Assembly: GCA_963818525.1 (NCBI GenBank)
Contig: CAWFSO010000004.1
Location: 49,624-113,623 of the forward strand
Reading direction: 5' to 3'
DNA length: 64,000 nucleotides
Source: an uncultured Rikenellaceae bacterium
GTDB taxonomy: Bacteria > Bacteroidota > Bacteroidia > Bacteroidales > VadinHA17
Shown here: piece by piece, positions 1-64,000 of the stretch
How the letters are laid out: every line of letters begins with the position of its first letter
Numbering within the stretch: position 1 is the first letter of the stretch
Made by a program: the position numbers and the translations under genes
The notes under the pieces: generated by a model
Databases searched by the model: none
The model's input: only the letters and a program-made list of their open reading frames with translations
What the model was told of the DNA's origin: nothing

Positions 1-14
1 GAAAAACTACGACG

Positions 15-1070
15 ATGGAAAATGTGCCGGCCAGGAGGCCAGGAAAGAGACCCGTAAGACCGGGTACCGACAAGGCTGAAGGAGGAAGAGAGAGATCGGT
101 CAGACCGGGTGCCGGCAAGGCTGAAGGGGGAAGAGAGAGATCATCCAGGCCGGGTGCCGGCAAGGCTGAAGGAGGAAGAGAGAGATCAGCCAGGCCCACC
201 ACCGAAAGGGCTGCAGATGAAAGAAAGAGATCCGCGAGGCCCGGTGCCAGACCCGGAACCAGGCCCCCCGCCGGAGCAGGTAAGAGATCGGTCAGACCGG
301 CTGCCGGAGCAGGTAAGAGATCAGCCAGACCGGCCGCAATACCAGCTGCAGCGGAGCTGATCAGGCTGAACAAATACATTGCAAACAGCGGCGTCTGCGC
401 CCGCCGTGAAGCCGATGAACTCATAAAGAACGGATATATCGCCGTCAACGGTAAAAAGGTCACCGACATGGGTGTCAAGGTAAAACCCACTGACACAGTT
501 GAATACAAAGGCAAAGCACTGACCCCGGGAAAGAAGGTCTATATCCTGCTCAACAAGCCCAAGGGGTACGTGACCACCGTAAAGGATCCGCATGCCGATC
601 TGACCGTACTTGACCTGGTGAAGGATGCCACCACTGAGAGAATATATCCCGTCGGAAGGCTTGACAAGTCAACCACCGGCGTACTGCTTCTCACAAACGA
701 CGGTGACCTGGCAGGGAAACTGACACACCCCAGTTTCGGTGCGAAGAAAATATACCACGTCTTCACTGACAAGGACATTACCAGGCATGATATGGAGGCA
801 ATAGTCAGCGGCGTAACCCTCGATGACGGGAAGGTAAGTGCCGACGCCATCTCCTACCCTGACGCCGAAGACCACACGCAGGTGGGACTCGAGTTGCACT
901 CCGGACAGAACAGGGTTGTCAGACGCATCTTCGAGAAGCTGGGATACCGGGTCAGGAAGCTTGACCGCGTCAGCTTCGCCGGCCTGACGAAGAAGAACCT
1001 TCAGCGCGGCCACTGGAGGCATCTGACCGATAAGGAGGTAAGCATGCTTAAGAGAGGTATCTACAAATAG
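15..1070 (+). CDS. RluB/RsuA-family pseudouridine synthase with a repetitive Arg/Lys-rich N-terminal extension
   Basis: 351-aa ORF. It has an S4 RNA-binding motif (LIRLNKYIANSGVCARREADELIKNGYIAVNGK) followed by the catalytic-Asp motif GRLDKSTTGVLLLTNDG. The first ~110 aa are RPGAGKAEGGRERS-type repeats. Confidence 0.85.
   Translation: MENVPARRPGKRPVRPGTDKAEGGRERSVRPGAGKAEGGRERSSRPGAGKAEGGRERSARPTTERAADERKRSARPGARPGTRPPAGAGKRSVRPAAGAGKRSARPAAIPAAAELIRLNKYIANSGVCARREADELIKNGYIAVNGKKVTDMGVKVKPTDTVEYKGKALTPGKKVYILLNKPKGYVTTVKDPHADLTVLDLVKDATTERIYPVGRLDKSTTGVLLLTNDGDLAGKLTHPSFGAKKIYHVFTDKDITRHDMEAIVSGVTLDDGKVSADAISYPDAEDHTQVGLELHSGQNRVVRRIFEKLGYRVRKLDRVSFAGLTKKNLQRGHWRHLTDKEVSMLKRGIYK
57..338 (+). 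repeat. In-frame coding tandem repeat (about 45 bp / 15 aa units, then shorter AGAGKRS(V/A)RPAA units)
   Basis: The DNA unit ccgggtgccggcaaggctgaagg.ggaagagagagatc is repeated head to tail. The translated units are RPGTDKAEGGRERSV / RPGAGKAEGGRERSS / RPGAGKAEGGRERSA / RPTTERAADERKRSA. Confidence 0.85.
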
Positions 1071-1082
1071 ACTATTATCTCC

Positions 1083-1961
1083 ATGGAGCACAGATCCGGT
1101 TTTGTCAATATCCTGGGAAATCCAAACGTAGGGAAATCCACACTGATGAACATTCTTGTCGGTGAGAAGCTTTCCGTCACTACACCGAAAGCCCAGACGA
1201 CCCGCCACAGGATCATGGGCATCCTGACCGGGGAAGGATACCAGATAGTCTATTCCGACACTCCCGGGATCCTGAATCCCAAGTACAAGCTTCAGGCAGC
1301 CATGATGAAATCGGTCGAGTCTGCACTTGACGACGCTGACCTGATCATTTATGTCACTGATGTGGTTGAGACGATATCAAAGAACGAGGAACATCTGACG
1401 CGCATCCTCGCCTCTCCGGTACCGAAGATCATAGTGATAAACAAGATTGACCTGTCAAACCAGGATGACCTTGAAAAACTGGTGGAGACATGGAGCGGAT
1501 TGGCGCCCGGAGTACCGGTGCTGCCTGTTGCAGCCATAAAAAAATTCAACACTGACCTGCTTCTAAGGGAGATCATTGCTCGTCTGCCGGAAGGCCCTCC
1601 ATATTTTCCTGAAGATCAGCTCAGCGACCGCTTCGACCGTTTCTTTGTGACAGAGATAATAAGGGGGAAAATATTCGAGACCTATCAGAAAGAGATCCCA
1701 TACTCGGTGGAGGTGGAGATAGAGGGCTACCATGAAGAGCCTTCCATCAACAGGATAGCCGCGGTGATCTATGTTGCCCGTGACAGTCAGAAGGGGATCA
1801 TCATAGGCCATAAGGGGTCAATGTTAAAAAGGGTGGGAACGGCCGCCAGGAAAGATATGGAGGAGTTCCTTGGTAAAAAGGTATTCCTCGAGCTTTATGT
1901 CAGGGTAGCACATGAGTGGCGGGATAATCCGCGCATGCTAAAGAAATTTGGTTACCTGTAG
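1083..1961 (+). CDS. era: GTPase Era
   Basis: 292 aa. G1 [13 protein letters not shown]3 DTPG and G4 NKID motifs are present, with a C-terminal KH-like region (VEVEIEGY...GIIIGHKGSMLKRVG). Confidence 0.93.
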   Translation: MEHRSGFVNILGNPNVGKSTLMNILVGEKLSVTTPKAQTTRHRIMGILTGEGYQIVYSDTPGILNPKYKLQAAMMKSVESALDDADLIIYVTDVVETISKNEEHLTRILASPVPKIIVINKIDLSNQDDLEKLVETWSGLAPGVPVLPVAAIKKFNTDLLLREIIARLPEGPPYFPEDQLSDRFDRFFVTEIIRGKIFETYQKEIPYSVEVEIEGYHEEPSINRIAAVIYVARDSQKGIIIGHKGSMLKRVGTAARKDMEEFLGKKVFLELYVRVAHEWRDNPRMLKKFGYL

Positions 1962-1969
1962 TAGTATAA

Positions 1970-3280
1970 TTGATCATGAGTAAGATAGCAGCAATAGTAG
2001 GCAGACCTAACGTGGGTAAGTCGACTCTCTTCAACCGAATGACAGAGAGCCGTGCCGCAATAGTGAATGAGGAGAGCGGGGTTACGCGCGACAGGCACTA
2101 CGGTAAGGTGATATGGAACGGGGTCGATTTCTCCGTAGTCGATACCGGCGGTTTCGTAGAGAACTCCGAAGATGTGTTCGAGAGCGAGATCAACCGCCAG
2201 GTTAAGCTTGCAATCAGCGAGGCTGACGTGATCATCTTCATGGTCGACGTGGAGGAGGGTATACACGAGCTCGACAAATCCGTTGCGGAGATGCTTCGCA
2301 AGGTTCAGAAAAAGGTCATTACCGTGGTAAACAAGGTGGACAACCATAAGCGTCTGCTTGATGCCCCGGAGTTCTACGGTCTCGGACTGGGTGATTATTT
2401 CACCATCAGCTCCGCCAACGGCAGCGGGACAGGCGAGCTGCTCGACGAAATTGTCAGGCACCTTCCCGATACGGTTGAGGCCCCGGAACCGGATATACCA
2501 AGGGTAGCCGTCGTCGGACGGCCCAACGTCGGCAAGTCGTCACTGGCAAACGCCCTTCTCGATGAGGAGAGGAACATAGTCACCCCGGTTGCCGGTACAA
2601 CCCGCGATTCAATCCACAGCCTGTACAATAAATTCAACACCAGCTTCCTGCTGATAGACACTGCCGGGCTCCGCAAGAAGGCCAAGATTGAAGAGGATAT
2701 AGAATTTTACTCCATCCTGAGGTCTATAAGGTCAATCGAAGAGAGCGACCTCTGCCTCCTTCTCATCGACGCCACACGAGGCATCGAATCGCAGGATCTG
2801 AGCATCCTCAGCATCATCCAGAAGAACAACAAGGGGGTAATAATCCTGGTGAACAAATGGGACCTGGTAGAAAAGGACCAGAACAGCACCAAGCAAATTG
2901 AGGAGGAGATAAGGTCGCGCACGGAACCGTTCACCGACTATCCGATACTCTTTATTTCAGCCATCACCAAGCAGAGAGTGCACAAGGTGCTGGAACTGAT
3001 CATGGAGGTCTATGAGAACAGGAGAAGAAAGATCCCCACCTCCAAGCTGAACGATGTGATGCTTAAGATTATTGATGATACGCCTCCTCCTTCACTCAAG
3101 GGCAAGCATATCAAGATCAAATACGTTACGCAGATCCCGTCAGCCTACCCGACATTCGCCTTCTTCTGCAACTTCCCGCAGTATATCAAGGAGTCATACA
3201 GAAGGTTCGTGGAGAACAGGCTGAGAGAGAATTTCCAGTTCACAGGCGCCCCGGTAAAGATATTTTTCAGGAAAAAATAG
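1970..3280 (+). CDS. der: Ribosome-biogenesis GTPase Der (EngA), double GTPase domain
   Basis: 436 aa with two P-loops ([12 protein letters not shown] and [12 protein letters not shown]), NKVD/NKWD G4 motifs and a C-terminal KH-like domain. Confidence 0.93.
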
Positions 3281-3323
3281 TTAATTTGGTGTGATTTTTG
3301 CTGGAATAACCATTCAGAGAGGC

Positions 3324-3845
3324 ATGAAAAGGTCATTTATCATATTAGTTTTTGCAGCGTTCATGATGATGGGATCGTGCAAGCCGATCGAGGATCTCCC
3401 CGATGAGCCTGCAGTTGAATTCCGGGCCTTTACTCTTTTTGACACCATCGATATACTGGGCAACCCTTCCAAAGCCGGCAAGCTGACTTTTTATTTTGAA
3501 GACGGCGACGGCGATCTGGGTCTTGCCGCGCCCGGAGATCTGGATTACGATCCCATGAGCAACCTCTTTTTCAAGCTCTACCGCAAGAAGAACGGTGTCT
3601 TTGAGCTGGCCGGACCTGGCGATCCGCACTATCCTTCAGAATACCGGATACCCTATCTTGAGGCAGAGGGACAGAACAAGATACTGAGGGGTACCATTGA
3701 CGTGACGCTTTTTTACTTCATTTACAATACGAGCGACACCCTCTATTATGACTTCTGGGTAAGGGACCGCAGGGGGCATGACAGCAACACTGACTCAACC
3801 TGCATATTCGTCCTCGGTGAAAACGGCACCTGTACGGCCGATTGA
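3324..3845 (+). CDS. Hypothetical lipoprotein
   Basis: The ORF is trimmed to the MKRSFIILVFAAFMMMGSC start, which is a signal peptide ending in a lipobox-like GSC. I recognise no family. Confidence 0.55.
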   Translation: MKRSFIILVFAAFMMMGSCKPIEDLPDEPAVEFRAFTLFDTIDILGNPSKAGKLTFYFEDGDGDLGLAAPGDLDYDPMSNLFFKLYRKKNGVFELAGPGDPHYPSEYRIPYLEAEGQNKILRGTIDVTLFYFIYNTSDTLYYDFWVRDRRGHDSNTDSTCIFVLGENGTCTAD

Positions 3846-6800
3846 TCAGACCCTCAGTCCCATAAAGAGGACATCATCCACCTGTTCATTATCCCCTTTC
3901 CATTCGGTAAAGAACTCCTTGATCTGAGTGTTCTGTTGCTCCAGCGAAAGGCTGTTGATGTCGTCGATGAGTGTCCTCAGGCGGCTGATCTTCATTTTTT
4001 TGGCGCCCTGCCCGCCGAACTGGTCACAGTAACCGTCAGTGAACAGGTACACCGTATCACCTTCGCGGAGATGATACTCCTGGTCGTCATAGAATTTCTC
4101 CGTCACAGATTCGCCTCCCACTGATGAGCGGTTACCCCTTACATAATGCTGTTCACCATCAATCACCAGGATCACCGGCCTCATTGCAGAAGAGAACACC
4201 AGCTGCCTGGTCTTAATGTTGAACTCGCATACCACTATGTCCATTCCGTCATTTGAGGCCTCCATCTCCTGGTTCTGGTTCAGGGTTGAGAAGATCTGCC
4301 TGTCAAGTTCATGCAGAACCTGTGAAGGCCTTGTGATCTTTTTGACCGTGATGATATCCTGGAGCAGGGCCGTGCCGATCATTGACATGAATGCCCCCGG
4401 AACGCCGTGACCGGTGGAGTCTGAACATACCAGGACAAATCTGTCCTTGTCGATCCAGTCAAACCAGTAGAAATCGCCGCTGACTATATCGCGGGGCTGG
4501 AAGAAGACGAACGCCTCCTTGAACACACTGCCCAGCCTGGCTGTGTCAGGCAGCACGCTGCTCTGTATGCGCTTGGCATATTTGATGCTCTCCGTGATGT
4601 CAAGGTTCTTCTGGGCAAGCTCCTCCTTCTGCAGATAGACCTCGGCAGTGCGTTTCTGCAACTCACTCTCGAGGTACTCCCGCTGCTTCCTGTGGGCCCT
4701 CTCCCTGAGCCTGATTATAATGTATACTATCACTGACAGCAGCGCAAGTACCGATAGTATGAACCACCACTTCTGTGTAAAAGGCTTCTGAATCACGATG
4801 CTGAATGATGCGGTGGCGGCATTTTCGGGGTCATCCCTTGTCAGAGCCTCGACATTGAAGCGGTAATGGCCGCTGCTGAGGCTGTATGTCGCCGACGCGC
4901 GATCAGTGGTCACATCTCCCCATGCCTCATCAACATTCTCCATCCTGGTCCTGAAAACGACATTGAGCGGGTCACGCAGCGAGATGCCGGCATATTTGAC
5001 CCTGACTGAATATGATGACCTGTAAGGCAGATTGTATGACTCGCTGTAAGGATGTTCGACACCATTGATCAGTACCGAGACTATGGCTGCCTGTGGAGGC
5101 ACTGAAATCTTAGCTTCCATCGCCGGATTATATGCCACTATGCCTTCGGTGGTACCGATATAAACTGACCCGTCATCGGTCTGAGCCATTGCATTTGCCA
5201 TGCAGTCGCCCCTTACACCGAACTCCGTGCTGAATGACCTGACCGAACCGGTGGCAGGGTTTATGATTGAAAATCCCTTTTCGTGCCCAGTCCATATCCT
5301 GCCGTCAGCCGCAATGAGCGTGCTGTAACAGAAGTTTGAAAGCAGGCCGTCTGCCACGGTATAGTTTAGCAGCGTGTCACCGGCAAAGAGGAAGAGCCCG
5401 TTGCCGTATGTCCCTGCACAAATTGTACGATCAGGGGCTACTGATATGCTCCGGATGTCAGTGACCATAGCTCCCTCCATTACAAGTCCTTCAGTACGAA
5501 CTCCGCCGGTCACATGAATATAACAGAGCCTGTCGGTCTTCGTGGCTGCAAGAACCTCTCCCGCCCTGTTGACAACAACCTGTGCAACATTATTGTGCGG
5601 AAGCATCTCCCACGTTGTATAGGCGGCCTTCTGGGCTCCTGTCTCCCTGTCAAGCAGAACAACACCGTCAAGTGTTGCGAGCCAGATGTTGCCTGTCTCA
5701 ACCGCAACAGAGTTCACCCTGTTCTGCCCGGGGTTACCGGAGCGGTAGAACTGCTTCAGGGTACCGTCAGGCTTCATCACCCACAATCCGTCACTCACTG
5801 TTCCTATCCAGATATTTCCGCGGTCATCAGTTGCCCACGAGGAGATACCCGATCCGCCGGTCTTCCCGGCAAGAGGACGGTAATCTGAGAAGCTGCCGCT
5901 GAGCGGGCTGAAGTCATAGAGACCGTTCCTTGTTCCCATGACTACACGGGTACCGATACTCCCGATAAAGTTTATCTCTTTGTTTGTTTCCGGTTTATGG
6001 AAAGAGAATGCGTTGGTTGTCACTGCAGCCAGTCCGCTGTTGTAAAGGCCGATCCAGAGGTTCTCCTCCCGGTCCCTGAAGATCGTCCGGATGTTGTTGT
6101 CAGCCAGCCCCGAAGTGATATCATAAACGGCAACCGTCTCCAGTTCAGAGAAGTCCGGATTGAATGCCACCTTAAAGACCCCTGCCTCCTGGGTGGCAAC
6201 CAGCAGGCTCCTGTCATCACCGGTTATCAGCGCGGGAATGCGCATGTTCATAAACAGGGTGTCACCAACGGAAGTCGGCGTCAGCTTTCCGCCGGCCGCC
6301 CTCCTGATCATGAAGAGACCGGCATAGTCTGTTCCTGCGAACCATGTGTCATTATCCATCTGCCTGACGGTATGGACCCATGTGTATTCCAGTTCGGGGA
6401 AAGAGTGCTTTTCCGATATCCCGTCACCGGATATGGTGCAAACGTGGAGGTTATCCTGTGTGGCGAGCAGAACAGTTTCGGCACCGTCAAAGGAGATGTC
6501 AAACACAACAAATCCCTCCGGCACCGGCAGACTGGTTATCTTCTCCCCTCCCCCGGCATCAGCCAGGTAGATTCCTTCAGTCTGGGTTATGATCCATACT
6601 TTACTGTCAGGCCCCTCTGTTATGCGGTTTATCCTGTCAGACGCAGGTAGTGCCATGTGCTTAAGTGACCCGCCCTCGCTCCAGGTGTATAGCGAACCGT
6701 CTGTCAGGCCCGCCCACATGGTTCCCTCCCTGTCACAGAAAAGAGCATTGATGTTACCGCGCGACTGTTTTTCAGGGAATGCCATCCGGTGAAAATCAAA

Positions 6801-7010
6801 ACCGTCATACCTGAACAGGTTAGAGTCAACTCCAACCCACAGAAAACCGCTTTTATCCTGTGCAATTACATTCAGGTAACTTCCCGGAAGCCCCGTGTTC
6901 TCATCGTAGGTACGGTAACTGAAGGTCTGGGATTGTGCCCGGACGGGGAACAGCACCTGCAAAATGACAATGCAAAGTACTGCAGTAAAGATACTTGCGC
7001 TTTTGAACAT
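3846..7010 (-). CDS. Membrane sensor with a periplasmic two-component-regulator-type beta-propeller/Y_Y_Y region, one TM helix, a coiled coil and a cytoplasmic PP2C/SpoIIE phosphatase
   Basis: 1054 aa. It has a signal peptide and repeated propeller blades (FLWVGVDSNLFRYDG, TMWAGLTDGSLYTW, NIWIGTVSDGLWV). The TM helix is WWFILSVLALLSVIVYIII. The SpoIIE motifs are SGDFYWF, DSTGHGVPGAFMSMIG, NDGMDIVV and LFTDGYCDQFG. Confidence 0.85.
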   Translation of the reverse strand: MFKSASIFTAVLCIVILQVLFPVRAQSQTFSYRTYDENTGLPGSYLNVIAQDKSGFLWVGVDSNLFRYDGFDFHRMAFPEKQSRGNINALFCDREGTMWAGLTDGSLYTWSEGGSLKHMALPASDRINRITEGPDSKVWIITQTEGIYLADAGGGEKITSLPVPEGFVVFDISFDGAETVLLATQDNLHVCTISGDGISEKHSFPELEYTWVHTVRQMDNDTWFAGTDYAGLFMIRRAAGGKLTPTSVGDTLFMNMRIPALITGDDRSLLVATQEAGVFKVAFNPDFSELETVAVYDITSGLADNNIRTIFRDREENLWIGLYNSGLAAVTTNAFSFHKPETNKEINFIGSIGTRVVMGTRNGLYDFSPLSGSFSDYRPLAGKTGGSGISSWATDDRGNIWIGTVSDGLWVMKPDGTLKQFYRSGNPGQNRVNSVAVETGNIWLATLDGVVLLDRETGAQKAAYTTWEMLPHNNVAQVVVNRAGEVLAATKTDRLCYIHVTGGVRTEGLVMEGAMVTDIRSISVAPDRTICAGTYGNGLFLFAGDTLLNYTVADGLLSNFCYSTLIAADGRIWTGHEKGFSIINPATGSVRSFSTEFGVRGDCMANAMAQTDDGSVYIGTTEGIVAYNPAMEAKISVPPQAAIVSVLINGVEHPYSESYNLPYRSSYSVRVKYAGISLRDPLNVVFRTRMENVDEAWGDVTTDRASATYSLSSGHYRFNVEALTRDDPENAATASFSIVIQKPFTQKWWFILSVLALLSVIVYIIIRLRERAHRKQREYLESELQKRTAEVYLQKEELAQKNLDITESIKYAKRIQSSVLPDTARLGSVFKEAFVFFQPRDIVSGDFYWFDWIDKDRFVLVCSDSTGHGVPGAFMSMIGTALLQDIITVKKITRPSQVLHELDRQIFSTLNQNQEMEASNDGMDIVVCEFNIKTRQLVFSSAMRPVILVIDGEQHYVRGNRSSVGGESVTEKFYDDQEYHLREGDTVYLFTDGYCDQFGGQGAKKMKISRLRTLIDDINSLSLEQQNTQIKEFFTEWKGDNEQVDDVLFMGLRV

Positions 7011-7012
7011 GC

Positions 7013-7999
7013 TTACTTCTTAGGTACTACCTTTATCCGTGGCTTATATACAGGGACCCCTCCGATGGGGGCGCTGAAGAACTGCAGGTTTTCACCGTAC
7101 TGGTTTTCCACTGTCATGACCACGTTGTTGTTCTTTACAAGTTCTCCCTTTCTCTTGTAGAAGCGGAAGTCGAGTGACTTGCCGATCTCTGCATCATCAA
7201 TAGGCATCCGATCCTCAGTCCAGTGGTCTTCTCCGGAGAGGGGCATTTCCTGACCCTTCCGTACGACGGAGACAACCATGAAATCTCCGTCAGTGTCCCA
7301 GTCAAAGTTCTTCTGCTGAATGTAAATGCACCCGCTGTCAATATAAGGATATATATGAGAGACGAATGATGTATCATTGTTGTTCCACATCCTGAAGGTG
7401 TACTCATAGGTGAAGGCATTGGCCCCCTCGATGGGAACATTGGCGTCAGGTCTCCTTGAAAGTGCATACCTGTAAAGATTCCCGTCATCACCCCCTATTC
7501 CGTCACATATGATCTTGAATACATTGCTGGAAAACTTCGGATAATATTCCCCGTCAGACGGGTTGAACGGCCCGAAGGTGAACCAGCGTTCATCAATCTT
7601 GTTGTCCATGCCGAACGCACGTGTAGCGAGAAGTGTTCCGCTTTTGTAGTTGCCCGTGGGACTGATGCCCTTGGCTTCAGGGTGAGTGTAGCAGCCCTTG
7701 CCGCCATATACCGAATAGACCATCCGTGTGTCCCAGAAGTTGTTCAGCTCATCTGTTTTGCCGCCGATGTCCGGGTCATATATCCTGATGTAGAAAGGAT
7801 CCTTGTAGTCTTTCGGAAGCGTGAAGAAGAATGTCTGCGAAAAGTCATCATCTCCCCATGATGTCGCAGCCTTCGGCCCGAAAGTAATAAGGAAGGGTAT
7901 ATTCTCATCCGGACCCGGCACTTCCTGGGCATTAACCAGGGATGGGGCGGCAGCAGTAAGGGTAAGAATGAGTGACAGTATATTGCGGGTAACTCTCAT
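7013..7999 (-). CDS. Secreted hypothetical protein (no recognisable family)
   Basis: 328 aa with an N-terminal signal peptide (ILSLILTLTAAAPSLVNAQE). It lies 2 nt upstream of the SpoIIE sensor gene and 18 nt downstream of the TolB/PKD gene. Confidence 0.6.
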   Translation of the reverse strand: MRVTRNILSLILTLTAAAPSLVNAQEVPGPDENIPFLITFGPKAATSWGDDDFSQTFFFTLPKDYKDPFYIRIYDPDIGGKTDELNNFWDTRMVYSVYGGKGCYTHPEAKGISPTGNYKSGTLLATRAFGMDNKIDERWFTFGPFNPSDGEYYPKFSSNVFKIICDGIGGDDGNLYRYALSRRPDANVPIEGANAFTYEYTFRMWNNNDTSFVSHIYPYIDSGCIYIQQKNFDWDTDGDFMVVSVVRKGQEMPLSGEDHWTEDRMPIDDAEIGKSLDFRFYKRKGELVKNNNVVMTVENQYGENLQFFSAPIGGVPVYKPRIKVVPKK

Positions 8000-8017
8000 T
8001 TTCGTTTTTAAATGTAA

Positions 8018-9463
8018 TCAATTTCCATTTGCAGAAACCTCTATATCCTTGCAGACACAAACCTCACGCACAACACCACCAGGCCCCGGCACAGAACTGA
8101 CGATAAGCTGGATGTTGTATTTTCCGGGAATCGAATAGACCTTGGTCGCCTCCAGTCCCGTTGCGACGGTCTCATCCCCGAAGTTCCAGTAGTACCTTCC
8201 GATCTGCATCCCCGGCAGGTAGGTCTCTCCGGCATTCAGGACCAGTGTCTCGCCCACCATGATCCTGTCGGGCGATGTGATCACGGGCTGCTCAACATCG
8301 GTTATTTCAAGTTCATATGAGGCCTGCCTTTTCTCAATGCCACCTGTGATGAGGTTTACAATATCAAGGGTCACATCATACAGGCCCGGACCTGCATAGC
8401 AGTGTTCAGCCGTGATGCCGGTGGCCCTGGTTCCGTCACCGAAGTTCCACTCCCACCTGAATCCGGTTTTAACGGTATCCTGCTTCAGGGCGTTCTCTTC
8501 GATGAACTCATAGCAGTAAATGTTCTTCTGCATGGTGTCACAGGAGGACCATCGTATGATTGTTGATGCAAAACTGTAAATATCGTCACTGTAGTTGCGG
8601 CGGTTTGAGGAAAAGTAACCCTGCAAACCTCCCTGTGCGGCATAGAAGGCAAAGTCGTCATCAGCTGAATTTATCGGCTCATCAAGTACCACGGGTTTTG
8701 TCCATGAGCCATAGGCAAGGTTTGAGAACCATATATCGAGGCCGCCCATGCCACCCGGACGGTCAGAAGCAAAATAGAGTCTTCCGGAACTGTGAAGAAA
8801 CGGATGGATCTCCGCATCCGGGGTGTTTATGCTGTTGCCAAGGCTGACAGGTGCACTCCATTTACCGTCGATCTTCTCGCACATGTAGATGTCATATTTG
8901 CCCAGGCTGCCCGGCATGTCGGAGCAGAAAAACAGGTACCTATCGTCAGCCGATATAAACGGATATGAAAGGTTATATTCCGTGTTGTTATATTCAAATG
9001 GCTGAATATCTGTCCATTGAGAACCACTTCGCTTTGCGGTGAAGATGCCCAGTCTGTTGGGCTCCCGTTTCCCCAGCTTGCGGCCTGCGGAATAATTCCT
9101 TGTAAAATAGAGGGTATTGCCGTCAGGAGTGACAGACGCAGGCCCTATGTTTGCATCCTTACCGAGATTGGTGGCGAAGCGCACCGGACGTTCAGGATCC
9201 CCTTCCTCATTGAAGGGGGCAAAATAAAGTTCGTAGAGTCTTATCCCCTCAAGATTTTTCTTTGTAAGGAAAGGATTGGTCTTCCTGTTCGAGCAGAAGA
9301 GTATGCCGTCACTGAGTATCACCGGTGCCATGTCGTCTGAACCCGATGAGATGGCAGAGACATTGAAAACCTCAAAAGTGCCTTTTGCCTGTCCGTTAAT
9401 GACGGGAAGAGAGATAAACAGTATCAGGGATGCAATTGCAATATGTTTCAGTAGTCTCTTCAT
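8018..9463 (-). CDS. TolB-like beta-propeller / PKD-domain periplasmic protein (the usual third partner of T9SS type-B cargo/PorP modules)
   Basis: The ORF is trimmed to the MKRLLKHIAIASLILFISLPVING start, 4 nt after the PorP stop. It has WD40-like TolB repeats (DDMAPVILSDGILFCSNR, PDGNTLYFTRN, DDRYLFFCSD, GRLYFASDRPGGMGGLDIW). Two PKD-like modules carry WNFGDG/WEWNFGDGT motifs. Confidence 0.75.
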   Translation of the reverse strand: MKRLLKHIAIASLILFISLPVINGQAKGTFEVFNVSAISSGSDDMAPVILSDGILFCSNRKTNPFLTKKNLEGIRLYELYFAPFNEEGDPERPVRFATNLGKDANIGPASVTPDGNTLYFTRNYSAGRKLGKREPNRLGIFTAKRSGSQWTDIQPFEYNNTEYNLSYPFISADDRYLFFCSDMPGSLGKYDIYMCEKIDGKWSAPVSLGNSINTPDAEIHPFLHSSGRLYFASDRPGGMGGLDIWFSNLAYGSWTKPVVLDEPINSADDDFAFYAAQGGLQGYFSSNRRNYSDDIYSFASTIIRWSSCDTMQKNIYCYEFIEENALKQDTVKTGFRWEWNFGDGTRATGITAEHCYAGPGLYDVTLDIVNLITGGIEKRQASYELEITDVEQPVITSPDRIMVGETLVLNAGETYLPGMQIGRYYWNFGDETVATGLEATKVYSIPGKYNIQLIVSSVPGPGGVVREVCVCKDIEVSANGN

Positions 9464-9467
9464 CCTT

Positions 9468-10397
9468 TCAGAAATACCTTGGCGATGTTGCACTAACGGA
9501 GTACTCGAACTCATATCTCAGTGACACCTCATGGGTACCCGAGGTGTAGCTGTTCAGGTGACCAAGCTGGTAATCAAAGGAATAACCCAGCTTAAGCTGA
9601 GGTGTGACCTGAAGGTCAAGAAGCGCCACTGCCGCCTTCTCGGCGATCCTGTAGGAACCTCCAATCCAGAGTATGTCAGCGATGATCAGGTTTGCATTCA
9701 GATCCATCTCCAGAGGCTCTGACATTGAATACCGGACAAGCACCGAGGGCTTGACCTTGAAAGCGTCGGAAAAACTAATCAGGGTTCCGGTCAGAAAGTA
9801 AGTCTTGAACATCATGAAATCAGGGGAGACACCTGAATCATTCGACGCATCACTCTGGTACGTAAGAATTGAAGGCACCGACAATCCGGCAAAGAACCTG
9901 TTTGTGTAATAGTAAAATCCTGCACCGATATTGGGCATTGTGTATCGAATGTCTCCCACAAGCAGCGGATCCTGAGGATTGCCGTCAGGGAACTGGAGGT
10001 TGTTGTAATTTGTGTTGCTGAGGTCGACGCCTCCCTTGAGACCCATGGAGAGTCTGCCTTTTCCCAGGCGGACGCTATAGGCATAGAATCCATAAAGCCC
10101 TATATCCTTTGTTACCCCGTAGGTCATGTATTCAGCCACAAACCCCAGTGCTACCTTTTCACGCTTGTTAACAGGGCTGTGCAGCGACAGGTTCTGGAAC
10201 TGCGGTGCACCAACAATTTTAGCCCACTGTTTACGGTATGAGAGGTTGGCGCTGAGAGCACCGCGCGTGCCGGCGTAGGCCGGATTGATAATAAGCCCGT
10301 TGGTCAGATACTGGCTCGTAATGGGCGTTTGCTGTGCCATAAGAGCCTGCTGAAGAGCGACTGCCAGAATGAGTAGTATGAATGACTTTCCTTTCAT
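9468..10397 (-). CDS. Type IX secretion system membrane protein, PorP/SprF family
   Basis: 309 aa. After the signal peptide comes the family N-terminus QQTPITSQYLTNGLIINPAYAG. The body looks like a beta-barrel and ends in an aromatic residue (SPRYF). Confidence 0.85.
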   Translation of the reverse strand: MKGKSFILLILAVALQQALMAQQTPITSQYLTNGLIINPAYAGTRGALSANLSYRKQWAKIVGAPQFQNLSLHSPVNKREKVALGFVAEYMTYGVTKDIGLYGFYAYSVRLGKGRLSMGLKGGVDLSNTNYNNLQFPDGNPQDPLLVGDIRYTMPNIGAGFYYYTNRFFAGLSVPSILTYQSDASNDSGVSPDFMMFKTYFLTGTLISFSDAFKVKPSVLVRYSMSEPLEMDLNANLIIADILWIGGSYRIAEKAAVALLDLQVTPQLKLGYSFDYQLGHLNSYTSGTHEVSLRYEFEYSVSATSPRYF

Positions 10398-10398
10398 G

Positions 10399-13300
10399 CT
10401 ATCTCTTCAGAATTAAGAATCCGCTGATGTTGGCCGTGTATTCGGGTACACTCATATCCTGTGCTCCCCTGATGGTGAGCAGGAAATAATAGGTGCCTTC
10501 CGGAACCTCGTTTCCGTTAAGGTCCAGGCCGGTCCATGCATTGATGGGGTCATCGCTCCTGTAATCTTCAGTCTTGTAGACAACTGCTCCGCCGGTATTT
10601 ATTATAACCAGCTCATTGAAGGTATACTCAAGGCCCTCGATGTTGAAGTAGTCATTTATGTTGTCACCGTTCGGGGTTAATCCCTGCGGAATGATCAGCT
10701 CAGGCACTGTCAGCGTCACCAGTACCTCTGCAGCAACACATTTGCCGTTGGTAACCGAAAAGATAAATGTGTTGTCACCGAACCCAAGCTTACGGACCTC
10801 GGTTACCTTTTCTCCGGGAGTCGTAAACTCCGGGTCTCCCTCCCCTGTGTTAAAGTCATAACTCCATGCTGCCGTGCCCGCACCGTCGAAGCTACCCTCA
10901 AGAAGGGCCGCAAACTGGTATGGGAGCAGTTCTCTGTCAGGACCTGCACTGATGTTCTGAGGCATGATGTCAACCGTCACCGTCACCGGAGCAGAGACGG
11001 ATGTGCAGCAGTCATTCTCCCCTGAAAAGACCTGTCGTCTGAACTGTGTGGTGCCGTCAAGAAGTGAAGGCTGGTAGCTTGCCGTGTTATTTGCTCCTGC
11101 TGCACTGGACCAGCCGGGGGCAGAGGCGGCCTTGCTCTCCCACAGGTAACGGAACTTGCCATCGCCACCGCCGGGAACGTTTCCTGACAGTGCCGCAGGC
11201 ACCACGGTATTGCATACCGTCTGGTCAGCCGCAACGGTGTTGCCGGTGATCAGGGGCAGAACGGTGATTTTGAAGACCGAGTTCTCAGAGCAGACCCCGG
11301 ATGTTACTGTTCTGCGGAACCATGTGGTGGCGGTAAGGCTTCCTGGCTGGTATGCCTGTGTTGTTGCGGTGAGACCGGTGAAGTTCACATTGTCAGTAGA
11401 GGAAGCCCACGCATAGGTAAAGGTGCCGAGCCCTCCGCCTGGCGTTCCTGACAGCAGTGCAGGAGTGGTCCCTGTGCATATGGTATCGTGACCCTGTGCA
11501 GGCATGCCGATGTCAAACCCCGTTATCCGCGGATTGACGGTAATTCTTATATCATTGCTGATACTGGTGCAGGCCGAGGAGGTGACAACGCGCCTGTACC
11601 ATGTGGTGGCCGTCAGCGCTGTGCCAGGCAGATCCTCGGTTGTGGCCCCGGAGATGTTCGTAAACACTGTACCGTTGGGGCTGTTCATCCACTGGTATAC
11701 ATAGGTGCCTGTCCCGGCGCCGTTGGCAGGGAGAGTGCCGTCAAGGGTGGCGGGAGCAGTGCCCTCACAGATGGTCTGATCAGCAGAAATGGTATTGTTG
11801 GTGATTGAAGGATGAGAGACAAGCGTGACTGAATTACTTGCCGACTGGCAGGTGTTGTTCGGTCCGCTGTAGACCATACGCCTGTAATAAGTTGTTCCGG
11901 GCGAATCATCCTGGGGATCATAGCCTGGTCCGGCAGAAGGGACGGCAGCAGGCAAAAAGTTAACGTTGTCAGTGCTGCTCATCCACTGGTAAGTGTATGA
12001 GGGTGATGCTCCGCCACCGGGTGTGGTACCGGTGAGATTGCTGAAGAGAGTCCCCTGGCAGATGGTCTGGTCAGTCGCCACGGTGTTGCCGGTGATGGAT
12101 GGGAGAATGGTGATTGTGACCGGTGTGCTGACATCGGTGCAGGCGCCTGAACTGACAACCCTGTGATAGTATGCCGTGGCCGTCAGAGCCAGCGGGTCAT
12201 ACTTCGGATTTGTATTCGCTCCGGCAGCGTTGCTCCACGTAAGGTTATCCGGACTCTGCTCCCATGAGTAATGGAAGATACCGGTTCCTCCTGCCGGCCC
12301 GGCATTGAGCTGGTAGAGTGCATGAGGATTCTGGTTATAACAGAGGGTTGTGTCTGCTCCTACGAGGTTGCCGGTTATGCGCGGATGCACAATAATCCTC
12401 AAAGCTTTGCTGATATCAATTATTCCGGCGCCGTCATTGACCACCCTGCGGAACCAGAGGGAGACGGACTCAGGTGATGCAGGCGTATAATCGATGCTGG
12501 TACCAGGGACATTAGACCATGTGCTGTTATCATAGCTTTTCTGCCACTGGTAGGTATAGGTTCCGCTGCCTCCTGCCGGTTTTGTGCCTGTAAGCTTCGG
12601 AGGTATCATCCCCTCGCAGATCGAGTCAAGCATCGTCAGGTTGTGTGAGACATATATCTCATTGAACAGGAATCCGTTAAGGGGAAGGTTCAGGTTATTG
12701 CGTATGGTTCCCGCCAACCCGTCCTTATTGGGATCGCCTGCGCTGTGTATCCCTCCCTGGCCCCCTGCCACCGTTGCCGTTCCCGGGAAAGCTCCGGCAG
12801 TCCATATGAGACCACCGCCGCCGCCGCCGCCGGCACCGTTCTGGTTAATGTTGTCGCCACCCTTACCACCGTCGGCATTAATAACGGGACTGGTTGCAAA
12901 ATGTCTTGTACTGACTGCCACGGAGCCGCCTGCACCGCCGCCCGCAGCGCCGCTGCTGGCAGCTGTGTTGTTGCTGCCGTCTCCGCCCCTTGCGGTAATC
13001 AGCCGCCCGTTTCCAATTATGGTGTCAGCGTGTATTATTATTATTCCCCCTCCTTTTCCCCCGATTGAGGTAGAGGGTGTGGTTAACCAGACTGAAGCTC
13101 CCCCGCCGCCGCCTAAAAACATACCATTGTTTAACGTAGGATAGGTGGTCACGGAAAAGCCTCCGCGTCCTCCCGGCAGCAAGCCGCCGCAGATATCCGG
13201 AGCTGTTTCATTGTCTCCCACGCTGCCGGCTCCATAGTTCGACCCGCCGCCGCCGCCTGAGAAATGTCCGTTACCGCCGCCGCCGCCCGTCATATTCGCT

Positions 13301-14010
13301 CCCTTGCCTTTCATGAAATCAGGGTAAAGAGAGATATCAGCCGCGGTCCTGAAACCAATGCCTTCCCCCTTGTATCCTGCAGCCCGCGACGAGATCCGGT
13401 AAGATTCGTAGGTCATGGTATCGTCAGATCTCTGGCAGTTACCGTTACCCTGGGAAGCAATCCCGCCGTTAAATCCCTTACCGGCGACGTTTATGTCAGC
13501 ATTGAGGGTCAGGACACCCTTGACAAGGAAAGCAATCACCCCTCCTCTCACCGATGCTGAGTCCCATGCCTGGCAGGTAAGCTCCGTGTTGACCACCGCA
13601 TTCCTGTATGACCTTACCTTTATCAGCTGAACCTTGGCCGCCGCACTGTAAGCATTCAGAAGGAGACGGCTGAAGGAGACGGTTCTGCTAACGGTATTTA
13701 TTGATGATATAATTACAATTTCATATTTTCCGGGAGTGCCTTCGACATTCTGATAGTTACCCTGCAAGGTTTGTCCGGCATTGATCCTGACGCCGTTCAT
13801 CTGCATCACCATGACGGTATCATCAACGGCAAAATCAGAGACGTTGTCAACTATTACAAAGTCTGCTCCTACGGAGGTTACCCTGGCATACCTGTTTATT
13901 TCCCCGGTTACAAGAGATGTCTGTGCTGACAGAAAGGCGCCCCCGCCGGTTATCATAAACAGAAGAACTGCAAGATAACACCTGGCTATTTCAGACAATC
14001 TTTGGGGCAT
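10399..14010 (-). CDS. Giant cell-surface adhesin with a T9SS type-B (gliding-motility-associated) C-terminal sorting domain
   Basis: 1203 aa with a signal peptide. It contains a Gly-rich block (GGGGGNGHFSGGGGGSNYG, GGKGGGIIIIHAD, NGAGGGGGGGLIW). Six ~90-aa repeats carry C..G......L.G..P.GG.G.Y.YQW..S.D. The C-terminus reads IPQGLTPNGDNINDYFNIEGL...EGTYYFLL. Confidence 0.85.
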   Translation of the reverse strand: MPQRLSEIARCYLAVLLFMITGGGAFLSAQTSLVTGEINRYARVTSVGADFVIVDNVSDFAVDDTVMVMQMNGVRINAGQTLQGNYQNVEGTPGKYEIVIISSINTVSRTVSFSRLLLNAYSAAAKVQLIKVRSYRNAVVNTELTCQAWDSASVRGGVIAFLVKGVLTLNADINVAGKGFNGGIASQGNGNCQRSDDTMTYESYRISSRAAGYKGEGIGFRTAADISLYPDFMKGKGANMTGGGGGNGHFSGGGGGSNYGAGSVGDNETAPDICGGLLPGGRGGFSVTTYPTLNNGMFLGGGGGASVWLTTPSTSIGGKGGGIIIIHADTIIGNGRLITARGGDGSNNTAASSGAAGGGAGGSVAVSTRHFATSPVINADGGKGGDNINQNGAGGGGGGGLIWTAGAFPGTATVAGGQGGIHSAGDPNKDGLAGTIRNNLNLPLNGFLFNEIYVSHNLTMLDSICEGMIPPKLTGTKPAGGSGTYTYQWQKSYDNSTWSNVPGTSIDYTPASPESVSLWFRRVVNDGAGIIDISKALRIIVHPRITGNLVGADTTLCYNQNPHALYQLNAGPAGGTGIFHYSWEQSPDNLTWSNAAGANTNPKYDPLALTATAYYHRVVSSGACTDVSTPVTITILPSITGNTVATDQTICQGTLFSNLTGTTPGGGASPSYTYQWMSSTDNVNFLPAAVPSAGPGYDPQDDSPGTTYYRRMVYSGPNNTCQSASNSVTLVSHPSITNNTISADQTICEGTAPATLDGTLPANGAGTGTYVYQWMNSPNGTVFTNISGATTEDLPGTALTATTWYRRVVTSSACTSISNDIRITVNPRITGFDIGMPAQGHDTICTGTTPALLSGTPGGGLGTFTYAWASSTDNVNFTGLTATTQAYQPGSLTATTWFRRTVTSGVCSENSVFKITVLPLITGNTVAADQTVCNTVVPAALSGNVPGGGDGKFRYLWESKAASAPGWSSAAGANNTASYQPSLLDGTTQFRRQVFSGENDCCTSVSAPVTVTVDIMPQNISAGPDRELLPYQFAALLEGSFDGAGTAAWSYDFNTGEGDPEFTTPGEKVTEVRKLGFGDNTFIFSVTNGKCVAAEVLVTLTVPELIIPQGLTPNGDNINDYFNIEGLEYTFNELVIINTGGAVVYKTEDYRSDDPINAWTGLDLNGNEVPEGTYYFLLTIRGAQDMSVPEYTANISGFLILKR

Positions 14011-14068
14011 TTTAAGAGTCGTGGTTTGCTAATATATATTGTAATAACTGAAAATCTGCCGGATTATT

Positions 14069-17000
14069 TTAGGTACTCTTGCTGCTGTTGCGTTCAACGG
14101 TGTAGAGAAGTGGAAGTTCAACCGTAAAGGTGGTTCCGCTATCATGCTCAGTATCAAATGATATCGTCCCGCCGGCAGTCTCCACATAACGCTTGACAAT
14201 TGAGAGTCCAAGCCCCATTCCTGACGATTTTGTGGTAAAATTAGGTGTGAACATCTTCGGGATCAGTTCATCGCGGATACCGGTTCCGTTGTCAATGAAC
14301 TTTATCTTTACCCTGTCAATGGTTTCCGTAACAACAATCCTTATCTCTCCCTTTCTGTCGGAAGGGATAGCCTGCATGGCGTTCTTGAGGAGATTGGAGA
14401 ATATTCCGTTAAGATGTTCCCTGTCAGCCATCACAATGGCCTTGCTGATGTTGCCGGTCTCAAGGGTTATAGTTGCATGCTCGGTGTTGCCGAACATGCC
14501 AAGGGTGGTCCTTAGCTGTGCAAGCACATCAATTTCGGCAGGCTCGGGCCCGGGCAGCCTCGCGAAATAGGAGAAGGCTGAAGCAATGTTTGACAGGTTG
14601 TCAATATATTCGATCTGGTTATCAGTGAAGCTCCTCAGTTTAGCGTCAAAATCAGGCACCTTGTCGTTCCACCATTTGAACAGCTGCTGTACGTTAAGCT
14701 TCATCGGTGTAAGCGGATTCTTAATCTCGTGGGCGATCTGCCTGGCCATCTCACGCCATGCCATCTCCCGCTCGGTGCGGGCCAGCTTGCTGGCGCTCTC
14801 CTCAAGCTCGTCAGTCATGCGGTTATACTGTCTGACCAGCTCACCCACCTCATCGCGGCTGCTGTATGTGATGTGCTCGTTCTTCTTCCCGTATACCACT
14901 GAGCTCATCGCCTGCTGAAGCATGTAAAGGGGAGAGGTTATCCTCTCACTCAGGAAGACCGCAACCCACATCATCACCACCAGGAATAGCAGCGTGAAAT
15001 TAATAAGTGTCACCACAAGATTGGAGACCTCCCTGGTGAGCAGATTCTGCATCTCAAAATATGGCACATTGAGATAGGCCAGCAGCTCATTCTCTTCATT
15101 GTAGAAGGGGAGGTATGCCGAAAGATAACCAAGTCCGCCAATGGTCTCCTCACCAATATATTCCTCCTTTCCTGCTACTGTAAGCACACCATAGGCGACA
15201 GGATCCATCATGCTGCCTTCGAGACTCCTGGCAAAGACCTCGGGACGTGATGTGGCCAGCAACCTTCCGGAGGGAGAATAAAGATTTATATCAGTGAAAA
15301 ACACATTTGAGAACTTCACAAGCAGATGGTTCAGTGTAGGATAATCCGCCGCCTGCCACCCGTCTTCGAGCGTCTCCTCGGATGAGAGCTTGTGTTCCAG
15401 CTCGATGGAAAGCGAGGTGGCTTTTTCACGTAATACCCTTGTGTGATTGGTTCTGAACTGCCTTGTGCTCAGCATCAGGGCTCCCGCAATGATAATTATG
15501 AACACAACCGACAGAACGGCTGCAAATGACAGCTGGAGCCTTCTCCGGAAGGTATTGAAGTTCAGCAGCTCTGCAGGATGCCGGGTAAAGATGATCAGCA
15601 CAGCAAACGAATAGAGCAGTATTACTATGAAAAGATAGGCAAACGTGATGACCCTCTCCATCAGTGTTACTGATGCGGTGGTCAGGGCAAGGGTCATCTC
15701 TCCGCGATTATAATAGAGGTGCTTGTACCCGTTGGTTCTTGCAAATCTGTACTCATCACCCCCCTCCTGCTCCGGGGTGAACTGGTTATCATAGGGATAA
15801 TCGCCTGACCTCAGCATCAGTATCCCGCCGGAGTATTTTGCATATGAGATATCCTTGAGCTTCGGAAAGCGCTGGTGCGTACCGTCCAGCAATAGCTCGG
15901 GATACCCCGAGAGATATGTTTCAATATGACTCACCAGCTCAATAAACAGCCCGTTGGTGACCTGGGGAGATACTTCATAAAAAATCCTTGAGAAATACCA
16001 GGCACGGCCCGTCTGGTTATTCATGAACCAGAAACCGGTACCGGTAATGGTGTCACCCTCAGTCTTAACCCTGTTGTCAAACCAGGCGAAGCAATTCTCG
16101 GCCGATGATCCCGTTGAAGCAAGGGCCAGGGGTGAATCACTGCTGCATATAACAATGTTGAGATCATAGTTCTCCCAGTAGCCGTTGAAATAGTTATCCT
16201 CCAGGTACCTGAAGACCATGTTGGTCTCAGCTGGAGAGATCCTTTCCCTGCTGATAATTCCTGAAAGGAGGGTGTCATTTTGCAGTTTTGGCCACATGTC
16301 AATAAGCATCCCTTCAGCTACCATATCATTGTCATTTGCCAGGGATATTGCCATGACCTTCATGTGCCTGTCCTCCTTGACATCGGAAAATCTCAATACC
16401 AGTGCCGTGGCAAAGATCCCTGTCAGTATCGAGAACAGGATTATCAGTGACACCTCCGAATAAGATCTCCTCTGCCACAGGATAACCGCCAGAAAGAGCA
16501 GCAGCACGTAAAGGATGCCCCATCCGGTGCATCCTGTACCTGGCATGCATGCCACCGGCAGCACCAGCGCCGCCAGTGCGGCCACTGCGAGGTTCGTCTT
16601 TAGCGGCCACTCCTTCATCATCCTTCCGGCCTTCAGGAACAGTATCATCGGTACCGTCAGCAGCAGCATGACAGCGATGAAACCGGCGAGGCTCATAAAA
16701 CTCATATCGAGGATCTTGAATGCCTCAAAGCTGATTGCCGAATTGAGCACCAGGTCTTTGAATAATGCCTCACCGGTGACGAAGAAAATAAATCCTGCAG
16801 CAATCATTGAGGCCGGCGCAGCAAGCCTCCTGAATCCCTGTCCGTTCCACGGCGAGTTGAATGATCCGCTCCTGAAAAGGAGTTTCAGTCCTGAGACAAT
16901 CAGGAGCCCAAGCAGCATCGCATGCCCCACCGACGGTATCAGGGGGCCTGCTGACCACAGGAACGGTGAAAAAAGCTCTGTAGACCTCACTGATGGCGGC

Positions 17001-17794
17001 ACACCTGTCAGCAGGACAACCGCATAAATGAGAATAAGCGCAACAAATGCCAGCAGAATGGAAAGGGCTTCGCTGACCTTCCGGCCAAAGTGCCCTGTGC
17101 CAAGAACCACCAGTCTGACAAGCAGGAACAGAAAGATAAACCAGAGGAGAACAGGTATTATTATGAAGACCGTGTTGGGCTTTTTCTCAGGAAAAACCAG
17201 TCCGAAGTGATATTCATCTTCTGACCCCATGACCCGGAATTCCGAGGCAGCCTCATCAAAAGTGATCCGCGTTAAGGCAGGCAGCCAGTATGGCTCTGTA
17301 AAGCCAGTTCTGAGAAGGTTGTTGACGATGGGATACTGCCTGTAGACCTTTATCAGTGCCAGCATTTCATACTGACCTGACTCCCTGTGCACCGGGATAA
17401 ACCATTTGTTGCTGAAAAAGATCGGTTTATGAGTGTCAAAACGGTCTTCATAAGTAACAGGAAAGTCAATGCTGTTAGTTGACCAGTAGGCAATCTTCCC
17501 CTGGTCATAAATAAGGATTGTAATACCCTCCTCCTCAGCGTTGCTGCCGGTGCTGTTGCGGAACATGACTGAGGGGTCACCAGCCTCCTCAACCTGCTTC
17601 ACGACTTCATCAAGCAGAAGAGCCGCGCCCTTTTCCTGGTCAGAAAGCATGGCATCAAGACGTGATGTCCTGAACCGCCACTCCAGGTCACTGAAATAAA
17701 TCTTGTCGGCCACGATGGCCAGAGCGGCAACGATAAGCAGGGTTACGATTACGACCCTGAGATTCTTCAGTCTTCCCGGCATAATATCATTCAT
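14069..17794 (-). CDS. Large polytopic sensor histidine kinase (orphan)
   Basis: 1241 aa with many predicted TM helices in the N-terminal ~750 aa. It has a HAMP-like linker, the H-box AHEIKNPLTPM, the N-box NLLKNAMQA, G1 DNGTGI and G2 GMGLGLSIVK. No response regulator gene is adjacent. Confidence 0.85.
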   Translation of the reverse strand: MNDIMPGRLKNLRVVIVTLLIVAALAIVADKIYFSDLEWRFRTSRLDAMLSDQEKGAALLLDEVVKQVEEAGDPSVMFRNSTGSNAEEEGITILIYDQGKIAYWSTNSIDFPVTYEDRFDTHKPIFFSNKWFIPVHRESGQYEMLALIKVYRQYPIVNNLLRTGFTEPYWLPALTRITFDEAASEFRVMGSEDEYHFGLVFPEKKPNTVFIIIPVLLWFIFLFLLVRLVVLGTGHFGRKVSEALSILLAFVALILIYAVVLLTGVPPSVRSTELFSPFLWSAGPLIPSVGHAMLLGLLIVSGLKLLFRSGSFNSPWNGQGFRRLAAPASMIAAGFIFFVTGEALFKDLVLNSAISFEAFKILDMSFMSLAGFIAVMLLLTVPMILFLKAGRMMKEWPLKTNLAVAALAALVLPVACMPGTGCTGWGILYVLLLFLAVILWQRRSYSEVSLIILFSILTGIFATALVLRFSDVKEDRHMKVMAISLANDNDMVAEGMLIDMWPKLQNDTLLSGIISRERISPAETNMVFRYLEDNYFNGYWENYDLNIVICSSDSPLALASTGSSAENCFAWFDNRVKTEGDTITGTGFWFMNNQTGRAWYFSRIFYEVSPQVTNGLFIELVSHIETYLSGYPELLLDGTHQRFPKLKDISYAKYSGGILMLRSGDYPYDNQFTPEQEGGDEYRFARTNGYKHLYYNRGEMTLALTTASVTLMERVITFAYLFIVILLYSFAVLIIFTRHPAELLNFNTFRRRLQLSFAAVLSVVFIIIIAGALMLSTRQFRTNHTRVLREKATSLSIELEHKLSSEETLEDGWQAADYPTLNHLLVKFSNVFFTDINLYSPSGRLLATSRPEVFARSLEGSMMDPVAYGVLTVAGKEEYIGEETIGGLGYLSAYLPFYNEENELLAYLNVPYFEMQNLLTREVSNLVVTLINFTLLFLVVMMWVAVFLSERITSPLYMLQQAMSSVVYGKKNEHITYSSRDEVGELVRQYNRMTDELEESASKLARTEREMAWREMARQIAHEIKNPLTPMKLNVQQLFKWWNDKVPDFDAKLRSFTDNQIEYIDNLSNIASAFSYFARLPGPEPAEIDVLAQLRTTLGMFGNTEHATITLETGNISKAIVMADREHLNGIFSNLLKNAMQAIPSDRKGEIRIVVTETIDRVKIKFIDNGTGIRDELIPKMFTPNFTTKSSGMGLGLSIVKRYVETAGGTISFDTEHDSGTTFTVELPLLYTVERNSSKST

Positions 17795-18260
17795 GATGAT
17801 ACGGGTCGCCGGCTATAACCGACAATACCCTGTAAATCTGTTCTGCGAACAATAATCGTACCACCTGGTGTGAAAAGGTGAGCTTGGAGAGGGAAACAAT
17901 ATGATCTGCCCTGGTCCGGACAGAAGGGTCAAAACCCCATGGTCCGCCTACGACAAACACTATTCGTTTTTTTGGTAATGACATCGTTGTGCGCAACCAG
18001 GAGGCCATCTCCACCGTCGAGTAACTCCTGCCCTGCTCATCAAGCAGAACCACATGGTCATCACTCTTAATGACCGATAGCATCTTCTCCGCCTCCTTAG
18101 CCATCACCTTTTCTGCATATCTGTTGCCGGGGTTTTTGACGTCAGGAAGGGTGATGATCTCAAAGCGGGCATATTTTGAAATTCTCTTTTCATATTCCGC
18201 TACGCCTTCCCTTATCCAGGCCTTGTCAGTCTTTCCTGTAAGCAGGAGAACCAGCTTCAT
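17787..18260 (-). CDS. rlmH: 23S rRNA (pseudouridine1915-N3)-methyltransferase RlmH
   Basis: SPOUT-family sequence (MKLVLLLTGKT...VFVVGGPWGFDPSV...LSLSKLTFSHQVVRLLFAEQIYR). I trimmed the ORF to the internal Met, which gives the typical ~157 aa length. Confidence 0.88.
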   Translation of the reverse strand: MKLVLLLTGKTDKAWIREGVAEYEKRISKYARFEIITLPDVKNPGNRYAEKVMAKEAEKMLSVIKSDDHVVLLDEQGRSYSTVEMASWLRTTMSLPKKRIVFVVGGPWGFDPSVRTRADHIVSLSKLTFSHQVVRLLFAEQIYRVLSVIAGDPYHHE

Positions 18261-18409
18261 TAATTCATCCCGGTTTGTTGAGTAAGGCAAATATAGCAAT
18301 TAAGGCCTTAAAACTCAGTTGCTGATGCGCAGAATTAAAAGTGGTTCGGTTTTTGATAATAATAGTTAAATTTGCTATGTCCTTAAATGTGTCGCATAAA
18401 GGAACTGAA

Positions 18410-18811
18410 ATGAGAAAGAAATTAACAGCGGCAGCCGGGGTACTCTTCATCATTGTATCCCTGCTTGCAGCACAGGAGGAGCCCAGGATACCTTCGGGTA
18501 TCACAATAGCCTTCCGTTCAGGAAGCGCTGCCGGGCTCTCCGAATACCTGAACAGCACCGTTGAGCTGGTTCTGCCTGACAAGGAGGACTTTTACAGCAA
18601 GAGTGTCGCCGAGACCATCCTGAAGGATTTCTTCAGCCGTCACCGCTCCCGTGAGTTCGTCATAAAACACCAGGGCGCCAAGGGTGACGCACAGTATGCC
18701 ATTGCCAGCCTTGAAACTGACAAGGGGCGCTTCCGCGTATACTTCCTGTTAAAGAAGGTCGATGGCAACCCGCTTATACACCAGATAAGGATAGAACCAG
18801 ATAATGAGTGA
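18410..18811 (+). CDS. Small secreted protein resembling the DUF4783 family often found next to nadC in Bacteroidota
   Basis: The ORF is trimmed to MRKKLTAAAGVLFIIVSLLAAQ (signal peptide). Its 3' end overlaps the nadC start. The family assignment is from memory of the sequence pattern only. Confidence 0.55.
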   Translation: MRKKLTAAAGVLFIIVSLLAAQEEPRIPSGITIAFRSGSAAGLSEYLNSTVELVLPDKEDFYSKSVAETILKDFFSRHRSREFVIKHQGAKGDAQYAIASLETDKGRFRVYFLLKKVDGNPLIHQIRIEPDNE

Positions 18812-19646
18812 TCCCGGCTTCCGGTCATTTATTCTTAATGCTCTCGCTGAAGATACTGGCAGCGGAGACCACAGCTCGATTGCATCAATCACTGCCTCAG
18901 TTAAAGGCCGTGCCAGGCTCCTTGTAAAAGAGAGCGGCATCATCGCCGGCCTGAGCGTTGCACGTGAAATATTCAGCATCACCGATCCTTCGCTTGAGAC
19001 AGTTCTCCTCCTGAAAGACGGCGATAGCGTCAAATACGGAGATATAGCTCTGACAGTTGCCGGCAGCGTGCATTCAATACTGAGAGCTGAGAGGCTGGTA
19101 CTCAATGTAATGCAGCGGATGAGCGGCATAGCCACTGCCACGGCAACATATGTAGAAAGAGTCAGCGGGACCAAAGCACGCATAACGGATACACGCAAGA
19201 CAACACCCGGGATGCGGGCCCTCGAGAAGGAAGCCGTGCGCCTGGGAGGAGGAGTCAACCACCGGATGGGACTCTATGACATGATCATGCTCAAGGATAA
19301 CCACATCGATTACGCAGGCGGGATAACGGCGGCGGTCAAACGTACGCAGGAGTATCTCATCAGGCAAAACCTGCCTCTCAGGATAGAGGTGGAATCACGC
19401 AATATAGATGAGGTAAGGGAGATACTGGCTGTGGGCGGGGTCGACCGCATCATGCTCGACAATTTTGACATTCCCTCCACCAGGGAGGCCGTTGAACTTA
19501 TCGGCGACAGGGCGGAGACGGAATCATCAGGCGGCATCACCCTGGCAAACGTGAGGGAGTATGCACTGTGCGGCGTCGACTATATATCAATCGGGGCTTT
19601 GACCCACCACATAAAAAGCCTTGACATGAGCCTGAAAGCATATTAA
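18804..19646 (+). CDS. nadC: Nicotinate-nucleotide pyrophosphorylase (quinolinate phosphoribosyltransferase)
   Basis: 280 aa with typical NadC blocks: ALAEDTGSGDHSS, RAERLVLNVMQRMSGIAT, DTRKTTPGMRALEKEAVRLGGGVNHR, LKDNHI and SSGGITLANVREYALCGVDYISIGALTH. Confidence 0.92.
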   Translation: MSDPGFRSFILNALAEDTGSGDHSSIASITASVKGRARLLVKESGIIAGLSVAREIFSITDPSLETVLLLKDGDSVKYGDIALTVAGSVHSILRAERLVLNVMQRMSGIATATATYVERVSGTKARITDTRKTTPGMRALEKEAVRLGGGVNHRMGLYDMIMLKDNHIDYAGGITAAVKRTQEYLIRQNLPLRIEVESRNIDEVREILAVGGVDRIMLDNFDIPSTREAVELIGDRAETESSGGITLANVREYALCGVDYISIGALTHHIKSLDMSLKAY

Positions 19647-19654
19647 TACCCTTT

Positions 19655-20572
19655 ATGAACGCCAGGGAATCGTTTATTGCCAGGACTGACGGAATAAGAA
19701 ATGCACGGCTGCCCGGATTTGACGGGGCCCCGCTGGAACTGGTAACGAGATTAATAGTCAAGGGCCTCTTCGGACGAGGGGTGCTGGTCACGAGGGCATC
19801 ATCAATAGCCTTCAACATGCTCATGGCTCTGCTCCCTGCAACGATCTTTCTCTTCACCCTCATCCCCTTTATCCCCATCCCTAACTTCCAGACCGAACTG
19901 ATACGGCTCTTTGAAAATTTGATACCGGTACCGGCCTACAGCTTTCTCGAGACTACCATCGTTGACGTGATCACCAACAAAAGCGGGACACTGCTTTTGC
20001 TTATGTTCCTGGCGACCATTACATTTTCAACCAATGGCATTCATGCGCTCATTCATGCCTTCAACGTCTCAGCCCATGGCTTTGAGAGCCGCTCATGGCT
20101 TCAACAGAGGAAGATTGCCGTTTTCCTGCTCCTCTTCATCCTTATCATGTTCTACGCCTCCAGCGCACTGATCATTCTGAGCCGCTCGGTGGTTGACAGG
20201 CTGGTGGAGATAGGCGTACTGGAGTTTAACCTGGTATACTATGTGATAATGGTCTTCAAATGGATACTTATCATTGCCATGCTCTTCTTTGCCATCTCAA
20301 CCATGTATTACCTGGTTCCCGCCCGTAAAAAGGATTTCAGGTATATTTCCCCCGGATCAATCCTGGCAACTACACTCTTTATTGTCACCTCGCTGGGCTT
20401 CTCCGCCTACGTGAATAACTTCGGACAGTATAATAAGTTGTATGGTTCCATCGGGACGCTCATCATGATCCTGATCTGGCTCTACCTTAACTCTGTGGCG
20501 CTGCTGGTGGGGTTCGAGCTGAATGTCAGCATCAGGGCCGCCACCTGCGCTAAACCACCTGCAGACCAGTAA
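19655..20572 (+). CDS. YihY/BrkB-family inner-membrane protein
   Basis: 305 aa and polytopic. Family-typical features are SIAFNMLMALLPATIFL and the C-terminal YGSIGTLIMILIWLYLNSVALLVGFELN. Confidence 0.8.
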   Translation: MNARESFIARTDGIRNARLPGFDGAPLELVTRLIVKGLFGRGVLVTRASSIAFNMLMALLPATIFLFTLIPFIPIPNFQTELIRLFENLIPVPAYSFLETTIVDVITNKSGTLLLLMFLATITFSTNGIHALIHAFNVSAHGFESRSWLQQRKIAVFLLLFILIMFYASSALIILSRSVVDRLVEIGVLEFNLVYYVIMVFKWILIIAMLFFAISTMYYLVPARKKDFRYISPGSILATTLFIVTSLGFSAYVNNFGQYNKLYGSIGTLIMILIWLYLNSVALLVGFELNVSIRAATCAKPPADQ

Positions 20573-20670
20573 ACAGTCTGCGTCCCCGGGGGAACCGGCC
20601 GCCGGTGACCAACTTCATGTGTCAGGCCGCCGGAAGCAGACCGGCCAGTTGCAGCACAGGTGCCGGCAGG

Positions 20671-22560
20671 TCAGTATGCAGACTGGCCCCGGTTTAAATA
20701 GACTCTTCGCTTATCGTTCTTGGCAGCCAGGTTCAGGAAGGCAAACAGCTCCTTCGCACTCTCTCCCCTGTAGGTTCCCGTGTTGATCTTCAGCTTCCTG
20801 GTAAAGAGAAGAGATCCGTCATCAAGATTGTCGATCCTGTAGCTGTAGACTCCATACGGGCCCTCTGCGGTTACCGGTTCGGGGATATATTCGGGTTTGT
20901 ATCCTGCCGGTATCTTGTATACAATCGAATCAATTATATCCTCCCTTTCATAGATCTTTACAGCAATGGTGTCAAAGGGTTGATATTCAAATGCATTGAG
21001 GCAAGGCCTGAAATGTATCCTGGTGCCGGCGAAAACGGCAAAATCGGCCATTGTGAGATCAAAGGAGAGCTCCGACACAGGATCTTCCTGCCTTCTTTCG
21101 GTATATGACACCGTGTCGGCGCTGAAGGTTCCGAGTTCCATCCCGCTGTTGAGCATTCTTTTCATCTCGGTGACTGTCTTGCCGTTGAAGATCCGGTTCT
21201 TGTCATAACCCAGGCCGCCGCCGGTCATGGTGAATGATCCCCTGGATGCTTCCCTGCGGCCGACTGTGATAACCCCGGTATTCTTCATGTAGCTGTTACG
21301 GAACTGCGGCGTGCGGACGAGCTTTCCACCCTGAGGGGTTATCAGCAGCACATCCCTGTCAGAGGTAAAGGTTCCGAGATAGTTGAACGGGATGGTCTGG
21401 TTGGTGCATTCCAGCCATACCGTGTCACCCTGCAGAGGAACACACAGGATGATGTGATCAAACTGGTCGGACACGAATGACGGAATGATGTATTGGTTGG
21501 TTCCTGATTTTACCCATGTGTAGTATGAAATGATTCCGGCCTCTTTCAGCAATGCCGACATATAATTTGTAAGACCCTTGCAGTCGCCATAGCCCTTCTC
21601 CGACACCTCCATGGCGGGAGCGGGTTTATAGCCTCCTATGCCCAGCTGAATCGAGGCATAGCGGGTTCGCGACTGCATGTAGCGGTAGAGTACCTCGGTC
21701 TTTTCCCTGTCGCTCTGCAGCCCCGAGGTTATTTCCGCAATGCGCTTTTTCTCGGCATCACTTAGCTGGTCAAGCCCCTGGTTCAGCTTCCATGCCCACT
21801 CTCCCAGGCTCTCCCATGAGCGCATGCTGCCGCTGATGCCTCCGAATTCAAAGTCATCTATGGCTGCAAGCAGATAAGGACGGCGGGCAATGGCAAGCGG
21901 TGAAAAGTACCACTTCCTGACAGCCGGAATACCCCTCTGAACCCAGGTATAGATGGTCTTGTCCTCCATCCGGATGCTGTCATAAGACGCATTCATGTTA
22001 TACTCCGAGTACCTGAAGGGCACGGAGTTGGGAACGATGTACTGCACACCCGACTCTTCGACCGACAGGTTAGGGTCAGTATGAAAATACCAGTCTCTGA
22101 GGTTGAGTGATCCGCTGATGATCACATCATATTCGACTTCAATTGTAAAGGGATACCGGTTGACCGGGAAAAGGATCCTCTTCCTCCTGGAATCGGAGAC
22201 GAATCCTCCTCCATCACTCACATCCATGATCCGTGAAGCGGGGATTGACTCAACGAACTTGCCGTCAGCATCATAGACTGCTGCGCTTAACCTTTGAACT
22301 GTCCTGAACCTGTCATAAGGGACCTGGAAATAACGAAGATCATCAGCGCTTTCATTCAGGAGGGTGATCACCAGCCTGTAGCTGGCCTTTGCCTTGCTGA
22401 CAGACTCCACCGTGTAGACCATCTGGTGGCTTCTGACAACTGCCGAGGCATTTTCACGCAGTTCAACGGGTATTGAATCAACCGAGTACTTGTAGCCGAA
22501 GGCTCCCATGGGAATCATGAAAGCCATGATAAGAACAATTGAAAGTCGTTTCATCTTCAT
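20671..22560 (-). CDS. DUF3857 / transglutaminase-like cysteine-protease-fold protein (catalytic Cys retained)
   Basis: 629 aa with a signal peptide. The transglutaminase core motif is GYGDCKGLTNYMSALLKEAGI, followed by FDHIILCV. It is adjacent to a paralogous gene. Confidence 0.75.
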   Translation of the reverse strand: MKMKRLSIVLIMAFMIPMGAFGYKYSVDSIPVELRENASAVVRSHQMVYTVESVSKAKASYRLVITLLNESADDLRYFQVPYDRFRTVQRLSAAVYDADGKFVESIPASRIMDVSDGGGFVSDSRRKRILFPVNRYPFTIEVEYDVIISGSLNLRDWYFHTDPNLSVEESGVQYIVPNSVPFRYSEYNMNASYDSIRMEDKTIYTWVQRGIPAVRKWYFSPLAIARRPYLLAAIDDFEFGGISGSMRSWESLGEWAWKLNQGLDQLSDAEKKRIAEITSGLQSDREKTEVLYRYMQSRTRYASIQLGIGGYKPAPAMEVSEKGYGDCKGLTNYMSALLKEAGIISYYTWVKSGTNQYIIPSFVSDQFDHIILCVPLQGDTVWLECTNQTIPFNYLGTFTSDRDVLLITPQGGKLVRTPQFRNSYMKNTGVITVGRREASRGSFTMTGGGLGYDKNRIFNGKTVTEMKRMLNSGMELGTFSADTVSYTERRQEDPVSELSFDLTMADFAVFAGTRIHFRPCLNAFEYQPFDTIAVKIYEREDIIDSIVYKIPAGYKPEYIPEPVTAEGPYGVYSYRIDNLDDGSLLFTRKLKINTGTYRGESAKELFAFLNLAAKNDKRRVYLNRGQSAY

Positions 22561-22565
22561 GGCTG

Positions 22566-24524
22566 CTAGATCTCCTTCTTTAATATGATGACCTCTGCCT
22601 GTTTGCGAATGATTTCAGAATAGAATTTCCTGATTGAGGCGTACCTATCGGGAAGGTAGGTGACGGTGGAGAAGCTGATCTCCGACTCAAGCGTGACCTT
22701 TCGGCCGTCAGCGCTGATGTTGTAGATGAACCCGGCTCCTCCCCCATCCATTCGCAAATTTACCGACTGAGGAAGTTCTGCTACGGTCCATCCCTCGGGA
22801 ATGGTTATGGTGCATCTGTATTTCTCCGTTGAGGGGCATGTCAGGTCAATCACCGAAATACGCTCTTCGGCGTAAAATTCATTCGATTCCTTGCGGCCAT
22901 ACAGGACAGGATTCAGGTACATGAAACCGTCGCCATTGTCTGTGGCCCCCGGGATGGCAAGGCTGATCCTCTCAATGACCGGTTCCTCCGGCTTTTCGAG
23001 GTTTTCAAGCTCAAGACCTGAAATTTTCCAGTCTGAATAGACTGACTGCATAAAATCGCGGTAAGCCTCGGTTCCCTGGAGGGAACAGGTCTTCCTCACC
23101 ATCCATGCGTAATAGCTCTCATAGACGTTGGTTGCCTTTCCGGTCAGGCCGCCCTTTTCATCCAGCTCCATTTCGAGGGAGACTGTTTCGCCGTAATGCT
23201 CACCATTGTTCAGGTCTACCCATGACCCTCCCAGTTCGTCAACCAGCCATCCCTGTCCGTTGAGGCACTCCTCCGGCAGCATGTTGAACGGCCTCAGAGG
23301 GTCGGTAGCGTCGATGACATATACTTTCCCCTCTGCCGTTGCTGCAACAGCCACATGATTGAACTTCCTGATGATCGCGAAGAAGGGGTTAACCAGGCCA
23401 TGTTCGCGCGTACTGAGTATCAGCGGATCCGCCTGTAACCCGGCCATCCTGAGCATTGCCAGGAGCATCAGGTTAATGTCTGCCGCATTACCCCGCGCGT
23501 CCTCATAAATTTTTGACATTGAGGCGGAAGCGGTGAAGTCGGAGTAACCGTTCCACATCATATAATCGGAAACCCAGGTAAAGATGCGTCTGAGAATATC
23601 TGTTTCAGATCCTCCCATTGACTTAAGCTCATCTGCCTTTTTCCTGACCACTGCAGCCTTATCAATGTAACCTCCGAAATCTGTCCGGGCCAGCAGCTTC
23701 TCCGAAAGTCTGGGGTAGGTAGGCGAGACCTCCTCGAAGTAGTAACCGGGGATATTGATCTTTGAGAGTTCGAACCCGATCCTCGCGTAAAAGTCCTCCG
23801 AGCCGGTGCTGAACGGCTCCTCACGGTAAGCCGGTATGTTGTTTCCTCTCCATGTCCCAGAGAATCCTTCAACACTGCTGTCTCCGAACAGAACCCTTCG
23901 CTGCCCGCTGTTGTACCTGATGCCGAAGAGATTTCCGCCGGGCACGAATTTGTACTCGAAATAGCCGGGGAACTCGACCTGGAAATTGCATCTCCTGACG
24001 GGGATGTCATGCTGGAACTCCAGGGTATAGAGGGTAAAGTAGTCAGGGCTCTCCAGGGTGTACCTGTATTCAATCACCGTGCCGGGCCTGACATTTGGGA
24101 CCGAGAAACGCAGTGTGCTCGTGTAACGGCTCGTATTTTCATAATAGAGACTCTTTTTGTCGACCAGGCTCTGCACGGTAACCCCATCTTCCAGGTTATA
24201 GGCCGCAGCCCTCATCCCTATGATCTTCTCATCACTGCCATAGGGCAGCTCGACATTGGCGTAATCGAGCCCGTCGGTATTGATGATCTTGATCCTCACA
24301 TGGCAATCGGTAACGACGGTGATCTTCTCGGCGGATCGCATACTTACCATGGCATGGTTTTCCAGGATCACGGCATCAGCCGACGGATCGGGTTCATACA
24401 CTGCCATTTCAAGATCCTCCTTCGGGATCTCGCCGAAGGTGATCTCTTTGATCTGGCCGGCTAGTGATGTGCTGAAGGCCAGGGAGACCAGGCTCAAGGT
24501 TATCAGTCGAAAAGAATTGTGCAT
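22566..24524 (-). CDS. DUF3857 / transglutaminase-like protein (catalytic Cys apparently replaced)
   Basis: 652 aa with a signal peptide. The equivalent core reads ARGNAADINLMLLAMLRMAGL...FNHVAVA, with Ala in place of Cys. It lies 5 nt from the downstream paralog. Confidence 0.7.
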   Translation of the reverse strand: MHNSFRLITLSLVSLAFSTSLAGQIKEITFGEIPKEDLEMAVYEPDPSADAVILENHAMVSMRSAEKITVVTDCHVRIKIINTDGLDYANVELPYGSDEKIIGMRAAAYNLEDGVTVQSLVDKKSLYYENTSRYTSTLRFSVPNVRPGTVIEYRYTLESPDYFTLYTLEFQHDIPVRRCNFQVEFPGYFEYKFVPGGNLFGIRYNSGQRRVLFGDSSVEGFSGTWRGNNIPAYREEPFSTGSEDFYARIGFELSKINIPGYYFEEVSPTYPRLSEKLLARTDFGGYIDKAAVVRKKADELKSMGGSETDILRRIFTWVSDYMMWNGYSDFTASASMSKIYEDARGNAADINLMLLAMLRMAGLQADPLILSTREHGLVNPFFAIIRKFNHVAVAATAEGKVYVIDATDPLRPFNMLPEECLNGQGWLVDELGGSWVDLNNGEHYGETVSLEMELDEKGGLTGKATNVYESYYAWMVRKTCSLQGTEAYRDFMQSVYSDWKISGLELENLEKPEEPVIERISLAIPGATDNGDGFMYLNPVLYGRKESNEFYAEERISVIDLTCPSTEKYRCTITIPEGWTVAELPQSVNLRMDGGGAGFIYNISADGRKVTLESEISFSTVTYLPDRYASIRKFYSEIIRKQAEVIILKKEI

Positions 24525-24609
24525 CGCTTTGATAAGGTTAACAGTCGAAAAAGATTATGCATCGCTTTGATAAGGTTAACAGTCGAAAAAGATTATGCAT
24601 CGCTTTGAT
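24504..24609. repeat. 38-bp tandem repeat (about 2.8 copies) that duplicates the start codon and first codons of the 22566..24524 gene
   Basis: The copies are at 24504-24541, 24542-24579 and 24580-24609. Copies B and C both read cagtcgaaaaagattatgcatcgctttgat; the full 38-bp unit continues aaggttaa, whereas copy C diverges after tttgat. Copy A differs at a few positions and holds the annotated ATG (24524). Confidence 0.9.
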
Positions 24610-24622
24610 GTGATTACTATTT

Positions 24623-27346
24623 TTATTCCTTAGCCGGGTCATACCTCCAGAAGTCAACCCTCCAATCATCGCCTCCTCCGAAATAGATCATGCCCTCATA
24701 TCCAAAATCGAGTGAGTTTGCCCTGAAGTATGGCAGTTCATTTTCAAGTTCATCCCATGAATTTAAAGCCGGATCCCAGGAAAATATCTGATTGTTGCCA
24801 TATGCTCCGTGCCCCAGGTAAACTCTTCCGTTATATACAACCATCATCAGACCGTAATCACCTGGACCGGGGTATACAGATACAGTTGACCAGGTATCAC
24901 TGACAGGAAAATATTCCCATATTTTTTGGTCAAGGGAAATGGCAAAGTTCCGTCCGTCAACAGTGAAAAAGTTTGACTCAATGCAGTCGAATGGCATATC
25001 CTTCAGCCTGGTCCATCTTTCAGCCTCCGGTGTGTACTTCCAGAATTCATTGATATAATAACCAGAGTGGGCCATCCAAAGTCCGCCTCCCGCATAAAGA
25101 ACCGAATCGCCGTCCATCAGAGAGACATGTGTACTGAGGCTGCCCGGGGGAGCAGATGCTGAACTGAAAGACATTGTATTCCTGTCAAATATTAAAAACT
25201 GGGATGCACCATAGGTAAATGCGAACATATAGGCTTTGTCACCTTTTACTACCGGCCTCTCAAAGAAGTCCATGGAGGTGTTGAACTGACCTGCAGAGAC
25301 GAAGGTTCCTGATCCCGGAACAAATTTGTACAGGGTCACCTCCTGCGAGGCGATAGGTGCTGCAACAAAAACTTCATTACCAAAATCCATCGTGAATGAA
25401 TTATTCTGAAACGGCAGATCCGGAAGTCTCTTCCATGGGGAAATATATTCAAATTCATTGCCGGAGGTGACTGTATAGCCGCATACTGACAATGAGATGC
25501 GGTAATTTCCCTCAGGCACTGCCGGCATCAGGAATTTTATTTCATTGCGGCCGCAGCTGCTTACCGTCGCCTCCATACCATTAATCCTGACCACGTTGTA
25601 TTCATTAACCCTGCTGAAATTCAGACCGGTGACCGTAACCTCCGTACCGGCCCTGCCGGAAACTGGTGAGAAGTAATTGATTACGGGAGCATCAACCTGA
25701 AATATCTCTTCGGTGGCGAGGTACGATTCGACCCAATCGCGCCAGGCCCATGTCATGATAGGTCCTGATGTAAATTCCACTGAAGGAATAATCACCCTTG
25801 CATTAGTGCTGTTACCTGAGACAAAATCGCAATAGTATCCCCCCTGCTCCGGGTGATCCGGGTCCATGGCTATAAGAAACCTTGTCACGTTGTTCAGATT
25901 CGTGCCTCCTATGGTGAGCGTATCTCCCGGTGAACCATGAGTAGGATAGAATGATGTTATTTTCGGATTGGTCAGGGTAAAGGGTTCACCGTAGACAGCG
26001 GAAGAACCACAGACAGTGACGCTGATCACAGCTTCACCAGTATAATTGCCAGGTGCATAGCATTGAATCCTGGTGTCAGTCGCACTTATAACCTGAGATT
26101 CAATACCGTTGAATTTTACTGTTGTATAATAGTTTATGAAATTCTTCCCGGTTATTGTGACAACCCCGCCGACATAATCACTCATGGGGCTGACGGATGT
26201 AATCACAGGAGGCGACAGGTAAAAGACAGGTACTGTGGTGAATACGAACTGTCTGTACCTGTATGTAATGGTGACCGGCGATTCAGTAAGTGATCCCGGC
26301 ACGATGACCTTCAGGGAATCCCTTGTCACCGAAACAATCGTCGCAGGGTGAGTGCCAAACAAAACTTCCGTCTGCTGGAGGTCAGTATTGAAAAACCCGT
26401 AAAGGGTGACTGTATCTGGCCGGAATGCTATGGTTGGGTAAATCCTTGCTATTGACGGAGGCAGAATGGTAAAGGGATCGTCCCACGGGAAAGTGCCTCC
26501 GCCGGCAGAGAAGGTTATGGAGGTCAGATCAAGATCAGCTATCGGCGGGACTATTATCCTCACACTGTGGCCATCGTAGGGTTCAATCGGAAGCAGGTGC
26601 ATATTCCCGATGAGAAACTGAAGGTTGTCAACATTCCTGAGGTTTCTGAAGAATATTTCAACGGTATCGCCCCAGTGGACCTCGGCGGGACTGAATGATT
26701 CAATCTCCGGAAGATCGACTGTAAGCGGTGTCTGCATGAAGCTTACCCTGTTTCCTGCAATCTCGACACTGATAATGTTCACGCTGCCTGAAACGGTAAA
26801 GGGTACAACCACCTTCAGCAATGTATCCGTCGCCGGTTCACAGACCCATGCTGTTGCATCATTAAACCTGACGGTGTTGAATGCCCTGACCCAGCTGAAG
26901 TTCCTGCCCCTGATCATGATCGTATCACCGCAGAGAGCTCTCCCCGGAGAGAAGCCGGTGATCACCGGGCCCTGGCTGCCCAGGCTTTTAAATTCGACGG
27001 TGTTGCCGTAGACAATGTAATCGCCCGCTTTGACAAATGCAGTCACTTCGTAAGATTCGCCTTCAGCAAGGGCTGACCTGACCTCTGCACTGAACTGACC
27101 AGTACCGCTGAAAGGACCCAGCAGTATTCTGTTATCATTATCAATGTTCGGGTAATTGGCCGCCCAGGCAAATCCATGTTCCGTAATCTCTCCGTTCCCC
27201 GGCTCATAAATTTCAGCGGTAAAGAGTGCTCCCTCAGGTGTGATGTTGGTGACCTCCAGGGTCTTGACCCGCGGATAATCCCTCGGAACAGGCTCATCTT
27301 CACAACCTGCCAGGGTGAATAAAAACCCGGCGAGACAGGCCCACAT
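24623..27346 (-). CDS. Lipoprotein with multiple IPT/TIG domains and a C-terminal Kelch-like beta-propeller
   Basis: 907 aa with the lipobox FTLAGCEDE. Repeated IPT/TIG modules are visible (ITGFSPGRALCGDTIMIRGRNF, ITSVSPMSDYVGGVVTITGKNF, ITSFYPTHGSPGDTLTIGGTNL, INYFSPVSGRAGTEVTVTGLNF). The C-terminal region has propeller-like W/Y/G repeats. Confidence 0.75.
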   Translation of the reverse strand: MWACLAGFLFTLAGCEDEPVPRDYPRVKTLEVTNITPEGALFTAEIYEPGNGEITEHGFAWAANYPNIDNDNRILLGPFSGTGQFSAEVRSALAEGESYEVTAFVKAGDYIVYGNTVEFKSLGSQGPVITGFSPGRALCGDTIMIRGRNFSWVRAFNTVRFNDATAWVCEPATDTLLKVVVPFTVSGSVNIISVEIAGNRVSFMQTPLTVDLPEIESFSPAEVHWGDTVEIFFRNLRNVDNLQFLIGNMHLLPIEPYDGHSVRIIVPPIADLDLTSITFSAGGGTFPWDDPFTILPPSIARIYPTIAFRPDTVTLYGFFNTDLQQTEVLFGTHPATIVSVTRDSLKVIVPGSLTESPVTITYRYRQFVFTTVPVFYLSPPVITSVSPMSDYVGGVVTITGKNFINYYTTVKFNGIESQVISATDTRIQCYAPGNYTGEAVISVTVCGSSAVYGEPFTLTNPKITSFYPTHGSPGDTLTIGGTNLNNVTRFLIAMDPDHPEQGGYYCDFVSGNSTNARVIIPSVEFTSGPIMTWAWRDWVESYLATEEIFQVDAPVINYFSPVSGRAGTEVTVTGLNFSRVNEYNVVRINGMEATVSSCGRNEIKFLMPAVPEGNYRISLSVCGYTVTSGNEFEYISPWKRLPDLPFQNNSFTMDFGNEVFVAAPIASQEVTLYKFVPGSGTFVSAGQFNTSMDFFERPVVKGDKAYMFAFTYGASQFLIFDRNTMSFSSASAPPGSLSTHVSLMDGDSVLYAGGGLWMAHSGYYINEFWKYTPEAERWTRLKDMPFDCIESNFFTVDGRNFAISLDQKIWEYFPVSDTWSTVSVYPGPGDYGLMMVVYNGRVYLGHGAYGNNQIFSWDPALNSWDELENELPYFRANSLDFGYEGMIYFGGGDDWRVDFWRYDPAKE

Positions 27347-27530
27347 CAGAAATCCTCATGTGACCCCGACCATAAGATGGCTTGATTGACATCCTGCTTG
27401 AAATATCAGACACTCGTAAATTTAACAAACATTTTTGGACAATCCTGACGCAATATTCGAAAACATGCTCAAAAACATCTGCCCGCCGGATTAATTTTAT
27501 TAAGTTAGTACTCTCCATTCCTGCAAAGCA

Positions 27531-28764
27531 ATGAAACGGGGTCTGCTGATAATTATTCTTACTGTCTCGCTGTGCGGCATAGTGTCTGCACAGTCGGAAT
27601 TCATGAACGGCTACATCATCAAAAAGGATGGAAGCTACACATACGGCCAGTTGAAATACATATCAAAAGGCTACACGGCGAAGGAGTGCCTCTTCAGGTG
27701 GTTTGACATCTCAACCGAGCACCTCTTTCTGCCCGGAGATATTGAAGCATTCGGCTTCACCCACGGCATGAGGTACAAGTCTGTATTTAACGTGGGAGGA
27801 AAAATTTTCATGGCATGTCTTACTGACGGAGAACTCGATCTGCTCTATGACGGATCAAGGATGTATCTTGACGGGATGGGCATTGACATAGTGCCACTGG
27901 GAAACAATGCCGGCAGTTTCATTGCAGACGGGGAGATGGTGAGCTACAGCGACTACAGGGATCTGCTTGAAAAGCTTCCGGACCCGGACAACAAATTCTC
28001 TGTGCCATCTGACATCTCCCTGAATCCTGAAAAAATGGCGGAGGTGATAGCCTCCTACAATAGCAGTCGTGAGCGTAAAGGCGACGGTATTCGCTCTGAA
28101 GAACCCGTCAGGAGTGTATGAGGAGATGCGCAACCTGGGTGCATTCATGAGCAATTACGGGGTGCTGGCCGGAATGATCGCATCAAGGTACGATGCTGAA
28201 AAAGTAAACTACAGCCATCTGGGATTCGTGCCGGAGATGGATTTCTTTGAGGTGACGCCTCTCTTTGGCCTCTGGTACAACCGGCCGCTGACCAGGAAAA
28301 AAGACTATATCTCCGCCCAGGGAGAGATAATGGTATTTACGACAAATGTTTACATGTATGACGAAAGAGAAACTTCTTACGTCACACAGAGAAGCGACAT
28401 CAATCTGAGCTACACCGGAATTAAAGTGCCCCTCTTTTTAAGGGTCAGCCTCCTCGAAGGGAGTGTTAAGCCTTTCTTCAGCGCCGGTGGCTTCGCGATG
28501 TTCAACCTGGGTGCTCAATATTCAAGGGAGGGAGAGAATGAGGATTATTTTCACGTCGTCAGGCCATTCACAGACAACTCCATTATTCTTAACACGTCGA
28601 TGTTTGGCGCCCTGGCAGGAGTCGGTGTCAAAAAGGAGCTCAGCCCTAAAAAGAGCTTCTCCCTGGAGTTCAGGGCCGAATACGGCTCAGGTATTTACGA
28701 CAGGGAAGGCATAAATCAGAAGACCATCAGCTTCAATCTCATCGCCGGATTTGATTTTCTCTGA
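27531..28764 (+). pseudogene. Probable single outer-membrane beta-barrel gene split by a frameshift (ORFs 27531..28121 and 28069..28764)
   Basis: The first ORF has a signal peptide (LLIIILTVSLCGIVSAQ). The second lacks one, starts at GTG and ends with a barrel-type terminal strand (ISFNLIAGFDFL). The second frame is open from 28051, and the two ORFs overlap by 53 nt. Confidence 0.45.
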
Positions 28765-28980
28765 TTTTTGCCGGAGACTTACTGGCTTACCGGTGGCTGA
28801 TTCACCCAGGGAAAATAAGGGATTACCTGTCGTGCAGATCGTGCATTGCCCGTACCAGAAATAATAGTTTGTCTGAGGTGCTGGTCCTGAACTGAATGCT
28901 GAGGCAATGATTTCTAATCTGCAATGCTTATCCTGCATTGCCGGCATCCAATAATGGCTTCCTGCAGCCCGGATCGTACC

Positions 28981-30483
28981 CTACCCGCAGTGGAGGTATT
29001 CCTTAACCAGCCGGGCTATCGCCTCGTTGTTGCCGTAGAGTTCCTCACTCAGGCTCTTGTCATTGTATGACTTCAGCTTTGCAGCCAGGTTGTCTATCAC
29101 ACCTGCCGGGAAGATGCCGTCCTTCTCAAAATGGTGACGCAGGCTGAGCAGGGCATCTGCCGAATCCCAGCACGAAGCGGGAAGTGACTCGAGCTTCCTG
29201 GCCTCGGCCTTCGTCTTCTCCTTGAAAATATTGTAGTTGACATATAGCCTTTCTGCCATCTCGAGGGCACCCGGCATCTCAAGACCGTGCTGTATGGCCA
29301 CGGCTATGCCTGCCATCAGCATGTAGATGTCGGCCGAGCCGTCAGGAGAACGGAGCTCCACGGTCTGCCTTGATATCTTGTCTGCCACGCCTGCCGGCTC
29401 GGCCGGATTGGCATCATGGATCATCTGCGACGCACCCAGCCACCCCAGCGGTACCCTCACAAGCACCGACCGGTTGCGGTCGCCCCAGCAGATGTTCGTG
29501 GGGGCCTCCTGGTGCGGCACCAGCCTCAGGTAAGAGGTCGGTATGGTGTTGCCGAAGGCGGTCAGCCCCTTGCTCAGATCGAGGATACCGGCGATCATTT
29601 TCCGTGCGGTGTCACTCAGTTTTCCGTTTTCAATCATTATGTTGCGGCCATCCTTCTCCAGCATCAGGTGGATATGCATCCCCGAGCCGGCCTTCCCTAC
29701 TGTAATCTTCGGCGCGAAGCTGATCTCCACACCGTACTTATAACCCAGCATCCGCAGTATCCACTTGGCAATTATTATCTGTTCAACGGCCTCATCAAGC
29801 GGCACATGCAGGAACTCAATCTCATGCTGTTCGTAGTCGTCGCCGTCCTTCGAGAAGCTCCCTACCTCAGAGTGTCCGTACTTGATATGGCACCCTGCCC
29901 GCGCACACAGCTCCAGAGCCTCCACGCGCAGATCCTCGAACTTGGCAAAAGGCTTCGACTGATGATATCCCTTCTGGTCAAAAAGAGGATAGAGCTTGTC
30001 GCTCTCCGACCTGACGTAGTATTCAAGCTCTCCCAGGGCCCTGATGGTGTAGCCCGTGGCGGCAGAAAACCTCTGTATCGCTTTGCGTAGTATATATTCC
30101 GGAGAGCTCTCCAGGGGCTTCCCTTCAGAATTGTAAAACGAACAGAGGATCTCAAGAGTCGGCGTCTGGGCGAAGGGATTGACAAAGGCGGTGCGGTACC
30201 GTGGCATGACATAGAGGTCACTGGAACCGGCCTCAATGAACGAAAAGAGGCTGGAGCCGTCAACACGCTCGCCGGCGGTGAGAATGGAAGCAAGGTGATC
30301 ACGGCTGTAGGGCACGAAATTCAGCGACTTGAGCTTGCCGTCGCCGGCAGCATACCTGAAGTTGACCATCCTGATGCCCTTGGCCTCGATGAACCTGATG
30401 ATGTCTTCGGAGGTGAACTGGTCTGCCGGCTTCCTGAGAAACTGCACAAGCTCGTTGCGGCTCATAAGTATATCATTGTTCAT
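28981..30483 (-). CDS. Glutamine synthetase-family protein (glutamate-ammonia ligase-like, ~500 aa form)
   Basis: The ORF is trimmed to the MNNDILMSRNEL start. It has a beta-grasp N-domain (IRMVNFRYAAGDGKLKSLNF) and a catalytic region with GELEYYV, HSEVGSF, GSGMHIHLML and LRLVPHQEAP. Confidence 0.75.
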   Translation of the reverse strand: MNNDILMSRNELVQFLRKPADQFTSEDIIRFIEAKGIRMVNFRYAAGDGKLKSLNFVPYSRDHLASILTAGERVDGSSLFSFIEAGSSDLYVMPRYRTAFVNPFAQTPTLEILCSFYNSEGKPLESSPEYILRKAIQRFSAATGYTIRALGELEYYVRSESDKLYPLFDQKGYHQSKPFAKFEDLRVEALELCARAGCHIKYGHSEVGSFSKDGDDYEQHEIEFLHVPLDEAVEQIIIAKWILRMLGYKYGVEISFAPKITVGKAGSGMHIHLMLEKDGRNIMIENGKLSDTARKMIAGILDLSKGLTAFGNTIPTSYLRLVPHQEAPTNICWGDRNRSVLVRVPLGWLGASQMIHDANPAEPAGVADKISRQTVELRSPDGSADIYMLMAGIAVAIQHGLEMPGALEMAERLYVNYNIFKEKTKAEARKLESLPASCWDSADALLSLRHHFEKDGIFPAGVIDNLAAKLKSYNDKSLSEELYGNNEAIARLVKEYLHCG

Positions 30484-30626
30484 TATTTGCTGCTTTTTAA
30501 TGATGGGCAAATCTAAAAATTTCCGGATACAAAAAACAACACCTTTGTCATTATTGAATTTACTATTATGCCGTCCGGGGCATGTTGTCGTTTTTTTTCT
30601 AATTTTGGTCCGCACAACGGACCCGG

Positions 30627-31925
30627 ATGAAAAGACTGCTCTTCATTGCCGCTATTATTGTTCTCTCGTCATGCCACAGGGATGAGGGACTGGCCTGGTT
30701 TTCCGCCGGGAAGGCTGCCGAGTATTTCAGGCTGACAGAGGAGGTGTGCAATAATGACAACGGAAAGCTCTGGGGCGAGAACCTCTACGGGCCCGCAATG
30801 TATGTCGACAACCTCAACAGGGCAATATATGCCAATGTGGCCGACAAGGAGAACATTCTGAAAGCCCGCGAGGGGGTCTTCACCGGAGTGCTGCCCAAAG
30901 AGAGGATCATAACCAACAACGTGATCGAGTTCGGAGGTGTCAGGTACGCCATGGTGCCTCTTCCCGAAACGGAAGACCGTTACCGGATGGTCACCCGCAC
31001 AGTCCACAGCCTCTTCCACAGCTACCAGGAGAGGCATGTGCTTAAGCCCTCGACCTTCAGCACAAGACATCTGAACGACAAAAATGCGAGGCTCTATCTT
31101 AAGCTCGAGTGGAAAGCCCTGACCTACGCCATCGGCTCCTCCGGGGAGACGCGCAACCAGGCAATACGCGATGCGCTGGTCTTCCGCGGCGCCAGGCGCG
31201 AGCTCTTCCCTGAAGCTATTGCAGATGAGAACAAGTTTGAGAACTACGAGGGACTGACCACCTTCACCTATATTAAACTATGCACCTCCGGTCCCGATGA
31301 GCTGAAAAAGCGGATACTCGAATATCTTGACAGGATCTACCAGAACAACTCATACGCATGGGGATACGGGTTTGTGCACGGAGCTCTCTATGCCACCCTT
31401 CTTAACGACAAGGACTTCGACTTCAAACAGATACAGGAGTCAGACTTTGACCTGGGCAAGGCCGCGCTGGAGGCTTACGGTGTTACGCTGCCTGCCGTGT
31501 GCCGCGACGTTGCAGGATCGCTTGCGATGAACTATGACATACAGGCCATCAGGGCGGAAGAGAGCGAGCGCGAGGCGATGATCAATGAGAACACCCGCCG
31601 GATAGTGACGACATTCAATGAGAAGCCCGTTGTGACAATAACCATGGAGAGCCCGAACTTCAGCTTTGAGCCCGAGGATATCAACTTCCTCGATACCCTC
31701 GGCACCCTGTATGAGAAGCTCCGCGTGTCAGACAACTGGGGGAGGCTGGCAGTCAATGAGGGAGGCGCCCTCCTGACAAACGACCTTCATACGCTGAGGG
31801 TCAGTGCCAGGGATATTGTTGTGGATAAAAACCACATCTCCGGCGCCGGATGGCACCTGGTTCTCAACGACGGATGGCATGCCGTAGCCGAAGCCGACGG
31901 CAGTTATACGGTCACAAAAAATTAA
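30627..31925 (+). CDS. Hypothetical lipoprotein
   Basis: 432 aa with signal peptide and lipobox (IIVLSSCHRD). I recognise no family. Confidence 0.55.
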   Translation: MKRLLFIAAIIVLSSCHRDEGLAWFSAGKAAEYFRLTEEVCNNDNGKLWGENLYGPAMYVDNLNRAIYANVADKENILKAREGVFTGVLPKERIITNNVIEFGGVRYAMVPLPETEDRYRMVTRTVHSLFHSYQERHVLKPSTFSTRHLNDKNARLYLKLEWKALTYAIGSSGETRNQAIRDALVFRGARRELFPEAIADENKFENYEGLTTFTYIKLCTSGPDELKKRILEYLDRIYQNNSYAWGYGFVHGALYATLLNDKDFDFKQIQESDFDLGKAALEAYGVTLPAVCRDVAGSLAMNYDIQAIRAEESEREAMINENTRRIVTTFNEKPVVTITMESPNFSFEPEDINFLDTLGTLYEKLRVSDNWGRLAVNEGGALLTNDLHTLRVSARDIVVDKNHISGAGWHLVLNDGWHAVAEADGSYTVTKN

Positions 31926-31940
31926 ATCCCTTACTGCTGG

Positions 31941-32125
31941 TTCTTAAGGTGGGCGAGGCTCAGCTGTTTTGTCATCTCAGGCTTAGCTCAATCGGTCTTC
32001 AGGCCGGGCGTGGCTATATAATTTCATCTGGTGAGCCGGCGGGTTCTGTTATTTCAGAAGTGGCGCGGCTCAGCTGTTATTCAGGCCTGACGTGGCTATG
32101 TTATTTCTTCAGGTGGGCGAGGCTC
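31941..32125. repeat. Degenerate ~26-30-bp tandem repeats derived from, and running into, the 3' end of valS
   Basis: The valS terminal sequence ttcttcaggtgggcgaggctc (32104-) recurs as ttcttaaggtgggcgaggctcagctgtt (31941-) and ttcagaagtggcgcggctcagctgtt (32052-). These copies are interleaved with ttcaggccgggcgtggctat (31998-) and tcaggcctgacgtggctat (32080-). Confidence 0.75.
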
Positions 32126-34728
32126 TCCCTAAGCGTCGCTATCTTAGACCGTGCATCCGCCTCCTTCTTCCTCTCAAGCGTCAGGACCTTCTCCGGCGCA
32201 TTGGCGACGAACTTTTCGTTCGAGAGCTTCTGCATTACCGATGCGAGGAACCCCTCCGTGTAGGCCAGCTCCTCCTCCAGCTTCCTGATCTCATCCTCAT
32301 GGTCGATCCCGGCTGTCAGCGGCACGAAGAATTCAGAGGTGTGTATCCTGAATGAGGCCGCACCTTCAACTTTGCCTTCCACAATGCGTATCTCCGAGAG
32401 GTTGCACAGCCTGGTGATGACCTGGTCAAACTCCGTCCCGGTGGTGCCGGCGACGGCACAAAGTACCAGCGGCTCACGTACCGGAATATTTCTCTCCTTG
32501 CGTATTGCGCGCACTGCGGTAACTATCTCCTTCGCCGTCTCAAAGCGTGTCAGCATACCTGCCTCATAGGGTGCGGGAAGGGGCATCTGCTCAACCATGA
32601 TGCTCTCCCCCTCTTTCCTTTCACCCAGCCTCTGCCATATCTCCTCGGTGATAAAAGGCATGAACGGATGGATGATCTTCATCAGCGTCTCAAAGATCTC
32701 AAGTGTCTGTTTGTGAGTCTTGCCATCCATCGGCTCTTTGTAAGCTGGCTTAATAATCTCCAGGAACCATCCCGAGAAGTCATCCCAGAAGAGCTTGTAG
32801 GCCTGCATCAGCGCGTCGGAGATGCGGTAACGCACAAAGCTGTCATCGATATCCGCCAGCGTCTTGCTGATGGTGTCCTGCATCCAGTGCACCGCAGCCT
32901 TTGATGCCTCAGGCTGCTCAAGGGTCTCATCGGTGGGCATGGTTATCACGAGACGGAACGCGTTCCAGATCTTGTTGGCGAAGTTGCGGCCCTGCTCCGG
33001 CAGGCTGTCATCGTAAAGAAGATCATTGCCTGCAGGCGAACAGAGAAGCATGCCTACCCTCACGCCGTCAGCCCCGTACTTCTCCATGAGAGTGATTGGG
33101 TCAGGCGAGTTGCCGAGCGATTTCGACATCTTGCGCTTCTGCTTGTCACGCACGAGGCCGGTGAGGTATACATCATGGAATGGCTCCCTCCCGCGGTACT
33201 CATACCCTGCAATTATCATCCTGGCAACCCAGAAGAAGAGTATCTCCGGGGCGGTGACAAGGACATTCGATGGATAGTAATATTTTATGTCAGCATTGTC
33301 GGGGTCATTGATGCCGTTGAAGCATGTGATTGGCCAGAGCCATGATGAGAACCATGTGTCAAGGACATCTTCATCCTGCCTCAGGTCTTTCAGGGTAAGG
33401 TCCTGCCTGCCGCTGGCCTTGCGTGCCATGTCGAGAGCCTCCTCTTCGCTTTCGGCAACCACGAATTCATTGTTACTGTAATAATATGCCGGGATGCGCT
33501 GACCCCACCACAGCTGCCTGCTGATGCACCAGTCGCGGACATTCTCCATCCAGTGCCTGTAGACATTCCTGTACTTGTCGGGATAGAGACTCACGGTGTC
33601 ATCCATGACCGCCTCAAGGGCAGGCCTGGATAAATCCTTCATGCTCAGGAACCACTGCAGCGACAGCTTGGGTTCAATCACTGCATGGGTACGTTCCGAG
33701 CGCCCTACCTTATTTATATAATCCTCAACCCTGACGAGGGCTCCGGTTTTGCGGAGCTCCTCCTCCGCAAGCTTCCGGGCTTCGAACCGGTCAGTGCCGA
33801 CGAACAGTCCGGCCCTCTCGCTGATGGTTCCGTTATCATTGAAGATATCAATGGCTTCGAGGTTATACTTCACCCCTATCTCATAGTCGTTGATGTCATG
33901 CGCGGGAGTGATCTTCAGGCATCCCGTACCGAACTCCTTGTCGACATACTCGTCGAAGATGAATGGGACCTCACGCCCCGTCATCGGGACGATGACATGT
34001 TTTCCCTTCAGGCCGGCATAGCGCTCATCAGTCGGATTGGCGCAGACGGCCGTGTCGCCGAGGATGGTCTCAGGCCTGGTGGTGGCCACCATTACATAAT
34101 TATCCTCGCCCACTATTTTATAGCGCACGTAATAGAGCTTCGACTGCTCCTCGGTGTATATAACCTCCTCATCCGAGACGGCGGTCAGAGCCTGCGGATC
34201 CCAGTTGACCATGCGCACGCCTCTGTATATAAGGCCCTTTTTATACAGGTCGATGAAAACCCTGATCACTGATTTATACCGGTCGTCATCCATGGTGAAG
34301 AGGGTGCGGTCCCAGTCGCACGATGCCCCCAGGCGCTTGAGCTGCTCGAGGATGATGCCTCCGTGCTTGTGCGTCCACTCCCATGCATGGTCAATGAATT
34401 CCTCCCTCGATATTGACTTCTTGTCAATGCCTTCGCTGCGCAGCTTGGCAACAACCTTGGCCTCGGTGGCGATGCTTGCATGATCGGTGCCCGGCACCCA
34501 GCAGGCATTGAAACCCAGCATGCGTGCACGCCTGACAAGCACATCCTGGGTGGTGTTGTTCAGCATGTGACCCATGTGCAGCACCCCCGTCACATTTGGC
34601 GGCGGGATGATAATGGTATAAGGCGTTCTGCCGTCAGGGACACTGCGGAAAAAACCCTTATCCATCCAGTATTTGTACCATTTGTTCTCCGCGGCGGCGG
34701 GCTCATATTTTGAAGGAAGACCGGTCAT
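32101..34728 (-). CDS. valS: Valine--tRNA ligase
   Basis: 875 aa. It has the HIGH-type motif [18 protein letters not shown], an editing domain and a C-terminal coiled coil. Confidence 0.95.
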
Positions 34729-34731
34729 TGA

Positions 34732-34876
34732 ATTTGCGATTTGCGATTTGCGATTTGCGATTGGGGGATGTGGTGAGATTTGCGATTTGCGATTTGCGAT
34801 GGGGATGTGGTGAGATTTGCGATTGGTGGTTGTGATAAGATTTGCGACTGTCGATTTGCGATTTGCGATTGCGATT
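34732..34876. repeat. Heptamer microsatellite array (ATTTGCG)n with higher-order structure, abutting the valS start codon
   Basis: Four perfect ATTTGCG copies lie at 34732-34759. Then come GGGGGATGTGGTGAG, three copies, GGGGATGTGGTGAG and further interrupted copies. The array begins 3 nt from the valS ATG (34728). Confidence 0.9.
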
Positions 34877-35069
34877 AACAGTGATGCGTTAATTTATAAT
34901 TTACTGTGATATTTTATTGATAATAAATATATTACAAGCTCTCTTTGATTTATCGATTTATAAACCGGTATTTCAATATGTAAGGGGCAAAATTAACAAT
35001 TTGTTGCCATTATGGAAAAAGGAGAGTGAGCTTATGCCTAAAATCATGGTTCATTAAGGTGAATTTGAA

Positions 35070-35077
35070 TACATTTG
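35070..35077 (+). promoter_or_regulatory. Candidate Bacteroidota -7 promoter box (TAnnTTTG) for the aminotransferase gene
   Basis: TACATTTG lies 37 nt upstream of the ATG at 35114, in an AT-rich intergenic region. Confidence 0.35.
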
Positions 35078-35113
35078 CGCTTCATTTTGCAAATGGATTA
35101 AAGAGTATAAGTC

Positions 35114-36313
35114 ATGCCAAAGATCTCAGAAAAAGCCGGGAAAATGCCGGCATCGCCGATACGCAAACTCGTTCCCTATGCCGAGGAGGCAAAGCGTAAG
35201 GGCAGAAAGGTATACCACCTGAATATCGGGCAGCCTGATATCCACACTCCCGAACTGGCACTCAAGGCACTCAGGGAAACGGATATCAAGGTGATTGAAT
35301 ATACTCACTCCGCCGGGAATGAATCATACCGCCGCAAGCTGGCAGAGAGCTACCGGAAAATCGGCGTCGATGTTGACCACACTGAGATCATCGTCACAAC
35401 CGGTGGGTCCGAGGCAGTGCTGTTTGCATTCATGTCATGCCTCGATCCGGGTGAAGAGGTGATCACCTTCGAACCATTTTACGCCAACTATAACGGCTTT
35501 GCCACCTCTGCCGGAGTAACCATCGTACCGGTGAGGTCATTTATCGAAAATGACTTCGCACTGCCTCCCATCAGTGAGATCGAAAAGAAGATCACACCGA
35601 AGACAAAAGCCATCCTTATCTGCAACCCCAACAACCCGACAGGCTCACTCTATTCGAAGGAGGAGCTGATGCAGCTTCGAGACATAGTGAAGAAGTATGA
35701 CCTGTTCCTATTCTCTGACGAAGTGTACAGGGAGTTTTGCTACGGCGCAGACCATTTCTCAGCCATGGAGCTTGAGGGGATAAGGGAGAATGTGGTGCTA
35801 CTCGACTCTGTGTCAAAACGATACAGCATGTGCGGGGTGCGCATCGGCGCCCTGATCACCCACAACAGGGAGGTGCTGGCGGCCGCTCTAAAGTTCGGCC
35901 AGGCAAGGCTATGCCCTCCGGAGCTTGGACAGATAGTTGCCGAAGCGGCTCTTGACACGCCCAAAGAGTATTTTGATGCTGTCTACAATGAGTATATAGC
36001 CCGCCGCGACTTCATGGTCGAGGCTCTTAACAATATGCCGGGCGTCTATTGCCCGATGCCCCGCGGTGCTTTCTATACGGTGGTGAAGCTGCCGATAGAC
36101 GACTCCGACAGGTTCGCGCAGTGGCTGCTTGAGGACTTCAGTTACAACAACCAGACGGTGATGGTGGCGCCCGCAACGGGGTTCTATTTCACTCCCGGCG
36201 CCGGCAAGAACGAGGTGCGTGTTGCCTATGTGCTGAAGATCGATGACCTCCGCAAGGCGATGGAAACCCTGGCCGAGGCGCTGAAGGTCTACCCGGGAAG
36301 AATTATGAATTAA
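35114..36313 (+). CDS. PLP-dependent class I/II aminotransferase (aspartate/aromatic aminotransferase-like)
   Basis: 399 aa. It has the PLP-lysine motif SVSKRYSMCGVRIG, plus NPNNPTGSLYS and DEVYREF blocks. Confidence 0.88.
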   Translation: MPKISEKAGKMPASPIRKLVPYAEEAKRKGRKVYHLNIGQPDIHTPELALKALRETDIKVIEYTHSAGNESYRRKLAESYRKIGVDVDHTEIIVTTGGSEAVLFAFMSCLDPGEEVITFEPFYANYNGFATSAGVTIVPVRSFIENDFALPPISEIEKKITPKTKAILICNPNNPTGSLYSKEELMQLRDIVKKYDLFLFSDEVYREFCYGADHFSAMELEGIRENVVLLDSVSKRYSMCGVRIGALITHNREVLAAALKFGQARLCPPELGQIVAEAALDTPKEYFDAVYNEYIARRDFMVEALNNMPGVYCPMPRGAFYTVVKLPIDDSDRFAQWLLEDFSYNNQTVMVAPATGFYFTPGAGKNEVRVAYVLKIDDLRKAMETLAEALKVYPGRIMN

Positions 36314-36330
36314 AAATTAAGAATTAAGAG

Positions 36331-36699
36331 TTATTGGCTAGGGTCAGGATGAAGTTTCTGAGTCATTGTCTTTTTTATTGACCCTGTTATCTTTAACAAC
36401 TCTTCAAGATCTGTCATAAGTTCTTCTGCCTCAGGTTTTTCTATAAGATCAGAATCCCTCAGTAGCTTGAGCCAGAATATAGTTTCACGGCATTCTTTAT
36501 ATGATATGCTGATTTTTGACAGAAAATCTCGCTCTGATTGACCTCCGACAGCCTCTTCAATATTAGCGGCGATAGATGTACCGCTTCTCAGGATCTGACG
36601 TGACAATTCAAATTCGTTCTGATTTTTAAGTGAAAGGTACAATCTTACAATTTTCAAAGCCAGGGCATAACTCTTCTCTATTGCAATATTTTCCTTCAT
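36331..36699 (-). CDS. Four-helix-bundle protein (23S rRNA intervening-sequence protein family)
   Basis: 122 aa. Family-typical sequence is YALALKIVRLYLSLK...LSRQILRSGTSIAANIEEAVGGQSERDFLSKISISYKECRETIFWLKLL. The gene is visibly more AT-rich than its neighbours. Confidence 0.8.
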   Translation of the reverse strand: MKENIAIEKSYALALKIVRLYLSLKNQNEFELSRQILRSGTSIAANIEEAVGGQSERDFLSKISISYKECRETIFWLKLLRDSDLIEKPEAEELMTDLEELLKITGSIKKTMTQKLHPDPSQ

Positions 36700-36741
36700 A
36701 ACCCCCTCATTACAAATTTCTTAATTCTTAATTATTAACTC

Positions 36742-37917
36742 TTAATTATATATAAGGTACTTCGCGCGGATGATCTTGAATTGATCAAGCCCCTCCTTCC
36801 ACGTGGCTTTGATCTCTTCCGCCGTCATACCCTGGATTATCTGCTCACGCAATGTGCTGCTGCCTGCCAGGGTGTCAAAATATCCGTTGAAGAAACTCTC
36901 TTTCTCAGGATAGGCATTGTAGGCATCAATGATCCATCCGAGGTTCATCTCCGGCTTCGGAACGATGCCGTCAGTCAGCGCGTTCCGCAGGTCGGTGCCA
37001 TAACACACCACCCCGTTATGCTTCGGGTTCGATGCACCGAAAGTGGGTTGCGGCGTGAAGCTGAAGCCTGTGTCGGGCATCTTCGGCGCCCCCAGCACCT
37101 GGAACGGAAACTCCGTACCCCTGCCGCACGAGAGCACTGTCCCTTCGGCAAAACATAAAGAAGGATAGAGATAGATCGAATTCATGTTGGGGAGGTTGGG
37201 CGACGGTATGACCGGCAGCTCATACATCGTTGCATGAGTATAGTTTTCGCATTGAATAACCTTAAGATCGCACTTCACACCCTTTGCCAGCCACCCCTCT
37301 CCGTTGACCATCCCGGCATATTCGCCCAGCGTCATCCCATGCACCACGGGGATAGGGTGTATCCCCACAAAGGAACTGTATCCGGCGGTGTCAAGGATGG
37401 GTCCGTCAACATAGAAACCATTGGGATTGGGACGGTCGAGGACGATGAACTGCTTGCCGTTCTCGGCACAGGCCTCCATGACGTAACACATTGTGGTCAG
37501 ATAGGTGTAGAACCTTGTCCCAACATCCTGGATGTCAAAGATGACGACATCGATTCCTTCAAGGTCTTCAGCCGCCGGTTTCTTCTTGTTTCCATAGAGA
37601 CTCATAACATTGATGCCCGTGACGGGATCGGTACCTGAGGTTATTTCCGCACCGGCATCGGCCAGGTCCCTGAAGCCGTGCTCAGGAGCGAAGATCAGTT
37701 TTATGTTTGCACCCAGCGAGAGCAGGGTGTCAATCAGATGGGCACCGCCAACCATTGAGGTCTGGTTGGCCACCACGGCAACCGTTTTGCCTCCAATCAG
37801 CGGGAGGTACTCGCTGATTCGCTCAGCGCCGGTCGTGAGCCTGTTGTCATTTTTGTCAGCTGAACATGCCGTGCCGGCCGTCACCAGAAGAAAGGTCAGT
37901 ATGAAAAGGTTCTTCAT
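36742..37917 (-). CDS. DUF1343-family protein (exo-beta-N-acetylmuramidase NamZ-like)
   Basis: The ORF is trimmed to the MKNLFILTFLLVTAGTACS signal peptide. Family-like blocks are VAVVANQTSMVGGAHLIDTL, IFAPEHGFRD, VIFDIQDVGTRFYTY and VLDRPNPNG. Confidence 0.7.
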   Translation of the reverse strand: MKNLFILTFLLVTAGTACSADKNDNRLTTGAERISEYLPLIGGKTVAVVANQTSMVGGAHLIDTLLSLGANIKLIFAPEHGFRDLADAGAEITSGTDPVTGINVMSLYGNKKKPAAEDLEGIDVVIFDIQDVGTRFYTYLTTMCYVMEACAENGKQFIVLDRPNPNGFYVDGPILDTAGYSSFVGIHPIPVVHGMTLGEYAGMVNGEGWLAKGVKCDLKVIQCENYTHATMYELPVIPSPNLPNMNSIYLYPSLCFAEGTVLSCGRGTEFPFQVLGAPKMPDTGFSFTPQPTFGASNPKHNGVVCYGTDLRNALTDGIVPKPEMNLGWIIDAYNAYPEKESFFNGYFDTLAGSSTLREQIIQGMTAEEIKATWKEGLDQFKIIRAKYLIYN

Positions 37918-38084
37918 AATATCTTCGTTTTCGGTAAAGTTAAAAAAGCCGCGCAGAATGACCAAAGAATCCGTAAAGTCGGCTAAAAACTGTTAAAGAC
38001 TCGTTCAAATACCAGTCGATGACGATAGGAGTCGTCCGGCTATCATGCAGTCAGGAATACAGACCGGCTACTTCACTGCCAGTA

Positions 38085-38150
38085 ATTCATTCAATTCGCA
38101 ATTCATAATTGCAATCGCAAATCGCAAATCTTAAATCGAAATTCCTAATT
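38085..38150. repeat. Degenerate heptamer array (AATCGCA-type) immediately upstream of the lolE-like gene
   Basis: The sequence reads aattcgc aattcat aattgca atcgcaa atcgcaa atcttaa atcgaaa ttcctaa. It has the same orientation relative to its downstream gene as the valS array. Confidence 0.8.
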
Positions 38151-38158
38151 TTGCCCTG

Positions 38159-39403
38159 ATGTCCACCGGATCCTTCATAGCCCGCCGCCTGATAAAGGAA
38201 CGCACTCATGGAACAGCCTTCTCACGCCCGATAAACGTGATAGCCATCATCGGCATCGCGCTCGGTCTGGCGGTGATGATCCTCGCCGTCTCCATACTGA
38301 CAGGCTTCAAGCAGCAGATACGCGATAAGGTGGCAGGCTTCGGGGCACACATCCAGGTTGTGAACTTCGATGCGAACATCTCATACGAGACAGTGCCCGT
38401 CAGTGCCTCCCAGTCGTTCGTTGAAAAGATAAGAAACCACCCGGGAATTAAAAACATCCAGGTCTTCGCCACCAAGGCAGGCATCATCAAGACCGATGAC
38501 AACATCCAGGGGGTGGTGCTCAAGGGCATTGGCAGCGATTACGACTGGAGTTTCTTCGAATCGAACATGGTGGAAGGTGAGGTGGTGACGGTATCCGATA
38601 CCGCCAGGACTGACAACGTCATCATCTCCAGCAAGGTGGCTGACATGCTCGGACTGAAGCTTGGCGACTCCTTCTCGATGTTCTTCGTACAGGATCCGCC
38701 CCGAATGCGTAAGTTTACCATCCGTGGGATCTATGAGACCAGTCTCGAGGAGTTCGACAAAACCTACCTCTTCTGCGACATAGCCCACATAAGGAGTCTG
38801 AACGGATGGGAAGACGACCAGGTCAGCGGGTTTGAGGTCTCCGTGAACGACTTCGACGACCTTGATGTCATGACCGACGTCGTGCGCGACGCCATTGGCT
38901 ACAGGGTGGCCGAGGAGGAGGAACAGCTCAAGGTCACAAACATCAGGAACAGATACCCCCAGATATTCGACTGGCTGGGGTTCCAGGACACCAACGTGAT
39001 CATCATCCTTATTCTCATGATACTGGTCGCAGGGTTCAACATGATATCGGGACTGCTTATCCTGATCCTCGAAAAGACCAACATGATCGGTGTCCTGAAA
39101 GCCATGGGCGCAGGCAACAAAGTCATCCGAAACATTTTTCTTTACCAGGCGGCATGGCTTACCGCCAAGGGGCTACTCTGGGGTAATATCATCGGGTTGG
39201 GACTGGCGATGCTGCAGCTGAAGACCGAATTGATTTCTCTCGACCCCTCCTCATACTACCTGAAAAGCGTTCCGATCAATCTTGACCCGCTCCATATCAT
39301 CCTCCTGAACGTCGGAACGATGCTAGCCATCATTCTTATGCTCCTTATACCATCTCAGCTCATTGCCCGTATCACACCCGTCAAGGCCATCCGATACAAC
39401 TGA
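38159..39403 (+). CDS. FtsX/LolE-family ABC transporter permease
   Basis: 414 aa. It has an N-terminal TM helix, a MacB-like periplasmic domain and a C-terminal FtsX domain of three TM helices (ILMILVAGFNMISGLLILILEKTNMIGVLKAMGA). Confidence 0.85.
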   Translation: MSTGSFIARRLIKERTHGTAFSRPINVIAIIGIALGLAVMILAVSILTGFKQQIRDKVAGFGAHIQVVNFDANISYETVPVSASQSFVEKIRNHPGIKNIQVFATKAGIIKTDDNIQGVVLKGIGSDYDWSFFESNMVEGEVVTVSDTARTDNVIISSKVADMLGLKLGDSFSMFFVQDPPRMRKFTIRGIYETSLEEFDKTYLFCDIAHIRSLNGWEDDQVSGFEVSVNDFDDLDVMTDVVRDAIGYRVAEEEEQLKVTNIRNRYPQIFDWLGFQDTNVIIILILMILVAGFNMISGLLILILEKTNMIGVLKAMGAGNKVIRNIFLYQAAWLTAKGLLWGNIIGLGLAMLQLKTELISLDPSSYYLKSVPINLDPLHIILLNVGTMLAIILMLLIPSQLIARITPVKAIRYN

Positions 39404-39620
39404 TCTTCTTGATGTTGCAAGCTTAATATTATTAAGTCCGGCTCGTTTTAACGTAAAAATCATTTTTAGCGGGCCATGTTTATTTTATAAACCTTCCGGC
39501 AATGTTTTCAACATATCGTTAAGCCTCCTGCATTAAAACAAGCCAGCGGATAAAGTTGCGCAAACTTTCTTCATTTGGGCACTTCCATATTTCGGCACTT
39601 CTGCTTAAATTGCAGAGACA

Positions 39621-41612
39621 ATGTCGTGCCCTATGACCAGAATTGACCCGGTAAAGAATTACGAAAAGACCAGAGAGGAGATCGGTTATGTCAGCCGTAA
39701 GGAGGCGACGCTTAATGATTATAAGCGGATAGGGTTCAAATCGGGTCTCGAGGTGCATCAGCAGCTCAGGACGAAGAGCAAGCTCTTCTGCCGCTGCCCG
39801 GCAGGGATATTCCACGGTCACAACGAATACGATGCGGAGGTTGTACGTCATATGAGGCCCACCCTCAGCGAGATGGGCATCTATGACGGCACCGCACTTA
39901 TGGAGTTCAGGACACGCAAGGAGATCACCTACCGCCTCAATAACCAGACTGCATGTACCTATGAAGTAGATGACACTCCCCCCTTCCCCATTGATCACGA
40001 AGCGCTGGAGATAGCCATCAGCATAGCCCTGGCAGCCAAAATGAACATCGTGGGCGAGGTGCACATCACCAGGAAACAGTACCTCGACGGCAGCATCCCG
40101 ACAGGCTTCCAGCGGTCTGCCATAATCAGCGTGGAGGGCGATCTGCAGCTTAAAAACAAGAAGGTACGGCTTATACAACTGAGCCTCGAGGAGGATTCGT
40201 GCCGCGAGGTCTCAGACATCGGCCATAAGAGAATATACAAGACAGACAGGCTCGGCATGCCGCTGATAGAAACGGTGACCTACCCCGATTGCCTCACACC
40301 CGACGAGCTTGCTGAAGCTGCCGAATATATCCGTTTCCTCAACCGCAGCACCGGCATGGTGCGCACCGGCATGGGAGCGGCACGCGAGGATGTGAATGTC
40401 AGCTGTGAGGGCGGAAGCAGGGTCGAGATAAAAGGGGTGGCACACATAAAGTGGATCCCCGAACTCTCTCATAACGAAGCCTTCAGGCAGTATGCCCTGC
40501 TGAATATACGTAGCAAGCTGCAGAAGATGATCGCCGATCCTTCTGCATGGTCGCTGAAAACCAAAGAGATAACGGAAAAGGACTGCCAGTTTCATTTTGC
40601 TCCGGTGCGTTCAGCCCTCGACCGCGGTGAGAAGGTCATGGCAGTGAACATTCCGGGCTGCAGGGGCATCCTCTCCCACTTCACCCAGCCGGAACATGTC
40701 TTTGCAGATGAACTGAGCGACAGGCTGAAGGTCATAGCCTGCATTGAGAAGCCCAATATGATACACTCGGAAGAGATCGGTGAAACCAACTTCAACAGCC
40801 TCTTCCCCGAGGTGGCCATCTGGCTCTCGGCAGCACCGGATGACGCACAGGTAATACTGTGGGGCCCTGAAGAGGATATCCCGACAGCCATAGAGACCAT
40901 CGACGAACGCATACGCCTGGCTCTCAACGAGGTGCCAAACGAGACACGCAAGGCCTTTGAGGACGGGACCACGATGTTCGAACGGGTCCTCCCCGGACGT
41001 GACCGCATGTATCCTGATACCGATTCCCAGCCGATACCTGTTACAACTGAGATGCTGGAGCGACTGGGACGCAACCTTCCCGTGGACATCGCTCTGCGCT
41101 TCCGCCAGATGAAGGATTGGGGTATACCTGAGGATGCATGGCACTACCTGCTCAGCAAAAACCTGGTCGGAGTGATTGAAAGGATCGGCAATGACCTGGG
41201 TTTTGACCACCGCGAGGTGGGTACAATAATAGGACACCGCTTCCGCAGCCTGGAGGGACGCGGCAGGGTGTCGAAAGGGTTCAGCTATGAGAAACTGTAC
41301 GACCTGTTCGCCTTCCTGAAAAGCGAGGAGCTGCTGCCACCCGTGGCCCGGATCATGCTTCCCGGCGTTGTCGCCTCAGCCGAACCTGACTTCAAACAGA
41401 TCCTGGCTGACACCGGGTACGCACCGGCATCCCTGGGGGAGATAAGGTCCGGCGTGAAAGAGCTCGGGAAGAGATTCGAAGAAATTTGCTACAACGGCAA
41501 CAGCGCAGCAGCAGTCGACTGGGTCATGGGACAGATTCGCATGAAAGCCATCGGTAAGCACAGGCTGGCTGAGGTACGAAAAGAGGTGTCTGATATTCTG
41601 GAGGTAAAATAA
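39621..41612 (+). CDS. gatE: Glutamyl-tRNA(Gln) amidotransferase subunit E, archaeal type
   Basis: 663 aa. The N-terminus GFKSGLEVHQQLRTKSKLFCRCPA is the GatE signature, not the GatB GLEVHVxL. Further blocks are RHMRPTLSEMG, YEVDDTPPFP and RKQYLDGSIPTGFQRSAII. It lies directly upstream of gatD. Confidence 0.85.
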   Translation: MSCPMTRIDPVKNYEKTREEIGYVSRKEATLNDYKRIGFKSGLEVHQQLRTKSKLFCRCPAGIFHGHNEYDAEVVRHMRPTLSEMGIYDGTALMEFRTRKEITYRLNNQTACTYEVDDTPPFPIDHEALEIAISIALAAKMNIVGEVHITRKQYLDGSIPTGFQRSAIISVEGDLQLKNKKVRLIQLSLEEDSCREVSDIGHKRIYKTDRLGMPLIETVTYPDCLTPDELAEAAEYIRFLNRSTGMVRTGMGAAREDVNVSCEGGSRVEIKGVAHIKWIPELSHNEAFRQYALLNIRSKLQKMIADPSAWSLKTKEITEKDCQFHFAPVRSALDRGEKVMAVNIPGCRGILSHFTQPEHVFADELSDRLKVIACIEKPNMIHSEEIGETNFNSLFPEVAIWLSAAPDDAQVILWGPEEDIPTAIETIDERIRLALNEVPNETRKAFEDGTTMFERVLPGRDRMYPDTDSQPIPVTTEMLERLGRNLPVDIALRFRQMKDWGIPEDAWHYLLSKNLVGVIERIGNDLGFDHREVGTIIGHRFRSLEGRGRVSKGFSYEKLYDLFAFLKSEELLPPVARIMLPGVVASAEPDFKQILADTGYAPASLGEIRSGVKELGKRFEEICYNGNSAAAVDWVMGQIRMKAIGKHRLAEVRKEVSDILEVK

Positions 41613-41667
41613 AGACGGCTATGGAGGTAAGAAACGAGATGTCACAAATTCCGGAGGCTAACCATAG

Positions 41668-43059
41668 ATGGCAATGACAGAAGATTTTTTTCAGGGTTAC
41701 AAGGGCGAAGCGCTGGCAGTGCTCAAAAAGTACAACGTCAGGGTATGGGGCCAGGCTGATATCGAGACTACGCGCGGCCTCTTCAAGGGTACCGTCCTGC
41801 CCAGGGCGGAGAACAATGACGACCTCCACATAGTAATTAAGATTGAGAGCGGGTACAATGTAGGCATTGACATAACCACCGTCATCAGGATGACGGAGAC
41901 AGGCTATAAGAAAGCCAACTACCAGATCCCTGAAAAAGCATTCCCCTACTCCGATGACAAGCCCACGGTGAAGCTCCTGGGCACCGGCGGCACCATCGCC
42001 TCGAGGCTCGACTACCGCACCGGTGCCGTGATACCTGCTTTTTCGCCGGGCGAGCTCTACGGCGCTGTGCCCGAGCTGGCCGACGTGTGTAACATTCACA
42101 CCGAGAAGCTCTTTGGTGTCTTCAGTGAGAATATGGGTCCTGATCAGTATATGACCCTCGCCAGAGCAATCGGAAAGGAGATAGAGGGCGGTATTGACGG
42201 CATTGTTATCGGCCATGGCACAGACACGCTGCACCATACCGCCGCCGCACTCTCATTCATGATACAGAAGCCCCCGGTGCCGATCATTCTGGTGGGTTCA
42301 CAGCGTTCATCCGACAGGCCTTCGTCAGATGCCGCACTTAACCTGATACACGCTGCAACGGCGGCAGGTCACGGTGACATCGCCGAGGTGATGGTCTGCA
42401 TGTTCGGCCCCACGAGCGATGAGTACGGCTTCCTGCACCGCGGCACAAGGGTGCGCAAGATGCACAGCTCGTACAGATCGACCTTCAGGACCATAGGCGA
42501 CATACCCATAGCTACCGTCAGGCGCGGAGAGGTGAAGCCCATGAAGCCGCATTACAACCCGCGCCGCAATGACCGCAATGTCACAATCATGCCCTACTTC
42601 AACGAGAATGTGACGATGATCTATTTTTATCCCCACATGAAGGTCGAAATGTTCCATTCGCTCATCGACATGGGGTACAAGGGCATAATTATAGTTGGGA
42701 CGGGACTGGGACATGTGAACAGGGAGCTCTATCCGGCCATTGAGCGCGCGCAGAAGGAGAATGTGGCGGTATATATGACGCTTCAGACTATCTGGGGATA
42801 TGTGCATATGTTCGTCTACGAGACCGGCCGCGACATGATGGCGAAAGGTGTCATCCCGCTCGGGAACATGTTGCCGGAGGTGGCCTGGGCGAAGCTGGGA
42901 TGGGCGCTGGGGCAGACCGATGACCTCGGGGAGGTCAGGAAGATCATGTTAACCCCGGTGGTTGATGAGATCACAGAGCGCGAGCCCTATAACGGCTACC
43001 TGGTATACCAGGGCGGCGTGCCGGAGGTGGAGGAATTCATTCGCCGGGTCCACAAATAA
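41668..43059 (+). CDS. gatD: Glutamyl-tRNA(Gln) amidotransferase subunit D, archaeal type (asparaginase-like)
   Basis: 463 aa. The N-terminal domain contains LHIVIKIESGYNVGIDI. The asparaginase core contains LLGTGGTIASRLDYRTGAV, VIGHGTDTLHHTA and VGSQRSSDRPSSDA. Confidence 0.85.
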   Translation: MAMTEDFFQGYKGEALAVLKKYNVRVWGQADIETTRGLFKGTVLPRAENNDDLHIVIKIESGYNVGIDITTVIRMTETGYKKANYQIPEKAFPYSDDKPTVKLLGTGGTIASRLDYRTGAVIPAFSPGELYGAVPELADVCNIHTEKLFGVFSENMGPDQYMTLARAIGKEIEGGIDGIVIGHGTDTLHHTAAALSFMIQKPPVPIILVGSQRSSDRPSSDAALNLIHAATAAGHGDIAEVMVCMFGPTSDEYGFLHRGTRVRKMHSSYRSTFRTIGDIPIATVRRGEVKPMKPHYNPRRNDRNVTIMPYFNENVTMIYFYPHMKVEMFHSLIDMGYKGIIIVGTGLGHVNRELYPAIERAQKENVAVYMTLQTIWGYVHMFVYETGRDMMAKGVIPLGNMLPEVAWAKLGWALGQTDDLGEVRKIMLTPVVDEITEREPYNGYLVYQGGVPEVEEFIRRVHK

Positions 43060-43100
43060 CCAGAAAATCTCTGTGATGAGAGAGGCATAAAGGTCTGAAG

Positions 43101-43175
43101 GATTTGCGATTTGCGATTTGCGATTTGCGAATTTTGATTAAATCGACAATCGAAAATCCGAAATCGAAAATTCCT
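43101..43175. repeat. Heptamer array with inverted halves between the convergent genes gatD and mltF
   Basis: (GATTTGC)x4 is followed by gaattttgattaaa and then tcgacaa tcgaaaa tccgaaa tcgaaaa. The second half approximates the reverse complement of the first, so an imperfect long hairpin is possible. Confidence 0.85.
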
Positions 43176-43189
43176 CTCCTGTTATTGCC

Positions 43190-44605
43190 TTACTTAATGT
43201 TTTTATAGTGCTCGTAGCGTTCGAGAATATCCGCCACATACGCATTCACGGCGACACCCTGCTTCAGCCTGCCGTTCCTTACCACGGGATCGCCGTAGAA
43301 GACCGGGTCTGACTTGCGCTCAAGGAACAAAGCCACGTTGTTATCCCACTTGCCGGGATTGAGACCATTCTTCTCGGCCAGCTTGATGGCATCAAGCACA
43401 TGCCCGTGACCGGCGTTATAGGAAGCCAGGATAAACTTGATCCTCTCATCCGGATCCGTCACCCAGTCGTCAAACAACCTGTCGAGCATCCTGATATAAC
43501 TGATGCCTGCATGTATGTTGTTCTCAACCGACCTCGTCACGTCAAACCCGAAAAACTTGCCGGTCTCAGGCATCACCTGCATCAGACCGTATGCGCCCAC
43601 GGGCGATGTAACTGAAGGATTGAATCTCGACTCCTGGTAGATGAGCGCTGCGACAAGACGCCAGTCCCATCCAATGCTGTCAGCGTAGTTCCTTATGATA
43701 TCATCAAAGGGCGATACCTTGCCCGTATTCGTTGCGAAATATTCCGAAGAGGCCATCGTTGCCGGACGGGCACCGCTGAAGTATTTTCTCTCCAGCCGTG
43801 CATACTCCCGTGTGGTCTTGAACCCCGTGATCCAGTCGTTAAGCTCAGCGAGAAGGGCATCAGTGCCTTCCTTGCGAACGCTCCATGCTATATTCTGGGG
43901 GAAACTGACCGGGGTGTTCAGGTCAAGTTCGGGGAAGAGTGACCCGATGATGTTCGACATATAGTCGTCACAAACGGTATACTCTATCTCTCCGCGCGCC
44001 ACCTGGCGAGCAAGCTCCTCAGCATCGTAGGGTACCTCAATGATACCTATATCCATGCCCGACTCACGCTCGAGGCTGTAGAGACGCTGGGCATAGGAGG
44101 ATCCTTTCTGTACGTAGACAGTCTTTTCCGCGAGATCAAGCTGGTTCCTGACCAGTTTGCTCCCTACAGCATCTGCAGTCATCCTTGACCATCCGTTGGG
44201 CTTGCGCTGCACCAGCACCTCAGTTGTCTGCATGAGCGGCTCGGTGAAACGCATCATCTCCTTTCGGTCAGCGCTGACAGACAACCCGATGGCTACCAGG
44301 TCAGCCTCACCCTCCCGGAGATACTCAAGGCCTTCATCGATATCATTGCTGGCAATTATCTCGAGCTCAAGCTCCAGATGATCAGCAAACCTCTTAAGTA
44401 ATTCGAAATGAAAGCCCATCGGCTCTCCCTTGTAGATGAAGTAGCTCGTTTGGCTGATGTTGGTGACCGCTTTGATCTTGCCGTCGGCGAGGATTTTGTC
44501 AAGATCACGCGGCGGTGCAGCAACAGTGTAACCCACTCTGTTCCCCTTCTCACAGGAGACGACTGACAGAAAAACAATAAACAAGAACGAAATAAACTTC
44601 CTCAA
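43190..44605 (-). CDS. mltF: Membrane-bound lytic murein transglycosylase F-like (SBP_bac_3 domain + SLT domain)
   Basis: 471 aa. The N-terminal part is a solute-binding-like domain. The C-terminal SLT motif is LIYQESRFNPSVTSPVGAYGLMQVMP...YNAGHGHV. Confidence 0.82.
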   Translation of the reverse strand: MRKFISFLFIVFLSVVSCEKGNRVGYTVAAPPRDLDKILADGKIKAVTNISQTSYFIYKGEPMGFHFELLKRFADHLELELEIIASNDIDEGLEYLREGEADLVAIGLSVSADRKEMMRFTEPLMQTTEVLVQRKPNGWSRMTADAVGSKLVRNQLDLAEKTVYVQKGSSYAQRLYSLERESGMDIGIIEVPYDAEELARQVARGEIEYTVCDDYMSNIIGSLFPELDLNTPVSFPQNIAWSVRKEGTDALLAELNDWITGFKTTREYARLERKYFSGARPATMASSEYFATNTGKVSPFDDIIRNYADSIGWDWRLVAALIYQESRFNPSVTSPVGAYGLMQVMPETGKFFGFDVTRSVENNIHAGISYIRMLDRLFDDWVTDPDERIKFILASYNAGHGHVLDAIKLAEKNGLNPGKWDNNVALFLERKSDPVFYGDPVVRNGRLKQGVAVNAYVADILERYEHYKNIK

Positions 44606-44679
44606 AACTTAACAATTAGTCCGACAATCTAACAATCCTCTACCGGAAATGTTCGTGCTGCAAAGATACTACTTTTTTT

Positions 44680-46755
44680 TTAATCATAGAAAGTCCAGGC
44701 TATCCCGTACCGTAACATCCTGACATTCAGAGGATAATTGGGAGCCAGGAAGTACTCATATCCGGTCCAGCCGGAATTCAGATGATCGACCATAATGAAG
44801 ATTCTGGTCCTTTTTATTTTCAGATTGAGGAAAACGTTGATAAACGGATAGTTACCGGTCTCTGATTCCGACTGGTTAAAATATCTGCCCGTGGCAGGCA
44901 TGTAATTCATTGCGTTGTATTGAGTGTGGATCATTGCCTCTCCGCCGATCTGGAAGTTCATCTCACCCCCGGTAGCTGCGAACTTGAAGAGATGGTCAAA
45001 GTAAAGTGCGCTCCGGGCCGTCGCCAGGGGAAGACTCAGCACGTCATTATTGCTGCTTTGCTGCAGAAGCACTGTATTATCGAAGTGCATCTTCCAGAAT
45101 ATTAAGTCTTTACGTATTGAGAGCGAGAGCACTGACAAACCTCCCTCATGTTGCGCCGGAATGGCATCACTCCCCATATAGATAAAATTATCAACAAGGG
45201 CATAGTTGAACCTTAGATTCATGTTGCGGTTGGGCCAGAGAAGCGATGAGCCGGCTGTTAATCTGAACTCCCTGCCGTGGTCAAGCTCCCATGCGAAGTT
45301 GTTCGAGCCCCAGGTGTAATACCAGAACGAGGGTGTATAGCTTGCTAATGAGCCCGTTGCATCCCATGTGATCGTCCCCTTTTTGGACGTTGCAAAATCT
45401 TTGTAGATGCGACCGTCAACAGTGAAATCACCTGCCCTGTATCCCTGAAACCAGAGATCTCCGGAGGCAGACCACCCGAATTTGGTGCCAATATTGTTGA
45501 AAACTTTTCCGGTCAGAACCAGTGAATTCATGTTCCTGGTTACCGTGTCCTGCTTGGTGAGGCTGTCACCCGGCATCACCTGACCGAAGCTGCGCAACTC
45601 ACTTCTCACCCCTGCCCCGGCACCTATCCTGAAACGACCGGTGCTCCCGGCGGCAAAGTCCACCCTGACAGTGTTCGAGAGGAGGCCCTGGTGAAGGGAA
45701 TCTTCCGTGATGTCCTTGTCAATCATCACCGTGTCATAAAAGCCAGACATCGGGGAGTCGTCGAGATACCTGCGCTTGTTCCATTCATAAGACCCTATAT
45801 AAGAGAATGTTATTGGACCGGTCTTAGTAACATCACCTGTAATCGTATCCCGCTTCCCTCCCGGAGAGTATCGCTGCACAAGCATAATATAGCGGTTATT
45901 GACGCGGCTCAGGGCTTTATTGAGATCATTTAATACAAACGGTACGTTCTCCGGAGGGTATCGGCTGAGGTCATCTTTATTGACCAGGCCTCCGCTCTCC
46001 TCCGACTCATGGTTATTGATACCGGCCGACAGGTATGCGGTGTAGGCGTTGCCGTTATATGACCCGTGCAGCAGGAAGTTCTTGTCAATGGCCTTCTGGA
46101 AGCTGTACTGCCCGAAGCTGTAGACAATATCAAATATGAGCCCGAAGTTCAGGAACCTGTTGATGTTCTGCGAATGTCTTACCCTGAATGTCTGCTCCGC
46201 CTTGCTGCGCCCGCCGGCGTTGGACCATTTCAGCTCGGTGAAGGGGACATGCGTGTTTATAAAGAGAGTGTTGTCCGGCGTGTACATGAAAGGCAGGTAA
46301 TATGAATTGAGGAACCGGTCAGGATTCCAGTCGCGGTCAAAGAAATTTATCTGGTAAAGCGGAAGCCCGTAGTTTCCCAGGTGGGCGTTGAAGTCAGATA
46401 ATTTGTCAGTTACGCGGTAACGGTTAAAAAGCGCAAAGGCCGTATCGAGTGGGATGTTGATCTCTGTTGTGTAGTCCGCCGAGAGGGTCCATTGTCTCGA
46501 TACTTTTGGATAGGTGGTGTCACGCTCCCGTGAGGCCAGGAGCCGCTGACGCACTGCAGCCGCTTCAGGGATGTTGTCGGAAGGAGCCGCCGGCTTGGTG
46601 CCGGTCATTCGCGCCGCTACGGAATCTGCTGCGGGTTTGGACAGCTCAGCGGGCCGTCCCTTCTTCAATGGCACGGTGTCAGGCTCCTGGGCTGTAAGGG
46701 TCAGGGGCATGATCAGCAGGGTCATATATACCAGCCAATGGCGCATCAGCGGCAA
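44680..46755 (-). CDS. Outer-membrane beta-barrel protein (putative porin family)
   Basis: 691 aa with a signal peptide (LLIMPLTLTAQEP). Alternating beta-strand patterning runs throughout, and the terminus is aromatic (YGIAWTFYD). Confidence 0.6.
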   Translation of the reverse strand: MPLMRHWLVYMTLLIMPLTLTAQEPDTVPLKKGRPAELSKPAADSVAARMTGTKPAAPSDNIPEAAAVRQRLLASRERDTTYPKVSRQWTLSADYTTEINIPLDTAFALFNRYRVTDKLSDFNAHLGNYGLPLYQINFFDRDWNPDRFLNSYYLPFMYTPDNTLFINTHVPFTELKWSNAGGRSKAEQTFRVRHSQNINRFLNFGLIFDIVYSFGQYSFQKAIDKNFLLHGSYNGNAYTAYLSAGINNHESEESGGLVNKDDLSRYPPENVPFVLNDLNKALSRVNNRYIMLVQRYSPGGKRDTITGDVTKTGPITFSYIGSYEWNKRRYLDDSPMSGFYDTVMIDKDITEDSLHQGLLSNTVRVDFAAGSTGRFRIGAGAGVRSELRSFGQVMPGDSLTKQDTVTRNMNSLVLTGKVFNNIGTKFGWSASGDLWFQGYRAGDFTVDGRIYKDFATSKKGTITWDATGSLASYTPSFWYYTWGSNNFAWELDHGREFRLTAGSSLLWPNRNMNLRFNYALVDNFIYMGSDAIPAQHEGGLSVLSLSIRKDLIFWKMHFDNTVLLQQSSNNDVLSLPLATARSALYFDHLFKFAATGGEMNFQIGGEAMIHTQYNAMNYMPATGRYFNQSESETGNYPFINVFLNLKIKRTRIFIMVDHLNSGWTGYEYFLAPNYPLNVRMLRYGIAWTFYD

Positions 46756-46837
46756 ATTTACTCAAAAAGTGACACCGTCAGTGATAATATAGGGCAGAGC
46801 CAAAAAGTAACACCTGCAGTCCACCCGGGGACCTGCA

Positions 46838-46874
46838 GTAAAAGGGCCGCCCCGACGCGATGTCGGGACGGCCC
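46838..46874 (-). terminator. Rho-independent terminator downstream of ftsZ
   Basis: On the minus strand the sequence gggccgtcccgac-atcgc-gtcggggcggccc forms a GC-rich stem with one bulge. It is followed by TTTTAC and lies ~30 nt after the ftsZ stop. Confidence 0.6.
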
Positions 46875-46906
46875 GGTGAACAACAACCATAATGGAAAAA
46901 ACAGAA

Positions 46907-48388
46907 TCAATCTACATTATCATTCAGATAGGCATTATTCTCCCTGATAACCGGCTGGTTATCCTCATCGAGGCTCAGCGTGAACTTCGACACCTTGCTG
47001 CCTGCCGCTTTATTGGCGTTATGAATGGCGATCTTCTTGCGGACATATGCCGGCACCTCCTCAAAATCCTCGATGTTGTCATTCATCGACTGCGTGGAGA
47101 GACCTTCGTTCTTTATGACATTCTGCATATGCTTCAGCTTCCGGAGCGTACCCTCGTTCTTGTCGGCCGGCGGATGCACCGGACGGGCAGGAGCGGGAGA
47201 GATGCTGATGTCGCCGTCAGGCTCAAAGTCTATCACACCCTGGTTGATCCCGGTCGATTTCTGCGGGATGCCGCGGTCAGTTGTGCGCGACGGACGGACG
47301 GTATACTGCGAGTCACCCTCGGAAGTGCCATCGGTGAGCGAAGGCTGCTGCGTTGCACTGAGACTGATGACCTCCTTCCGCCTGTCAGGCTTATAGCCGT
47401 CAAGGTCGGCGCTGGCCTCGAAGCCGGTGGCAACAACAGTGACACTGATGGCGTCGCCCAGCTCCTCCTCGGTTGAAAGACCCCTGATGATAAGGGCATC
47501 ATCCGAAACAGCCTCATATACATGATCGGTAAGCTCTCCGAGCTCATCCATGGTGATCTCATTGGCACCCGTGCCCGACTTGATATTGAGCAGTATGCTG
47601 CGTGCGCCGGTGATGTCATTGGAGCTCAGGAGAGGCGACGTAAGTGCCGCCTCGATGGCTCTCGTGGCACGGTCGTCACCCGAGGCAGTGCCAATGCCCA
47701 TGAGCGCCACGCCTGAGTCGCGCATCACAGTGTCAACATCGGCAAAGTCAACATTGATATAACCGGTGCAGGTGATTATCTCCGCAATGCCCCTGACGGC
47801 ATTGGCAAGAACATCATCAGCGCGGGCAAATGCAGCCGAGACACCCTCATCACCGTAGATCTCCCTGAGACGCTCATTGTTGATTACAATGAGCGAGTCG
47901 ACCTTGTCTTTCAGTTCATTTATTCCGCTGATGGCCAGCTTTATACGCTGGTTAAGCTCGGACCTGAACGGTATGGTGACAACTGCCACGGTAAGATAAC
48001 CGGCATCCCTGCAGGCCCTGGCTATGACAGGGGTGGCGCCGGTGCCGGTGCCTCCTCCCATGCCTGCAGTGATGAACACCATCTTGGTGTTGCCTGACAG
48101 TGCATTCATGACATCATCGATGTTCTCGATAGCCGAGGCACGGCCTCTCTCAGGCTGGCTGCCGGCGCCAAGGCCCTCGGTGGTGACCTCTCCTATCTGC
48201 ACCCTGACAGGCACCGGGCTCTTCATCAGGGCCTGCTGGTCAGTGTTGCAGACAATGAAATTCACATCCTTGATGCCCTTCCGGTACATGTGGTTGACGG
48301 CGTTGCTGCCGCCTCCCCCGATGCCCAGCACCTTTATGATCGAAGACCGCTCTACGGGCAGGTCAAAATTCATCAGATCGTCTGACAT
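46907..48388 (-). CDS. ftsZ: Cell division protein FtsZ
   Basis: The ORF is trimmed to the MSDDLMNFDL start, 4 nt after the ftsA stop. It has the GIGGGGSNAVNHM and TAGMGGGTGTGATP tubulin signatures and a long disordered C-terminal linker. Confidence 0.93.
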   Translation of the reverse strand: MSDDLMNFDLPVERSSIIKVLGIGGGGSNAVNHMYRKGIKDVNFIVCNTDQQALMKSPVPVRVQIGEVTTEGLGAGSQPERGRASAIENIDDVMNALSGNTKMVFITAGMGGGTGTGATPVIARACRDAGYLTVAVVTIPFRSELNQRIKLAISGINELKDKVDSLIVINNERLREIYGDEGVSAAFARADDVLANAVRGIAEIITCTGYINVDFADVDTVMRDSGVALMGIGTASGDDRATRAIEAALTSPLLSSNDITGARSILLNIKSGTGANEITMDELGELTDHVYEAVSDDALIIRGLSTEEELGDAISVTVVATGFEASADLDGYKPDRRKEVISLSATQQPSLTDGTSEGDSQYTVRPSRTTDRGIPQKSTGINQGVIDFEPDGDISISPAPARPVHPPADKNEGTLRKLKHMQNVIKNEGLSTQSMNDNIEDFEEVPAYVRKKIAIHNANKAAGSKVSKFTLSLDEDNQPVIRENNAYLNDNVD

Positions 48389-48392
48389 GATT

Positions 48393-49808
48393 TCAGTTAT
48401 TATTGGAGTTGTTTTCATCAATCTTCTCATCGGTAACCTTGATGATGTCATCCCAGATTTGCTTCATTTTGTCTGTGAAACGCCCCCCGGGACTCCTCCG
48501 GACATCCGGCTCGTGGGTCTCCTCAACTGCCATTTCAGGCTCCCTGACAGGCTCCTTCACAGGCTGAGGCTGGGGCGGAGGGGTGTGCTGAACTACCGGC
48601 TCCTGTTTCTTCTCACCGAAAGTGACAACCACCTTGTTCTCTTCAATGAACTCAAGCCCCTTCAGGATAAGACCCACGCTGGTTGCATATATCGGATGGT
48701 TGATCTCATCCTTGCCCTTGCCGCTGAGGTGGACATTGGGATGGCCAATGCGGACGTCCATGGCCGTCTTGTACTTTACAAGCTGGGGCAGGTTCTTAAG
48801 CATTGCGCCGCCGCCGGTGACGACCACTCCTGCAGTGAGCTTCTCGGCGAAGCCTGAATTCTGTATCTCGAAGTTGACGGCGTCAAGTATCTCCTCCATG
48901 CGGCTCTGAATGATGTAAGCCAGGTTCTTGAACGATATCTCCTTGGGTTCACGGCCGGCGATGCCGGGAATGGATACCACCTTGTTCTCAGGTGCTATGT
49001 CGCCAATGGCATAACCGAACTTGACCTTCAGGTCCTCAGCCTGCTTCTGAAGGATGGAGCATCCCTCCCTGATATCGGCTGTGACCATGTTGCCGCCAAA
49101 CGGTATGACGGCAGTGTGCCTGATGACATTGTCATAATAGATGGCCACGTCAGTGGTGCCACCACCTATGTCTACAAGTACAACACCGGCTTCCTTCTCC
49201 TCGTCGGTCAGCACTGCCTCCGACGATGCCAGCGGCTCAAGCACGAGACTCATGAGGTTCATGTCTGCCTTGTTGATGCACCTCTCGGTGTTGCGCGCCG
49301 AGGAAATCTGCCCGATCACAATGTGGAAGTTGGCCTCCAGGCGCTTGCCGCAGATGCCGACAGGATTGCTGATCCCTGATTCGTTGTCGACAATGTAAGT
49401 CTGCGGTATGACATGAATGATCTCCTCACCAACATCGATGGGGAGCTTGTACATGTCGGCCGTGAGGCGGCGGATGTCGTTGATGTCGATCTCCGTGTCA
49501 TGCGAGTCGCGCGTAATGTAACCGCGTGCCATCTTGCTCTTGATATGCCTCCCGGCAATACCTACAAAGACATCGGTGAGAACGAGGCCCGTTCTCTCCT
49601 CGAGGTCATCGACGGTGGTTCTGATGGCTTTCACCGTCTCTTCAATGTTTAGCACCACACCACGCTTGACCCCTGTTGATGGTGTGTTGCTCAGGCCGAG
49701 GATCTCTATGCCCCCGTTGCCGTCACTACGCCCGACGATTGCCACGATCTTCGTCGTGCCGATGTCGATTGCTGCTACTAACTGATCTTTACTGTTCATA
49801 ATTTTCAT
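48393..49808 (-). CDS. ftsA: Cell division protein FtsA
   Basis: 471 aa with an actin-like ATPase fold (AAIDIGTTKIVAIVG, VLVDIGGGTTDVAIY, VVVTGGGAMLKNL). Confidence 0.92.
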   Translation of the reverse strand: MKIMNSKDQLVAAIDIGTTKIVAIVGRSDGNGGIEILGLSNTPSTGVKRGVVLNIEETVKAIRTTVDDLEERTGLVLTDVFVGIAGRHIKSKMARGYITRDSHDTEIDINDIRRLTADMYKLPIDVGEEIIHVIPQTYIVDNESGISNPVGICGKRLEANFHIVIGQISSARNTERCINKADMNLMSLVLEPLASSEAVLTDEEKEAGVVLVDIGGGTTDVAIYYDNVIRHTAVIPFGGNMVTADIREGCSILQKQAEDLKVKFGYAIGDIAPENKVVSIPGIAGREPKEISFKNLAYIIQSRMEEILDAVNFEIQNSGFAEKLTAGVVVTGGGAMLKNLPQLVKYKTAMDVRIGHPNVHLSGKGKDEINHPIYATSVGLILKGLEFIEENKVVVTFGEKKQEPVVQHTPPPQPQPVKEPVREPEMAVEETHEPDVRRSPGGRFTDKMKQIWDDIIKVTDEKIDENNSNNN

Positions 49809-49825
49809 ATATGGTTGTTCAACAT

Positions 49826-50599
49826 TTATCTCCTCTGGCAGACCACCTGCCCCTTGTATTCCACATTAACCACCCTGTACCTGTCCCATCCGGCCACCGG
49901 CATGGCCTCGCGGTAAAAGACAAGGAGGTTGTCAAGTTTCTCTTCATAGTCATCCGTGCGGCCCAGCTTCACGGTATGGTTGCCCACATGCGGCACCAGC
50001 GTCACCCTGCCGTCACGCGTCATGCTCAGCTGGTCTATCATCTCGTTCCAGACACTGTGGCCGCGTATATAATTCACCAGCTCAAAGGCCCGTACCAGGT
50101 TCTCAGTCTTCTCCGAATCGTAAATACTTTTTCCCGTCATCTGCTCTGCATTGAATACCATGTCTATCTCGAGGATATGCAGGTTGGGCGTATACAGGTT
50201 GTGACGGCGCATTATGACACCCTCGCGGTCGATGAAGAAATCGCCGCCATAGGATGCGACCACTCTCATGACAGGTTCGCGCTGGTCAGCATAGACGTGT
50301 AACTTCCTGTCTTCGGATATAAAGACTTCTGCCACTTTCAACTCCTTGAACGACTTAACCTTAGCCTCCAGTTTCATGAGAGGGATCTCACTCACCCTCG
50401 CTCCGGTGACACGTATGCCGGTAGCCTTCAGGGCGTTCATGATGTCATCTTCAGTGACAAAGCGGTGTTTGGTGGAGTCAGCGATGGTGATCACCACCCC
50501 TCCGCAGATAGCCTCTTTCCCCTTGATACTGATATACAGCGGCGTCAGGAACAGTGCAATTCCCGTCAGTATTGTCAATATCTTCATCAGAAGGCTCAT
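49826..50599 (-). CDS. ftsQ: Cell division protein FtsQ (POTRA-containing)
   Basis: 257 aa with an N-terminal TM helix. It sits between murC and ftsA, and its start overlaps the murC stop (ATGA). Confidence 0.75.
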   Translation of the reverse strand: MSLLMKILTILTGIALFLTPLYISIKGKEAICGGVVITIADSTKHRFVTEDDIMNALKATGIRVTGARVSEIPLMKLEAKVKSFKELKVAEVFISEDRKLHVYADQREPVMRVVASYGGDFFIDREGVIMRRHNLYTPNLHILEIDMVFNAEQMTGKSIYDSEKTENLVRAFELVNYIRGHSVWNEMIDQLSMTRDGRVTLVPHVGNHTVKLGRTDDYEEKLDNLLVFYREAMPVAGWDRYRVVNVEYKGQVVCQRR

Positions 50600-51987
50600 G
50601 CGTCGCGTCCTTTTAGCATCTCTGTTATAGGATCAATGAAACGGTCGATGTCACCGGCACCTATCGTAAGAAGGAGGCCTTTATTCACTTCCGCGAGGGC
50701 TGGCAGCAGCTCCTCCCTGGTAACAACCCGTACGTTCCTGTTCTTCATCAGTCCGGCTATCATATCAGAGGAAACACCCGGTATGGGTTTCTCCCTGGCG
50801 GGATAGAGAGTCAGGAGCAGCACTCCGTCAAGCCTGTCGAGGGCCTCTGCGAATCCTTCGGCAAAGTCGCGTGTCCTGGTGTAAAGATGCGGCTGGAAGA
50901 TGCCAATGACCTGCCTCCCGGGCCAGAAGTCGCGCACAGCGCTGACAAGTGCGTTGATCTCCGCCGGATGGTGTGCATAGTCGTCGACATATGTTATCTC
51001 CTTGCCCGAATACCTCACGTCGAACCTGCGTCGGACGCCCAGGTACGTATCGAAAGCCTCGCGGATGTCGTCAGGACCGACACCGGCGCACCATGCCGCT
51101 GCCGCTGCCGCGGTGGCATTAAGTATGTTGATCATGCCGGGTAACGGCAGCCTTATATCTTTAACCGGATCACCCGGGGTGGTCAGTTCAAACCTGTAGC
51201 ATCCCTCCTCCTTCGCTATGCCGACAGCCCTGAACGAAGCCTTCTCTCCCGTACCGTAGGTGTAGATGGTGGCGTCATCCGGCAGAGAGAGCGAGGAGAT
51301 TATTTTTTCATTGATAATCAGCCTGCCGCCGTTCCTCACACGGTGACAGAACTGGCCGTAGGCTTCCACCATCGCTTCCGCAGTGCCGTAGATATCAAGA
51401 TGATCGGGGTCAATGGCTGTCACCACCGAGATAAGCGGCGAGAGGTGCAGGAACGAACGGTCGAACTCGTCGGCCTCCATAACTGTGTACCGGCTCTGTG
51501 CCAGGAGCAGGTTGGTGTCGTAGTTCTTCGCGATGCCTCCAAGGAAGGCGGAGCATTTTACCGGTGCCGTTGTGAGGATATGGGCGATCATGGTGCTGAC
51601 GGTCGTCTTGCCGTGTGTCCCGGCGACGGCAATGGCGTCAGTGTCACGCGAGATCATTCCAAGTATCTCAGCCCTCTTGTAGATGATGTACCCGTTGTCC
51701 CTGAAGTAATTAAGCAGTTTGCTCTCCTTTGGTATGGCAGGAGTATAGACGATCAGAACCTTGTTGCTCTCCCGGGGATCAGAAAAAAGCGTTGGCAGGG
51801 TATCAACGTTGTCATCGTAGGCGATGCTGCATCCCTCTTCCTCCAGTCGTTCCGTCAGGGCAGTTGAGGTGCGGTCATAGCCACAAACGACATATCCATC
51901 TGACAGGAAGTAGCGTGCGAGAGCGCTCATCCCTATCCCTCCTATGCCAAGGAAATACATCCCTTCTATGTTCGTCAGTCCCTTCAT
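50596..51987 (-). CDS. murC: UDP-N-acetylmuramate--L-alanine ligase
   Basis: 463 aa with GIGGIGMSALA and AVAGTHGKTTVSTM motifs, in dcw context. Confidence 0.93.
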   Translation of the reverse strand: MKGLTNIEGMYFLGIGGIGMSALARYFLSDGYVVCGYDRTSTALTERLEEEGCSIAYDDNVDTLPTLFSDPRESNKVLIVYTPAIPKESKLLNYFRDNGYIIYKRAEILGMISRDTDAIAVAGTHGKTTVSTMIAHILTTAPVKCSAFLGGIAKNYDTNLLLAQSRYTVMEADEFDRSFLHLSPLISVVTAIDPDHLDIYGTAEAMVEAYGQFCHRVRNGGRLIINEKIISSLSLPDDATIYTYGTGEKASFRAVGIAKEEGCYRFELTTPGDPVKDIRLPLPGMINILNATAAAAAAWCAGVGPDDIREAFDTYLGVRRRFDVRYSGKEITYVDDYAHHPAEINALVSAVRDFWPGRQVIGIFQPHLYTRTRDFAEGFAEALDRLDGVLLLTLYPAREKPIPGVSSDMIAGLMKNRNVRVVTREELLPALAEVNKGLLLTIGAGDIDRFIDPITEMLKGRDA

Positions 51988-52125
51988 TGCTTCACCAGCT
52001 ATACTTCTCAGTCAGTTTTCTAATTTATTAACCAGCTATAATATTTCGTAAGGCCTTTCATCTCTTACCCTTTTATATGTTCTATCAGGCCCCTCATCTC
52101 TTCACCAGCTTTAATACTTCGCGGG
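51981..52125. repeat. murG/murC spacer built from degenerate copies of the murG 3' end / murC start junction
   Basis: The sequence ccctcatctcttcaccagctttaatacttcgc (murG 3' end, 52091-) recurs as ccttcattgcttcaccagctatacttctc (the murC start region, 51981-). Fragments ttaaccagctataatatttcg and ctttcatctcttaccc lie in between. Confidence 0.7.
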
Positions 52126-53210
52126 CAATTACCTCGTCAGAATTTTTTATTGCCAGTCTCCTTATGTTGTCAGAAAGTTGATTTCGCTTTGCGTCGTCAT
52201 GCACCAGTGTCAGGGCCGTATTGATGAGCGCTGTCTGTGCATCGGAGTCTCTTACCAGTATGGCGGCGCCACGGTTGACGAGGGCCATGGCATTGTGCGT
52301 CTGGTGGTCCTCAGCCACGTTGGGTGACGGCACGAGGATGACCGGCTTGCCGACCAGTGCCAGCTCGGAGATGGTACCGGCGCCGGCACGGGAGATGATG
52401 ACATCGGCGGCGGCATAGGCCAGGTCCATACGGTTTATGAAGCCTGTGACAACAGTGTTGGTCACAGCCTTCTCTTCAGCCAGCTCGCGCATCCGGTCAT
52501 AATAGTGACTGCCGGTCTGCCATATCATCTGCACACCGGATGCCTCCACCTGGCCTATGCCGCCACCGACACTGTTGTTGACCGTGCCGGCGCCGAGCGA
52601 CCCGCCCAGAACAAGTATCACCGGCATGCCTGGCTTCAGCCTGAAGTGCTCCATCGCCTCCGCCCTGAGCGCATCCAGGTTGTCATAGGCCTGCCTGACA
52701 GGATTGCCCGTCAGTATTATTTTTTCCTTCGGGAAATATTTTTCCATCCCCTCATAGGCCACGCATATCTTTTCCGCCTTCTTCGCCAGCAGCCTGTTGG
52801 TCACACCGGCATAGCTGTTCTGCTCCTGTATCAGGGTGGGTATGCGCTTCCGCTGCGCCTGCTTCAGCACCGGGCCTGAGACATATCCACCGACGCCCAC
52901 AACAACATCAGGACCGAACCTCCTGATTATCTGTGCCGACTTCATTATGCTGCGGAAGAGCTTCCATGCCACATGGAATGTTTTTGACACTGACACCGCG
53001 TACCAGTCCTGCCACCGACAGCCCCTCTATCTCGTAGCCGGCCTCGGGCACCTTCTGCATCTCCATCTTCCCGATGGCGCCGACAAACAGGATTTTCACC
53101 GCCGGCTCAATGCGCCGCAGGGCGTTGGCAATGGCAATGGCCGGGAAGAGATGCCCGCCGGTGCCGCCTCCGCTGATGATGATCCTTATATCTTTACCCT
53201 CCGCGCTCAT
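52094..53210 (-). pseudogene. murG: UDP-N-acetylglucosamine--LPS/undecaprenyl transferase MurG, interrupted by a 1-nt frameshift as assembled
   Basis: The N-terminal ORF (53210..52908) carries [17 protein letters not shown]. The C-terminal ORF (52996..52094) carries [16 protein letters not shown]...GGSLGA...SRAGAGTISE. The frames switch at an A5 run (T5 on the plus strand, 52981-52985). Confidence 0.85.
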
Positions 53211-53363
53211 GTTAATCTTGTATCTTTCTCTCGCTGCTTATGCTAATCCTTGTGTCTTTCTGTCGCCGTTAATGCTGATACTCCTGTCTTTTCCTTCACC
53301 GCTCATTCTTTTCCTTGTATACTGTCCCGCGCCCCTCATGCCGGTATCTTGTCTGTCTGTTCA
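53203..53363. repeat. ftsW/murG spacer made of five degenerate ~30-36-bp tandem copies of the ftsW-stop/murG-start junction
   Basis: Units start at 53203, 53233, 53265, 53301 and 53329. They read cgcgctcatgttaatcttgtatctttctct / cgctgcttatgctaatccttgtgtctttctgt / cgccgttaatgctgatactcctgtcttttcc... / cgctcattcttttccttgtatactgtcc / cgcgcccctcatgccggtatcttgtctgtctgt. Confidence 0.8.
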
Positions 53364-54526
53364 ATCTCGGAAAGCTTCTCCTGCCGCTCACGCATGTTCA
53401 TCACCCTCGAAACACTCAGTATCGCCCCCAGCGAGAAGCTGATGACCATCACAGAGGTACGGCCCCAGCTGATCATCGGCAGCGTCTGGCCCGTGACCGG
53501 GAAAAGCCCCACGGCCACAAGCATGTTGAGAAATGCCTGGAATACGATCATGACGGTAAGTCCCAGCACCATCAGGGCCGGGAACGCATAATCGCATTTT
53601 CGCGCTATCTGTATCCCCCGGAACATCAGTGCCAGGTAACTGAGTATTACTATTATTGCGCCGAACAGCCCGTACTCCTCGACGATTATCGCGAAGATGA
53701 AGTCGGAGTTCGACTGCGGCAGCATGTTGCGCTGCGTGCTGCCTCCCGGCAGCTTGCCGAACAGCTTGCCCGTCGAGATGGCTATCTTGGCCTGGTTCGA
53801 CTGGTAGTCGGCATCGGGTGAGCTCTCTCCGCTGAAGAAGGTCTCGATGCGGTTCTTCCAGACCTGAACCCTGTTGTCATCCTTCTTAAAGACCAGCAGC
53901 AGAGCCGCAAACAGCACCACGGCTGCCAGTCCCATCCCTGCATAAGCCAGCAGGAATTTTATCGGAACACGGCCGATAAACAGTATTATCATGCTGATCA
54001 TGAAGATCATGACCGAAGTGGAGAGGTTCTCTGACATGATCAGCCCGCATACAATGGCCACAGGAAGAACCAGCTTCATAGTCACGGTGCGGAAGTTGTT
54101 CAGCTCATTCTGGTATATGGTCAGCCCCCTGGCAAGGTATAACACCAGCGCAACCTTCGCAATATCAGATGTTTGCAACCTCAGGCCAATGACGGGTATC
54201 TCGAGCCACCGTGTGGCCTCGTTGATGCTCACACCGGCAACAAGGGTAATGCCCAGCAGCACGATCGACGCCCCCAGCCCGATGGCGGCGAACTGCATGT
54301 ATTTAATATAAGGTATCCAGTGAGTGACAACAATGATCAGCAACCCGAGCATCAGCATGATGAACTGGGTGCGCAGAAAATAGAATGTGTTTCCGTGATG
54401 CGACGCGTAGGCCACGCTCACCGACGAGCTGTAGACCGACAGCAGCGAGATGAACATGAAGAGCGCGATGATACCCCACAGATACCTGTCGCCCCTGAAA
54501 AACCTTTTTACCGTCACCTGCGCCAT
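53336..54526 (-). CDS. ftsW: SEDS-family peptidoglycan glycosyltransferase FtsW
   Basis: 396 aa and polytopic. Family-like blocks are GATRWLEIP-like (EATRWLEIPVIGLRLQTSDIAK), SDFIFAIIVEEYG and PVTGQTLPMISWGRTS. Confidence 0.9.
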   Translation of the reverse strand: MAQVTVKRFFRGDRYLWGIIALFMFISLLSVYSSSVSVAYASHHGNTFYFLRTQFIMLMLGLLIIVVTHWIPYIKYMQFAAIGLGASIVLLGITLVAGVSINEATRWLEIPVIGLRLQTSDIAKVALVLYLARGLTIYQNELNNFRTVTMKLVLPVAIVCGLIMSENLSTSVMIFMISMIILFIGRVPIKFLLAYAGMGLAAVVLFAALLLVFKKDDNRVQVWKNRIETFFSGESSPDADYQSNQAKIAISTGKLFGKLPGGSTQRNMLPQSNSDFIFAIIVEEYGLFGAIIVILSYLALMFRGIQIARKCDYAFPALMVLGLTVMIVFQAFLNMLVAVGLFPVTGQTLPMISWGRTSVMVISFSLGAILSVSRVMNMRERQEKLSEIEQTDKIPA

Positions 54527-54620
54527 CGTTCTCTTTTACCTGCTGATTCTTAAATGTTTGTTACTTTCCTACAGCCGTCTGCTGTCACTTGCTCCACAGT
54601 TTAATCTTACTTTCCGATTC

Positions 54621-55958
54621 CTACAGGTTTCTTACTGCCATCTTGAACTGGCGTCCGCGATCTTCATAGTTATTGAACAGGTCGAAGCTGGCGCATGCCG
54701 GCGAGAGCAGCACGGTGTCTCCCTTGTGCGCCAGGTAGTAGGCTGATTTCACAGCCTCCTCCATCGAGGTAGTCTCTACAATGGTCGGCACCATGTCGCC
54801 GAATGCGCTGATGATCTTCGAGTTATCCTTACCCAGGCAGACAATGGCCTTCACCTTCTCCTTCACCACGGTGTTCAGCTCGGTGTAGTCATTCCCCTTG
54901 TCGATGCCCCCTGCTATCCATACCACCTCGCTCTTCATGCACTCAAGTGCGTACCAGGTGGAGTTGACGTTGGTCGCCTTCGAGTCGTTTATAAAGTTTA
55001 TTCCTGCCACCATGATGACCGACTCAAGCCTGTGCTCCACACCCTGGAAGTCTGTCAGGCTTTCGCGGATGGTCTCCTTGCGTATGTTGAGAACCTTGCC
55101 GGCAATGGCTGCAGCCATCGAATTGTAGGTATTGTGGCGTCCTTTCAACGCCAGGTCGTGAATGGTCATAAGGCTGGTTTTTTGGGTTATTTGAAGGATA
55201 AGGTTGTCGTTTTCAACACAGGCTGCCATTCCCTGGCATCTGTCAATGGAGAAGGGGTGTGAATGCGATGCGATGACACGCTTTGCCACCTCGCCGGCGG
55301 TCACCGGGTCGTCGGCGCACCAGATGAAGTGGTCGGCTGCCGTCTGGTTGCGTATCACCCTCATCTTGGAGTCGACATAGTTCTGCATCTCGTGATCATA
55401 CCGGTCGAGGTGATCAGGAGTGATATTCATCAGGATGGCTATCTCGGCCTTGAAGTCGAACATGCCGTCGAGCTGGAAGCTGCTCAGCTCGATGACATAG
55501 TAATCATATCCGCCTTCGGCCACCGCCAGGGCGAAGCTGTTGCCCACATTGCCGGTCATCGCCACGTTCAGGCCGGCCTTCTTCATCATGTGGTATATCA
55601 TATTGGTGGTGGTGGTCTTGCCGTTGCTTCCCGTCACACATATCTTGAAGGCATCAGTGTAGCGGCCGGCAAACTCTATCTCGGAGATGACGGGGATCTT
55701 CTTTTCGCGTATGGCTGTCACCAGGGGGTTATCCTCGCGGAGGCCCGGACTCTTGATCACCTCATCGGCATTCATGATCAGCTCAGGTGTGTGCTTCCCC
55801 TCCTCAAAGGCGATGTTGTGCGAGACGAGTATCTCGCGGTACTTATCCTTAATGGCGCCGCTGTCGGTCACGAAGACATCAAAGCCCTGCTTCCGTGCCA
55901 GCACCGCCGACCCTGCACCGCTCTCTCCCGCGCCCAGTATTACAATTCGTTTCATCAT
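54621..55958 (-). CDS. murD: UDP-N-acetylmuramoylalanine--D-glutamate ligase
   Basis: 445 aa with GAGESGAGSAVLA and VTGSNGKTTTTNM motifs, in dcw context. Confidence 0.93.
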   Translation of the reverse strand: MMKRIVILGAGESGAGSAVLARKQGFDVFVTDSGAIKDKYREILVSHNIAFEEGKHTPELIMNADEVIKSPGLREDNPLVTAIREKKIPVISEIEFAGRYTDAFKICVTGSNGKTTTTNMIYHMMKKAGLNVAMTGNVGNSFALAVAEGGYDYYVIELSSFQLDGMFDFKAEIAILMNITPDHLDRYDHEMQNYVDSKMRVIRNQTAADHFIWCADDPVTAGEVAKRVIASHSHPFSIDRCQGMAACVENDNLILQITQKTSLMTIHDLALKGRHNTYNSMAAAIAGKVLNIRKETIRESLTDFQGVEHRLESVIMVAGINFINDSKATNVNSTWYALECMKSEVVWIAGGIDKGNDYTELNTVVKEKVKAIVCLGKDNSKIISAFGDMVPTIVETTSMEEAVKSAYYLAHKGDTVLLSPACASFDLFNNYEDRGRQFKMAVRNL

Positions 55959-55961
55959 TCT

Positions 55962-57361
55962 CTATCGTATCTTCAGTGTCACCACGCTCAGCACCGCCAG
56001 TAATATGGCGACGATCCAGAATCGTGTGACTATCTTGGGTTCAGCATATCCTAGCTTCTGATAATGGTGGTGCAGCGGCGCCATGAGGAAGATGCGCCTG
56101 CCCTCGCCGTATTTGCGCTTCGTTCTCTTGAACCAGCTCACCTGTATCATGACCGACAGGCTCTCAATGAAGAAGACTCCGCACAGGATGGGTATCAGAA
56201 GCTCTTTCCTTATCACTATGGCGAAGACGGCGATGATCCCGCCGAGGGTGAGGCTGCCGGTGTCGCCCATGAAGACCTGCGCCGGGTAGGAGTTATACCA
56301 GAGGAAGCCCACCGTGGCACCGGCAAAGGCGGCGGCAAAGATCACCAGCTCGCCAATGTTAGGTAAATACATTATTTGCAGGTAGTTAGCAAAGATGACG
56401 TTACCCGAGACATATGCAAGTATGCCAAGAGTGACCCCTGCGACAGCACTTGTTCCTGTTGCCAGCCCGTCAAGGCCGTCGGTGAGGTTGACGCCGTTGG
56501 AGACGGCCACCACCACGAAGATCACCATCGCCATGAAAACCAGCCATCCGAGCAGCTGCTTCGTCTTCCCCTTGGCAAACGGAACCAGCCATGAGTAGTC
56601 GAACTCGTTATTCTTGACAAAGGGGATGGTGGTCTTGGTAGACTTGATGTTGACTGCCGTTGACTGTGGAATGATTTCTCCCGGCTGCCCTGCTGCCATA
56701 TTCCTGACACATCCGCTGATGTATCCGTTGACATCATCGAGGACATGTTCGCCGACGCCTCCATTGAGGTATCCGTAGACATGCTCTGCGAAACATTTCC
56801 CGTAAAACCCGCTGACACATCTGCATACATATCCGTCGACATATCCGCTGAAGCCACCGTAACACCTGCGGGAGCGCTGACATTGACCCTGACAACCACA
56901 TCATCACTGATATAAAGTGTCAGGGCCACGATAAGACCCAGGCCGACCTGGCCCATGATCTTGAAACGGCCGGCAAGGCCCTCCTTGTTCTTTTTGAATA
57001 TCTTGATGTAATCGTCCATGAATCCGATGAGGCCAACCCAGACAGTGGTGATGATCATAAGGATGATATAGACGTTGTCAAGCCTCGCGAAGAGAAGAAC
57101 GGGAACAAGGATGGATGCAATGATTATGATGCCACCCATCGATGGGGTGCCCTGTTTCCTGTACTGACCCTCGAGGTCGAGATTGCGTATTGTCTCTCCT
57201 ATCTGCCTGCGCTGCAGGTAGTATATCAGCCTTTTCCCGATCAGCACTGCGATTATGAGGGAGGTGATGACAGCAGCAGCAGACCTGAACGAGAGATAAT
57301 TGAATACTCCTGCTCCGGGAACGCCAAGTTCATCGAGGTATCTGAAGAGATAATACAACAT
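55962..57361 (-). pseudogene. mraY: Phospho-N-acetylmuramoyl-pentapeptide transferase MraY, with a repetitive loop insertion and a frameshift as assembled
   Basis: The N-terminal ORF (57361..56522) carries [11 protein letters not shown] and [17 protein letters not shown]. The C-terminal ORF (56699..55962) carries [40 protein letters not shown] and APLHHHY. The two are in different frames across an S/T/D/M-rich repeat segment. Confidence 0.85.
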
Positions 57362-57362
57362 A

Positions 57363-58820
57363 TCAACTTATATTAAATGCTTTACGTAACTCCTCCCTGT
57401 CATCGAAGTGGTGCCTGACACCCTTCACCTCCTGGTATGTCTCATGACCTTTGCCCGCGACGATTATTATGTCACCCGGCGTGGCCAGCATCACGGCAGC
57501 CCTGATGGCATCAGCGCGACCGGTTATGCGTATCATCTTCGGCATGGCGTCAGGGGTTAGTCCCGCTTCCATGTCGTCAATGATTTTGTCAGGATCCTCG
57601 CTGCGGGGATTGTCTGATGTCAGGATAAGCCTGTCGGCTCCGGCCGAGGCGATGCGCGCCATGACGGGCCTCTTGGTGCGGTCACGGTCGCCGCCGGCGC
57701 CCACAACCACTATCAGCCTGCCTGCTCCCTGCCTCAGCCTGTTAACTGCTTCGATCACATTCTCGACGGCGTCGGGTGTATGTGCATAGTCTACGATGCC
57801 GGTGATGCCGTCTGCCGAGCGTATCACCTCCATGCGGCCGTCAACGGGACGGAGCTTGCTGAGTATAGTCAGAACCTCTTCGCTCTGCGCGCCAAGAAGG
57901 ATTGCCGAACCGTATACCGCAAGAAGGTTTGATGCGTTGTAGTCGCCAATGAAGTGAGTCCACACCTCTGTGCCGTTGATTTTGAGCAGCATCCCCTCAA
58001 ATCCCTGCTCGATGATGTTGCACCGGAAGTCGGCCATTTTGCGCATTGAGAAAGTGTGCTTTGCCGCCCTGGTGTTCTGTGTCATCACCATGCCGTTCCG
58101 GTCGTCTGTGTTGACCAGGACAAAAGCTTCTTTCGGGAGGTCGTCGAAGAACTTCTTCTTTGCGGCGAGATAATTGTCAAAGGTCAGGTGGTAGTCGAGA
58201 TGATCATGGGTCAGGTTGGTGAAAACACCTCCCGCGAACTGCAGTCCGGCAATACGTTTCTGGTCAACGGCATGCGAGCTCACCTCCATGAATGCATATT
58301 CGCATCCTGCATCGACCATTTCCGCCAGGAGGGCATTCAGTTTGGCGGGGTCGGGAGTGGTATGCGTTGCATCCCTGCGCTCGAGATGCACATAGTTGCA
58401 GACCGTCGAGAGCAGTCCGCACTTGTATCCCAGCGCCTCGAACATATTATAAAGTAATGTTGCGATGGTGGTCTTGCCGTTGGTGCCCGTGACTCCCGTC
58501 AGCCTTAGCTTTCTTGAAGGGTGATCGTAGAATGCCGAGGCTGCCATTCCTGTTGCCGCTGCCGAGTCGTCGACTACTATCATGGTGACTCCTTCGAAGA
58601 GTTTTTCGGGAAGCGCTTCGCAGATGACTGCTGTTGCCCCTGACTCAACTGCTTTGCCGATGAAGGCGTGACCGTCGCTCTTCGTTCCCCTGACAGCTAC
58701 AAAGAGGCTGCCCGGCTTTACGTCACGGGAGTCGGCTGTTACACCGGTGATGAGCTTGTCTTCATCGCCGTAGATGGACGTCACCCTCAGTTCCTTCAGT
58801 ATATTCTTAAGCTCCTTCAT
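57363..58820 (-). CDS. murE: UDP-N-acetylmuramoyl-L-alanyl-D-glutamate--2,6-diaminopimelate ligase
   Basis: 485-486 aa with [14 protein letters not shown] and the DNPRSEDP motif. I prefer the ATG at 58820 over the GTG at 58823 used in the ORF track. Confidence 0.92.
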
Positions 58821-59001
58821 CACTTTTTCTCAGGTCAGACACTGATCACACTCTGTTTTTTCTTGCTTTATTCATCACTTTTTCTCAGGTCAAAGACTTT
58901 GCACAAACAGTTTCTTCCTTGCTTTATTCATCACTCTTATCATGCTGCCTTGTGCCTCCATTGCTTTTTTCATCTCCTCTTTCATGCTCCCCGGTTCTCC
59001 A
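58816..59001. repeat. ftsI/murE spacer: 55-56-bp tandem repeat (2+ copies) of the murE start region, followed by shorter degenerate ATG-containing pieces
   Basis: U1 (58816-58870) reads ttcatcactttttctcaggtcagacactgatcacactctgttttttcttgctttat. U2 (58871-58926) reads ttcatcactttttctcaggtcaaagactttgcacaaacagtttcttccttgcttta. U3 begins ttcatcactcttatcatgc at 58927. Confidence 0.85.
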
Positions 59002-61035
59002 TCACCTCAGTCTCAATTCAATCGCCACGGTTGCTCCACGCTTAATTCTGACCCCCGGCTGCGGCGACTGACGTGCCACTTTGCCGCGACCGCTATAGTT
59101 CACTCTCAGTCCGCTGTTCTCAAGCATGAACATGGCATCACGAAGGCCCATTCCTACCACATTCGGCATCAGACCCTCTGACCAGGTGAGGTCATCCTTA
59201 CTTACTATGTCCGCTGCTTCACGAAACTTTACCTTATCCTCATTATCAGGATTCAGAGCCCGCAGGTCGCGGTAAAAACTGGTAGCGTACACCTTGTCTG
59301 CTATCTCCTTAAAAACTGGTCCCGACACCACATTGCCGTAATAGACCCAGTTCGACGGCGCATTGACAACTACGATGCATGAATAGAGCGGGTCATCTGC
59401 CGGGAAGTAACCCACAAACGATGCCTGGTATGATATGCGTGCGCCGGAGCGGTACCCGTGCTTTGCATTGGCTATCTGGGCGGTGCCAGTCTTACCGGCG
59501 ATCTTGTAATTGCTGTTCTTCAGGTTCTTGGCAGTGCCGTTCTCCACCACTCCTTCAAGCAGCGACTGCGCCTTGTTGATGGTTGAGCGAGAGCAGATTG
59601 CGTTGGTGATCACCTCCGTCTCAAACGACTTGACCGTCCAGTTGCCGTCACGCACCTCTTTCACGAACCTTGGCTTGACCATCTTCCCGTCATTGGCCAC
59701 GGCGTTGTAGAATGTCAGTATCTGAAGCGGGGTCATAAGCACCTCATAACCGTGCGACATCATCGGGAGCGAAATGCCCGACCAGAGCTTGTCTCCCGGA
59801 TAGCGGATGACAGGCTTGCCTTCGCCCTGTATCTGGAGGCCAAGCGGCTTGTCAATCTGCATCGAATAGAGACGGTCAACATACCGGCGCGGGTTGTCCT
59901 TGTAGCCTTCGCTTATGATCTTGGCGGTGCCAACGTTCGATGAGTGCTCAAAGACCTCGCGGGCTGTGATCTTTCCCAGTCCCTCTTCCTCGTGGTCACG
60001 TATGATCTTGTCGTAGTATCTGACAGTGCCGTCGCCGGTGTTTATTGTGTCATGCAGGTCAACGATGCCATCCTCCATCGCGGCTATCATCGACATCAGC
60101 TTGAAGGTCGATCCCGGCTCGGTGCTCTCTCCCACTGCGTAGTTGTATGTCTCATGGTACTGGCCATCCGAACCTATCTCGAGGTTGGCGATGGCCTTGA
60201 TGTCACCGGTGCGCACCTCCATCACCACCGCGCAGCCGTGATGGGCCTTGTGCCTGGCAAGCTGCTTGTAGAGAGCGTTCTCTGCTGCATCCTGCAGGTC
60301 CAGGTCGATGGTGGTGACGACATTATAACCCGGACGCGCATGCACCGACTCGAGGTTGTCGACATCGATCCATGCCCCTCCCGTCAGGCGCTGCTGCACC
60401 TTCAGCCCGTCCTTCCCGGCGAGGTAGCTGTTGAATGATCCCTCAATACCGACAATACTCGTGATGGTGTCATCAGTGATGTATCCGATGGTACGCCGTG
60501 CCAGCAGCCCATTGGGCATGATGCGCCTGTTCTCGGGCTGGTAGACAAACCCTCCCCTGAACTTACCGTGGCGGAAGATCGGGAGCTGCTTGAGGTGGCT
60601 GAGCGTTTCATAGCTGACGTGCCTTTTGATGAGGTAGTACCTGTCGCCGCGCTTGCGGGCGTTGGTCAGGGTCGTCCTCCACCCTTCGGGGGAGTTGCCT
60701 CCGACATATTTCGAGAGACCGCGGCAGAGGCCGCTGATGCCGTTGGCCCAGGTGGTGTCGGCCATGCCCGAGCTGCGGGTGTCCATGTAGACGGTGTAGT
60801 ACGGGATGGAGCTTGCAAGGATGCGGCCGTCGTCGGAGAGGATGTCGCCCCTGGCGGCCTGGTCGACCTGCCTGCGGAAGACGACCTTGTCGGCCATGGC
60901 GGCCCACTTGTCAGACTGCACGAACTGCAGGATGATAATGCGTACGAAGACGGCAATGGCCATCAGCACCACAACGGCGTAAATGATGCCGGTGCGTGCA
61001 AGTATCTGGTCTTTTGGTTTCGTCTTCTTACTCAT
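59002..61035 (-). CDS. ftsI: Penicillin-binding protein 3 / FtsI transpeptidase
   Basis: 677 aa with an N-terminal TM helix, a PBP dimerisation domain, the motifs STFK (PGSTFKLMS), SSN (HSSNVG) and KTG (AGKTGTAQ), and a C-terminal PASTA-like domain. Confidence 0.92.
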   Translation of the reverse strand: MSKKTKPKDQILARTGIIYAVVVLMAIAVFVRIIILQFVQSDKWAAMADKVVFRRQVDQAARGDILSDDGRILASSIPYYTVYMDTRSSGMADTTWANGISGLCRGLSKYVGGNSPEGWRTTLTNARKRGDRYYLIKRHVSYETLSHLKQLPIFRHGKFRGGFVYQPENRRIMPNGLLARRTIGYITDDTITSIVGIEGSFNSYLAGKDGLKVQQRLTGGAWIDVDNLESVHARPGYNVVTTIDLDLQDAAENALYKQLARHKAHHGCAVVMEVRTGDIKAIANLEIGSDGQYHETYNYAVGESTEPGSTFKLMSMIAAMEDGIVDLHDTINTGDGTVRYYDKIIRDHEEEGLGKITAREVFEHSSNVGTAKIISEGYKDNPRRYVDRLYSMQIDKPLGLQIQGEGKPVIRYPGDKLWSGISLPMMSHGYEVLMTPLQILTFYNAVANDGKMVKPRFVKEVRDGNWTVKSFETEVITNAICSRSTINKAQSLLEGVVENGTAKNLKNSNYKIAGKTGTAQIANAKHGYRSGARISYQASFVGYFPADDPLYSCIVVVNAPSNWVYYGNVVSGPVFKEIADKVYATSFYRDLRALNPDNEDKVKFREAADIVSKDDLTWSEGLMPNVVGMGLRDAMFMLENSGLRVNYSGRGKVARQSPQPGVRIKRGATVAIELRLR

Positions 61036-61403
61036 TGACTGGAGTTCTTTTCTGGCTGGGTGGTTGGATTGGGGTACTGTTGATTGCTGGCTGGCTCTGA
61101 ATTTGTGTTTGCGGTGGCTGACTAGTGTGTGTTATACTGATCTGATGGTGTGGCTGCTTTGGGTTACTTATGACTGTTTTTGTGACTGTTGACTGGTTGG
61201 TGATCAATATTGGGCTGTTTGATTCTTGTGATTGCTGGATCTCTTTAACTGGGTAATTGCGGTGGTTTTATTTATTTCTGCTGTACTATTCTTACTGTAA
61301 GGTAACTTTGGGTTTGTTGCGTATTACTGTTCTGATCTGACTGTCTGATTACTTTGACTTACTCTTGTATTCTTGTCCAATTCTTCCTGCTTGGTTGCAT
61401 GAT
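61036..61403. repeat. 368-bp strand-skewed spacer (GT-rich on plus, AC-rich on the transcribed minus strand) between ftsL and ftsI, with a recurring TGACTG/CAGTCA motif
   Basis: The plus strand is dominated by T and G. TGACTG-like words recur (ttgactggag, ggctgactag, tatgactg, gtgactgttgactgg, atctgactgtctga). No ORF of 60 aa or more lies on the minus strand in this interval. Confidence 0.8.
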
Positions 61404-62054
61404 TTACTTGTTCACTACTATCCTGTAAGGCGGCTCGCGAAGTTCCTCGAGACCCAGTCCCCTCTCCTTAACCAGATCCGTTATCTCACTCTGGCGGCTC
61501 ACGCTGCCCAACTCTGCCGAGACCGAGAGCGCCTCCGCCCGCATATCCCTCACCTCCTGTTCAAGGACTATAATCTCGCGCTCAACACGCTCAGCATTGA
61601 ACTTATTGGCAATGAAGATGATAGCTAGCACGGCAATAAGAGCCGAGTATTTCATGTCCTTGAGAATCAGACTCTCGGAGATCAGTGTCCCGCTTATCAG
61701 CCCCTTGAATATACCCCCCTGGCTCTTTTTGCCTGAGGATTTCGGTCTGGAGGCCTGCCCTGCTCCTGACTGCCCTTCCGCTGACTGACCATCAGTTGAC
61801 TGACTGCCGACTGCTGTCCCGACACTGCGTGTTCGGGATTGATTCTCCTCCTTCGTCGGAGCATCAAACTGCCGACTGCTGACTGAGGACGGAGCATCAA
61901 ACTGCCGACCGCCGACTGCCGTCCCGACACTGCGTGTCCGGGATTGAGTCTCCTCCTTCGTCGGAGCCTCAAACTGCCTGCCTCCGGCTGAATTTTGCAG
62001 CTGTTTGATCAACTGACGGGCACTCCATCCCTCTGTGTTCCTCTCCTCTTCCAT
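61404..62054 (-). CDS. ftsL: FtsL-like cell division protein with a repetitive N-terminal extension
   Basis: 216 aa. The C-terminal half has a TM helix (YSALIAVLAIIFIANKF) plus a coiled coil (EREIIVLEQEVRDMRAEALSVSAEL), and the gene sits between rsmH and ftsI. The N-terminal ~120 aa contain GRQF(E/D)APTKEE.QSRTRSVGTAVG repeats. Confidence 0.75.
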   Translation of the reverse strand: MEEERNTEGWSARQLIKQLQNSAGGRQFEAPTKEETQSRTRSVGTAVGGRQFDAPSSVSSRQFDAPTKEENQSRTRSVGTAVGSQSTDGQSAEGQSGAGQASRPKSSGKKSQGGIFKGLISGTLISESLILKDMKYSALIAVLAIIFIANKFNAERVEREIIVLEQEVRDMRAEALSVSAELGSVSRQSEITDLVKERGLGLEELREPPYRIVVNK

Positions 62055-62059
62055 CCTCT

Positions 62060-62960
62060 TCAGATTTTCTCCGCTATCCTTAACCTTGCACTGCGTGCCC
62101 TTCTGTTTTCTGAAATCTCCTCCGGCGTTGGAACGATCACCTTGCGGTTCACAGCCTTGAACGGAGTTGACAAGTTCCCGTAGAAATCCTTGTCGCTCTC
62201 ACCCTCGAAATTGCCGGTGCGGATGAAATTCTTCACCAGCCTGTCCTCAAGCGAGTGGTATGTTATCACTGCCAGCCGGCCTCCGGGCTTCAGTACCTGA
62301 AGGGCCTGCGAGAGCATCTCCGTGAGAGCATCCAGCTCATGGTTCACCTCAATGCGTAACGACTGAAACAGCCGTGCATAAAACTTATTCTCCTCCCATG
62401 ACGGGACCAGTCCCGCAAGCGCCGACATGAGGTCACTGACGGTATTTATCGGTTTGCTTAACGCGTGCTTTGACTATGGCCGCTGCCAGCTTCCGTGAGT
62501 TGGTCAGTTCGCCGTACTTGTAAAAAACATCTGCCAGCTTCTCTTCCTCGTAAGTGCGGAGGATGTCCGATGCCCTGAGGGTCGACTGGCGGTTCATGCG
62601 CATGTCGAGTTCCGCATCGCTGCGGAAGGAGAAGCCCCTCTCCTGCTCATCGAACTGATGAAACGAGACGCCGAGATCAGCTATCAGTCCGTCGATTTCG
62701 GTTATCCCGAGGTAGCGAAGGTTGTTCTTCAGGTACCGGAAGTTCTGGTTGAGGAGGGTGAACCGTGCGTCGCTGATGCTGTTCGCTTCGGCATCGGCAT
62801 CCTGGTCAAAAGCAATGAGCCTGCCTGAGGTGAGCTGGTCGAGGATGGCGCGCGAGTGTCCTCCGCCTCCGAAGGTTACGTCGACATAAATCCCGTCGGG
62901 CCTGAGGTTTAGCCCTGCAATGCTCTCTGTCAGCAGTGCCGGGAGGTGATAAATGACCAT
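62060..62960 (-). pseudogene. rsmH: 16S rRNA (cytosine1402-N4)-methyltransferase RsmH, frameshifted as assembled
   Basis: The N-terminal ORF (62960..62433) carries VDVTFGGGGHS and DLGVSFHQFD. The C-terminal ORF (62428..62060) carries FQSLRIEVNHEL and GRLAVITYHSLEDR. The second frame read upstream gives KPINTVSDLMSALAG, which continues the family alignment. Confidence 0.85.
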
Positions 62961-63424
62961 TATGCGGAACCGGTGTCGGGATTACCAAGCAGCTTCTCCG
63001 CCAGGTTGGCAAAGTCGTCGGAAGGAATGTCGATACGGGCGTATACCTCTTCAGCCCACATCTCTATGCGTCCGTCCTGCCCGGCGAGAACAACATCCTT
63101 CGCTATGCCCGCAAGGTCAAGGAGGCGCTTGGGTATCAGAAGCCTGTTGCTGCTGTCGAGCGACACCTCTGCCGTGCCCTTGAAGAAATTGCGGAGAAAG
63201 ATATTGTGCTCCCTGTTGTATGGGTTGATCCTGCTGCGGATCTTCTCGAGCTGCCTGTTCCAGTCGTCAATGGAGTAAAGGACGAGGCACCCTTCGAAGA
63301 TATCCTTTCTGACCACGAAGCGATCTTCAGCTGCCTTAGGCATCTGCTTCTTGAACGCGGCGGGGAGGATTACTCTTCCCTTGGCATCCAGCCTGCATGA
63401 ATAATCGCCGATAAATGTGGCCAT
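62960..63424 (-). CDS. mraZ: Transcriptional regulator MraZ
   Basis: 154 aa with two SpoVT/AbrB-like halves (RLDAKGRVILPAAFKK and LDSSNRLLIPKRLLD). It is the first gene of the dcw cluster. Confidence 0.92.
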   Translation of the reverse strand: MATFIGDYSCRLDAKGRVILPAAFKKQMPKAAEDRFVVRKDIFEGCLVLYSIDDWNRQLEKIRSRINPYNREHNIFLRNFFKGTAEVSLDSSNRLLIPKRLLDLAGIAKDVVLAGQDGRIEMWAEEVYARIDIPSDDFANLAEKLLGNPDTGSA

Positions 63425-63460
63425 CAGAGTTGTTGTTTCGGAGGGCTAATGTAGAAAGAT

Positions 63461-63503
63461 TTTTCCCACTTCCCTCCACTTTCCTCCATTTTTCTTCACT
63501 TTT
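63461..63503 (-). promoter_or_regulatory. Candidate MraZ operator: four direct GTGG-type boxes with exact 10-bp spacing
   Basis: The minus strand reads AAAGTGAAGA AAAATGGAGG AAAGTGGAGG GAAGTGGGAA. On the plus strand CAC/CAT falls at 63467-69, 63477-79, 63487-89 and 63497-99. The array lies 37-80 nt upstream of the mraZ ATG. Confidence 0.55.
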
Positions 63504-63810
63504 GTTGAAAACTTTGTTTTTAGGATATGTTTTGTGTGAGGGAAACAGCAAATTCTATATCCCCTACGAGGAACATAACTAATTGTCAATCATTACACTA
63601 CAATACTATATGCCCTACGGGCAATTGATTGCTGATGACAATCCCCTTAGTATTGATTGATACAATTCATTACCGCGTAGCGGTTAAAGTATTGTAGAAC
63701 TGCAAGTAAGATTAGATCAAGTACCCTGTAGAGCTTGCCCCGATAGCCCATGGGCGTATCGGGGGGATCAGGAATTTAGTACCGTCTTTAAATTCAATCC
63801 CCCTCATTCG

Positions 63811-63818
63811 TATCTTTG
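63811..63818 (+). promoter_or_regulatory. Candidate Bacteroidota -7 promoter box (TAnnTTTG)
   Basis: TATCTTTG lies 19 nt upstream of the ATG at 63837. Confidence 0.35.
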
Positions 63819-63836
63819 TATCTCTAATTACCCGGA

Positions 63837-64000
63837 ATGGCAGACACACCCACCCCGCTCCAGCTGGACGTTGAGCAGATCCTCGCCGACAAGAACCCGA
63901 AGATCCGCCGGATGCTTCCCGGCTTCGTCATCAGCTACCTGAAACGCATCGTCCACCAGGATATGATCAACGATATCCTCCGCAATTTCAGCCACCTCCG
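63837..64000 (+). CDS. Partial CDS (5' end only), possibly an acyltransferase-family protein
   Basis: An ATG at 63837 opens a frame that runs to the window edge (MADTPTPLQLDVEQILADKNPKIRRMLPGFVISYLKRIVHQDMINDILRNFSHL). The N-terminus resembles Bacteroidota lipid acyltransferases, but that is from memory only. Confidence 0.4.
   Translation, partial: MADTPTPLQLDVEQILADKNPKIRRMLPGFVISYLKRIVHQDMINDILRNFSHL

Follow-up and report, generated by a model that had tools for sequence, protein, structure and literature searches.

The window analyzed here is a stretch of 64,000 nt of DNA from an uncultured member of the Bacteroidia, and all positions are numbered within it. It was assigned to a Bacteroidia metagenome-assembled genome by its nearest ValS homologues, which are labeled, for example, 'Bacteroidales bacterium', and by a 'Marinilabiliales bacterium' entry in the 100%-identity cluster. 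The valine--tRNA ligase gene valS and a divergent aminotransferase gene flank an intergenic region in which a heptanucleotide array extends almost to the valS start codon, and two further arrays of the same family lie elsewhere in the window. The features are listed below in order of position.

32101..34728, minus strand: valS, valine--tRNA ligase of 875 aa (NCBIfam NF004349, 1077.8 bits; homologues)
34726..34728, minus strand: valS start codon ATG, 3 nt from the array
34732..34876, minus strand: heptanucleotide array, (ATTTGCG)n on the plus strand and (AAUCGCA)n in valS sense (TRF, direct reading, enrichment)
34763..34777, minus strand: spacer copy 1, GGGGGATGTGGTGAG (CTCACCACATCCCCC in valS sense; direct reading)
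34801..34814, minus strand: spacer copy 2, GGGGATGTGGTGAG (direct reading)
34825..34839, minus strand: spacer copy 3, diverged, GGTGGTTGTGATAAG (matches the single spacer of relative L133)
34877..34987, minus strand: AT-rich rest of the predicted valS leader, partly common to L122 and partly to L133
34988..34995, minus strand: predicted valS -7 box TAATTTTG, 259 nt upstream of the ATG and kept in all orthologous loci
34996..35023, minus strand: conserved block upstream of the -7 box, TTTTTCCATAATGGCnACAAAATGT in valS sense (orthologous loci)
35070..35077, plus strand: predicted -7 box TACATTTG of the divergent aminotransferase gene, conserved in relatives
35114..36313, plus strand: divergent PLP-dependent aminotransferase gene (NF005744, 609 bits)
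38092..38146, plus strand: second ATTTGCG-family array, of CAATTCG, AATCGCA and AAATCGA units, upstream of an FtsX/LolE-like gene (ATG at 38159)
43099..43175, no strand assigned: third array, (GATTTGC)4, a loop and (AAATCGA-like)4, forming an imperfect hairpin between convergent genes

The valS ATG was found to be the first start codon after a stop and to align with the starts of homologues, and the trinucleotide TGA (34729-34731) is all that separates it from the array. The array thus touches the valS start with a gap of 3 nt, as the initial annotation had noted; the junction that it gave, (AATCGCA)n-TTC-ATG, was misread, and the valS strand actually reads ...CGCAAATTCA-ATG. In valS sense the array contains neither ATG, GTG or TTG nor a stop codon in any frame and is therefore non-coding, again as first proposed. 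In the databases, four ValS proteins (P0019, P0020, P0062 and P0099) carry false N-terminal extensions that consist of translated array and appear as NRKSQIA repeats.

By TRF analysis, a period-7 array with the consensus ATTTGCG and 20.4 copies was returned at exactly 34732-34876, coordinates identical to those assigned to the heptamer array on first inspection. Read on the plus strand from the valS start, the sequence is CAT-TGA-(ATTTGCG)4-ATT-GGGGGATGTGGTGAG-(ATTTGCG)3-AT-GGGGATGTGGTGAG-ATTTGCG-ATT-GGTGGTTGTGATAAG and continues 3' into the array end as ATTTGCG-ACTGTCG-(ATTTGCG)2-ATTGCG-ATT, with some 13 perfect or near-perfect ATTTGCG units plus variants and a higher-order repeat within an array of 148 nt. 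A duplicated super-unit had been suspected, and it is borne out by the nested periods detected by TRF (period 37 at 34738-34824, with 2.3 copies and 96% matches, and period 25) and by three related spacers. The two spacers of 14-15 nt that were originally described are both present, but a third, diverged copy at 34825-34839 had been overlooked. Tandem heptamers of this kind occur far above chance in the window: (ATTTGCG)2 with at most one mismatch was found 10 times, compared to 0.03 expected from shuffles, and seven arrays have a period of 7 nt while periods of 5, 6 and 8 to 12 nt are represented by 0-2 arrays each. With its 20.4 copies, the valS array is itself a tandem direct repeat of a 7-nt unit that exceeds chance. 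The idea that the 14-nt spacer represents a dispersed small element was also considered and rejected; the spacer has no above-chance extra copies in the window and none in 120 loci, and is thus local to the array.

The stretch from the -7 box to the ATG was compared at the orthologous loci of relatives, all of which are metagenome assemblies.

L129/L130 (ValS 86% identical): no repeat; 22 nt ending ...ATATCCC-ATG
L128 (ValS 80% identical): 2-3 units
L131 (ValS 84% identical): five decayed units
L122-127 (ValS 84% identical): ~5 units
L121 (ValS 85% identical): six perfect units
L001 (ValS 92% identical): 3 units
L118 (same species as L001): 14 units
L132 (same species as L001; JGI contig): scaffold gap (32 N, ~1420-1460) inside the array
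L133 (valS 94.4% nucleotide identity): ~78 nt, one spacer
Window (reference): 148 nt, three spacers

In several related species the repeat was found at the same site and in the same orientation, 3-7 nt from the ATG, and is thus held in place across a clade of species. Its length ranges from 0 to 148 nt across relatives with no preferred value, and changes quickly. Over 5045 bp of flanking sequence, L001 and L118 show 4 mismatches (99.9% identity) but have 3 and 14 units, respectively; a second pair, L133 and the window, differs by ~78 versus 148 nt at 94.4% valS nucleotide identity. The length heterogeneity that the initial annotation had proposed to look for was therefore detected between close relatives. 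The six contigs L122-127 have identical arrays but were chosen by an exact protein match that included translated array, so that their identity is uninformative about stability. The run of 32 N inside the L132 array shows that short-read assembly or scaffolding fails at the repeat. Since the array is absent from one relative and decayed in another, it appears to be dispensable for valS expression. The spacer is ancestral to the pair formed by the window and L133, and its presence once in L133 and three times in the window indicates that the super-unit was duplicated recently; the higher-order repeat of the window arose because a block of spacer plus heptamers was duplicated twice since the split from L133.

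The Bacteroidetes -7 promoter element is TAnnTTTG, and initiation of translation in Bacteroidia is mostly not Shine-Dalgarno-based. Matches to TAnnTTTG were ~9-fold denser in the intergenic sequence of the window, where 7 of 17 sites fall within the 7% that is intergenic. Two blocks were conserved between valS and the aminotransferase gene in every orthologous locus compared. One, TTTTTCCATAATGGCnACAAAATGTTAATTTTG in valS sense, contains TAATTTTG; the other, CAAATGTAT(T/C)(C/T)AAAT(T/C)C, reads in reverse complement as TACATTTG, found at 35070 on the aminotransferase strand. The array was always located between the TAATTTTG box and the ATG in the orthologous loci examined. In the remainder of the predicted leader (34877..34987), the promoter-proximal part, CCCTTACATATTGAAATACCGGT in valS sense, is common to L122 and the array-proximal part, TTATCAATAAAATAT...AAATTAACGCATCACTGTT, is common to L133. 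With a conserved -7 box upstream, the array is most likely transcribed within the 5'-UTR of valS rather than being part of its core promoter; the first reading had allowed for both, and the latter is unlikely. Judged by the position of the box and the putative transcription start next to it, the predicted leader would be ~255 nt here and ~15-22 nt in the array-free relative, and copy number would alter the length of the 5'-UTR and not the spacing of promoter elements.

A structured leader was also considered for this aminoacyl-tRNA ligase gene. Rfam returned no T-box, riboswitch or other relevant family over 33500-36500 at E <= 1, and a Twister-P5 match inside valS (E = 0.16, under the gathering score) was taken as chance. 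The 291-nt leader folded no better than shuffled sequence (z = 0.36), and the minimum free energy (MFE) of the array RNA was -3.4 kcal/mol; a T-box or similar leader was rejected on these grounds. The same intergenic region holds a 42-bp unit, ATGAACCATGATTTTCGGCATAAGGCCGCTCACTTTACAATG, that is single-copy in the window (~35016-35057) and tandemly repeated 2.8 times in L001 (2824-2940), as also in L118 and L132.

The two strands of the array differed markedly in predicted RNA structure. In valS sense the 148-nt array RNA, at the MFE given above, had an empty centroid (0) and z = +1.74, and 197 of 200 shuffles folded at least as well. By contrast, the antisense RNA was predicted to fold at -42 kcal/mol (z = -2.43) and carries one TTG per unit. 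Thus, (AAUCGCA)n as read from valS is predicted to be essentially unstructured, while the opposite strand would fold strongly.

Heptamer arrays were next surveyed beyond the locus. An exact scan for (ATTTGCG)3 with one genome per species gave at least 116 stretches in many phyla. In the 801 kb around the matches listed, at least 226 arrays had a period of 7 nt compared to at most 25 for each of the other periods from 4 to 12, and at least 68 other heptamer units were present. Neighboring genes were scored symmetrically, with ATTTGCG on the top strand, for an ATG opening or a stop codon closing an ORF of at least 100 codons within 30 nt. By this approach, starts were found on the left, which is the valS arrangement, at 19 loci and on the right at 4 (p = 0.003; 116 independent matches listed), and stops on the left at 32 loci and on the right at 13 (p = 0.007; 116 matches listed). 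Taken together, these counts reveal that genes tend to have CGCAAAT in sense before them and ATTTGCG in sense after them. The initial annotation had held that its regulatory idea would fail if there were neither length polymorphism nor positional bias genome-wide; length polymorphism is described above, and a bias relative to start codons is present among the matches listed, which are from other genomes. ATTTGCG does not stand out as a special unit conserved across phyla: on viral contigs (ATTTGCG)3 was found in 7 stretches and four composition-matched permutations in 2, 22, 8 and 21, and since control heptamers are about as common, the wide phyletic spread is no evidence of a conserved signal.

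ATTTGCG-family arrays were found at three loci in the 64-kb window and at least four in the relative UBA1458. The array at 38092-38146 has the same sense orientation as that of valS. The stretch 38092-38161 reads as a degenerate copy of a composite element, ending in AAATTCC and followed by TAATTTTG (38146-38153), which leaves only 5 nt to the start codon of the FtsX/LolE-like gene at 38159; this second TAATTTTG could be a -7 box for a leaderless or near-leaderless mRNA, or a coincidence. The third array (43099-43175) is a copy of the same dispersed composite element, which has the form ...GTAAAGTCTGAAGG-(ATTTGCG)3-4-AATTTTGATTAAATCGACAATCGAAAATCTGAAATCGAAAATTCC and retains the same order of variant units in Bacteroidales and Rikenellaceae metagenome-assembled genomes (MAGs). 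Copies are present at seven other loci (L005, L019, L027, L053, L055, L096 and L111), and in three of the eight aligned copies (window, L005 and L019) convergent genes end on either side at stops no more than ~60 nt away. With inverted arms, a loop and dispersed copies, and an imperfect hairpin of about -25 kcal/mol predicted on both strands for the copy in the window, the element may represent a REP/MITE-like or terminator-like family. The presence of similar arrays after stops and between convergent genes indicates that the repeat is not confined to regulated promoters.

Other repeats were noted in the window. A gene for a four-helix-bundle protein (23S_rRNA_IVP / TIGR02436; 36331..36699, minus strand) has inverted heptamer arrays on both sides, AAGAATT at 36298-36333 and TTCTTAA at 36716-36749, which include a perfect 12-nt inverted repeat (AATTAAGAGTTA / TAACTCTTAATT). 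Among the 116 (ATTTGCG)3 loci listed there are five such genes (L015, L024 twice, L049 and L063), all of which touch arrays; at this number, arrays were rejected as general markers of four-helix-bundle genes. Together with a NamZ-like exo-muramidase gene (36742..37965, minus strand), the four-helix-bundle gene occupies the stretch 36331-37965, with the aminotransferase gene on one side and the FtsX/LolE-like gene on the other. The latter two are directly adjacent in L001, L128 and L132, and L121 has NamZ and a ParE toxin pair at the equivalent position. The stretch 36331-37965 is thus a site of variable insertion with heptamer arrays at its borders. Longer units are repeated in tandem at three places that are intergenic according to the ORF map, 24496-24609 (38 bp, 3 copies), 53182-53341 (32 bp, 4.9 copies) and 58816-58935 (55 bp, 2.2 copies), and a tandem repeat with 45/33-bp units (60-334) lies inside an ORF (15..1070).

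The explanation that we favor, and consider probable, is that the array is a slippage-prone heptanucleotide simple sequence repeat (SSR) in the transcribed leader of valS, tolerated because it lies in a harmless orientation, and is not a device that switches the gene. The array would sit between a conserved Bacteroidetes-type promoter (-7 box TAATTTTG) and the start codon, and would grow and shrink by replication slippage or unequal recombination, in steps of 7 nt and in the larger registers of 25 and 37 nt, the latter giving rise to the triplicated super-unit of spacer plus heptamers. It may persist beside the ATG because (AAUCGCA)n RNA in valS orientation has little G, is predicted to lack structure and offers neither start nor stop codons in any frame, and is thus likely harmless; such a leader would fit the Shine-Dalgarno-independent initiation of Bacteroidia. 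In the opposite orientation, a highly structured RNA with TTG codons upstream of the start would presumably be filtered out by selection. Copy number would then change leader length, probably in a selectively neutral manner, with at most mild translational tuning of valS output. One observation counts against mere tolerance, namely that the repeat persists at the same site in species whose ValS is only 80-92% identical, and this could reflect selection for presence instead. A positive function, for example in the binding of ribosomal protein S1 or some other RNA-binding protein, would fit the orientation bias equally well.

Such a function would make the array a selected translational module, which we regard as doubtful: a factor such as S1, a cold-shock protein or some other RNA binder would land on or bind to single-stranded (AAUCGCA)n, and the array would thereby enhance or tune Shine-Dalgarno-independent initiation with copy number as a rheostat. 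The ending of the arrays 3-6 nt from the ATG in several species, their retention at one site across the lineages compared, the predicted absence of structure in the sense RNA, the 19 to 4 orientation bias among the matches listed, and the second start-proximal array in the same orientation (38092-38146) would all be accounted for by this idea. It is weakened by the intact valS of L129/L130, in which the array is absent, and of L131, in which it is decayed, and by the lack of a preferred length between 0 and 148 nt. Moreover, (ATTTGCG)n arrays adjoin stops (32 + 13 loci) more than starts (19 + 4) among the matches listed, and purifying selection against the structured orientation with its TTG codons may account for the bias. 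To our knowledge no binder of (AAUCGCA)n has been described, which also counts against a module of this type. In its favor there is published precedent, on TAACTGA repeats and on heptamers in Nostoc, with the status of a hypothesis (PMC4679880; bioRxiv 10.1101/2022.06.06.494920). In a broader form, which we find rather doubtful, (AAUCGCA)n-type arrays of Bacteroidia and other phyla would be positively selected, strand-specific leader modules, free of structure and of start codons, that spread as arms of composite elements and in which slippage provides an evolvable expression dial. If so, the presence of the array at valS across species and the 19:4 bias would reflect function and not tolerance.

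It is unlikely that the valS array is the remnant of a dispersed hairpin, i.e., one arm of a REP- or MITE-like element of the form (GATTTGC)n-loop-(AAATCGN)n-AATTCC that arrived by insertion. The recurrence of the 43099-43175 element in its seven other loci of several MAGs, the resemblance of 38092-38146 to a degenerate copy, and the ends of the valS arrays in AAATTCA, AAATCCC or AAATTCC, similar to the element terminus AAAATTCC, are in keeping with such an origin. The valS array, however, is a single arm, with the left arm and loop absent in every relative, and its occurrence at one site in many species, as absent, decayed or long, fits in-place expansion and decay.

Tolerance of a slippage-prone leader repeat also agrees better with the data than a contingency locus, in which hypermutable copy number would alter promoter geometry and produce phase-variable or graded transcription of valS, as in hmw1A/hmw2A of Haemophilus influenzae. 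The large differences in copy number observed between nearly identical strains speak for such a locus, and expression is modulated by a heptanucleotide SSR upstream of these genes (as related in the part of PMC2651432 that cites Dawid 1999) and by AGAT repeats in the 5'-UTR of Moraxella uspA2 (as cited in PMC4679880). We nonetheless consider it quite unlikely for valS. The repeat lies neither inside an ORF nor between promoter elements, insofar as the promoter is placed by conservation, and the spacing of these elements is left untouched downstream of the -7 box; valS is an essential housekeeping gene with no surface, host-interaction or restriction-modification function; the array is missing in relatives; and heptamer arrays are scattered over intergenic regions of all kinds. 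The classic phase- or rheostat-variation design put forward in the initial annotation is weakened by the position of the box, the nature of the gene and the array-free relatives, and regulation of valS by on/off switching is unlikely. That metagenome assembly produced the array length or the higher-order repeat is very unlikely: although all of the sequences are metagenome assemblies, in which tandem repeats are prone to mis-assembly, and the 32-N gap falls inside the L132 array, the array is present in at least seven independent assemblies from different projects, the L001/L118 deletion junction shares only ~10 nt, which would be too short for k-mer collapse, and the spacers carry point differences unexpected from assembler-made duplications.

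Start-adjacent heptamer repeats have been described previously in sulfur bacteria, cyanobacteria and a few Bacteroidetes. New here are a set of orthologous loci with 0 to ~20 units ahead of a single housekeeping gene, the strong strand asymmetry in predicted RNA structure, an orientation rule that extends across phyla among the matches listed, and, possibly, a connection with a composite hairpin element that is dispersed in Bacteroidales. With the same gene and promoter and leaders from 22 to ~255 nt, the valS loci form a natural series and a convenient test case for the influence of such arrays on Shine-Dalgarno-independent translation and for the speed at which they mutate. If the array is only tolerated, it is ordinary genome texture. 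For annotation, heptamer arrays are a cause of false N-terminal extensions and scaffold gaps.

The closest known system is formed by the TAACTGA repeats, which lie just upstream of start codons without a Shine-Dalgarno sequence, including those of essential genes, and for which a translational role has been proposed as a hypothesis only (PMC4679880). Like these, the arrays described here are intergenic tandem 7-nt direct repeats in one main 'forward' orientation, a few nucleotides from the start, often without a Shine-Dalgarno sequence and also upstream of essential genes; in both, sets are 'split' by related heptamers and strains differ in 7-nt increments. They differ in unit (AATCGCA) and host lineage, in copy number (~20 units here compared to 2-6 in BOGUAY) and in the higher-order repeat found here, and many arrays of the AATCGCA unit also follow stops or form inverted pairs.

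Heptamers are over-represented among long bacterial SSRs, for which polymerase slippage or a footprint of the replicative polymerase has been proposed (PMC4692102, citing Mrazek 2007). The predominance of period 7 in the 801 kb around the matches listed agrees with both. Long SSRs of period 7 include GGGAATC in Xanthomonas and GGGGA(T/C)T in Nostoc (Rehm 2015, PMC4692102), and in Nostoc heptamer repeats are found near start codons (bioRxiv 10.1101/2022.06.06.494920). The valS array resembles the Xanthomonas and Nostoc SSRs in being intergenic, in being flanked by the same genes in related species while varying extensively in length and sequence, and in the occurrence of some inverted pairs. 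By contrast, their units are G-rich and can form G-quadruplexes, whereas ATTTGCG is not rich in G and no structure is predicted for its sense RNA.

Short tandemly repeated repetitive (STRR) heptanucleotides of heterocystous cyanobacteria were reportedly described by Mazel in 1990. The STRR units are CCCCAGT, TTGGTCA and CAACAGT. Both STRR and the present arrays are dispersed tandem heptamers of non-coding DNA with several units per genome, but the units and the phylum differ; membership in the cyanobacterial STRR was rejected for a unit of ATTTGCG in a Bacteroidia host, and the relationship is one of analogy only. We know of no start-codon adjacency rule described for STRR. Three tandemly repetitive heptanucleotides are present in Calothrix PCC 7601 (PMC4692102).

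In pathogens, (TGAAAGA)n lies upstream of hmw1A/hmw2A in H. influenzae (Dawid 1999, as cited in PMC2651432) and AGAT repeats lie in the 5'-UTR of uspA2 in Moraxella (as cited in PMC4679880). As presented in these citing sources, they share with the valS array an SSR between promoter and start whose copy number varies among strains, but they control surface adhesins of host-adapted pathogens from ~70-100 bp upstream of the start and have measured effects on expression, whereas the array here abuts the ATG of a housekeeping tRNA ligase gene and is known from sequence. The valS array is non-coding and ends a few nucleotides 5' of a start codon in a consistent orientation, its copy number differs between close relatives, and its unit recurs at several loci amid an over-representation of period 7. 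Thus, it belongs to the intergenic, start-adjacent heptanucleotide SSRs of the LSSR / TAACTGA type and is analogous to STRR.

Follow-up and report, generated by a model that had tools for sequence, protein, structure and literature searches.

A PF05635 gene between inverted heptamer arrays in a Bacteroidales genome and the recurrence of this architecture in its protein family

Described systems closest to the locus

The closest precedent for the locus reported here is the intervening sequence of the Coxiella 23S rRNA gene, which has in common with it the PF05635 family, heptameric repeats and a terminal stem. The Coxiella sequence is inserted in helix 45 and encodes an ORF of the S23p family (PF05635), beside which lie GACAGAT heptamers whose copy number varies between strains; its 28-bp terminal stem is cut by RNase III in vitro, with the ends determined by RACE (PMC4990558). 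The ORF was judged to be decaying, and the sequence has long been suspected of being selfish or mobile (PMC4990558). In contrast, the element in our window (the whole 64-kb stretch of DNA that was analysed) lies between protein-coding genes, uses an AATTAAG heptamer and encodes an ORF under purifying selection. The initial annotation of this DNA did not mention the Coxiella precedent.

To our knowledge, the sole established role in the PF05635 family is that of Avd, the reverse-transcriptase cofactor of diversity-generating retroelements. Avd is a homologous pentameric barrel of four-helix bundles that binds structured RNA encoded beside its own gene, with all five protomers contacting a stem-loop just 3' of the Avd gene region (bioRxiv 10.1101/2023.10.23.563531). 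Avd is basic, whereas the window protein is acidic, and the literature consulted on diversity-generating retroelements makes no mention of heptamer arrays. We rejected such a retroelement context for the window gene, since no reverse transcriptase was found near it among the proteins scanned against Pfam; these were part of the ORFs of 180 aa or longer in the interval from 22.5 to 48.5 kb, and two of them gave no hit.

Heptanucleotide repeats were first described about 1990. They are over-represented as tandem repeats in many bacterial genomes, which was left unexplained, and their intergenic arrays include the cyanobacterial STRR, Xanthomonas GGGAATC and Nostoc GGGGATT (PMC4692102), as well as the paired sites of Geobacter metallireducens (PMC2700814). 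Like the arrays of our window, these consist of tandem 7-nt units, typically in 3-6 copies and mostly intergenic near gene ends; they often form convergent inverted pairs, differ in copy number between relatives, and have been read as G-quadruplex formers or as sites bound by unknown regulators, without a link to PF05635 (PMC4692102, PMC2700814). Unlike them, the window arrays frame a PF05635 gene. The Xanthomonas supplementary table does place one array on the start of XCC0516, uncommented.

REPIN-RAYT systems come to mind as well: there, inverted copies of a short repeat frame a single-copy gene, and further copies lie scattered in intergenic regions without the gene, singly or in inverted pairs. 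Gene-free dispersal of this kind is seen here both in the window and in relatives, and the GATTTGC unit occurs flanking genes of the PF05635 family (loci L123 and L188) as well as gene-free. RAYTs, however, are Y1 HUH transposases, and REPs are palindromic units rather than period-7 tandem arrays; the window protein has no transposase domain, and its arrays are tandem with period 7. We favour the reading, for which we judge the chances evenly balanced, that the locus carries an element of the same type as the 23S rRNA intervening sequences, but free-standing: a heritable unit of a PF05635 gene and two inverted AATTAAG arrays.

The gene and its inverted arms

The cassette comprises the following features.

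36718-36749, minus strand: 5' arm of the cassette, sense strand AATTAAG AGTTAAT AATTAAG AATTAAG AA
36700-36717, minus strand: leader of 18 nt from the 5' arm to the start codon, sense strand atttgtaatgagggggtt
36331-36699, minus strand: four-helix-bundle protein gene, 122 aa, 23S rRNA intervening-sequence / Avd-like family (PF05635, TIGR02436)
36298-36333, minus strand: 3' arm of the cassette, sense strand CTCTTAA TTCTTAA TTTTTAA TTCATAA TTCTT

The 122-aa ORF has PF05635 (23S_rRNA_IVP) as its only Pfam match (E 1.4e-26, 93.2 bits, cutoff 33.8), with no Y1 HUH transposase and no recognisable catalytic domain, and also matches TIGR02436 (103.4 bits, cutoff 24). The family motif is GxxRxxxSxxxNxxE (PMC3936711), of which the window protein has R38, S42, N46 and E49, all without variation in an alignment of 16 sequences, while the leading G is replaced by Q35 in the subfamily of the window protein. 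The nearest solved structure, 2RLD (family profile, E 7e-43), has 5 chains, as does the PF05635 structure 2GSC, and by homology the window protein would likewise be a pentamer of four-helix bundles. PADLOC anti-phage defence models gave no match to the protein at E <= 0.01. The gene is present in a single copy in the 64-kb window. Its family is very large: with this one protein as the starting point, 7,918 clusters at 50% identity were detectable.

The gene sits between namZ and an aminotransferase gene, not within helix 25 or 45 of a 23S rRNA gene, in a neighbourhood that includes valS, an FtsX-like gene, gatB, a gatD-like gene, an SLT gene, a porin gene and the genes for glutamine synthetase and ftsZ. 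An Rfam search of 34600-38300 returned no match at E <= 1.

The initial annotation described inverted period-7 arrays bracketing an AT-rich four-helix-bundle gene, and Tandem Repeats Finder, arm complementarity and GC content all bear this out. At period 7, 5.1 copies were found at 36298-36333 and 4.3 copies at 36718-36747; the former array, previously placed from 36306, is real and begins slightly earlier, at 36298. The arms at 36301-36329 and 36719-36747 are inverted relative to each other over 29 nt with 90% complementarity, and their duplex of 27 bp has an energy of -24.6 kcal/mol, against -7.5 +/- 2.3 in 1000 shuffles. With 2 mismatches or fewer, the pattern AATTANGAATTANGAATTA has 8 occurrences in the window, of which 6 lie within the two flanking arrays, and it was found 0 times in 100 shuffles.

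All three adjoining stop codons fall inside the arrays. That of the aminotransferase gene (36311-36313), together with the last five codons, lies in the 3' arm on the plus strand; that of the four-helix-bundle gene (36331-36333) is where the 3' arm starts; and that of namZ (36742-36744) falls within the 5' arm. The 18-nt leader, which carries a GAGGGGG purine run just 5' of the ATG (as read from the sequence), is not conserved in orthologous loci, unlike the arrays.

In 200-nt windows, GC is 0.33-0.42 over the gene versus 0.54-0.60 in the flanking genes; the gene itself has GC 0.38 and GC3 0.34, and namZ has GC 0.53 and GC3 0.65. AT-richness might be taken as the mark of a recent arrival, but GC3 stays at 0.34-0.41 in four orthologous lineages despite saturated synonymous sites, and throughout the PF05635 family the GC of the gene follows that of its host (r = 0.90), staying below it by a constant amount. 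We therefore reject recent transfer as an explanation of the composition; AT-richness is a family trait.

Heptamer arrays across the family and beyond the gene

We surveyed the family at about 80 loci that carry homologues, representing more than 10 phyla, with other genes of the same loci as controls. The best period-7 score (maximum 21) averaged 16.2 upstream and 15.5 downstream of the gene over 78 loci, where other periods scored about 10, and 10.2 and 10.7 in 128 control genes of the same loci. Inverted flanks, seen initially around one gene, are present around other family members: an inverted-repeat score of at least 12 was found at 74% of about 80 loci versus 2% of controls (Mann-Whitney p = 4e-21). 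Arms of the same locus match each other better than arms across loci (p = 1e-9), and the dominant variable base is identical in both arms at 35 of 53 loci, for a permutation expectation of 18.7. The first TAATT of the downstream array is the stop codon of the gene in 55 of 80 members, and more distant relatives carry other heptamer units with the complement always on the opposite side. Complementary period-7 flanks are thus a rule of the family and not a local oddity. There are exceptions with same-orientation or composite arrays (L039, L043, Bernardetia and Treponema). Arm polarity is near-uniform in the subfamily of the window gene; a universal polarity rule was rejected, polarity being reversed in Dolichospermum and Planktothrix relatives.

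These contrasts bear directly on the simplest alternative, that the flanking arrays are ordinary AT-rich simple repeats or terminator-like hairpins unlinked to the gene. Heptamer arrays do also occur gene-free in the window and elsewhere, and heptameric repeats are over-represented in bacterial intergenic regions (PMC4692102). Nevertheless, this explanation is extremely improbable, and is already contradicted by the period-7 and inverted-repeat contrasts with control genes of the same loci and by the co-variation of the arms. It is further opposed by the conservation of the arrays at orthologous loci despite synonymous saturation, and by distant subfamilies that keep the architecture with different units.

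The unit of gene plus arrays turns up in gene neighbourhoods that are unrelated to one another, operons among them. It separates cas2 from cas1 at one locus and a DUF1156 gene from a Swt1-HEPN gene at another, and it also sits within the 3' end of a restriction-modification gene whose displaced C-terminal fragment is still there. Searches were also started from the arrays. None of 62 viral contigs with (AATTAAG)3 had a PF05635-family gene nearby, and such a gene was adjacent in only 2 of 120 metagenome contigs with (GATTTGC)3, the other 118 being gene-free; arrays alone therefore do not predict the gene. Literature searches on the repeat strings, and on family names plus heptamer terms, found no description of a general association of gene and arrays, and we found no report of the family-wide link in the literature searched.

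The heptamer unit tracks the protein clade, not the host. All 8 members of one protein clade carry GATTT-core units; they come from Bdellovibrio, Bacteroidota, Cyanobacteriota, Chloroflexota and two metagenome contigs (L123 and L188). At one Bdellovibrio locus, where a paralogue of each clade lies 1.4 kb from the other, both have their own unit. Hosts whose GC ranges from 0.31 to 0.63 share the conserved AATTA core. A stem that serves RNase III alone could have any sequence; conservation of this core means that more than pairing is selected, which counts against the favoured reading in its plain form. In Planktothrix, the units that flank PF05635-family genes read AATCCCC, the Nostoc GGGGATT repeat in reverse complement, and GGGAATC array #15 of Xanthomonas campestris (of 186 sites) overlaps the annotated start of XCC0516, the protein of which is the pentameric PF05635 structure 2GSC.

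Short-period arrays were also sought throughout the window at a strict threshold (periods 5-11), which gave 3 arrays at period 7 and 0 at periods 5, 6 and 8-11. Further heptamer arrays, of which the initial annotation had spoken, exist in the window and lie at 34732-34876, 38092-38142 and 43101-43171; the second is given below with its end at 38150.

34732-34876, no strand: gene-free array, about 20 copies of GATTTGC that also form a higher-order repeat of 37 nt, directly 5' of the valS start
38092-38150, no strand: gene-free array between the divergent namZ and FtsX-like genes, its units a mixture of AATTCGC, AATCGCA and AATTAGG-like
43101-43171, no strand: gene-free inverted pair, (GATTTGC)4, a 10-nt loop and (AAATCGA)-type units

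The array at 38092-38150 probably belongs to the same class of element as the cassette arrays: the corresponding gap in relatives holds (AATTAAG)n, over about 200 nt in L007 and in 4 copies in L008, and lacks an array in the cassette-less outgroups L095 and L102. At the position upstream of valS, L007 and L008 have ATCGCAA arrays, and the outgroups L095 and L102 have none; the GATTTGC unit elsewhere flanks four-helix-bundle genes of another clade (L123, L188). The pair at 43101-43171 sits between the convergent 3' ends of the GatD-like gene and the SLT-domain gene, and shares the single polarity seen in 21 of 21 GATTTGC inverted pairs of metagenome contigs. Around the locus, intergenic arrays were seen only in the cassette-bearing clade. 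It had been suggested that gene-free arrays are empty or ancestral target sites, which is unlikely: the orthologous empty sites bear no arrays at all, indicating that arrays come with the cassette.

The correspondence of unit and clade, over phyla and within one locus, raises the possibility that the arrays are primarily RNA or DNA binding sites of the encoded pentameric protein, and that the gene would be autoregulated between its own sites. Gene-free arrays in 5' and 3' untranslated regions would then be a regulon, or would have been spread by the protein in the manner of REPIN-RAYT systems. The constancy of the AATTA core whatever the host GC, the gene-free arrays of the cassette unit beside the cassette in relatives, the restriction of intergenic arrays around the locus to the cassette-bearing clade, the Xanthomonas and Planktothrix cases, and the contact of Avd with RNA through all five protomers are consistent with this. 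We nevertheless consider it unlikely. The protein has a pI of 5.5 and is not basic like Avd, which weakens the case for nucleic-acid binding; in the array-first searches, most GATTTGC arrays (118 of 120) and every viral AATTAAG array (62 of 62) lacked a family gene nearby; and co-inheritance of gene and arms explains the correlation of clade and unit without binding.

A broader proposal, possible though somewhat doubtful, is that PF05635 pentamers are the missing partners of the heptanucleotide arrays (STRR, Xanthomonas GGGAATC, Nostoc GGGGATT and the Geobacter paired sites). Each protein clade would co-evolve with its own 7-nt unit, and each gene would lie between two inverted arrays of it. 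Gene-free arrays of that unit, which are much more abundant and lie at gene starts and ends, would be either what the protein acts on, as a regulon of RNA or DNA sites, or its offspring, in a selfish system resembling REPIN-RAYT but built on a new protein that is not a transposase.

History of the cassette and its possible mode of action

Orthologues of the gene with 75-84% identity occupy the same locus, with dN/dS of 0.04-0.10 against the window gene. The AATTAAG array of the 5' arm is also found at the orthologous loci L001, L007 and L008 in 4-6 copies, and heptamer copy number varies from 3 to 7 among orthologous loci. Selection acts on these arrays, since they persist in four lineages in which synonymous sites are saturated and the leader spacers have diverged.

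Comparison of the orthologous aminotransferase/namZ junction, which the initial annotation had proposed, reveals a cassette present or absent as a whole unit. The outgroups L095 (with a 4-nt gap), L102 and L096 keep the junction without gene or arrays, and the nested lineages L097 and L093/L100 have a namZ junction without the gene. A single entry, between the convergent stops of namZ and the aminotransferase gene, took place in the ancestor of the present Bacteroidales clade, and the unit has since been inherited vertically under purifying selection, being missing from the namZ junction in some nested lineages. The suggestion of a small mobile cassette is thus supported in part: the unit is gained and lost as a whole, but at this locus it is old and vertically inherited.

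Such gain and loss raises the alternative that the cassette is mobile as DNA, the inverted arrays serving as terminal inverted repeats or portable homology arms. Movement would depend on a recombinase in trans, or on homologous recombination or gene conversion between scattered arrays of the same unit, and inverted pairs lacking the ORF would be MITE-like derivatives. Several observations are in keeping with this, including the occurrence of the unit in operons of unrelated kinds and within the 3'-terminal part of the restriction-modification gene with its surviving C-terminal fragment, and the single polarity of gene-free GATTTGC inverted pairs (21 to 0), as expected from a polar element. The arms, with 21-42 nt, come close to the shortest length that supports homologous recombination, and the breakpoints of an inversion in L093/L100 relative to the window fall in the two array-bearing intergenic regions. 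However, the resemblance of the terminal inverted repeats to those of DNA transposons and MITEs is one of form only. There is no transposase or integrase in or beside the cassette, the sole ORF of which is the PF05635 gene, and no target-site duplication in a comparison of filled (window, L001, L008) with empty (L095, L102, L096) sites. Additionally, only one copy is present in 64 kb, the cassette has been stable at the locus long enough for synonymous saturation, and polarity is not universal over subfamilies. On this balance we regard DNA-level mobility as distinctly unlikely.

Under the favoured reading, a free-standing relative of the intervening sequences, the cassette would be transcribed by read-through from namZ, and its arms would pair into a stem of about 27 bp closing a loop of about 400 nt that holds the ORF. 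By analogy with Coxiella, RNase III would cut this stem and free the ORF RNA, which would allow the element to reside at the ends of genes and within operons. The periodic arms may double as a binding site of the pentameric protein, an idea suggested by homology to Avd, whose five protomers grip an RNA stem-loop, and by the co-variation of unit and protein clade.

The minimum-free-energy fold of the cassette RNA does close with the array stem, with a z-score of only -2.35, which is modest. A scan from namZ to the gene, not tuned to Bacteroidota, found neither a sigma-70-type promoter nor an intrinsic terminator. At 66 of 71 loci the gene and its upstream neighbour point in the same direction (median gap 54 nt), barely above the 83% baseline of these loci (p = 0.011), and downstream co-directionality is not above baseline. 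Arm mismatches, 34 of them G.U-compatible versus 38 A.C, carry no RNA strand-specific wobble signal; arm complementarity thus fits DNA-level pairing, or an origin by recombination, equally well, and the same figures count in favour of DNA-level mobility.

Recurrence of the unit over many bacterial phyla links PF05635 proteins without an assigned function to the unexplained 7-base arrays. If gene and arrays form one conserved unit, the puzzles of the protein family and of the heptamers become a single testable question. PF05635-family genes in CRISPR-cas, restriction-modification and other defence operons, previously read as functional partners, may instead be inserted cassettes.

Anatomy of the unit in the window

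The 122-aa protein matches PF05635 (23S rRNA intervening-sequence protein; E 1.4e-26) and TIGR02436 ('four helix bundle protein'; 103 bits). Searching structures with a 16-sequence family profile, built from the protein and its homologues, identified 2RLD, a Bacteroides thetaiotaomicron protein, as the closest solved structure (E 7e-43, five chains), and the Xanthomonas pentamer 2GSC (XCC0516) as only a weak match. Tandem Repeats Finder detected a period-7 array on either side of the gene, here with the heptamer AATTAAG.

36331-36699, minus strand: PF05635/TIGR02436 four-helix-bundle gene (ORF, 122 aa)
35114-36313, plus strand: aminotransferase gene, converging on the four-helix-bundle gene
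36742-37965, minus strand: namZ, upstream of the four-helix-bundle gene on the same strand
36298-36333 and 36718-36747: period-7 arrays, forming the downstream and upstream arms

The arms are inverted and 90% complementary over 29 nt. Their potential duplex of 27 base pairs has an energy of -24.6 kcal/mol (shuffles: -7.5 +/- 2.3), and none of 100 shuffled versions of the window contained the heptamer pattern. Three stop codons are packed tightly into the arms: the upstream arm includes that of namZ in its first unit, the downstream arm has that of the four-helix-bundle gene as its first TAA, and the converging aminotransferase gene terminates within the downstream arm too. Thus, profile matches, inverted arrays, duplex energy, shuffles and the packing of stop codons confirm the initial annotation's observation of a four-helix-bundle gene between inverted 7-bp arrays. 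Repeats unrelated to this cassette also occur in the window, as 45-nt and 33-nt purine-rich repeats at its start (60-334) and as three copies of a 38-nt unit (24496-24609; 94% matches) that run from the 5' end of ORF 22566-24524 (DUF3857) into the next gap.

Architecture and heptamer units across the family

Scanning one genome per species gave 80 loci, with relatives at 48-64% identity, spanning Verrucomicrobiota, Bacteroidota, Ignavibacteria, Gamma- and Deltaproteobacteria, Bdellovibrio, Chloroflexota, candidate phyla, Planctomycetota, Acidobacteriota and Nostoc. In nearly all of them, AATTA[C/G/A]G arrays precede the gene and their complement follows it. The best period-7 scores (maximum 21) were 16.2 upstream and 15.5 downstream, compared with about 10 for other periods (4-11) and 10.2 and 10.7 for 128 control genes from the same loci. 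Whether other four-helix-bundle genes have inverted flanks had been posed as a test, and an inverted complementarity score of >=12 was reached by 74% of family loci against 2% of controls (p = 4e-21). Arms match each other better within a locus than between loci (p = 1e-9), and the dominant variable base is the same in both arms in 35/53 loci (18.7 expected by permutation). Successive AATTA cores are spaced by exactly 7 nt in 177 cases, TAATT forms the gene end in 55/80 loci, and the core is kept in hosts of GC 0.31 to 0.63, while gene GC follows host GC (r = 0.90) at about 0.08 below it. We conclude that the gene-array architecture is general across the family.

More distant relatives keep the architecture with a different unit.

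Heptamer units in distant relatives
Bdellovibrio locus, second paralogue: ATTTAGA
Shapirobacteria locus, second paralogue: GATAACT
Euhalothece plasmid: TGGTCAC
Treponema plasmid: CTCTCCG
Anabaena cylindrica plasmid: AAAAAGT
Nostoc punctiforme plasmid: AATTCGC
Planktothrix plasmid: AATCCCC and AATCGTA
Gloeocapsa and Chlorohelix: ATTTTAG
Nostoc C057: AGATTGC
Dolichospermum: CGTAATT

The unit tracks protein clade in a neighbour-joining tree (small sample, no support values). GATTT-core units occur in 8/8 members of one clade, drawn from four named phyla and two metagenome contigs, and at one Bdellovibrio locus both clades are represented, by paralogues 1.4 kb from one another that each bear their own clade's unit. 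This correspondence points to recognition of a specific sequence, for which the encoded pentamer would be the simplest candidate. The 122-aa protein is, however, acidic (pI 5.5), and the same pattern could arise if gene and arms are simply inherited together.

The genomic settings of the cassette are varied. In the fetched loci L030 (2900-3570) and L034, which share an arrangement, it lies in the 3' end of a gene for a 610-aa DNA methylase/specificity fusion, whose protein includes the translated upstream arm (…EIEGYQEEIRNYELQIKNCHDKIAKAVNKVWG…); a second, diverged copy of the C-terminal coding segment (IVAEIEAEQALVAANRELITRFEKKIQATLARVWGEEE) directly follows the downstream arm. The duplicated C-terminus looks as if an insertion or recombination event had left it behind, and L024 has a related context. 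Cassettes sit within operons in L288 (Anabaena cylindrica pANACY.01), L290 (Pseudanabaena), L292 (Gloeocapsa), L293 (Chlorohelix) and L063/L074/L091, at positions that include between cas2 and cas1 and adjoining cas1. Others lie between a DUF1156 gene and a Swt1-family HEPN gene (one cyanobacterium and one Chloroflexota member), or between two efflux-pump genes at three Bacteroidota/Ignavibacteria loci, as judged from flanking coding sequence only.

Age, gain and loss at the namZ locus

Homologues P0008, P0012 and P0021 (75-84% identity) lie in the same order, namZ, four-helix-bundle gene, aminotransferase gene and valS. In every orthologous locus (AATTAAG)n precedes the gene and (CTTAATT)n follows it, in 3 to 7 copies, and the short leader from array to start codon has diverged. 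Between these lineages dN/dS of the gene is 0.04-0.10, with synonymous sites saturated and dN comparable to that of namZ; thus, the protein is functional and the cassette is old at this locus. In the window the gene is AT-rich relative to namZ (GC 0.38 and GC3 0.34 against 0.53 and 0.65), a contrast that had been listed among the marks of a possible mobile cassette. Despite the saturation, all four lineages keep its GC3 at 0.34-0.41, compared with 0.65-0.69 in namZ. The bias is being maintained, and is no residue of recent transfer.

Comparing namZ homologues at 66-93% identity, with their contexts, revealed the presence/absence polymorphism that a mobile unit had been predicted to leave. Synteny is kept in L095 (NamZ 71-73% identical to the window's), with the namZ and aminotransferase stop codons 4 nt apart, and short spacers in L102 (about 70%) and L096 (66-67%) contain neither gene nor arrays. 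These three loci are outgroups in the NamZ tree, which groups the cassette-bearing loci in one clade. Cassette-free namZ junctions also occur inside this clade, in L097 (NamZ 93% identical), where an unrelated insert is present and an IS110-family transposase lies close by, and in L093 and L100, which are rearranged. The simplest history is that the whole unit was gained once and lost again later. As empty sites lack arrays, the arrays arrive with the gene and are not pre-existing targets, contrary to the suggestion that gene-free arrays are empty or ancestral sites. No target-site duplication was found between filled and empty namZ/aminotransferase sites. The proposal of a mobile cassette thus holds in that the unit is gained and lost whole and occurs in many contexts, but recent mobility at the namZ locus is not supported.

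Several junctions show further detail. In the closest cassette-free relatives, L097 (4214-5514) and L099, about 250 nt of unrelated sequence occupy the site, between the inverted repeat copies cctctacgaggaat and attcctcgtagagg, and TAATTCCTGTAATTG after the namZ stop codon is a possible remnant; the transposase gene after the L097 insert was assigned to an IS110-like family by eye from its N-terminal sequence. Contig L092 (4245-4288; NamZ 93% identity) stops 43 nt past namZ, within a degenerate AATTAAG array; the repeats may have broken the assembly there. Downstream of the cassette in L007 (4370-4520), a segment of about 48 nt from the aminotransferase gene 3' end (…cttcccgggtagaccttcagtgcctcggggagcgtcagtt…) is repeated in tandem at least twice. 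In L093 and L100 the SLT and porin genes (window 43.2-46.8 kb) come after namZ, the order that inverting the namZ-to-gatD segment would produce. Both breakpoints would coincide with inverted-array intergenic regions of the window, the cassette site and 43101-43171; arrays are no longer there at the L100 junction.

Arrays without a gene are also present in the window.

34732-34876: (GATTTGC)~20 array, just upstream of valS
38092-38150: mixed heptamer array, between namZ and an FtsX-like gene
43101-43171: inverted array pair, between convergent genes

The valS-leader array stops a few bases short of the start codon and has a 37-nt higher-order repeat of three GATTTGC units then GATTGGGGGATGTGGTGA; L007 and L008 have similar arrays, L001 one unit and the outgroups none. 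Relatives carry (ATCGCAA)n in the valS leader and the cassette's own (AATTAAG)n in the namZ/FtsX gap, and about 7 kb from each of three cassette-free outgroups contained no strict period-7 arrays. In L008 (2666-2710), G+C-rich (GCCCTGC)n shares the FtsX/namZ gap with (AATTAAG)4, and thus unrelated units co-occur in a single intergenic region. Among 120 metagenome-contig arrays with three GATTTGC units (L104-L223), two flank other-clade four-helix-bundle genes (L123, L188) and 118 have no such gene nearby; arrays therefore far outnumber genes, and may be targets, derivatives or independent elements. An inverted partner lies 16-504 nt downstream in 21/120 (GATTTGC … GCAAATC), with the opposite arrangement in 0, a real polarity bias, since reverse-complementing one arrangement does not yield the other.

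Possible mechanism and precedents

Our data show a conserved unit with co-varying arms that is gained and lost whole and whose protein is under selection. Read-through from namZ would transcribe the cassette, the arms would pair in the RNA, and RNase III may then cleave them, by analogy with Coxiella. No promoter- or terminator-like site was found in 36150-36900, the array stem closes the minimum-free-energy fold of the cassette RNA, and the upstream neighbour is co-directional in 66/71 loci, a weak signal given the 83% baseline in these loci (p = 0.011). However, arm mismatches show no G.U bias (34 G.U vs 38 A.C), which counts against a purely RNA explanation, as does the conservation of a specific core, for which a stem alone leaves no reason. 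The arms could also act in DNA, as recombination substrates.

The Coxiella burnetii intervening sequence, in 23S rRNA helix 45, encodes an ORF of the PF05635 family, and has a 28-bp terminal stem and, upstream of the ORF, tandem GACAGAT heptamers whose copy number is strain-dependent; RNase III cleaves it in vitro, with ends mapped by RACE (PMC4990558). Its anatomy is the same as that of the window cassette but its location differs, and we classify the cassette as an intervening-sequence-type element outside rRNA. A cryo-EM preprint on the homologue Avd shows an RNA stem-loop beside the gene region that all five protomers touch (bioRxiv 10.1101/2023.10.23.563531). Catalogues of heptameric arrays, often as convergent pairs, exist for Xanthomonas, Nostoc and Geobacter and do not link them to PF05635 (PMC4692102; PMC2700814). 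For Xanthomonas, the supplementary table lists GGGAATC array #15 at a position that overlaps the annotated XCC0516 start; XCC0516 is the PF05635 pentamer 2GSC, and the Planktothrix gene flank AATCCCC is the reverse complement of Nostoc GGGGATT repeats. We found no description of a general PF05635 gene-heptamer array association in the literature searched.

Intervening-sequence-type elements are known, and the broader link between gene and arrays is apparently new within that literature. Published PF05635-cas 'associations' may stem from inserted cassettes and not from a common function.

Follow-up and report, generated by a model that had tools for sequence, protein, structure and literature searches.

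Archaeal GatDE, known from the structures of Methanothermobacter thermautotrophicus (2D6F) and Pyrococcus abyssi (1ZQ1), is an α2β2 Glu-tRNA(Gln) amidotransferase. Mutation of His15, Glu157 or Glu184 in M. thermautotrophicus GatE kills activity, and GatD carries a Thr nucleophile together with the Thr-Lys-Asp triad of the L-asparaginases (PMC2330236). The enzyme recognises the A1-U72 base pair of the tRNA (PMC2330236), beside which a short, positively charged loop of GatE replaces the 3-10 turn of GatB; the tail domain of archaeal GatE reads the D-loop and helps to exclude Asp-tRNA(Asn) (PMC2811023). Bacterial GatCAB carries out the same overall reaction with GatB, a paralog of GatE. It differs from GatDE in that its ammonia donor is the amidase GatA and not the asparaginase-type GatD, in its possession of GatC, and in the absence from GatB of the AspRS-like insertion found in GatE (PMC2330236). 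GatDE is still termed exclusive to archaea in a recent review (PMC8762117), with which reviews up to 2022 agree. This archaeal restriction feeds arguments on the co-evolution of the enzyme with archaeal tRNA(Gln), on the reasons why archaea never gained GlnRS and on the amidotransferases of LUCA.

Within the 64,000-nt stretch of DNA that we analysed (the window), positions 39633-43059 are best read as a two-gene operon, gatE-gatD, in a Bacteroidales bacterium. The existence of such genes is already in the annotation, as both NCBI and JGI label them GatE; what is new is their evolutionary and functional reading.

Organisation of the locus

The two ORFs are adjacent and co-oriented, with 55 nt between them, where the earlier note had placed them (Table 1). 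The first ORF contains the motif GLEVHQQLRTKSKLFCRC quoted there and the second contains LLGTGGTIASRLDYRTGAV and GHGTDTLHHTA; the neighbours, too, are those it named, a LolC/E-like permease gene on one side and an MltF-like gene on the other. Its length of 663 aa for the gatE product required correction. In an alignment of relatives, the ATG at 39633 is invariant and the ATG at 39621 is unconserved, and homologs are annotated with 659 aa; the real gatE therefore begins at 39633. The host is bacterial and belongs to the Bacteroidota, as the note had stated: the window contains valS, ftsZ and ftsA, a gene for a PorE-like component of the T9SS and the dcw cluster, in addition to the LolC/E and MltF genes. 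Neither an amidase gene nor gatC was found in the window. A GlnA-like gene and an aminotransferase gene are located within 10 kb of gatED.

Table 1. Coordinates of the gatE-gatD locus and its surroundings within the window.
Feature	Position	Strand	Remarks
LolC/E-like permease gene	38159-39403		
Conserved block	39548..39590	+	Upstream of gatE; contains the perfect palindrome AAAGTTGCGCAAACTTT (39552-39568)
TAAATTGC	39606..39613	+	Candidate promoter element, some 20 nt before the start of gatE; little or no variation among close relatives
gatE	39633..41612	+	659 aa; tRNA-dependent kinase/amidotransferase subunit; mechanical ORF from 39621
gatD	41668..43059	+	463 aa; glutaminase/asparaginase-type ammonia-donor subunit
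MltF-like gene	43190-44605	-	

Across 17 aligned relatives the conserved block upstream of gatE hardly changes, and the remaining intergenic sequence is variable. Its palindrome occurs once in the window, and in each of 22 loci a 15-nt core is found once, always at the same distance ahead of gatE; the core is absent in more distant families. This pattern of conservation makes the block a candidate regulatory site, a putative operator or promoter-proximal element of gatED. The nearby TAAATTGC is a possible -7 promoter element of the Bacteroidota type, with an apparent resemblance to the Bacteroides promoter consensus (TTTG/TAnnTTTG). Marinilabiliaceae-like loci carry TAAATTG with a TTTG about 20 nt before it.

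Family membership of the two proteins

GatE of the window scores 380.6 bits against the NCBIfam model TIGR00134 gatE_arch (cutoff 319.55) and 454.9 bits against NF003107, about 1 bit short of the cutoff of 456, with positions 5-627 of the 630 in the model covered. All GatB models remain at or below 121 bits against cutoffs of at least 314, and the best of them (121 bits, cutoff 338) reflects the alignable cradle domain. Among Pfam domains, GatB_N was found; GAD, which marks the insertion, and GatB_Yqey, which marks the tail, were undetected in this protein and detected in a GatE of Heimdallarchaeota. The best sequence matches in the PDB are the archaeal GatE chains 2d6f_C and 1zq1_C, and those to GatB lie between 1e-8 and 5e-20. 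An AF2 model of moderate quality (pLDDT 72.6) shows a confident insertion (about residues 300-430) and a C-terminal helical region (about 470-659). With this model, the top three Foldseek matches are GatE chains (E 4e-29 to 6e-27, TM 0.69-0.72), above every GatB chain (E about 1e-13 to 1e-17), and matches to AspRS are weak and partial. For the GatE architecture of cradle, AspRS-like insertion, helical domain and YqeY-like tail, coverage by the HMM runs from end to end, but the structural model is moderate and the tail motif degenerate. Residues H46, E190 and E217 (ORF numbering) align with the Mg2+ ligands H15, E157 and E184 of the M. thermautotrophicus protein. All of the 38 clade A and 85 clade B sequences share them, except that the His falls in an alignment gap once in each clade. 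Identification as GatB was considered and rejected, given the score well below cutoff, the asparaginase-type gatD next door and the lack of an amidase gene or gatC in the window.

GatD scores 488.9 bits against NF003217 (cutoff 310) and 484.8 bits against TIGR02153 (cutoff 324), and it contains the Pfam domains GatD_N (PF18195, 42.9 bits), Asparaginase and Asparaginase_C. Its best matches in the PDB are the GatD chains 1zq1_A (378 bits) and 2d6f_A (365 bits), with free asparaginases at 157 bits or less. No variation is seen among 79 GatD sequences at the catalytic residues T109 (in TGGTIAS), T185-D186 (in HGTDT) and K264 (in RKMH). The protein scores above the cutoff of TIGR00519, the subfamily model for type I asparaginases, as well (365 bits, cutoff 260.5), as is expected for any GatD. 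A stand-alone type I L-asparaginase was rejected on the higher score of the GatD equivalogs (489 bits), the presence of GatD_N and the position of gatE directly upstream.

The assignment of the pair to GatDE rests on family HMMs, solved structures, the predicted fold and the full set of published catalytic residues. HMMs, PDB matches and Foldseek agree with the original assignment to GatE and GatD, as opposed to GatB with an asparaginase, and place the proteins outside GatB and the free type I asparaginases. The two subunits are those of the archaeal enzymes, which are also their best matches in sequence and fold; shared are the coverage of the GatE model, the N-terminal domain and asparaginase core of GatD, the H/E/E ligands for Mg2+, and the Thr and Thr-Asp-Lys residues of GatD. 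The bacterial pair, known here from its genes, would by homology be heterodimeric. GatE shares only about 30-38% identity with the archaeal proteins sampled, and GatD is 50% identical to that of Heimdallarchaeota, the one archaeal GatD compared directly. Further differences from archaeal GatDE are the bacterial host, a separate clade with 10 diagnostic positions, an altered loop beside 1:72, and insertion and tail domains that fall below Pfam detection.

The loop near tRNA pair 1:72 lacks a GatB-type insertion and keeps its basic residues, reading GMVRTGMGAARED in the window as compared with GKVKRGLGTIRQD in archaea. Clade-specific substitutions occur at positions 248 (R versus K), 253 (A versus T) and 254 (A/T/G versus I). 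Bacterial tRNA(Gln) usually has U1-A72. Because the loop of the bacterial clade beside 1:72 differs from that of archaea, specificity may have changed. In addition, the tail domain of GatE is degenerate in Bacteroidota.

Distribution, inheritance and constraint

A relative is encoded in at least 130 species-representative genomes of Bacteroidota, including isolates, and culturable genera with GatDE include Marinifilum and Ancylomarina. In a neighbour-joining tree, the window GatE falls in a bacterial clade with 99% bootstrap that stands apart from the archaeal sequences sampled, the closest of which are labelled Asgard. Labelled members of the clade are Bacteroidales, 'Deltaproteobacteria' and CSSED10-310 MAGs, and five more have gene neighbourhoods that are clearly bacterial. 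These neighbourhoods include genes for sigma-54 activators, RND/OEP, HPrK/PTS, Lnt, Mur ligases, MraZ, BamD, DnaG and RpoD. Ten positions discriminate the bacterial from the archaeal GatE clade, and the bacterial clade has a 2-residue insertion. No GatE was found on bacterial plasmids. The description 'archaeal-type' thus holds at the level of the family and fails at the level of the clade. With a bacterial host and this breadth of occurrence in Bacteroidota, the family does not fit an archaea-only definition. Archaeal restriction is a statement about distribution and not a biochemical criterion, so membership in GatDE is unaffected.

In 77 of 80 Bacteroidota loci, and in 5 of the 6 other loci of clade A, the two genes lie side by side in the same orientation, a nearly constant operon that differs from the Heimdallarchaeota locus, where the genes are divergent. 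The identity matrix of GatD runs parallel to that of GatE. The order lolE-gatE-gatD-mltF-p691-ftsZ-ftsA is kept down to about 58% GatE identity and is found in dozens of genomes assembled independently, isolates and closed chromosomes among them. Marinifilum isolates have an 8-kb insertion between lolE and gatE, and gdhA is inserted beside gatE in that genus.

Composition is ordinary by each measure, in agreement with the initial impression that the genes do not stand out from their neighbours: GC3 z-scores are +0.49 (gatE) and +1.12 (gatD), codon-usage distance z-scores are -1.15 and -0.57, and the tetranucleotide distance lies at the 44th percentile of sliding windows. The dS of gatED matches that of the flanking genes. 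Values of dN/dS are 0.05-0.10 for gatE and 0.013-0.095 for gatD, equal to or lower than the values that valS and ftsZ give for these genome pairs, and GatD, at 71-99% identity across Bacteroidota, is more conserved than ValRS or FtsZ. The earlier view that this is no recent island is upheld by composition, dS and synteny across Bacteroidota genomes, and the chimera or contamination raised there as a possible refutation finds no sign in the composition or in the dozens of syntenic assemblies. These comparisons of sequence and gene order are best read as reflecting acquisition of gatED long ago, followed by vertical inheritance under strong purifying selection.

Proposed function and alternative readings

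Taken together, gatED probably encodes a functional Glu-tRNA(Gln) amidotransferase of the GatDE family, anciently acquired and vertically inherited. We infer the substrate, product and physiological role of the bacterial enzyme from its homologs. By this analogy, a GluRS that accepts tRNA(Gln) would make Glu-tRNA(Gln), which GatE would bind and phosphorylate on the γ-carboxyl with ATP and Mg2+. GatD would free ammonia from Gln or Asn and pass it through an intramolecular tunnel to GatE, where amidation would yield Gln-tRNA(Gln) for translation. The genes would have been acquired long ago by a common ancestor of a broad group of environmental Bacteroidales and then have become fixed beside the cell-division gene cluster.

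Sequenced Bacteroidales normally have glnS and lack gatCAB (PMC4206432 Table S1). If GlnRS is present here too, a discriminating GluRS would be usual, which would leave GatDE without substrate. It is conceivable, if not our first choice, that GatDE coexists with GlnRS as an auxiliary route and not the main one, in which case its task might be to remove the Glu-tRNA(Gln) that a relaxed GluRS produces, or to provide Gln-tRNA(Gln) during a shortage of free glutamine. There is a precedent in bacteria with GatCAB beside GlnRS and AsnRS, and the finding of all three together in 68 bacterial genera means that such redundancy is common; Bacteroides, Alistipes, Barnesiella and CF all have glnS and asnS without gatCAB (PMC4206432), and NCBI labels the closest relatives of the window as Rikenellaceae, the family of Alistipes. 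A dN/dS down to 0.013, long retention and a GatD better conserved than ValRS and FtsZ are, however, more typical of an essential gene, and glnS was not found within about 20 kb per genome. A change or broadening of specificity in the bacterial clade, towards Asp-tRNA(Asn) (alone or in addition) as in bacterial GatCAB or towards another acylated tRNA, would accord with the substitutions at 248, 253 and 254 beside the first tRNA base pair, the degenerate tail domain in Bacteroidota and the lack of GatCAB in Bacteroidales. We consider it unlikely: HMM coverage, the structural model and the weak AspRS fold matches point to retention of the AspRS-like insertion, and modelling suggests that this insertion clashes with ND-AspRS (PMC2330236); AsnRS is present in sequenced Bacteroidales, and the active-site residues all match those of Glu-AdT enzymes.

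That the pair has lost its link to tRNA and serves nitrogen metabolism, GatD as a free asparaginase/glutaminase and GatE as its kinase-like partner, has very little probability. The score of GatD against the type I asparaginase model, the GlnA-like and aminotransferase genes within 10 kb and the gdhA beside gatE in Marinifilum would suit such a role, but GatE appears to be conserved at full length, with its tRNA-binding insertion and its helical and tail regions, the Mg2+ ligands of its kinase site do not vary, gatE and gatD are coupled in 77 of the 80 loci, and archaeal GatD has no glutaminase activity without Glu-tRNA(Gln) (PMC2330236). The textbook restriction of the family to archaea is the sole point in favour of an assembly or binning artefact, with archaeal DNA on a bacterial contig, or of a recently transferred island. 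Synteny, composition and dS lead us to reject both with near certainty: dozens of independent assemblies, among them cultured isolates and closed chromosomes, show the same genes to either side of the pair; neither composition nor codon usage nor tetranucleotides set it apart, and its dS is that of its neighbours; and the proteins belong to a bacterial clade and not to any sampled archaeal group, with no GatE found on a bacterial plasmid.

Within the preferred reading of a functional, vertically inherited amidotransferase, we tentatively raise the idea that these environmental Bacteroidales, and the other bacteria of the clade, make Gln-tRNA(Gln) by GatDE alone, an Asgard-related archaeal enzyme that may have displaced GlnRS or GatCAB, a replacement that the note had also proposed, had its loop re-tuned from A1-U72 to U1-A72 and spread across several bacterial phyla as a compact operon. 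A parallel exists in SepRS/SepCysS, an 'archaeal' translation enzyme later found in anaerobic, mostly uncultured bacteria. That route to cysteine (reviewed in PMC8762117) involves a different enzyme family from GatDE. The presence of the bacterial clade in culturable genera makes it testable whether GatDE works with bacterial tRNA(Gln) and bacterial GluRS, whether it coexists with GlnRS or replaces it, and which residues set specificity for the first base pair. If GatDE does prove to be the sole route, it would no longer be an archaeal signature protein, and the argument for a co-evolutionary lock between GatDE and archaeal tRNA(Gln) would be weakened.

Identity of the two proteins

The earlier note had read two adjacent ORFs as an archaeal-type GatE–GatD pair rather than as GatB (the GatE-paralogous subunit of the bacterial amidotransferase GatCAB) and an asparaginase. 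Both ORFs, with the motifs it quoted, are present at the coordinates it gave, and the assignment is borne out by family HMMs and solved-structure matches. The first ORF scores above the cutoff of the NCBIfam GatE equivalog TIGR00134 (380.6 bits vs 319.55) and ∼1 bit under that of NF003107 (454.9 vs 456), covering model positions 5–627 of 630; no GatB model gives it more than 121 bits, with cutoffs of ≥314. The second ORF exceeds both GatD equivalog cutoffs (488.9 bits vs 310 and 484.8 vs 324) and carries a Pfam GatD_N domain N-terminal to the asparaginase N and C domains. Among solved structures, the best sequence matches are to archaeal GatDE for both GatE (2d6f_C, 295 bits; GatB ≤75 bits) and GatD (1zq1_A, 378 bits; free asparaginases ≤157). 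The 663-aa first ORF of the earlier note exists, but the conserved start lies further downstream: in an alignment of the upstream region with 17 relatives every sequence has the ATG at 39633, whereas that at 39621 is not conserved, and GatE homologs are annotated at 659 aa, so that the true gene begins at 39633.

Coordinates of gatE, gatD and associated features in the window
Feature	Position	Strand or location	Description
GlnA-like gene	28981-30615	-	glutamine synthetase homolog
PLP aminotransferase gene	35114-36313	+	
TIGR02436 gene	36331-36699	-	four helix bundle protein, 122 aa
Palindrome CTTAATATTATTAAG	39422-39436	immediately past lolE stop codon	AT-rich
Conserved block	~39548-39590	5' of gatE	~40 nt, almost invariant among close relatives
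Palindrome AAAGTTGCGCAAACTTT	39552-39568	5' of gatE, inside conserved block	perfect, 17 nt
TAAATTGC element	39606-39613	5' of gatE	possible -7 box
gatE	39633-41612	+	conserved start, 659 aa; longest ORF 39621-41612, 663 aa
gatD	41668-43059	+	463 aa; both GatD equivalogs and GatD_N domain

Mutation of His15, Glu157 or Glu184 in Methanothermobacter thermautotrophicus GatE abolishes both kinase and transamidase activity (PMC2330236). Their counterparts in the window protein, H46, E190 and E217 (ORF numbering), do not vary among 38 sequences of the bacterial clade and 85 of the archaeal clade, save for one alignment gap at the His position in each clade. In GatD, the Thr nucleophile T109, the Thr-Asp pair T185 and D186, and the Lys K264 are invariant in 79 sequences. 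An AlphaFold2 model of GatE (pLDDT 72.6, pTM 0.66) is confident in the insertion and C-terminal regions, and GatE chains take its top three Foldseek places (E 4e-29 to 6e-27), above all GatB chains. The search also returned weak, partial matches to AspRS, which agrees with the AspRS-like insertion. Because the Pfam GAD and YqeY domains, both detected in a Heimdallarchaeota GatE, were not detected in the window GatE, its full four-domain architecture is probable rather than proven.

Setting and native character of the locus

The window is bacterial and Bacteroidota-like. NCBIfam searches of its large ORFs identified valS, a PLP aminotransferase, ftsZ and ftsA; other genes encode Der, a T9SS PorE-like protein and a gliding-motility-related protein. 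The dcw cluster is likewise encoded in the window. Of the two edge proteins used to look for the continuation of the contig, one had no database record and the other led only to a close relative's dcw cluster. The two neighbours that had been named from sequence alone are a LolC/E-like permease directly upstream of gatE and an MltF-like transglycosylase directly downstream of gatD.

Such a pair could be an artefact or contamination, or a recently acquired island. At least 130 species-representative genomes carry a GatE relative; 80 were kept, all 80 from Bacteroidota, and their loci include three closed chromosomes. Among the GatE-bearing isolates are Marinifilum breve, M. caeruleilacunae, Marinifilum sp. 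D714 and Ancylomarina salipaludis. The gene order glnA-like/p432/valS/aminotransferase/p407/lolE/gatE/gatD/mltF/p691/ftsZ/ftsA is retained as GatE identity falls from 96% to ∼58%, and the flanking proteins diverge in parallel with GatE. This recurring order, in isolates and closed chromosomes among others, together with ordinary composition, rules out the contamination reading. The earlier note had seen neither a difference in base composition from the neighbours nor a recent island, and both observations hold: GC3 is unexceptional (z = +0.49 for gatE and +1.12 for gatD), codon-usage distances of both genes are below the window mean, the tetranucleotide distance ranks at the 44th percentile, and, in comparisons with seven relatives, gatE and gatD have the same dS as the genes on either side. 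The same comparisons gave dN/dS of 0.05–0.10 for gatE and 0.013–0.095 for gatD, at or below the values for valS and ftsZ. A plasmid search for GatE found only a haloarchaeal megaplasmid. The pair is thus neither artefact nor island.

The gene directly 3' of gatE is gatD in 77 loci out of 80; of the other three, two end inside gatE and the third, L073 (10001–13577), has an intact gatE followed by pgi. At a further locus, L090 (10001–12798), an intact gatE is followed by a gene for a PCMT-type methyltransferase, and the L073 and L090 assemblies must either lack gatD or carry it at another site. In Marinifilum, lolE and gatE are separated by an insertion of ∼8 kb (L076, 1973–9903; also L075 and L078). 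The insertion encodes an NADP-glutamate dehydrogenase (gdhA), a CPBP-like protein, a 1166-aa protein with a PEP-utilising domain and a class D (OXA-type) β-lactamase above its equivalog cutoff (307 bits vs 250); tRNA-pathway genes were not found in this segment beside gatE, which holds these unrelated genes instead.

Upstream of gatE, palindrome AAAGTTGCGCAAACTTT occurs once in the window and recurs in 22 related loci with its offset unchanged; loci of more distant families lack it. We regard it as a candidate operator. The TAAATTGC element resembles the Bacteroidota -7 box. The conserved block with its palindrome and this -7-like element suggest that gatED may be expressed from native signals. 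Past lolE, palindrome CTTAATATTATTAAG is nearly invariant in 17 relatives while the surrounding intergenic sequence varies. Elsewhere in the neighbourhood, the GlnA-like protein scores 214 bits, far under the type I cutoff of 429, and its gene and that of the PLP aminotransferase are syntenic with gatED in most Bacteroidales loci. The window's only compositional outlier is the TIGR02436 gene (GC 0.377, GC3 z = -4.2, codon-usage distance z = +3.7), which in relatives is present or absent at the same spot, in either orientation, and looks like a small mobile or variable gene.

A bacterial GatE clade

An exhaustive search of 1.84 billion representative sequences yielded 595 proteins at E < 1e-30, among them a middle tier (400–540 bits, 40–54% identity) between the Bacteroidota and typical archaeal GatE (∼260–380 bits). 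A neighbor-joining tree of 123 full-length sequences splits in two, with the window protein, the other Bacteroidota and the middle tier in clade A and the remainder in clade B (bootstrap 99%; Bacteroidota monophyly 100%). Ten positions and a two-residue insertion tell the clades apart. Named members of clade A are all bacterial (Bacteroidales, two 'Deltaproteobacteria' MAGs and candidate division CSSED10-310), whereas those of clade B are Heimdall-, Thor- and Parvarchaeota. Five additional clade A loci have unmistakably bacterial surroundings, among them sigma-54 activators, RND/OEP, HPr kinase/PTS, Lnt, MurC/MurD/MraZ/RsmH, BamD, DnaG and RpoD. The sixth, the basal L086, gives mixed signals, with archease, a DUF835 protein and a four-subunit 2-oxoacid oxidoreductase set against a bacterial-type ATP-PckA; its host is probably bacterial. 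Clade A groups with Asgard-labelled sequences apart from other archaea in 94% of bootstrap replicates, which hints at an Asgard-related donor, and the direction of transfer between domains is tentative because the tree has no root, was built from distances and covers only the 150 best matches.

The window GatD is 58–72% identical to clade A homologs and 50% to that of Heimdallarchaeota. Because this pattern parallels GatE, the two genes have moved and evolved as a unit. In clade A they almost always form a co-oriented operon, often overlapping, whereas in the Heimdallarchaeota MAG locus L087 (5939–9488), the archaeal sequence scoring closest to the bacterial clade, gatD and gatE are divergently transcribed; GatE there keeps GAD and YqeY, and the locus is ∼3 kb from the ribosomal protein genes S13/S4/S11. 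L085 (8428–21117) comes from a bacterium outside Bacteroidota that branches basally in the bacterial clade; its gatE-gatD lies amid cell-wall and division genes, with murC directly upstream and murD, rsmH and mraZ downstream. This setting echoes the ftsZ/ftsA adjacency in Bacteroidales and may be coincidence.

Predicted reaction and role

By homology, GatDE would phosphorylate and amidate Glu-tRNA(Gln) with ammonia released by GatD (PMC2330236), a reaction that would require a GluRS charging tRNA(Gln). Sequenced Bacteroidales have glnS and asnS without gatCAB, and Cytophagales have gatCAB without glnS (PMC4206432 Table S1); the phylum therefore varies, and GlnRS is the default expectation for Bacteroidales. 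In the window, ARAGORN and Rfam found no tRNA or Rfam family, and NCBIfam searches of large ORFs found no aminoacylation gene besides valS. Scans of 87 loci detected no tRNA(Gln), and tblastn with E. coli GlnRS no glnS in 1.43 Mb of locus sequence; none of glnS, gltX, gatCAB, asnS and tRNA(Gln) is found in the window or the examined relatives' loci, to which these results apply.

Archaeal GatDE recognises A1-U72 and the D-loop of the tRNA (PMC2330236), and a GatE loop takes the place of the GatB 3-10 turn beside the first base pair (PMC2811023). In this loop, position 248 is Arg in 35/38 clade A and Lys in 52/85 clade B sequences, position 253 is Ala in 29/38 vs Thr in 68/85, and position 254 is Ala, Thr or Gly in clade A vs Ile in 76/85 of clade B. 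These clade-typical substitutions would fit a retuning to the bacterial U1-A72 pair. A broader argument, that the tRNA-binding domains diverged most between the clades, was dropped since per-domain divergence gave no clean signal, the insertion, helical and tail regions being poorly conserved within both clades.

All the reviews consulted state that GatDE is archaeal only (including PMC2330236 and PMC2811023), and our literature search found no report linking it to Bacteroidota or other bacteria. In the NCBI and JGI annotation pipelines the proteins already carry the name GatE. Thus, a known family with its known predicted chemistry occurs in a host domain where it was not expected, and its bacterial subfamily is undescribed in the literature searched. 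The strong and long-lasting selection on gatDE argues for an important role, whether primary or auxiliary.

Follow-up and report, generated by a model that had tools for sequence, protein, structure and literature searches.

The 125-bp spacer between ftsW and murG in the DNA analysed here (a stretch of 64 kb, referred to below as the window) is very probably a decayed minisatellite that arose by tandem duplication of the gene junction itself. The duplicated segment would have been about 33 bp long, running from an ancestral ATGA stop/start overlap to about 29 nt into murG. The spacer contains five degenerate units homologous to the compact junction of related genomes, the number of units differs among the nearest relatives, and similar arrays are found at other junctions and in other lineages.

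Layout of the locus

Both genes lie on the minus strand.

53336..54526, minus strand: ftsW, 396 aa, from the ORF list; Pfam FTSW_RODA_SPOVE, E = 3e-67
53338-53336, minus strand: ftsW stop TGA, from the ORF list
53336..53339, minus strand: ATGA tetranucleotide, the ftsW stop together with the fossil of the ancestral overlapping murG start codon
53211..53335: gap between ftsW and murG, 125 bp
52094..53210, minus strand: murG, ATG at 53210; Pfam Glyco_transf_28 N and C domains

The murG gene of relatives begins at exactly the ATGA that corresponds to 53336..53339. In the window, murG is represented by two ORFs split by a single-base indel near 52990, and the intact gene of relatives encodes 371 aa. 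This frameshift lies about 215 nt downstream of the start and is unrelated to the spacer array. Note that the unit lengths of 31, 32 and 33 nt given below may include assembly errors, since the window copies of murG, mraY and rsmH all carry single-base indels.

Tandem array and its units

An earlier note on this DNA had read the spacer as five decaying tandem copies of the stop/start junction, and the repeat search bears out the number of copies. Tandem Repeats Finder (TRF) reports the following array, with a score of 89 when it is run on the minus strand.

53182..53341: ftsW-murG tandem array; period 32, 4.9 copies, 70% matches, score 95

The score of 95 was reached by none of 1000 dinucleotide-preserving shuffles of the whole region (maximum 60), nor did 1000 shuffles restricted to the purine-rich core yield it (maximum 67). 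On the minus strand, the array resolves into five units of 31-33 nt, the first of which holds the ftsW stop and the last of which is the real murG start. The units match the compact junction of relatives, ATGAGCGGCGAGGGTAAAGATATAAGGATCATC, at 22-31 of 33 positions, a match that none of 2000 shuffles equalled.

53307..53339, minus strand: U5, 33 nt, ATGAGGGGCGCGGGACAGTATACAAGGAAAAGA, opening ATGAGGGG...; outer copy keeping the ftsW stop; 22/33 positions matched
53274..53306, minus strand: U4, 33 nt, ATGAGCGGTGAAGGAAAAGACAGGAGTATCAGC, opening ATGAGCGG...; pseudo-start; 25/33 positions matched
53242..53273, minus strand: U3, 32 nt, ATTAACGGCGACAGAAAGACACAAGGATTAGC, opening ATTAACGG...; start codon decayed to ATT; 23 positions matched
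53211..53241, minus strand: U2, 31 nt, ATAAGCAGCGAGAGAAAGATACAAGATTAAC, opening ATAAGCAG...; start codon decayed to ATA; 23 positions matched
53178..53210, minus strand: U1, 33 nt, ATGAGCGCGGAGGGTAAAGATATAAGGATCATC, opening ATGAGCGCGG...; functional murG start; 31/33 positions matched to the compact junction

The outer copies keep an intact stop and an intact start: U5 has the ftsW TGA, and U1 has the murG ATG followed by a conserved 11-letter protein start. Compact relatives read MSGEGKDIRI at the MurG N-terminus; the functional copy in the window now reads MSAEGKD, and the ancestral MSGEGKD survives in U4, which still encodes it. A unit orthologous to U3 is found in the close relative L002, and U2 provides an A-rich context directly upstream of the real murG ATG, with A at -3, -6 and -13. 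When the spacer is aligned to the murG 5' end, the similarity has z = 4.3, a score reached by 1 of 200 shuffles.

Two details of the earlier description are modified by these results. The copies are degenerate, as it had said, but there is no monotonic gradient of decay along the array. In addition, the array ends about 25 nt deeper inside murG than had been proposed, at 53178/53182, and on the ftsW side it does not extend into the coding tail past 53339/53341: the tail at 53340-53372, considered as a sixth half-unit, resembles the units no better than shuffled sequence (P = 0.54) and was dropped.

The junction in related genomes

The comparison set consisted of 80 related Bacteroidales genome bins, with 42 closer relatives in which the ftsW-murG junction is readable. 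An ATGA overlap is present at this junction in 23 of these 42 (for example, ...ccggcATGAgcggcgagggtaaagatATAAGGATC), and in a more distant clade the junction is compact in all 35 scored members. On the tree, the compact state is basal and the expansions are derived. Contigs on the side prone to expansion include CAWDHN010000010 (1.42 Mb, with 98% FtsW identity) and JAXHLF010000011; the genomes of L014-L023, L031 and L034 belong to the compact side, and OY970346 serves as an outgroup. Since relatives carry the ATGA overlap at the orthologous junction, the ancestral state that the earlier note had inferred is directly observed, and its proposal of an overlap that was duplicated and then degenerated is supported.

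The copy-number variation that would be expected of a tandem array is also found. L001 equals the window minus two units and L002 equals the window plus two units, both in register, which gives 3, 5 and 7 units in L001, the window and L002, respectively. Independent expansions with different unit lengths occur elsewhere on the tree; for example, L010 carries four units of 33 nt and its sisters L011 and L012 are compact, and the junction is expanded in L033 and compact in its sister L041.

These data bear on the possibility that the repeat is a chance similarity in a low-complexity stretch, or an artefact of assembly. Purines make up 74% of the repeat region on the coding strand and the assembly does contain indel errors, both of which would favour such a reading. 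However, dinucleotide-preserving shuffles never equal the observed score, the copies are only about 70% identical, unlike the product of an assembly duplication, and homologous arrays that differ by whole units are present in independent assemblies, including short-read ones as judged from their SPAdes- or MEGAHIT-style contig names. The shuffles and the unit-wise arrays in relatives effectively refute this explanation, to which we give almost no weight.

Reading frames within the spacer

A fossil reading frame starts at the ATG that overlaps the ftsW stop.

53238..53339, minus strand: fossil reading frame of 33 codons, from the ATG overlapping the ftsW stop to a TAA in U2 (53240-53238)

It ends 27 nt before the murG ATG and shares the frame of murG, at an offset of 129 nt. 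Its peptide is not conserved in relatives, differing in both L001 and L002.

Such frames could serve as a translational relay, in which short frames from the ATGA at the ftsW stop to near the murG start hand on ribosomes and thus preserve coupling; much the same role has been suggested for small ORFs within the MIRU repeats of mycobacteria. The 33-codon frame does start at the window ATGA, in four relatives (L001, L013, L035 and L036) its counterpart terminates no more than 4 nt from the murG ATG, and the combination of an ATGA start with a period of 3n+2 would mean that the frame of each unit originally ended on the TGA of the next unit. On the other hand, the frame stops 27 nt short in the window and 17-151 nt upstream in 8 other expanded relatives that retain the overlapping start codon, the latter is lost altogether in L004 and L037, and the peptides differ between the closest relatives. 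Termination-reinitiation coupling is reported in the abstract of PMC10666635 to require overlaps or very short distances, which also counts against a relay. We therefore regard a relay as improbable.

Alternatively, the spacer could be coding, that is, an N-terminal repeat extension of MurG starting from the ATGA, with the TAA and the 31- and 32-nt units being assembly errors. The ATG at 53339 shares the frame of the murG ATG, which lies 43 codons (129 nt) downstream with one TAA intervening, single-base indels occur elsewhere in the window, and uninterrupted in-frame extensions are present in L009, L010 and L040 (14, 44 and 16 codons, respectively). Against this, the TAA at 53240-53238 interrupts the frame in the window, and the extra lengths in L001 and L002 (65 and 193 nt) are not multiples of 3 and contain stops within 13-20 codons. 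Over the 19 expanded junctions (18 relatives and the window), the extra length is divisible by 3 in only 7, about the chance expectation. Moreover, U3 and U2 have lost their ATG, and they differ by substitutions as well as by indels. A coding spacer thus appears very improbable, and duplication of the junction followed by decay remains the preferred explanation.

RNA, promoter and dispersed-repeat signals

Known types of regulatory signal are absent from the spacer. The spacer RNA, folded over 165 nt, has a minimum free energy of -12.9 kcal/mol, with z = +1.23, and 182 of 200 shuffles fold at least equally well; in addition, a search of 51800-54800 against Rfam gave no match at E <= 1. On these two results, a structured cis-regulatory RNA was rejected. 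An internal promoter or terminator was likewise rejected, none being found on the coding strand: no site for promoter hexamers lies on the minus strand inside the spacer, the Bacteroidetes motif TAnnTTTG is absent from its coding strand, and there is no intrinsic terminator, the longest T run being 2. The promoter motif consensus was taken in part from PMC6847099.

A dispersed repeat family of the MIRU, REP or MITE type was also rejected, on a search of the 64-kb window. Patterns made from the ftsW-murG units match only within 53178-53262 of the 64-kb window, there is no stem-loop, and the arrays at other junctions in the window have units unrelated to this one.

Other expanded junctions

The earlier note had also pointed to similar patterns at other junctions of the window, and this holds. 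Among same-strand spacers 35 nt or longer, 6 of 12 have internal direct repeats with z > 5; for coding control segments, the figure is 2 of 90 (Fisher p = 1.7e-5). The pattern recurs at the following sites.

51988..52093, minus strand: murG>murC spacer, 106 bp; decayed copies of the murG 3' end, ATGA and the murC 5' end; z = 11.1
54527..54620, minus strand: murD>ftsW spacer, 94 bp; decayed internal direct repeats; z = 6.5
58816..58935, minus strand: 55-bp x2.2 tandem array in the ftsI>murE spacer; copies of the murE start (GTGATGAA...); z = 12.5
24496..24609, minus strand: 38-bp x3 array at the TIG>DUF3857 junction, 94% identity; z = 28
41613..41667, plus strand: gatE-like>gatD-like spacer, 55 bp; tandem copy, now decayed, of the final ~50 nt (with the stop) of the GatE-like gene upstream; z = 10.6
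31926..32100, minus strand: convergent spacer; several decayed copies of the 3' end of valS (32101..34728); z = 11.8

The 38-bp array at TIG>DUF3857 is a recent event outside the dcw cluster. Relative to the start codon of the DUF3857 gene (22566..24524), each copy runs from -9 to +29, and in all three metagenome relatives in which the junction was found there is one copy and a spacer of about 25-30 nt. No clear microhomology is seen at the ends of this array, the freshest in the set.

Other dcw junctions are expanded in relatives too, often as visible duplicates of gene ends. For example, murG>murC is an ATGA overlap in L003, L005 and L014, and carries single fresh duplications of 68, 70 and 98 bp in L022, L007 and L012/L010, respectively, in each of which a recognisable murC 5' end is followed by the murG 3' end. 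A 112-nt murG>murC gap in L001 proved to be a frameshift artefact of that assembly, the junction actually being a compact ATGA overlap. The ftsI>murE spacer is 178 bp in the window and the corresponding gap is -1 to 3 nt in relatives; for murD>ftsW, the gap in relatives is 3-4 nt. The 368-bp ftsL>ftsI spacer (61036-61403) has no significant internal repeat in the window (z = 1.3), and TRF arrays are found at this junction in L002, L004 and L007. The murE>mraY and mraZ>rsmH junctions are never expanded in any genome examined.

Over the whole set, TRF arrays are present in 29 of 91 expanded spacers and in 7 of 242 controls. Similarity to the flanking gene ends, scored strictly (+2/-3), is significant in 20 of the 91, which is a lower bound because the strict test misses cases visible by eye or to TRF, such as ftsI>murE in the window; the corresponding count for the ancestral ftsA>ftsZ spacer is 0 of 27. 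Thus, about one-fifth to one-third of the expanded spacers of relatives keep a detectable gene-end similarity or a TRF array, and for the remainder, which are too decayed for proof, we extrapolate a junction origin. The process that the earlier note had suggested to be lineage-specific is so as a pattern, concentrated in one clade on the tree.

Formation and fate of the spacers

We propose that the ~33-bp segment was duplicated in tandem, such that the outermost 5' copy would still terminate ftsW and the outermost 3' copy would still start murG. Because the segment spans the gene boundary, both genes survive, so that the duplication is tolerated and nothing prevents the inner copies from decaying. 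A unit of this length is not divisible by 3, and the same event inside a gene would therefore be lethal; repeats found inside genes of the window have periods divisible by 3 (45 and 33), and those of the junction arrays are 32, 38 and 55. Later unequal recombination or slippage between copies may then have added or removed whole units, giving the 3, 5 and 7 units of the nearest relatives; slippage or unequal crossing-over is the probable molecular mechanism. The ATGA termination-reinitiation arrangement of relatives is replaced in the window, with translational coupling probably lost: murG now lies behind a 125-nt purine-rich unstructured leader in the operon transcript and would need its own initiation. 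The same process has probably opened many other tight junctions in this uncultured Bacteroidales clade, which would make junction duplication a source of new intergenic DNA there.

The spacers are probably largely neutral, although strict neutrality is questionable. On the coding strand, expanded spacers contain 42% A and 14% T, as compared with 30% A and 19% T in the flanking gene ends, and this A-rich, T-poor composition converges across different junctions and lineages. In addition, spacers show an excess of ATG only away from the real start codon. The convergence of composition, the placement of ATGs and the two junctions that never expand suggest that selection shapes which spacers persist and what they become.

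A stronger form of this idea is that the decoupling itself was selected, as a kind of natural refactoring: duplications would persist because the start region of the downstream gene then escapes the coding constraints imposed by the upstream one, and this region could evolve into an unstructured, A-rich leader through which the translation of murG is set without dependence on ftsW. Shine-Dalgarno pairing is not used in Bacteroidia. Initiation in Flavobacterium johnsoniae is favoured by little secondary structure and by A at -3, -6, -12 and -13 (PMC6847099). The murG start in the window has A at -3, -6 and -13, as compared with G at -3 in the compact junction, and the RNA of the spacer folds less well than shuffled versions of it. 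Of the pseudo-ATGs, those nearest the functional start have been lost, in U2, U3 and L002. The convergent composition at many junctions also points this way, as does the recurrent expansion of the same junctions while murE>mraY and mraZ>rsmH stay closed. However, decoupling is not required, many healthy relatives retaining compact junctions; neither the lengths nor the sequences of the spacers are conserved; and part of the purine richness came with the murG 5' end when it was duplicated, slippage of low-complexity motifs being another potential source. We therefore consider selection for decoupling rather unlikely, and retain duplication with decay of the inner copies as the explanation of the array.

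Implications

Bacterial intergenic DNA is usually framed by deletion bias, mobile elements and pseudogene remnants, and gene overlaps are thought to arise and vanish by point mutation of start and stop codons. A conserved essential operon here shows another route with its intermediate stages preserved, in which junction duplication gives each gene a private end, makes the spacer from coding sequence and removes the ATGA arrangement associated with translational coupling. Within one clade, the same junctions appear as compact genomes, single fresh duplications and multi-copy decayed arrays, and the available genomes cover all stages between copies of 94% identity and complete decay. The rates and mechanisms of uncoupling and its fitness effects can thus be measured in a Shine-Dalgarno-blind phylum. 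In practice, the arrays yield pseudo-start codons and short spurious ORFs, which can mislead gene callers on starts such as that of murG.

It is possible, and we put this forward tentatively, that the clade is systematically un-compacting its operons, a lineage-specific cause turning overlapping or abutting junctions into A-rich leaders of 30-400 nt via junction duplication. Such a cause might lie in replication or repair, altered so that tandem duplications of 30-100 bp become more frequent, or in selection tied to Shine-Dalgarno-independent initiation. If this is true, coding sequence would give rise to bacterial intergenic DNA, and likewise to independent translation-initiation regions, by a general route that has so far gone undescribed; no prior description of junction duplication generating bacterial spacers was found in the literature searched, the coverage of which was incomplete.

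Comparison with known systems

For intergenic spacers of animal mitochondria, tandem duplication followed by decay or random loss has been invoked. As here, a non-coding spacer derives from duplicated adjacent coding sequence, one functional copy being kept while redundant ones decay. The present case differs in that it concerns a bacterial chromosome, segments of 30-100 bp centred on the stop/start rather than whole genes, an unchanged gene order, and multi-copy arrays at many operon junctions.

In the refactoring of phage T7, overlapping genes were reportedly separated by duplicating the sequence that they shared. The logical operation is the same, in that each gene obtains a private copy of its end, but the former was a deliberate laboratory design in a phage, whereas the duplications described here are spontaneous, recurrent and multi-copy in a natural bacterial operon.

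In phase-variable contingency repeats, the units are 1-7 nt long and their number switches the reading frame or the promoter spacing. Like the present arrays, they are arranged in tandem at a gene's 5' end and change in copy number by slippage. Here, however, the units are 31-55 nt long and the copies degenerate, and the last copy is always in frame because each unit carries its own start codon.

As for gene overlaps, the classic -4 ATGA overlap (see the abstract of PMC10666635) is the ancestral state of ftsW-murG, kept in relatives and dissolved in the window. In the literature searched, the gain and loss of overlaps has been discussed in terms of start- or stop-codon mutation rather than junction duplication (for example, PMC3887535). 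In a text search of a recent overlap survey, the words 'duplication', 'tandem' and 'insertion' were all absent.

Finally, the MIRU-VNTR loci are tandem units of 40-100 bp between operon genes, contained in polycistronic mRNA (Supply et al. 1997, as summarised in PMC3184786). According to the same summary, their copy number varies between strains, they contain small ORFs whose ends overlap the flanking stop and start codons, and they form one dispersed family of about 40-50 copies per genome, possibly MITE-like, with inverted repeats. The arrays described here share with them tandem units within an operon, a variable copy number and unit ends at the stop and start of the flanking genes. The MIRU-like linkage of a unit ORF to the next gene is variable here, the ORF ending 27 nt before the murG ATG in the window, within 4 nt of it in 4 relatives and far from it in others. 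The two systems differ in that the ftsW-murG unit is absent from the rest of the 64-kb window and has no stem-loop, and in that the unit at each junction derives from the ends of its own genes.

Tandem units between ftsW and murG

ORFs and Pfam domains place the dcw cluster of the window on the minus strand in the Bacteroidetes order, mraZ, rsmH, ftsL, ftsI, murE, mraY, murD, ftsW, murG, murC, ftsQ, ftsA and ftsZ. The spacer between ftsW and murG, which had been read in the earlier note as five decaying tandem copies of the stop/start junction, consists of the following elements.

Features of the ftsW-murG junction. U1 to U5 are the tandem units; exact unit lengths, and the TAA in U2, carry the caveat that the window has single-base indels elsewhere.
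53336..54526, minus: ftsW
53307-53339, minus: unit U5, holding the ftsW stop
53274-53306, minus: unit U4
53242-53273, minus: unit U3
53211-53241, minus: unit U2
53178-53210, minus: unit U1, with the true murG start
53210, minus: start ATG of murG
53211..53335: ftsW-murG gap, 125 bp

Tandem Repeats Finder (TRF) reports a single array at 53182..53341 (period 32, 4.9 copies, 70% matches) with a score of 95. In 1000 shuffles of the region that preserved dinucleotides the score never exceeded 60, and in 1000 shuffles of the purine-rich core of the array it never exceeded 67. The tandem structure is thus borne out, with borders shifted slightly from those first proposed. On the coding strand, each of the five units opens with AT(G/T/A)A. 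The ftsW tail 5' of U5 was also considered as a further unit and was rejected (P = 0.54). Each window unit matches the compact junction of relatives, in which the ftsW stop and the murG start overlap, at 22-31 of 33 positions, a level equalled by 0 of 2000 shuffles. Moreover, U4 still encodes MSGEGKD, the MurG N-terminus of compact relatives; the functional copy in the window reads MSAEGKD. The interpretation of the spacer as duplicated junction is essentially right.

The ancestral junction and its expansion in relatives

A scan with the FtsW protein, taking one genome per species, gave 80 loci with FtsW identities of 98-64%. All belong to genome bins, labelled as uncultured Bacteroidales or Rikenellaceae, that derive from sediment, soil, fen and biofilm samples. 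The junction was scored at each locus from the ftsW stop and a conserved MurG anchor. The ATGA-type overlap that had been postulated as the ancestor is seen directly: murG starts at an ATGA overlapping the ftsW stop in 23 of the 42 scorable closer relatives (for example, ...ccggcATGAgcggcgagggtaaagatATAAGGATCATC), and all 35 scored members of a more distant clade are compact too.

Copy number at the orthologous junction varies as the tandem reading predicted. Among the nearest genomes, there are three units in locus L001 (FtsW 98% identical to that of the window), five in the window and seven in L002 (96%). In the alignment, L001 lacks exactly the stretch from ATGAG of U4 through ATAAG of U2, and L002 has two additional units near the 5' end. 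Such whole-unit differences are the mark left when repeat units recombine unequally or slip against one another.

On a neighbour-joining tree of concatenated FtsW, MurD, MurC and MurE, which is a quick distance tree of four proteins, the fully compact genomes lie in basal clades, and many junctions are expanded in one derived clade that includes the window.

Gap lengths (nt) at dcw junctions: compact pattern, then the largest gap.
ftsL>ftsI: -8; 407
ftsI>murE: 2; 261
murE>mraY: 1; no expansion in any genome examined
mraY>murD: 3; 282
murD>ftsW: 3; 239
ftsW>murG: -4; 189
murG>murC: -4; 162
murC>ftsQ: -4; 301, only in L033
ftsQ>ftsA: 17; 164

The ftsW>murG junction is expanded at several separate positions on the tree: in the clade of the window, L001 and L002 (sisters L003 and L005 compact), in L004 and L006, in L010 (sisters L011, L012 and L016 compact), in L033 (sister L041 compact), in another clade of eight genomes, and in the separate clade L036-L040, where it is the sole expanded junction. 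The unit length also varies by lineage, being 32-33 nt in the window lineage and 33 nt in L010. Because an array can collapse precisely to one copy, a compact state may in some genomes be a reversal; with or without reversals, the locus turns over fast relative to protein divergence.

Like murE>mraY, mraZ>rsmH is not expanded in any genome examined. The former keeps its 1-nt gap and the latter a 1-nt overlap in every closer relative examined, even where five or six other dcw junctions are expanded, and this constancy may reflect a constraint such as obligatory coupling.

Duplication at other junctions

The mechanism of duplication is clearer at other junctions than at ftsW>murG. For example, single legible duplications lie across murG>murC, the compact form of which is ...aaaagATGAGGGGACTGAC..., and they measure 68 bp in L022, 70 bp in L007 and 98 bp in L012 and L010. 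In the 98-bp form the murG stop is followed first by a duplicate of the opening ~63 nt of murC, which still encodes MKELTNIE...GIAMS, then by one of the final ~35 nt of murG, and lastly by the real murC start. The suggestion that the same pattern recurs at other junctions of the window holds at three dcw spacers and in three cases outside the cluster.

Other window spacers with junction duplication.
murG>murC: 106 bp, junction-duplication character
ftsI>murE: 178 bp, part of it a 55-bp x2.2 array of murE starts
murD>ftsW: 94 bp, junction-duplication character
DUF3857 gene start: 38-bp x3 array (94% identity) spanning -9 to +29
GatE-like gene: 3' end repeated in the spacer after it
valS: 3' end repeated in the spacer after it

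In three metagenome relatives, whose DUF3857 protein is 79-81% identical, that junction has one copy and a spacer of ~25-30 nt.

The ftsL>ftsI spacer of the window (61036-61403, 368 bp) is A/C-rich, and compact relatives have an 8-nt overlap at this position. Its composition across relatives is A 44%, C 26% and T 12.5%. The internal repeat in the window spacer is not significant (z = 1.3); arrays of 37-45 bp occur at this junction in L002, L004 and L007.

Internal direct repeats with z > 5 were found in 6 of the 12 same-strand spacers of at least 35 nt in the window versus 2 of 90 coding segments (Fisher p = 1.7e-5), one of these two being a known in-frame repeat. Among relatives, TRF arrays were found in 29 of 91 expanded spacers versus 7 of 242 control segments from compact genomes (p = 2e-12). 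A strict test compared spacers with the 50 nt of gene end flanking them: resemblance was significant in 20 of the 91 expanded spacers and in none of the ancestral ftsA>ftsZ spacers (27 instances). Most old spacers are thus past recognition, and their origin is extrapolated. The comparison covered ~21 kb per relative, the 64-kb window and one non-dcw junction in three relatives, so that "genome-wide" here means an extension from these regions.

Composition and content of the spacers

Whichever junction they occupy, the expanded spacers converge towards a shared coding-strand composition of A 42%, G 28%, C 16% and T 14%; A and T make up 30% and 19% of the 60 nt of gene end next to them, and 32% and 30% of the ancestral ftsA>ftsZ spacer. 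Farther from the real start, spacers hold more ATG trinucleotides than expected (164 observed, 129 +/- 11 expected), but the 30 nt beside that start show no excess (30 observed, 36 expected); because related genomes are not independent, these counts give modest support only. The two window pseudo-starts nearest murG are now ATT and ATA, and adenine occupies -3, -6 and -13 relative to the murG ATG; the compact junction carries G at -3. Initiation in Flavobacterium johnsoniae, a member of Bacteroidia without Shine-Dalgarno pairing, is favoured by low secondary structure and by adenines at -3, -6, -12 and -13 (PMC6847099). Given this preference, it is plausible that the spacer of an opened junction is then shaped into an initiation region of its own. 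Slippage of purine-rich low-complexity motifs, as a mutational process alone, may also account for the A-rich composition, and junction duplication itself may be driven by mutation or by selection.

A 165-nt RNA over the array folds at -12.9 kcal/mol, more weakly than shuffles (z = +1.23), and the array region has no Rfam match at E <= 1. On the coding strand of the ftsW-murG spacer there is no sigma-70-like promoter, no terminator and no Bacteroidetes-type TAnnTTTG, and the longest T run is 2. The unit was not found elsewhere within the 64-kb window. From the ATG that overlaps the ftsW stop, a frame of 33 codons extends to the TAA in U2, 27 nt before the murG ATG, and shares the murG frame (offset 129 nt); the counterpart peptides in L001 and L002 are different and have other end points. 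In four relatives, frames end at most 4 nt from the murG ATG, and in three (L009, L010 and L040) there are in-frame, stop-free N-terminal extensions. Judged from these frames, no single coding or relay arrangement appears to be conserved across relatives. The duplicated units without stops in L009, L010 and L040 may give MurG a repeat-derived N-terminal extension of 14, 44 and 16 residues, respectively, from the ATGA overlap.

Repeats, length differences and indels within genes

The S4/pseudouridine-synthase gene at the window start (15-1070, plus strand) carries N-terminal in-frame tandem repeats at 60-334 (45 bp x4.1, 80-90% identity, and 33 bp x2). The periods of these TRF arrays, 45 and 33, are both multiples of 3, and those of the junction arrays are 32, 38 and 55; this contrast is the expected residue of purifying selection on a general duplication process.

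The length of MraY is 418 aa wherever the junctions are compact, but many expansion-prone genomes encode a MraY of 426-492 aa, which suggests a general tendency to insert or duplicate. The loci concerned are the window (mraY 56522-57361 / 55962-56699), L001, L002, L004, L009, L012 and L016. The extra segment in the window is of low complexity, rich in S/T/D/M, with repeated MSTD..ADVS motifs, and is seemingly an in-frame equivalent of the junction expansions.

FtsL (ftsL 61404-62054) has a long N-terminal extension before the FtsL_2 domain, with a repeated ~24-aa motif GGRQFEAPTKEE(T/N)QSRTRSVGTAV, and among relatives the starts of rsmH and ftsI lie 1248 to 2064 nt apart, a span made up of rsmH, ftsL and the ftsL>ftsI spacer. 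MurE measures 535 aa from N-terminal anchor to stop in the subclade of L011, L012 and L016 versus 485 aa elsewhere, either by insertion or as an anchor artefact.

Three essential window genes are interrupted, whether by single-base indels or by a stop codon: murG at ~52990, mraY at 56522-56699 and rsmH at 62428-62433. These splits are probably long-read assembly errors, although real pseudogenisation could be the cause. The murG of L001 is likewise truncated by a single-base indel, and relatives have intact genes.

Two further features lie outside the cluster. The gene at 39621-41612 (plus strand, 663 aa, GatB/GatE catalytic domain) adjoins one at 41668-43059 (plus strand, 463 aa, asparaginase and GatD_N domains), and together they make a GatE/GatD-like pair, the Glu-tRNA(Gln) amidotransferase of archaeal type, here in a genome bin of Bacteroidales. 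A 7-bp repeat (ATTTGCG / GATTTGC and complement), with up to ~20 copies, occupies three different divergent or convergent spacers (34732-34876, 38092-38142 and 43101-43171) and is unrelated to the junction arrays.

Comparison with known systems

The ftsW-murG array is real and is not a new molecular machine. What it exemplifies is an evolutionary process, well supported and apparently undescribed, by which gene junctions in one bacterial clade give rise to intergenic DNA. In logic, junction duplication is like the tandem duplication and subsequent decay seen in mitochondrial genomes, and like the refactoring of phage T7, in which overlaps were reportedly duplicated on purpose to separate genes. 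The retrieved papers on short bacterial overlaps deal with coupling and with overlaps that arise or disappear as start or stop codons change, and the words 'duplication', 'tandem' and 'insertion' do not occur in the text of one recent survey of such overlaps. The literature searched, the coverage of which was incomplete, contained no account of bacterial spacers arising by junction duplication, and the novelty of the process is probable. The nearest described objects are the MIRU minisatellites of mycobacteria, 40-100-bp tandem units that lie within operons and are co-transcribed, and whose small ORFs overlap the flanking genes at their ends (PMC3184786). MIRUs, however, are a single dispersed family, whereas here the unit of each junction comes from its own gene ends.
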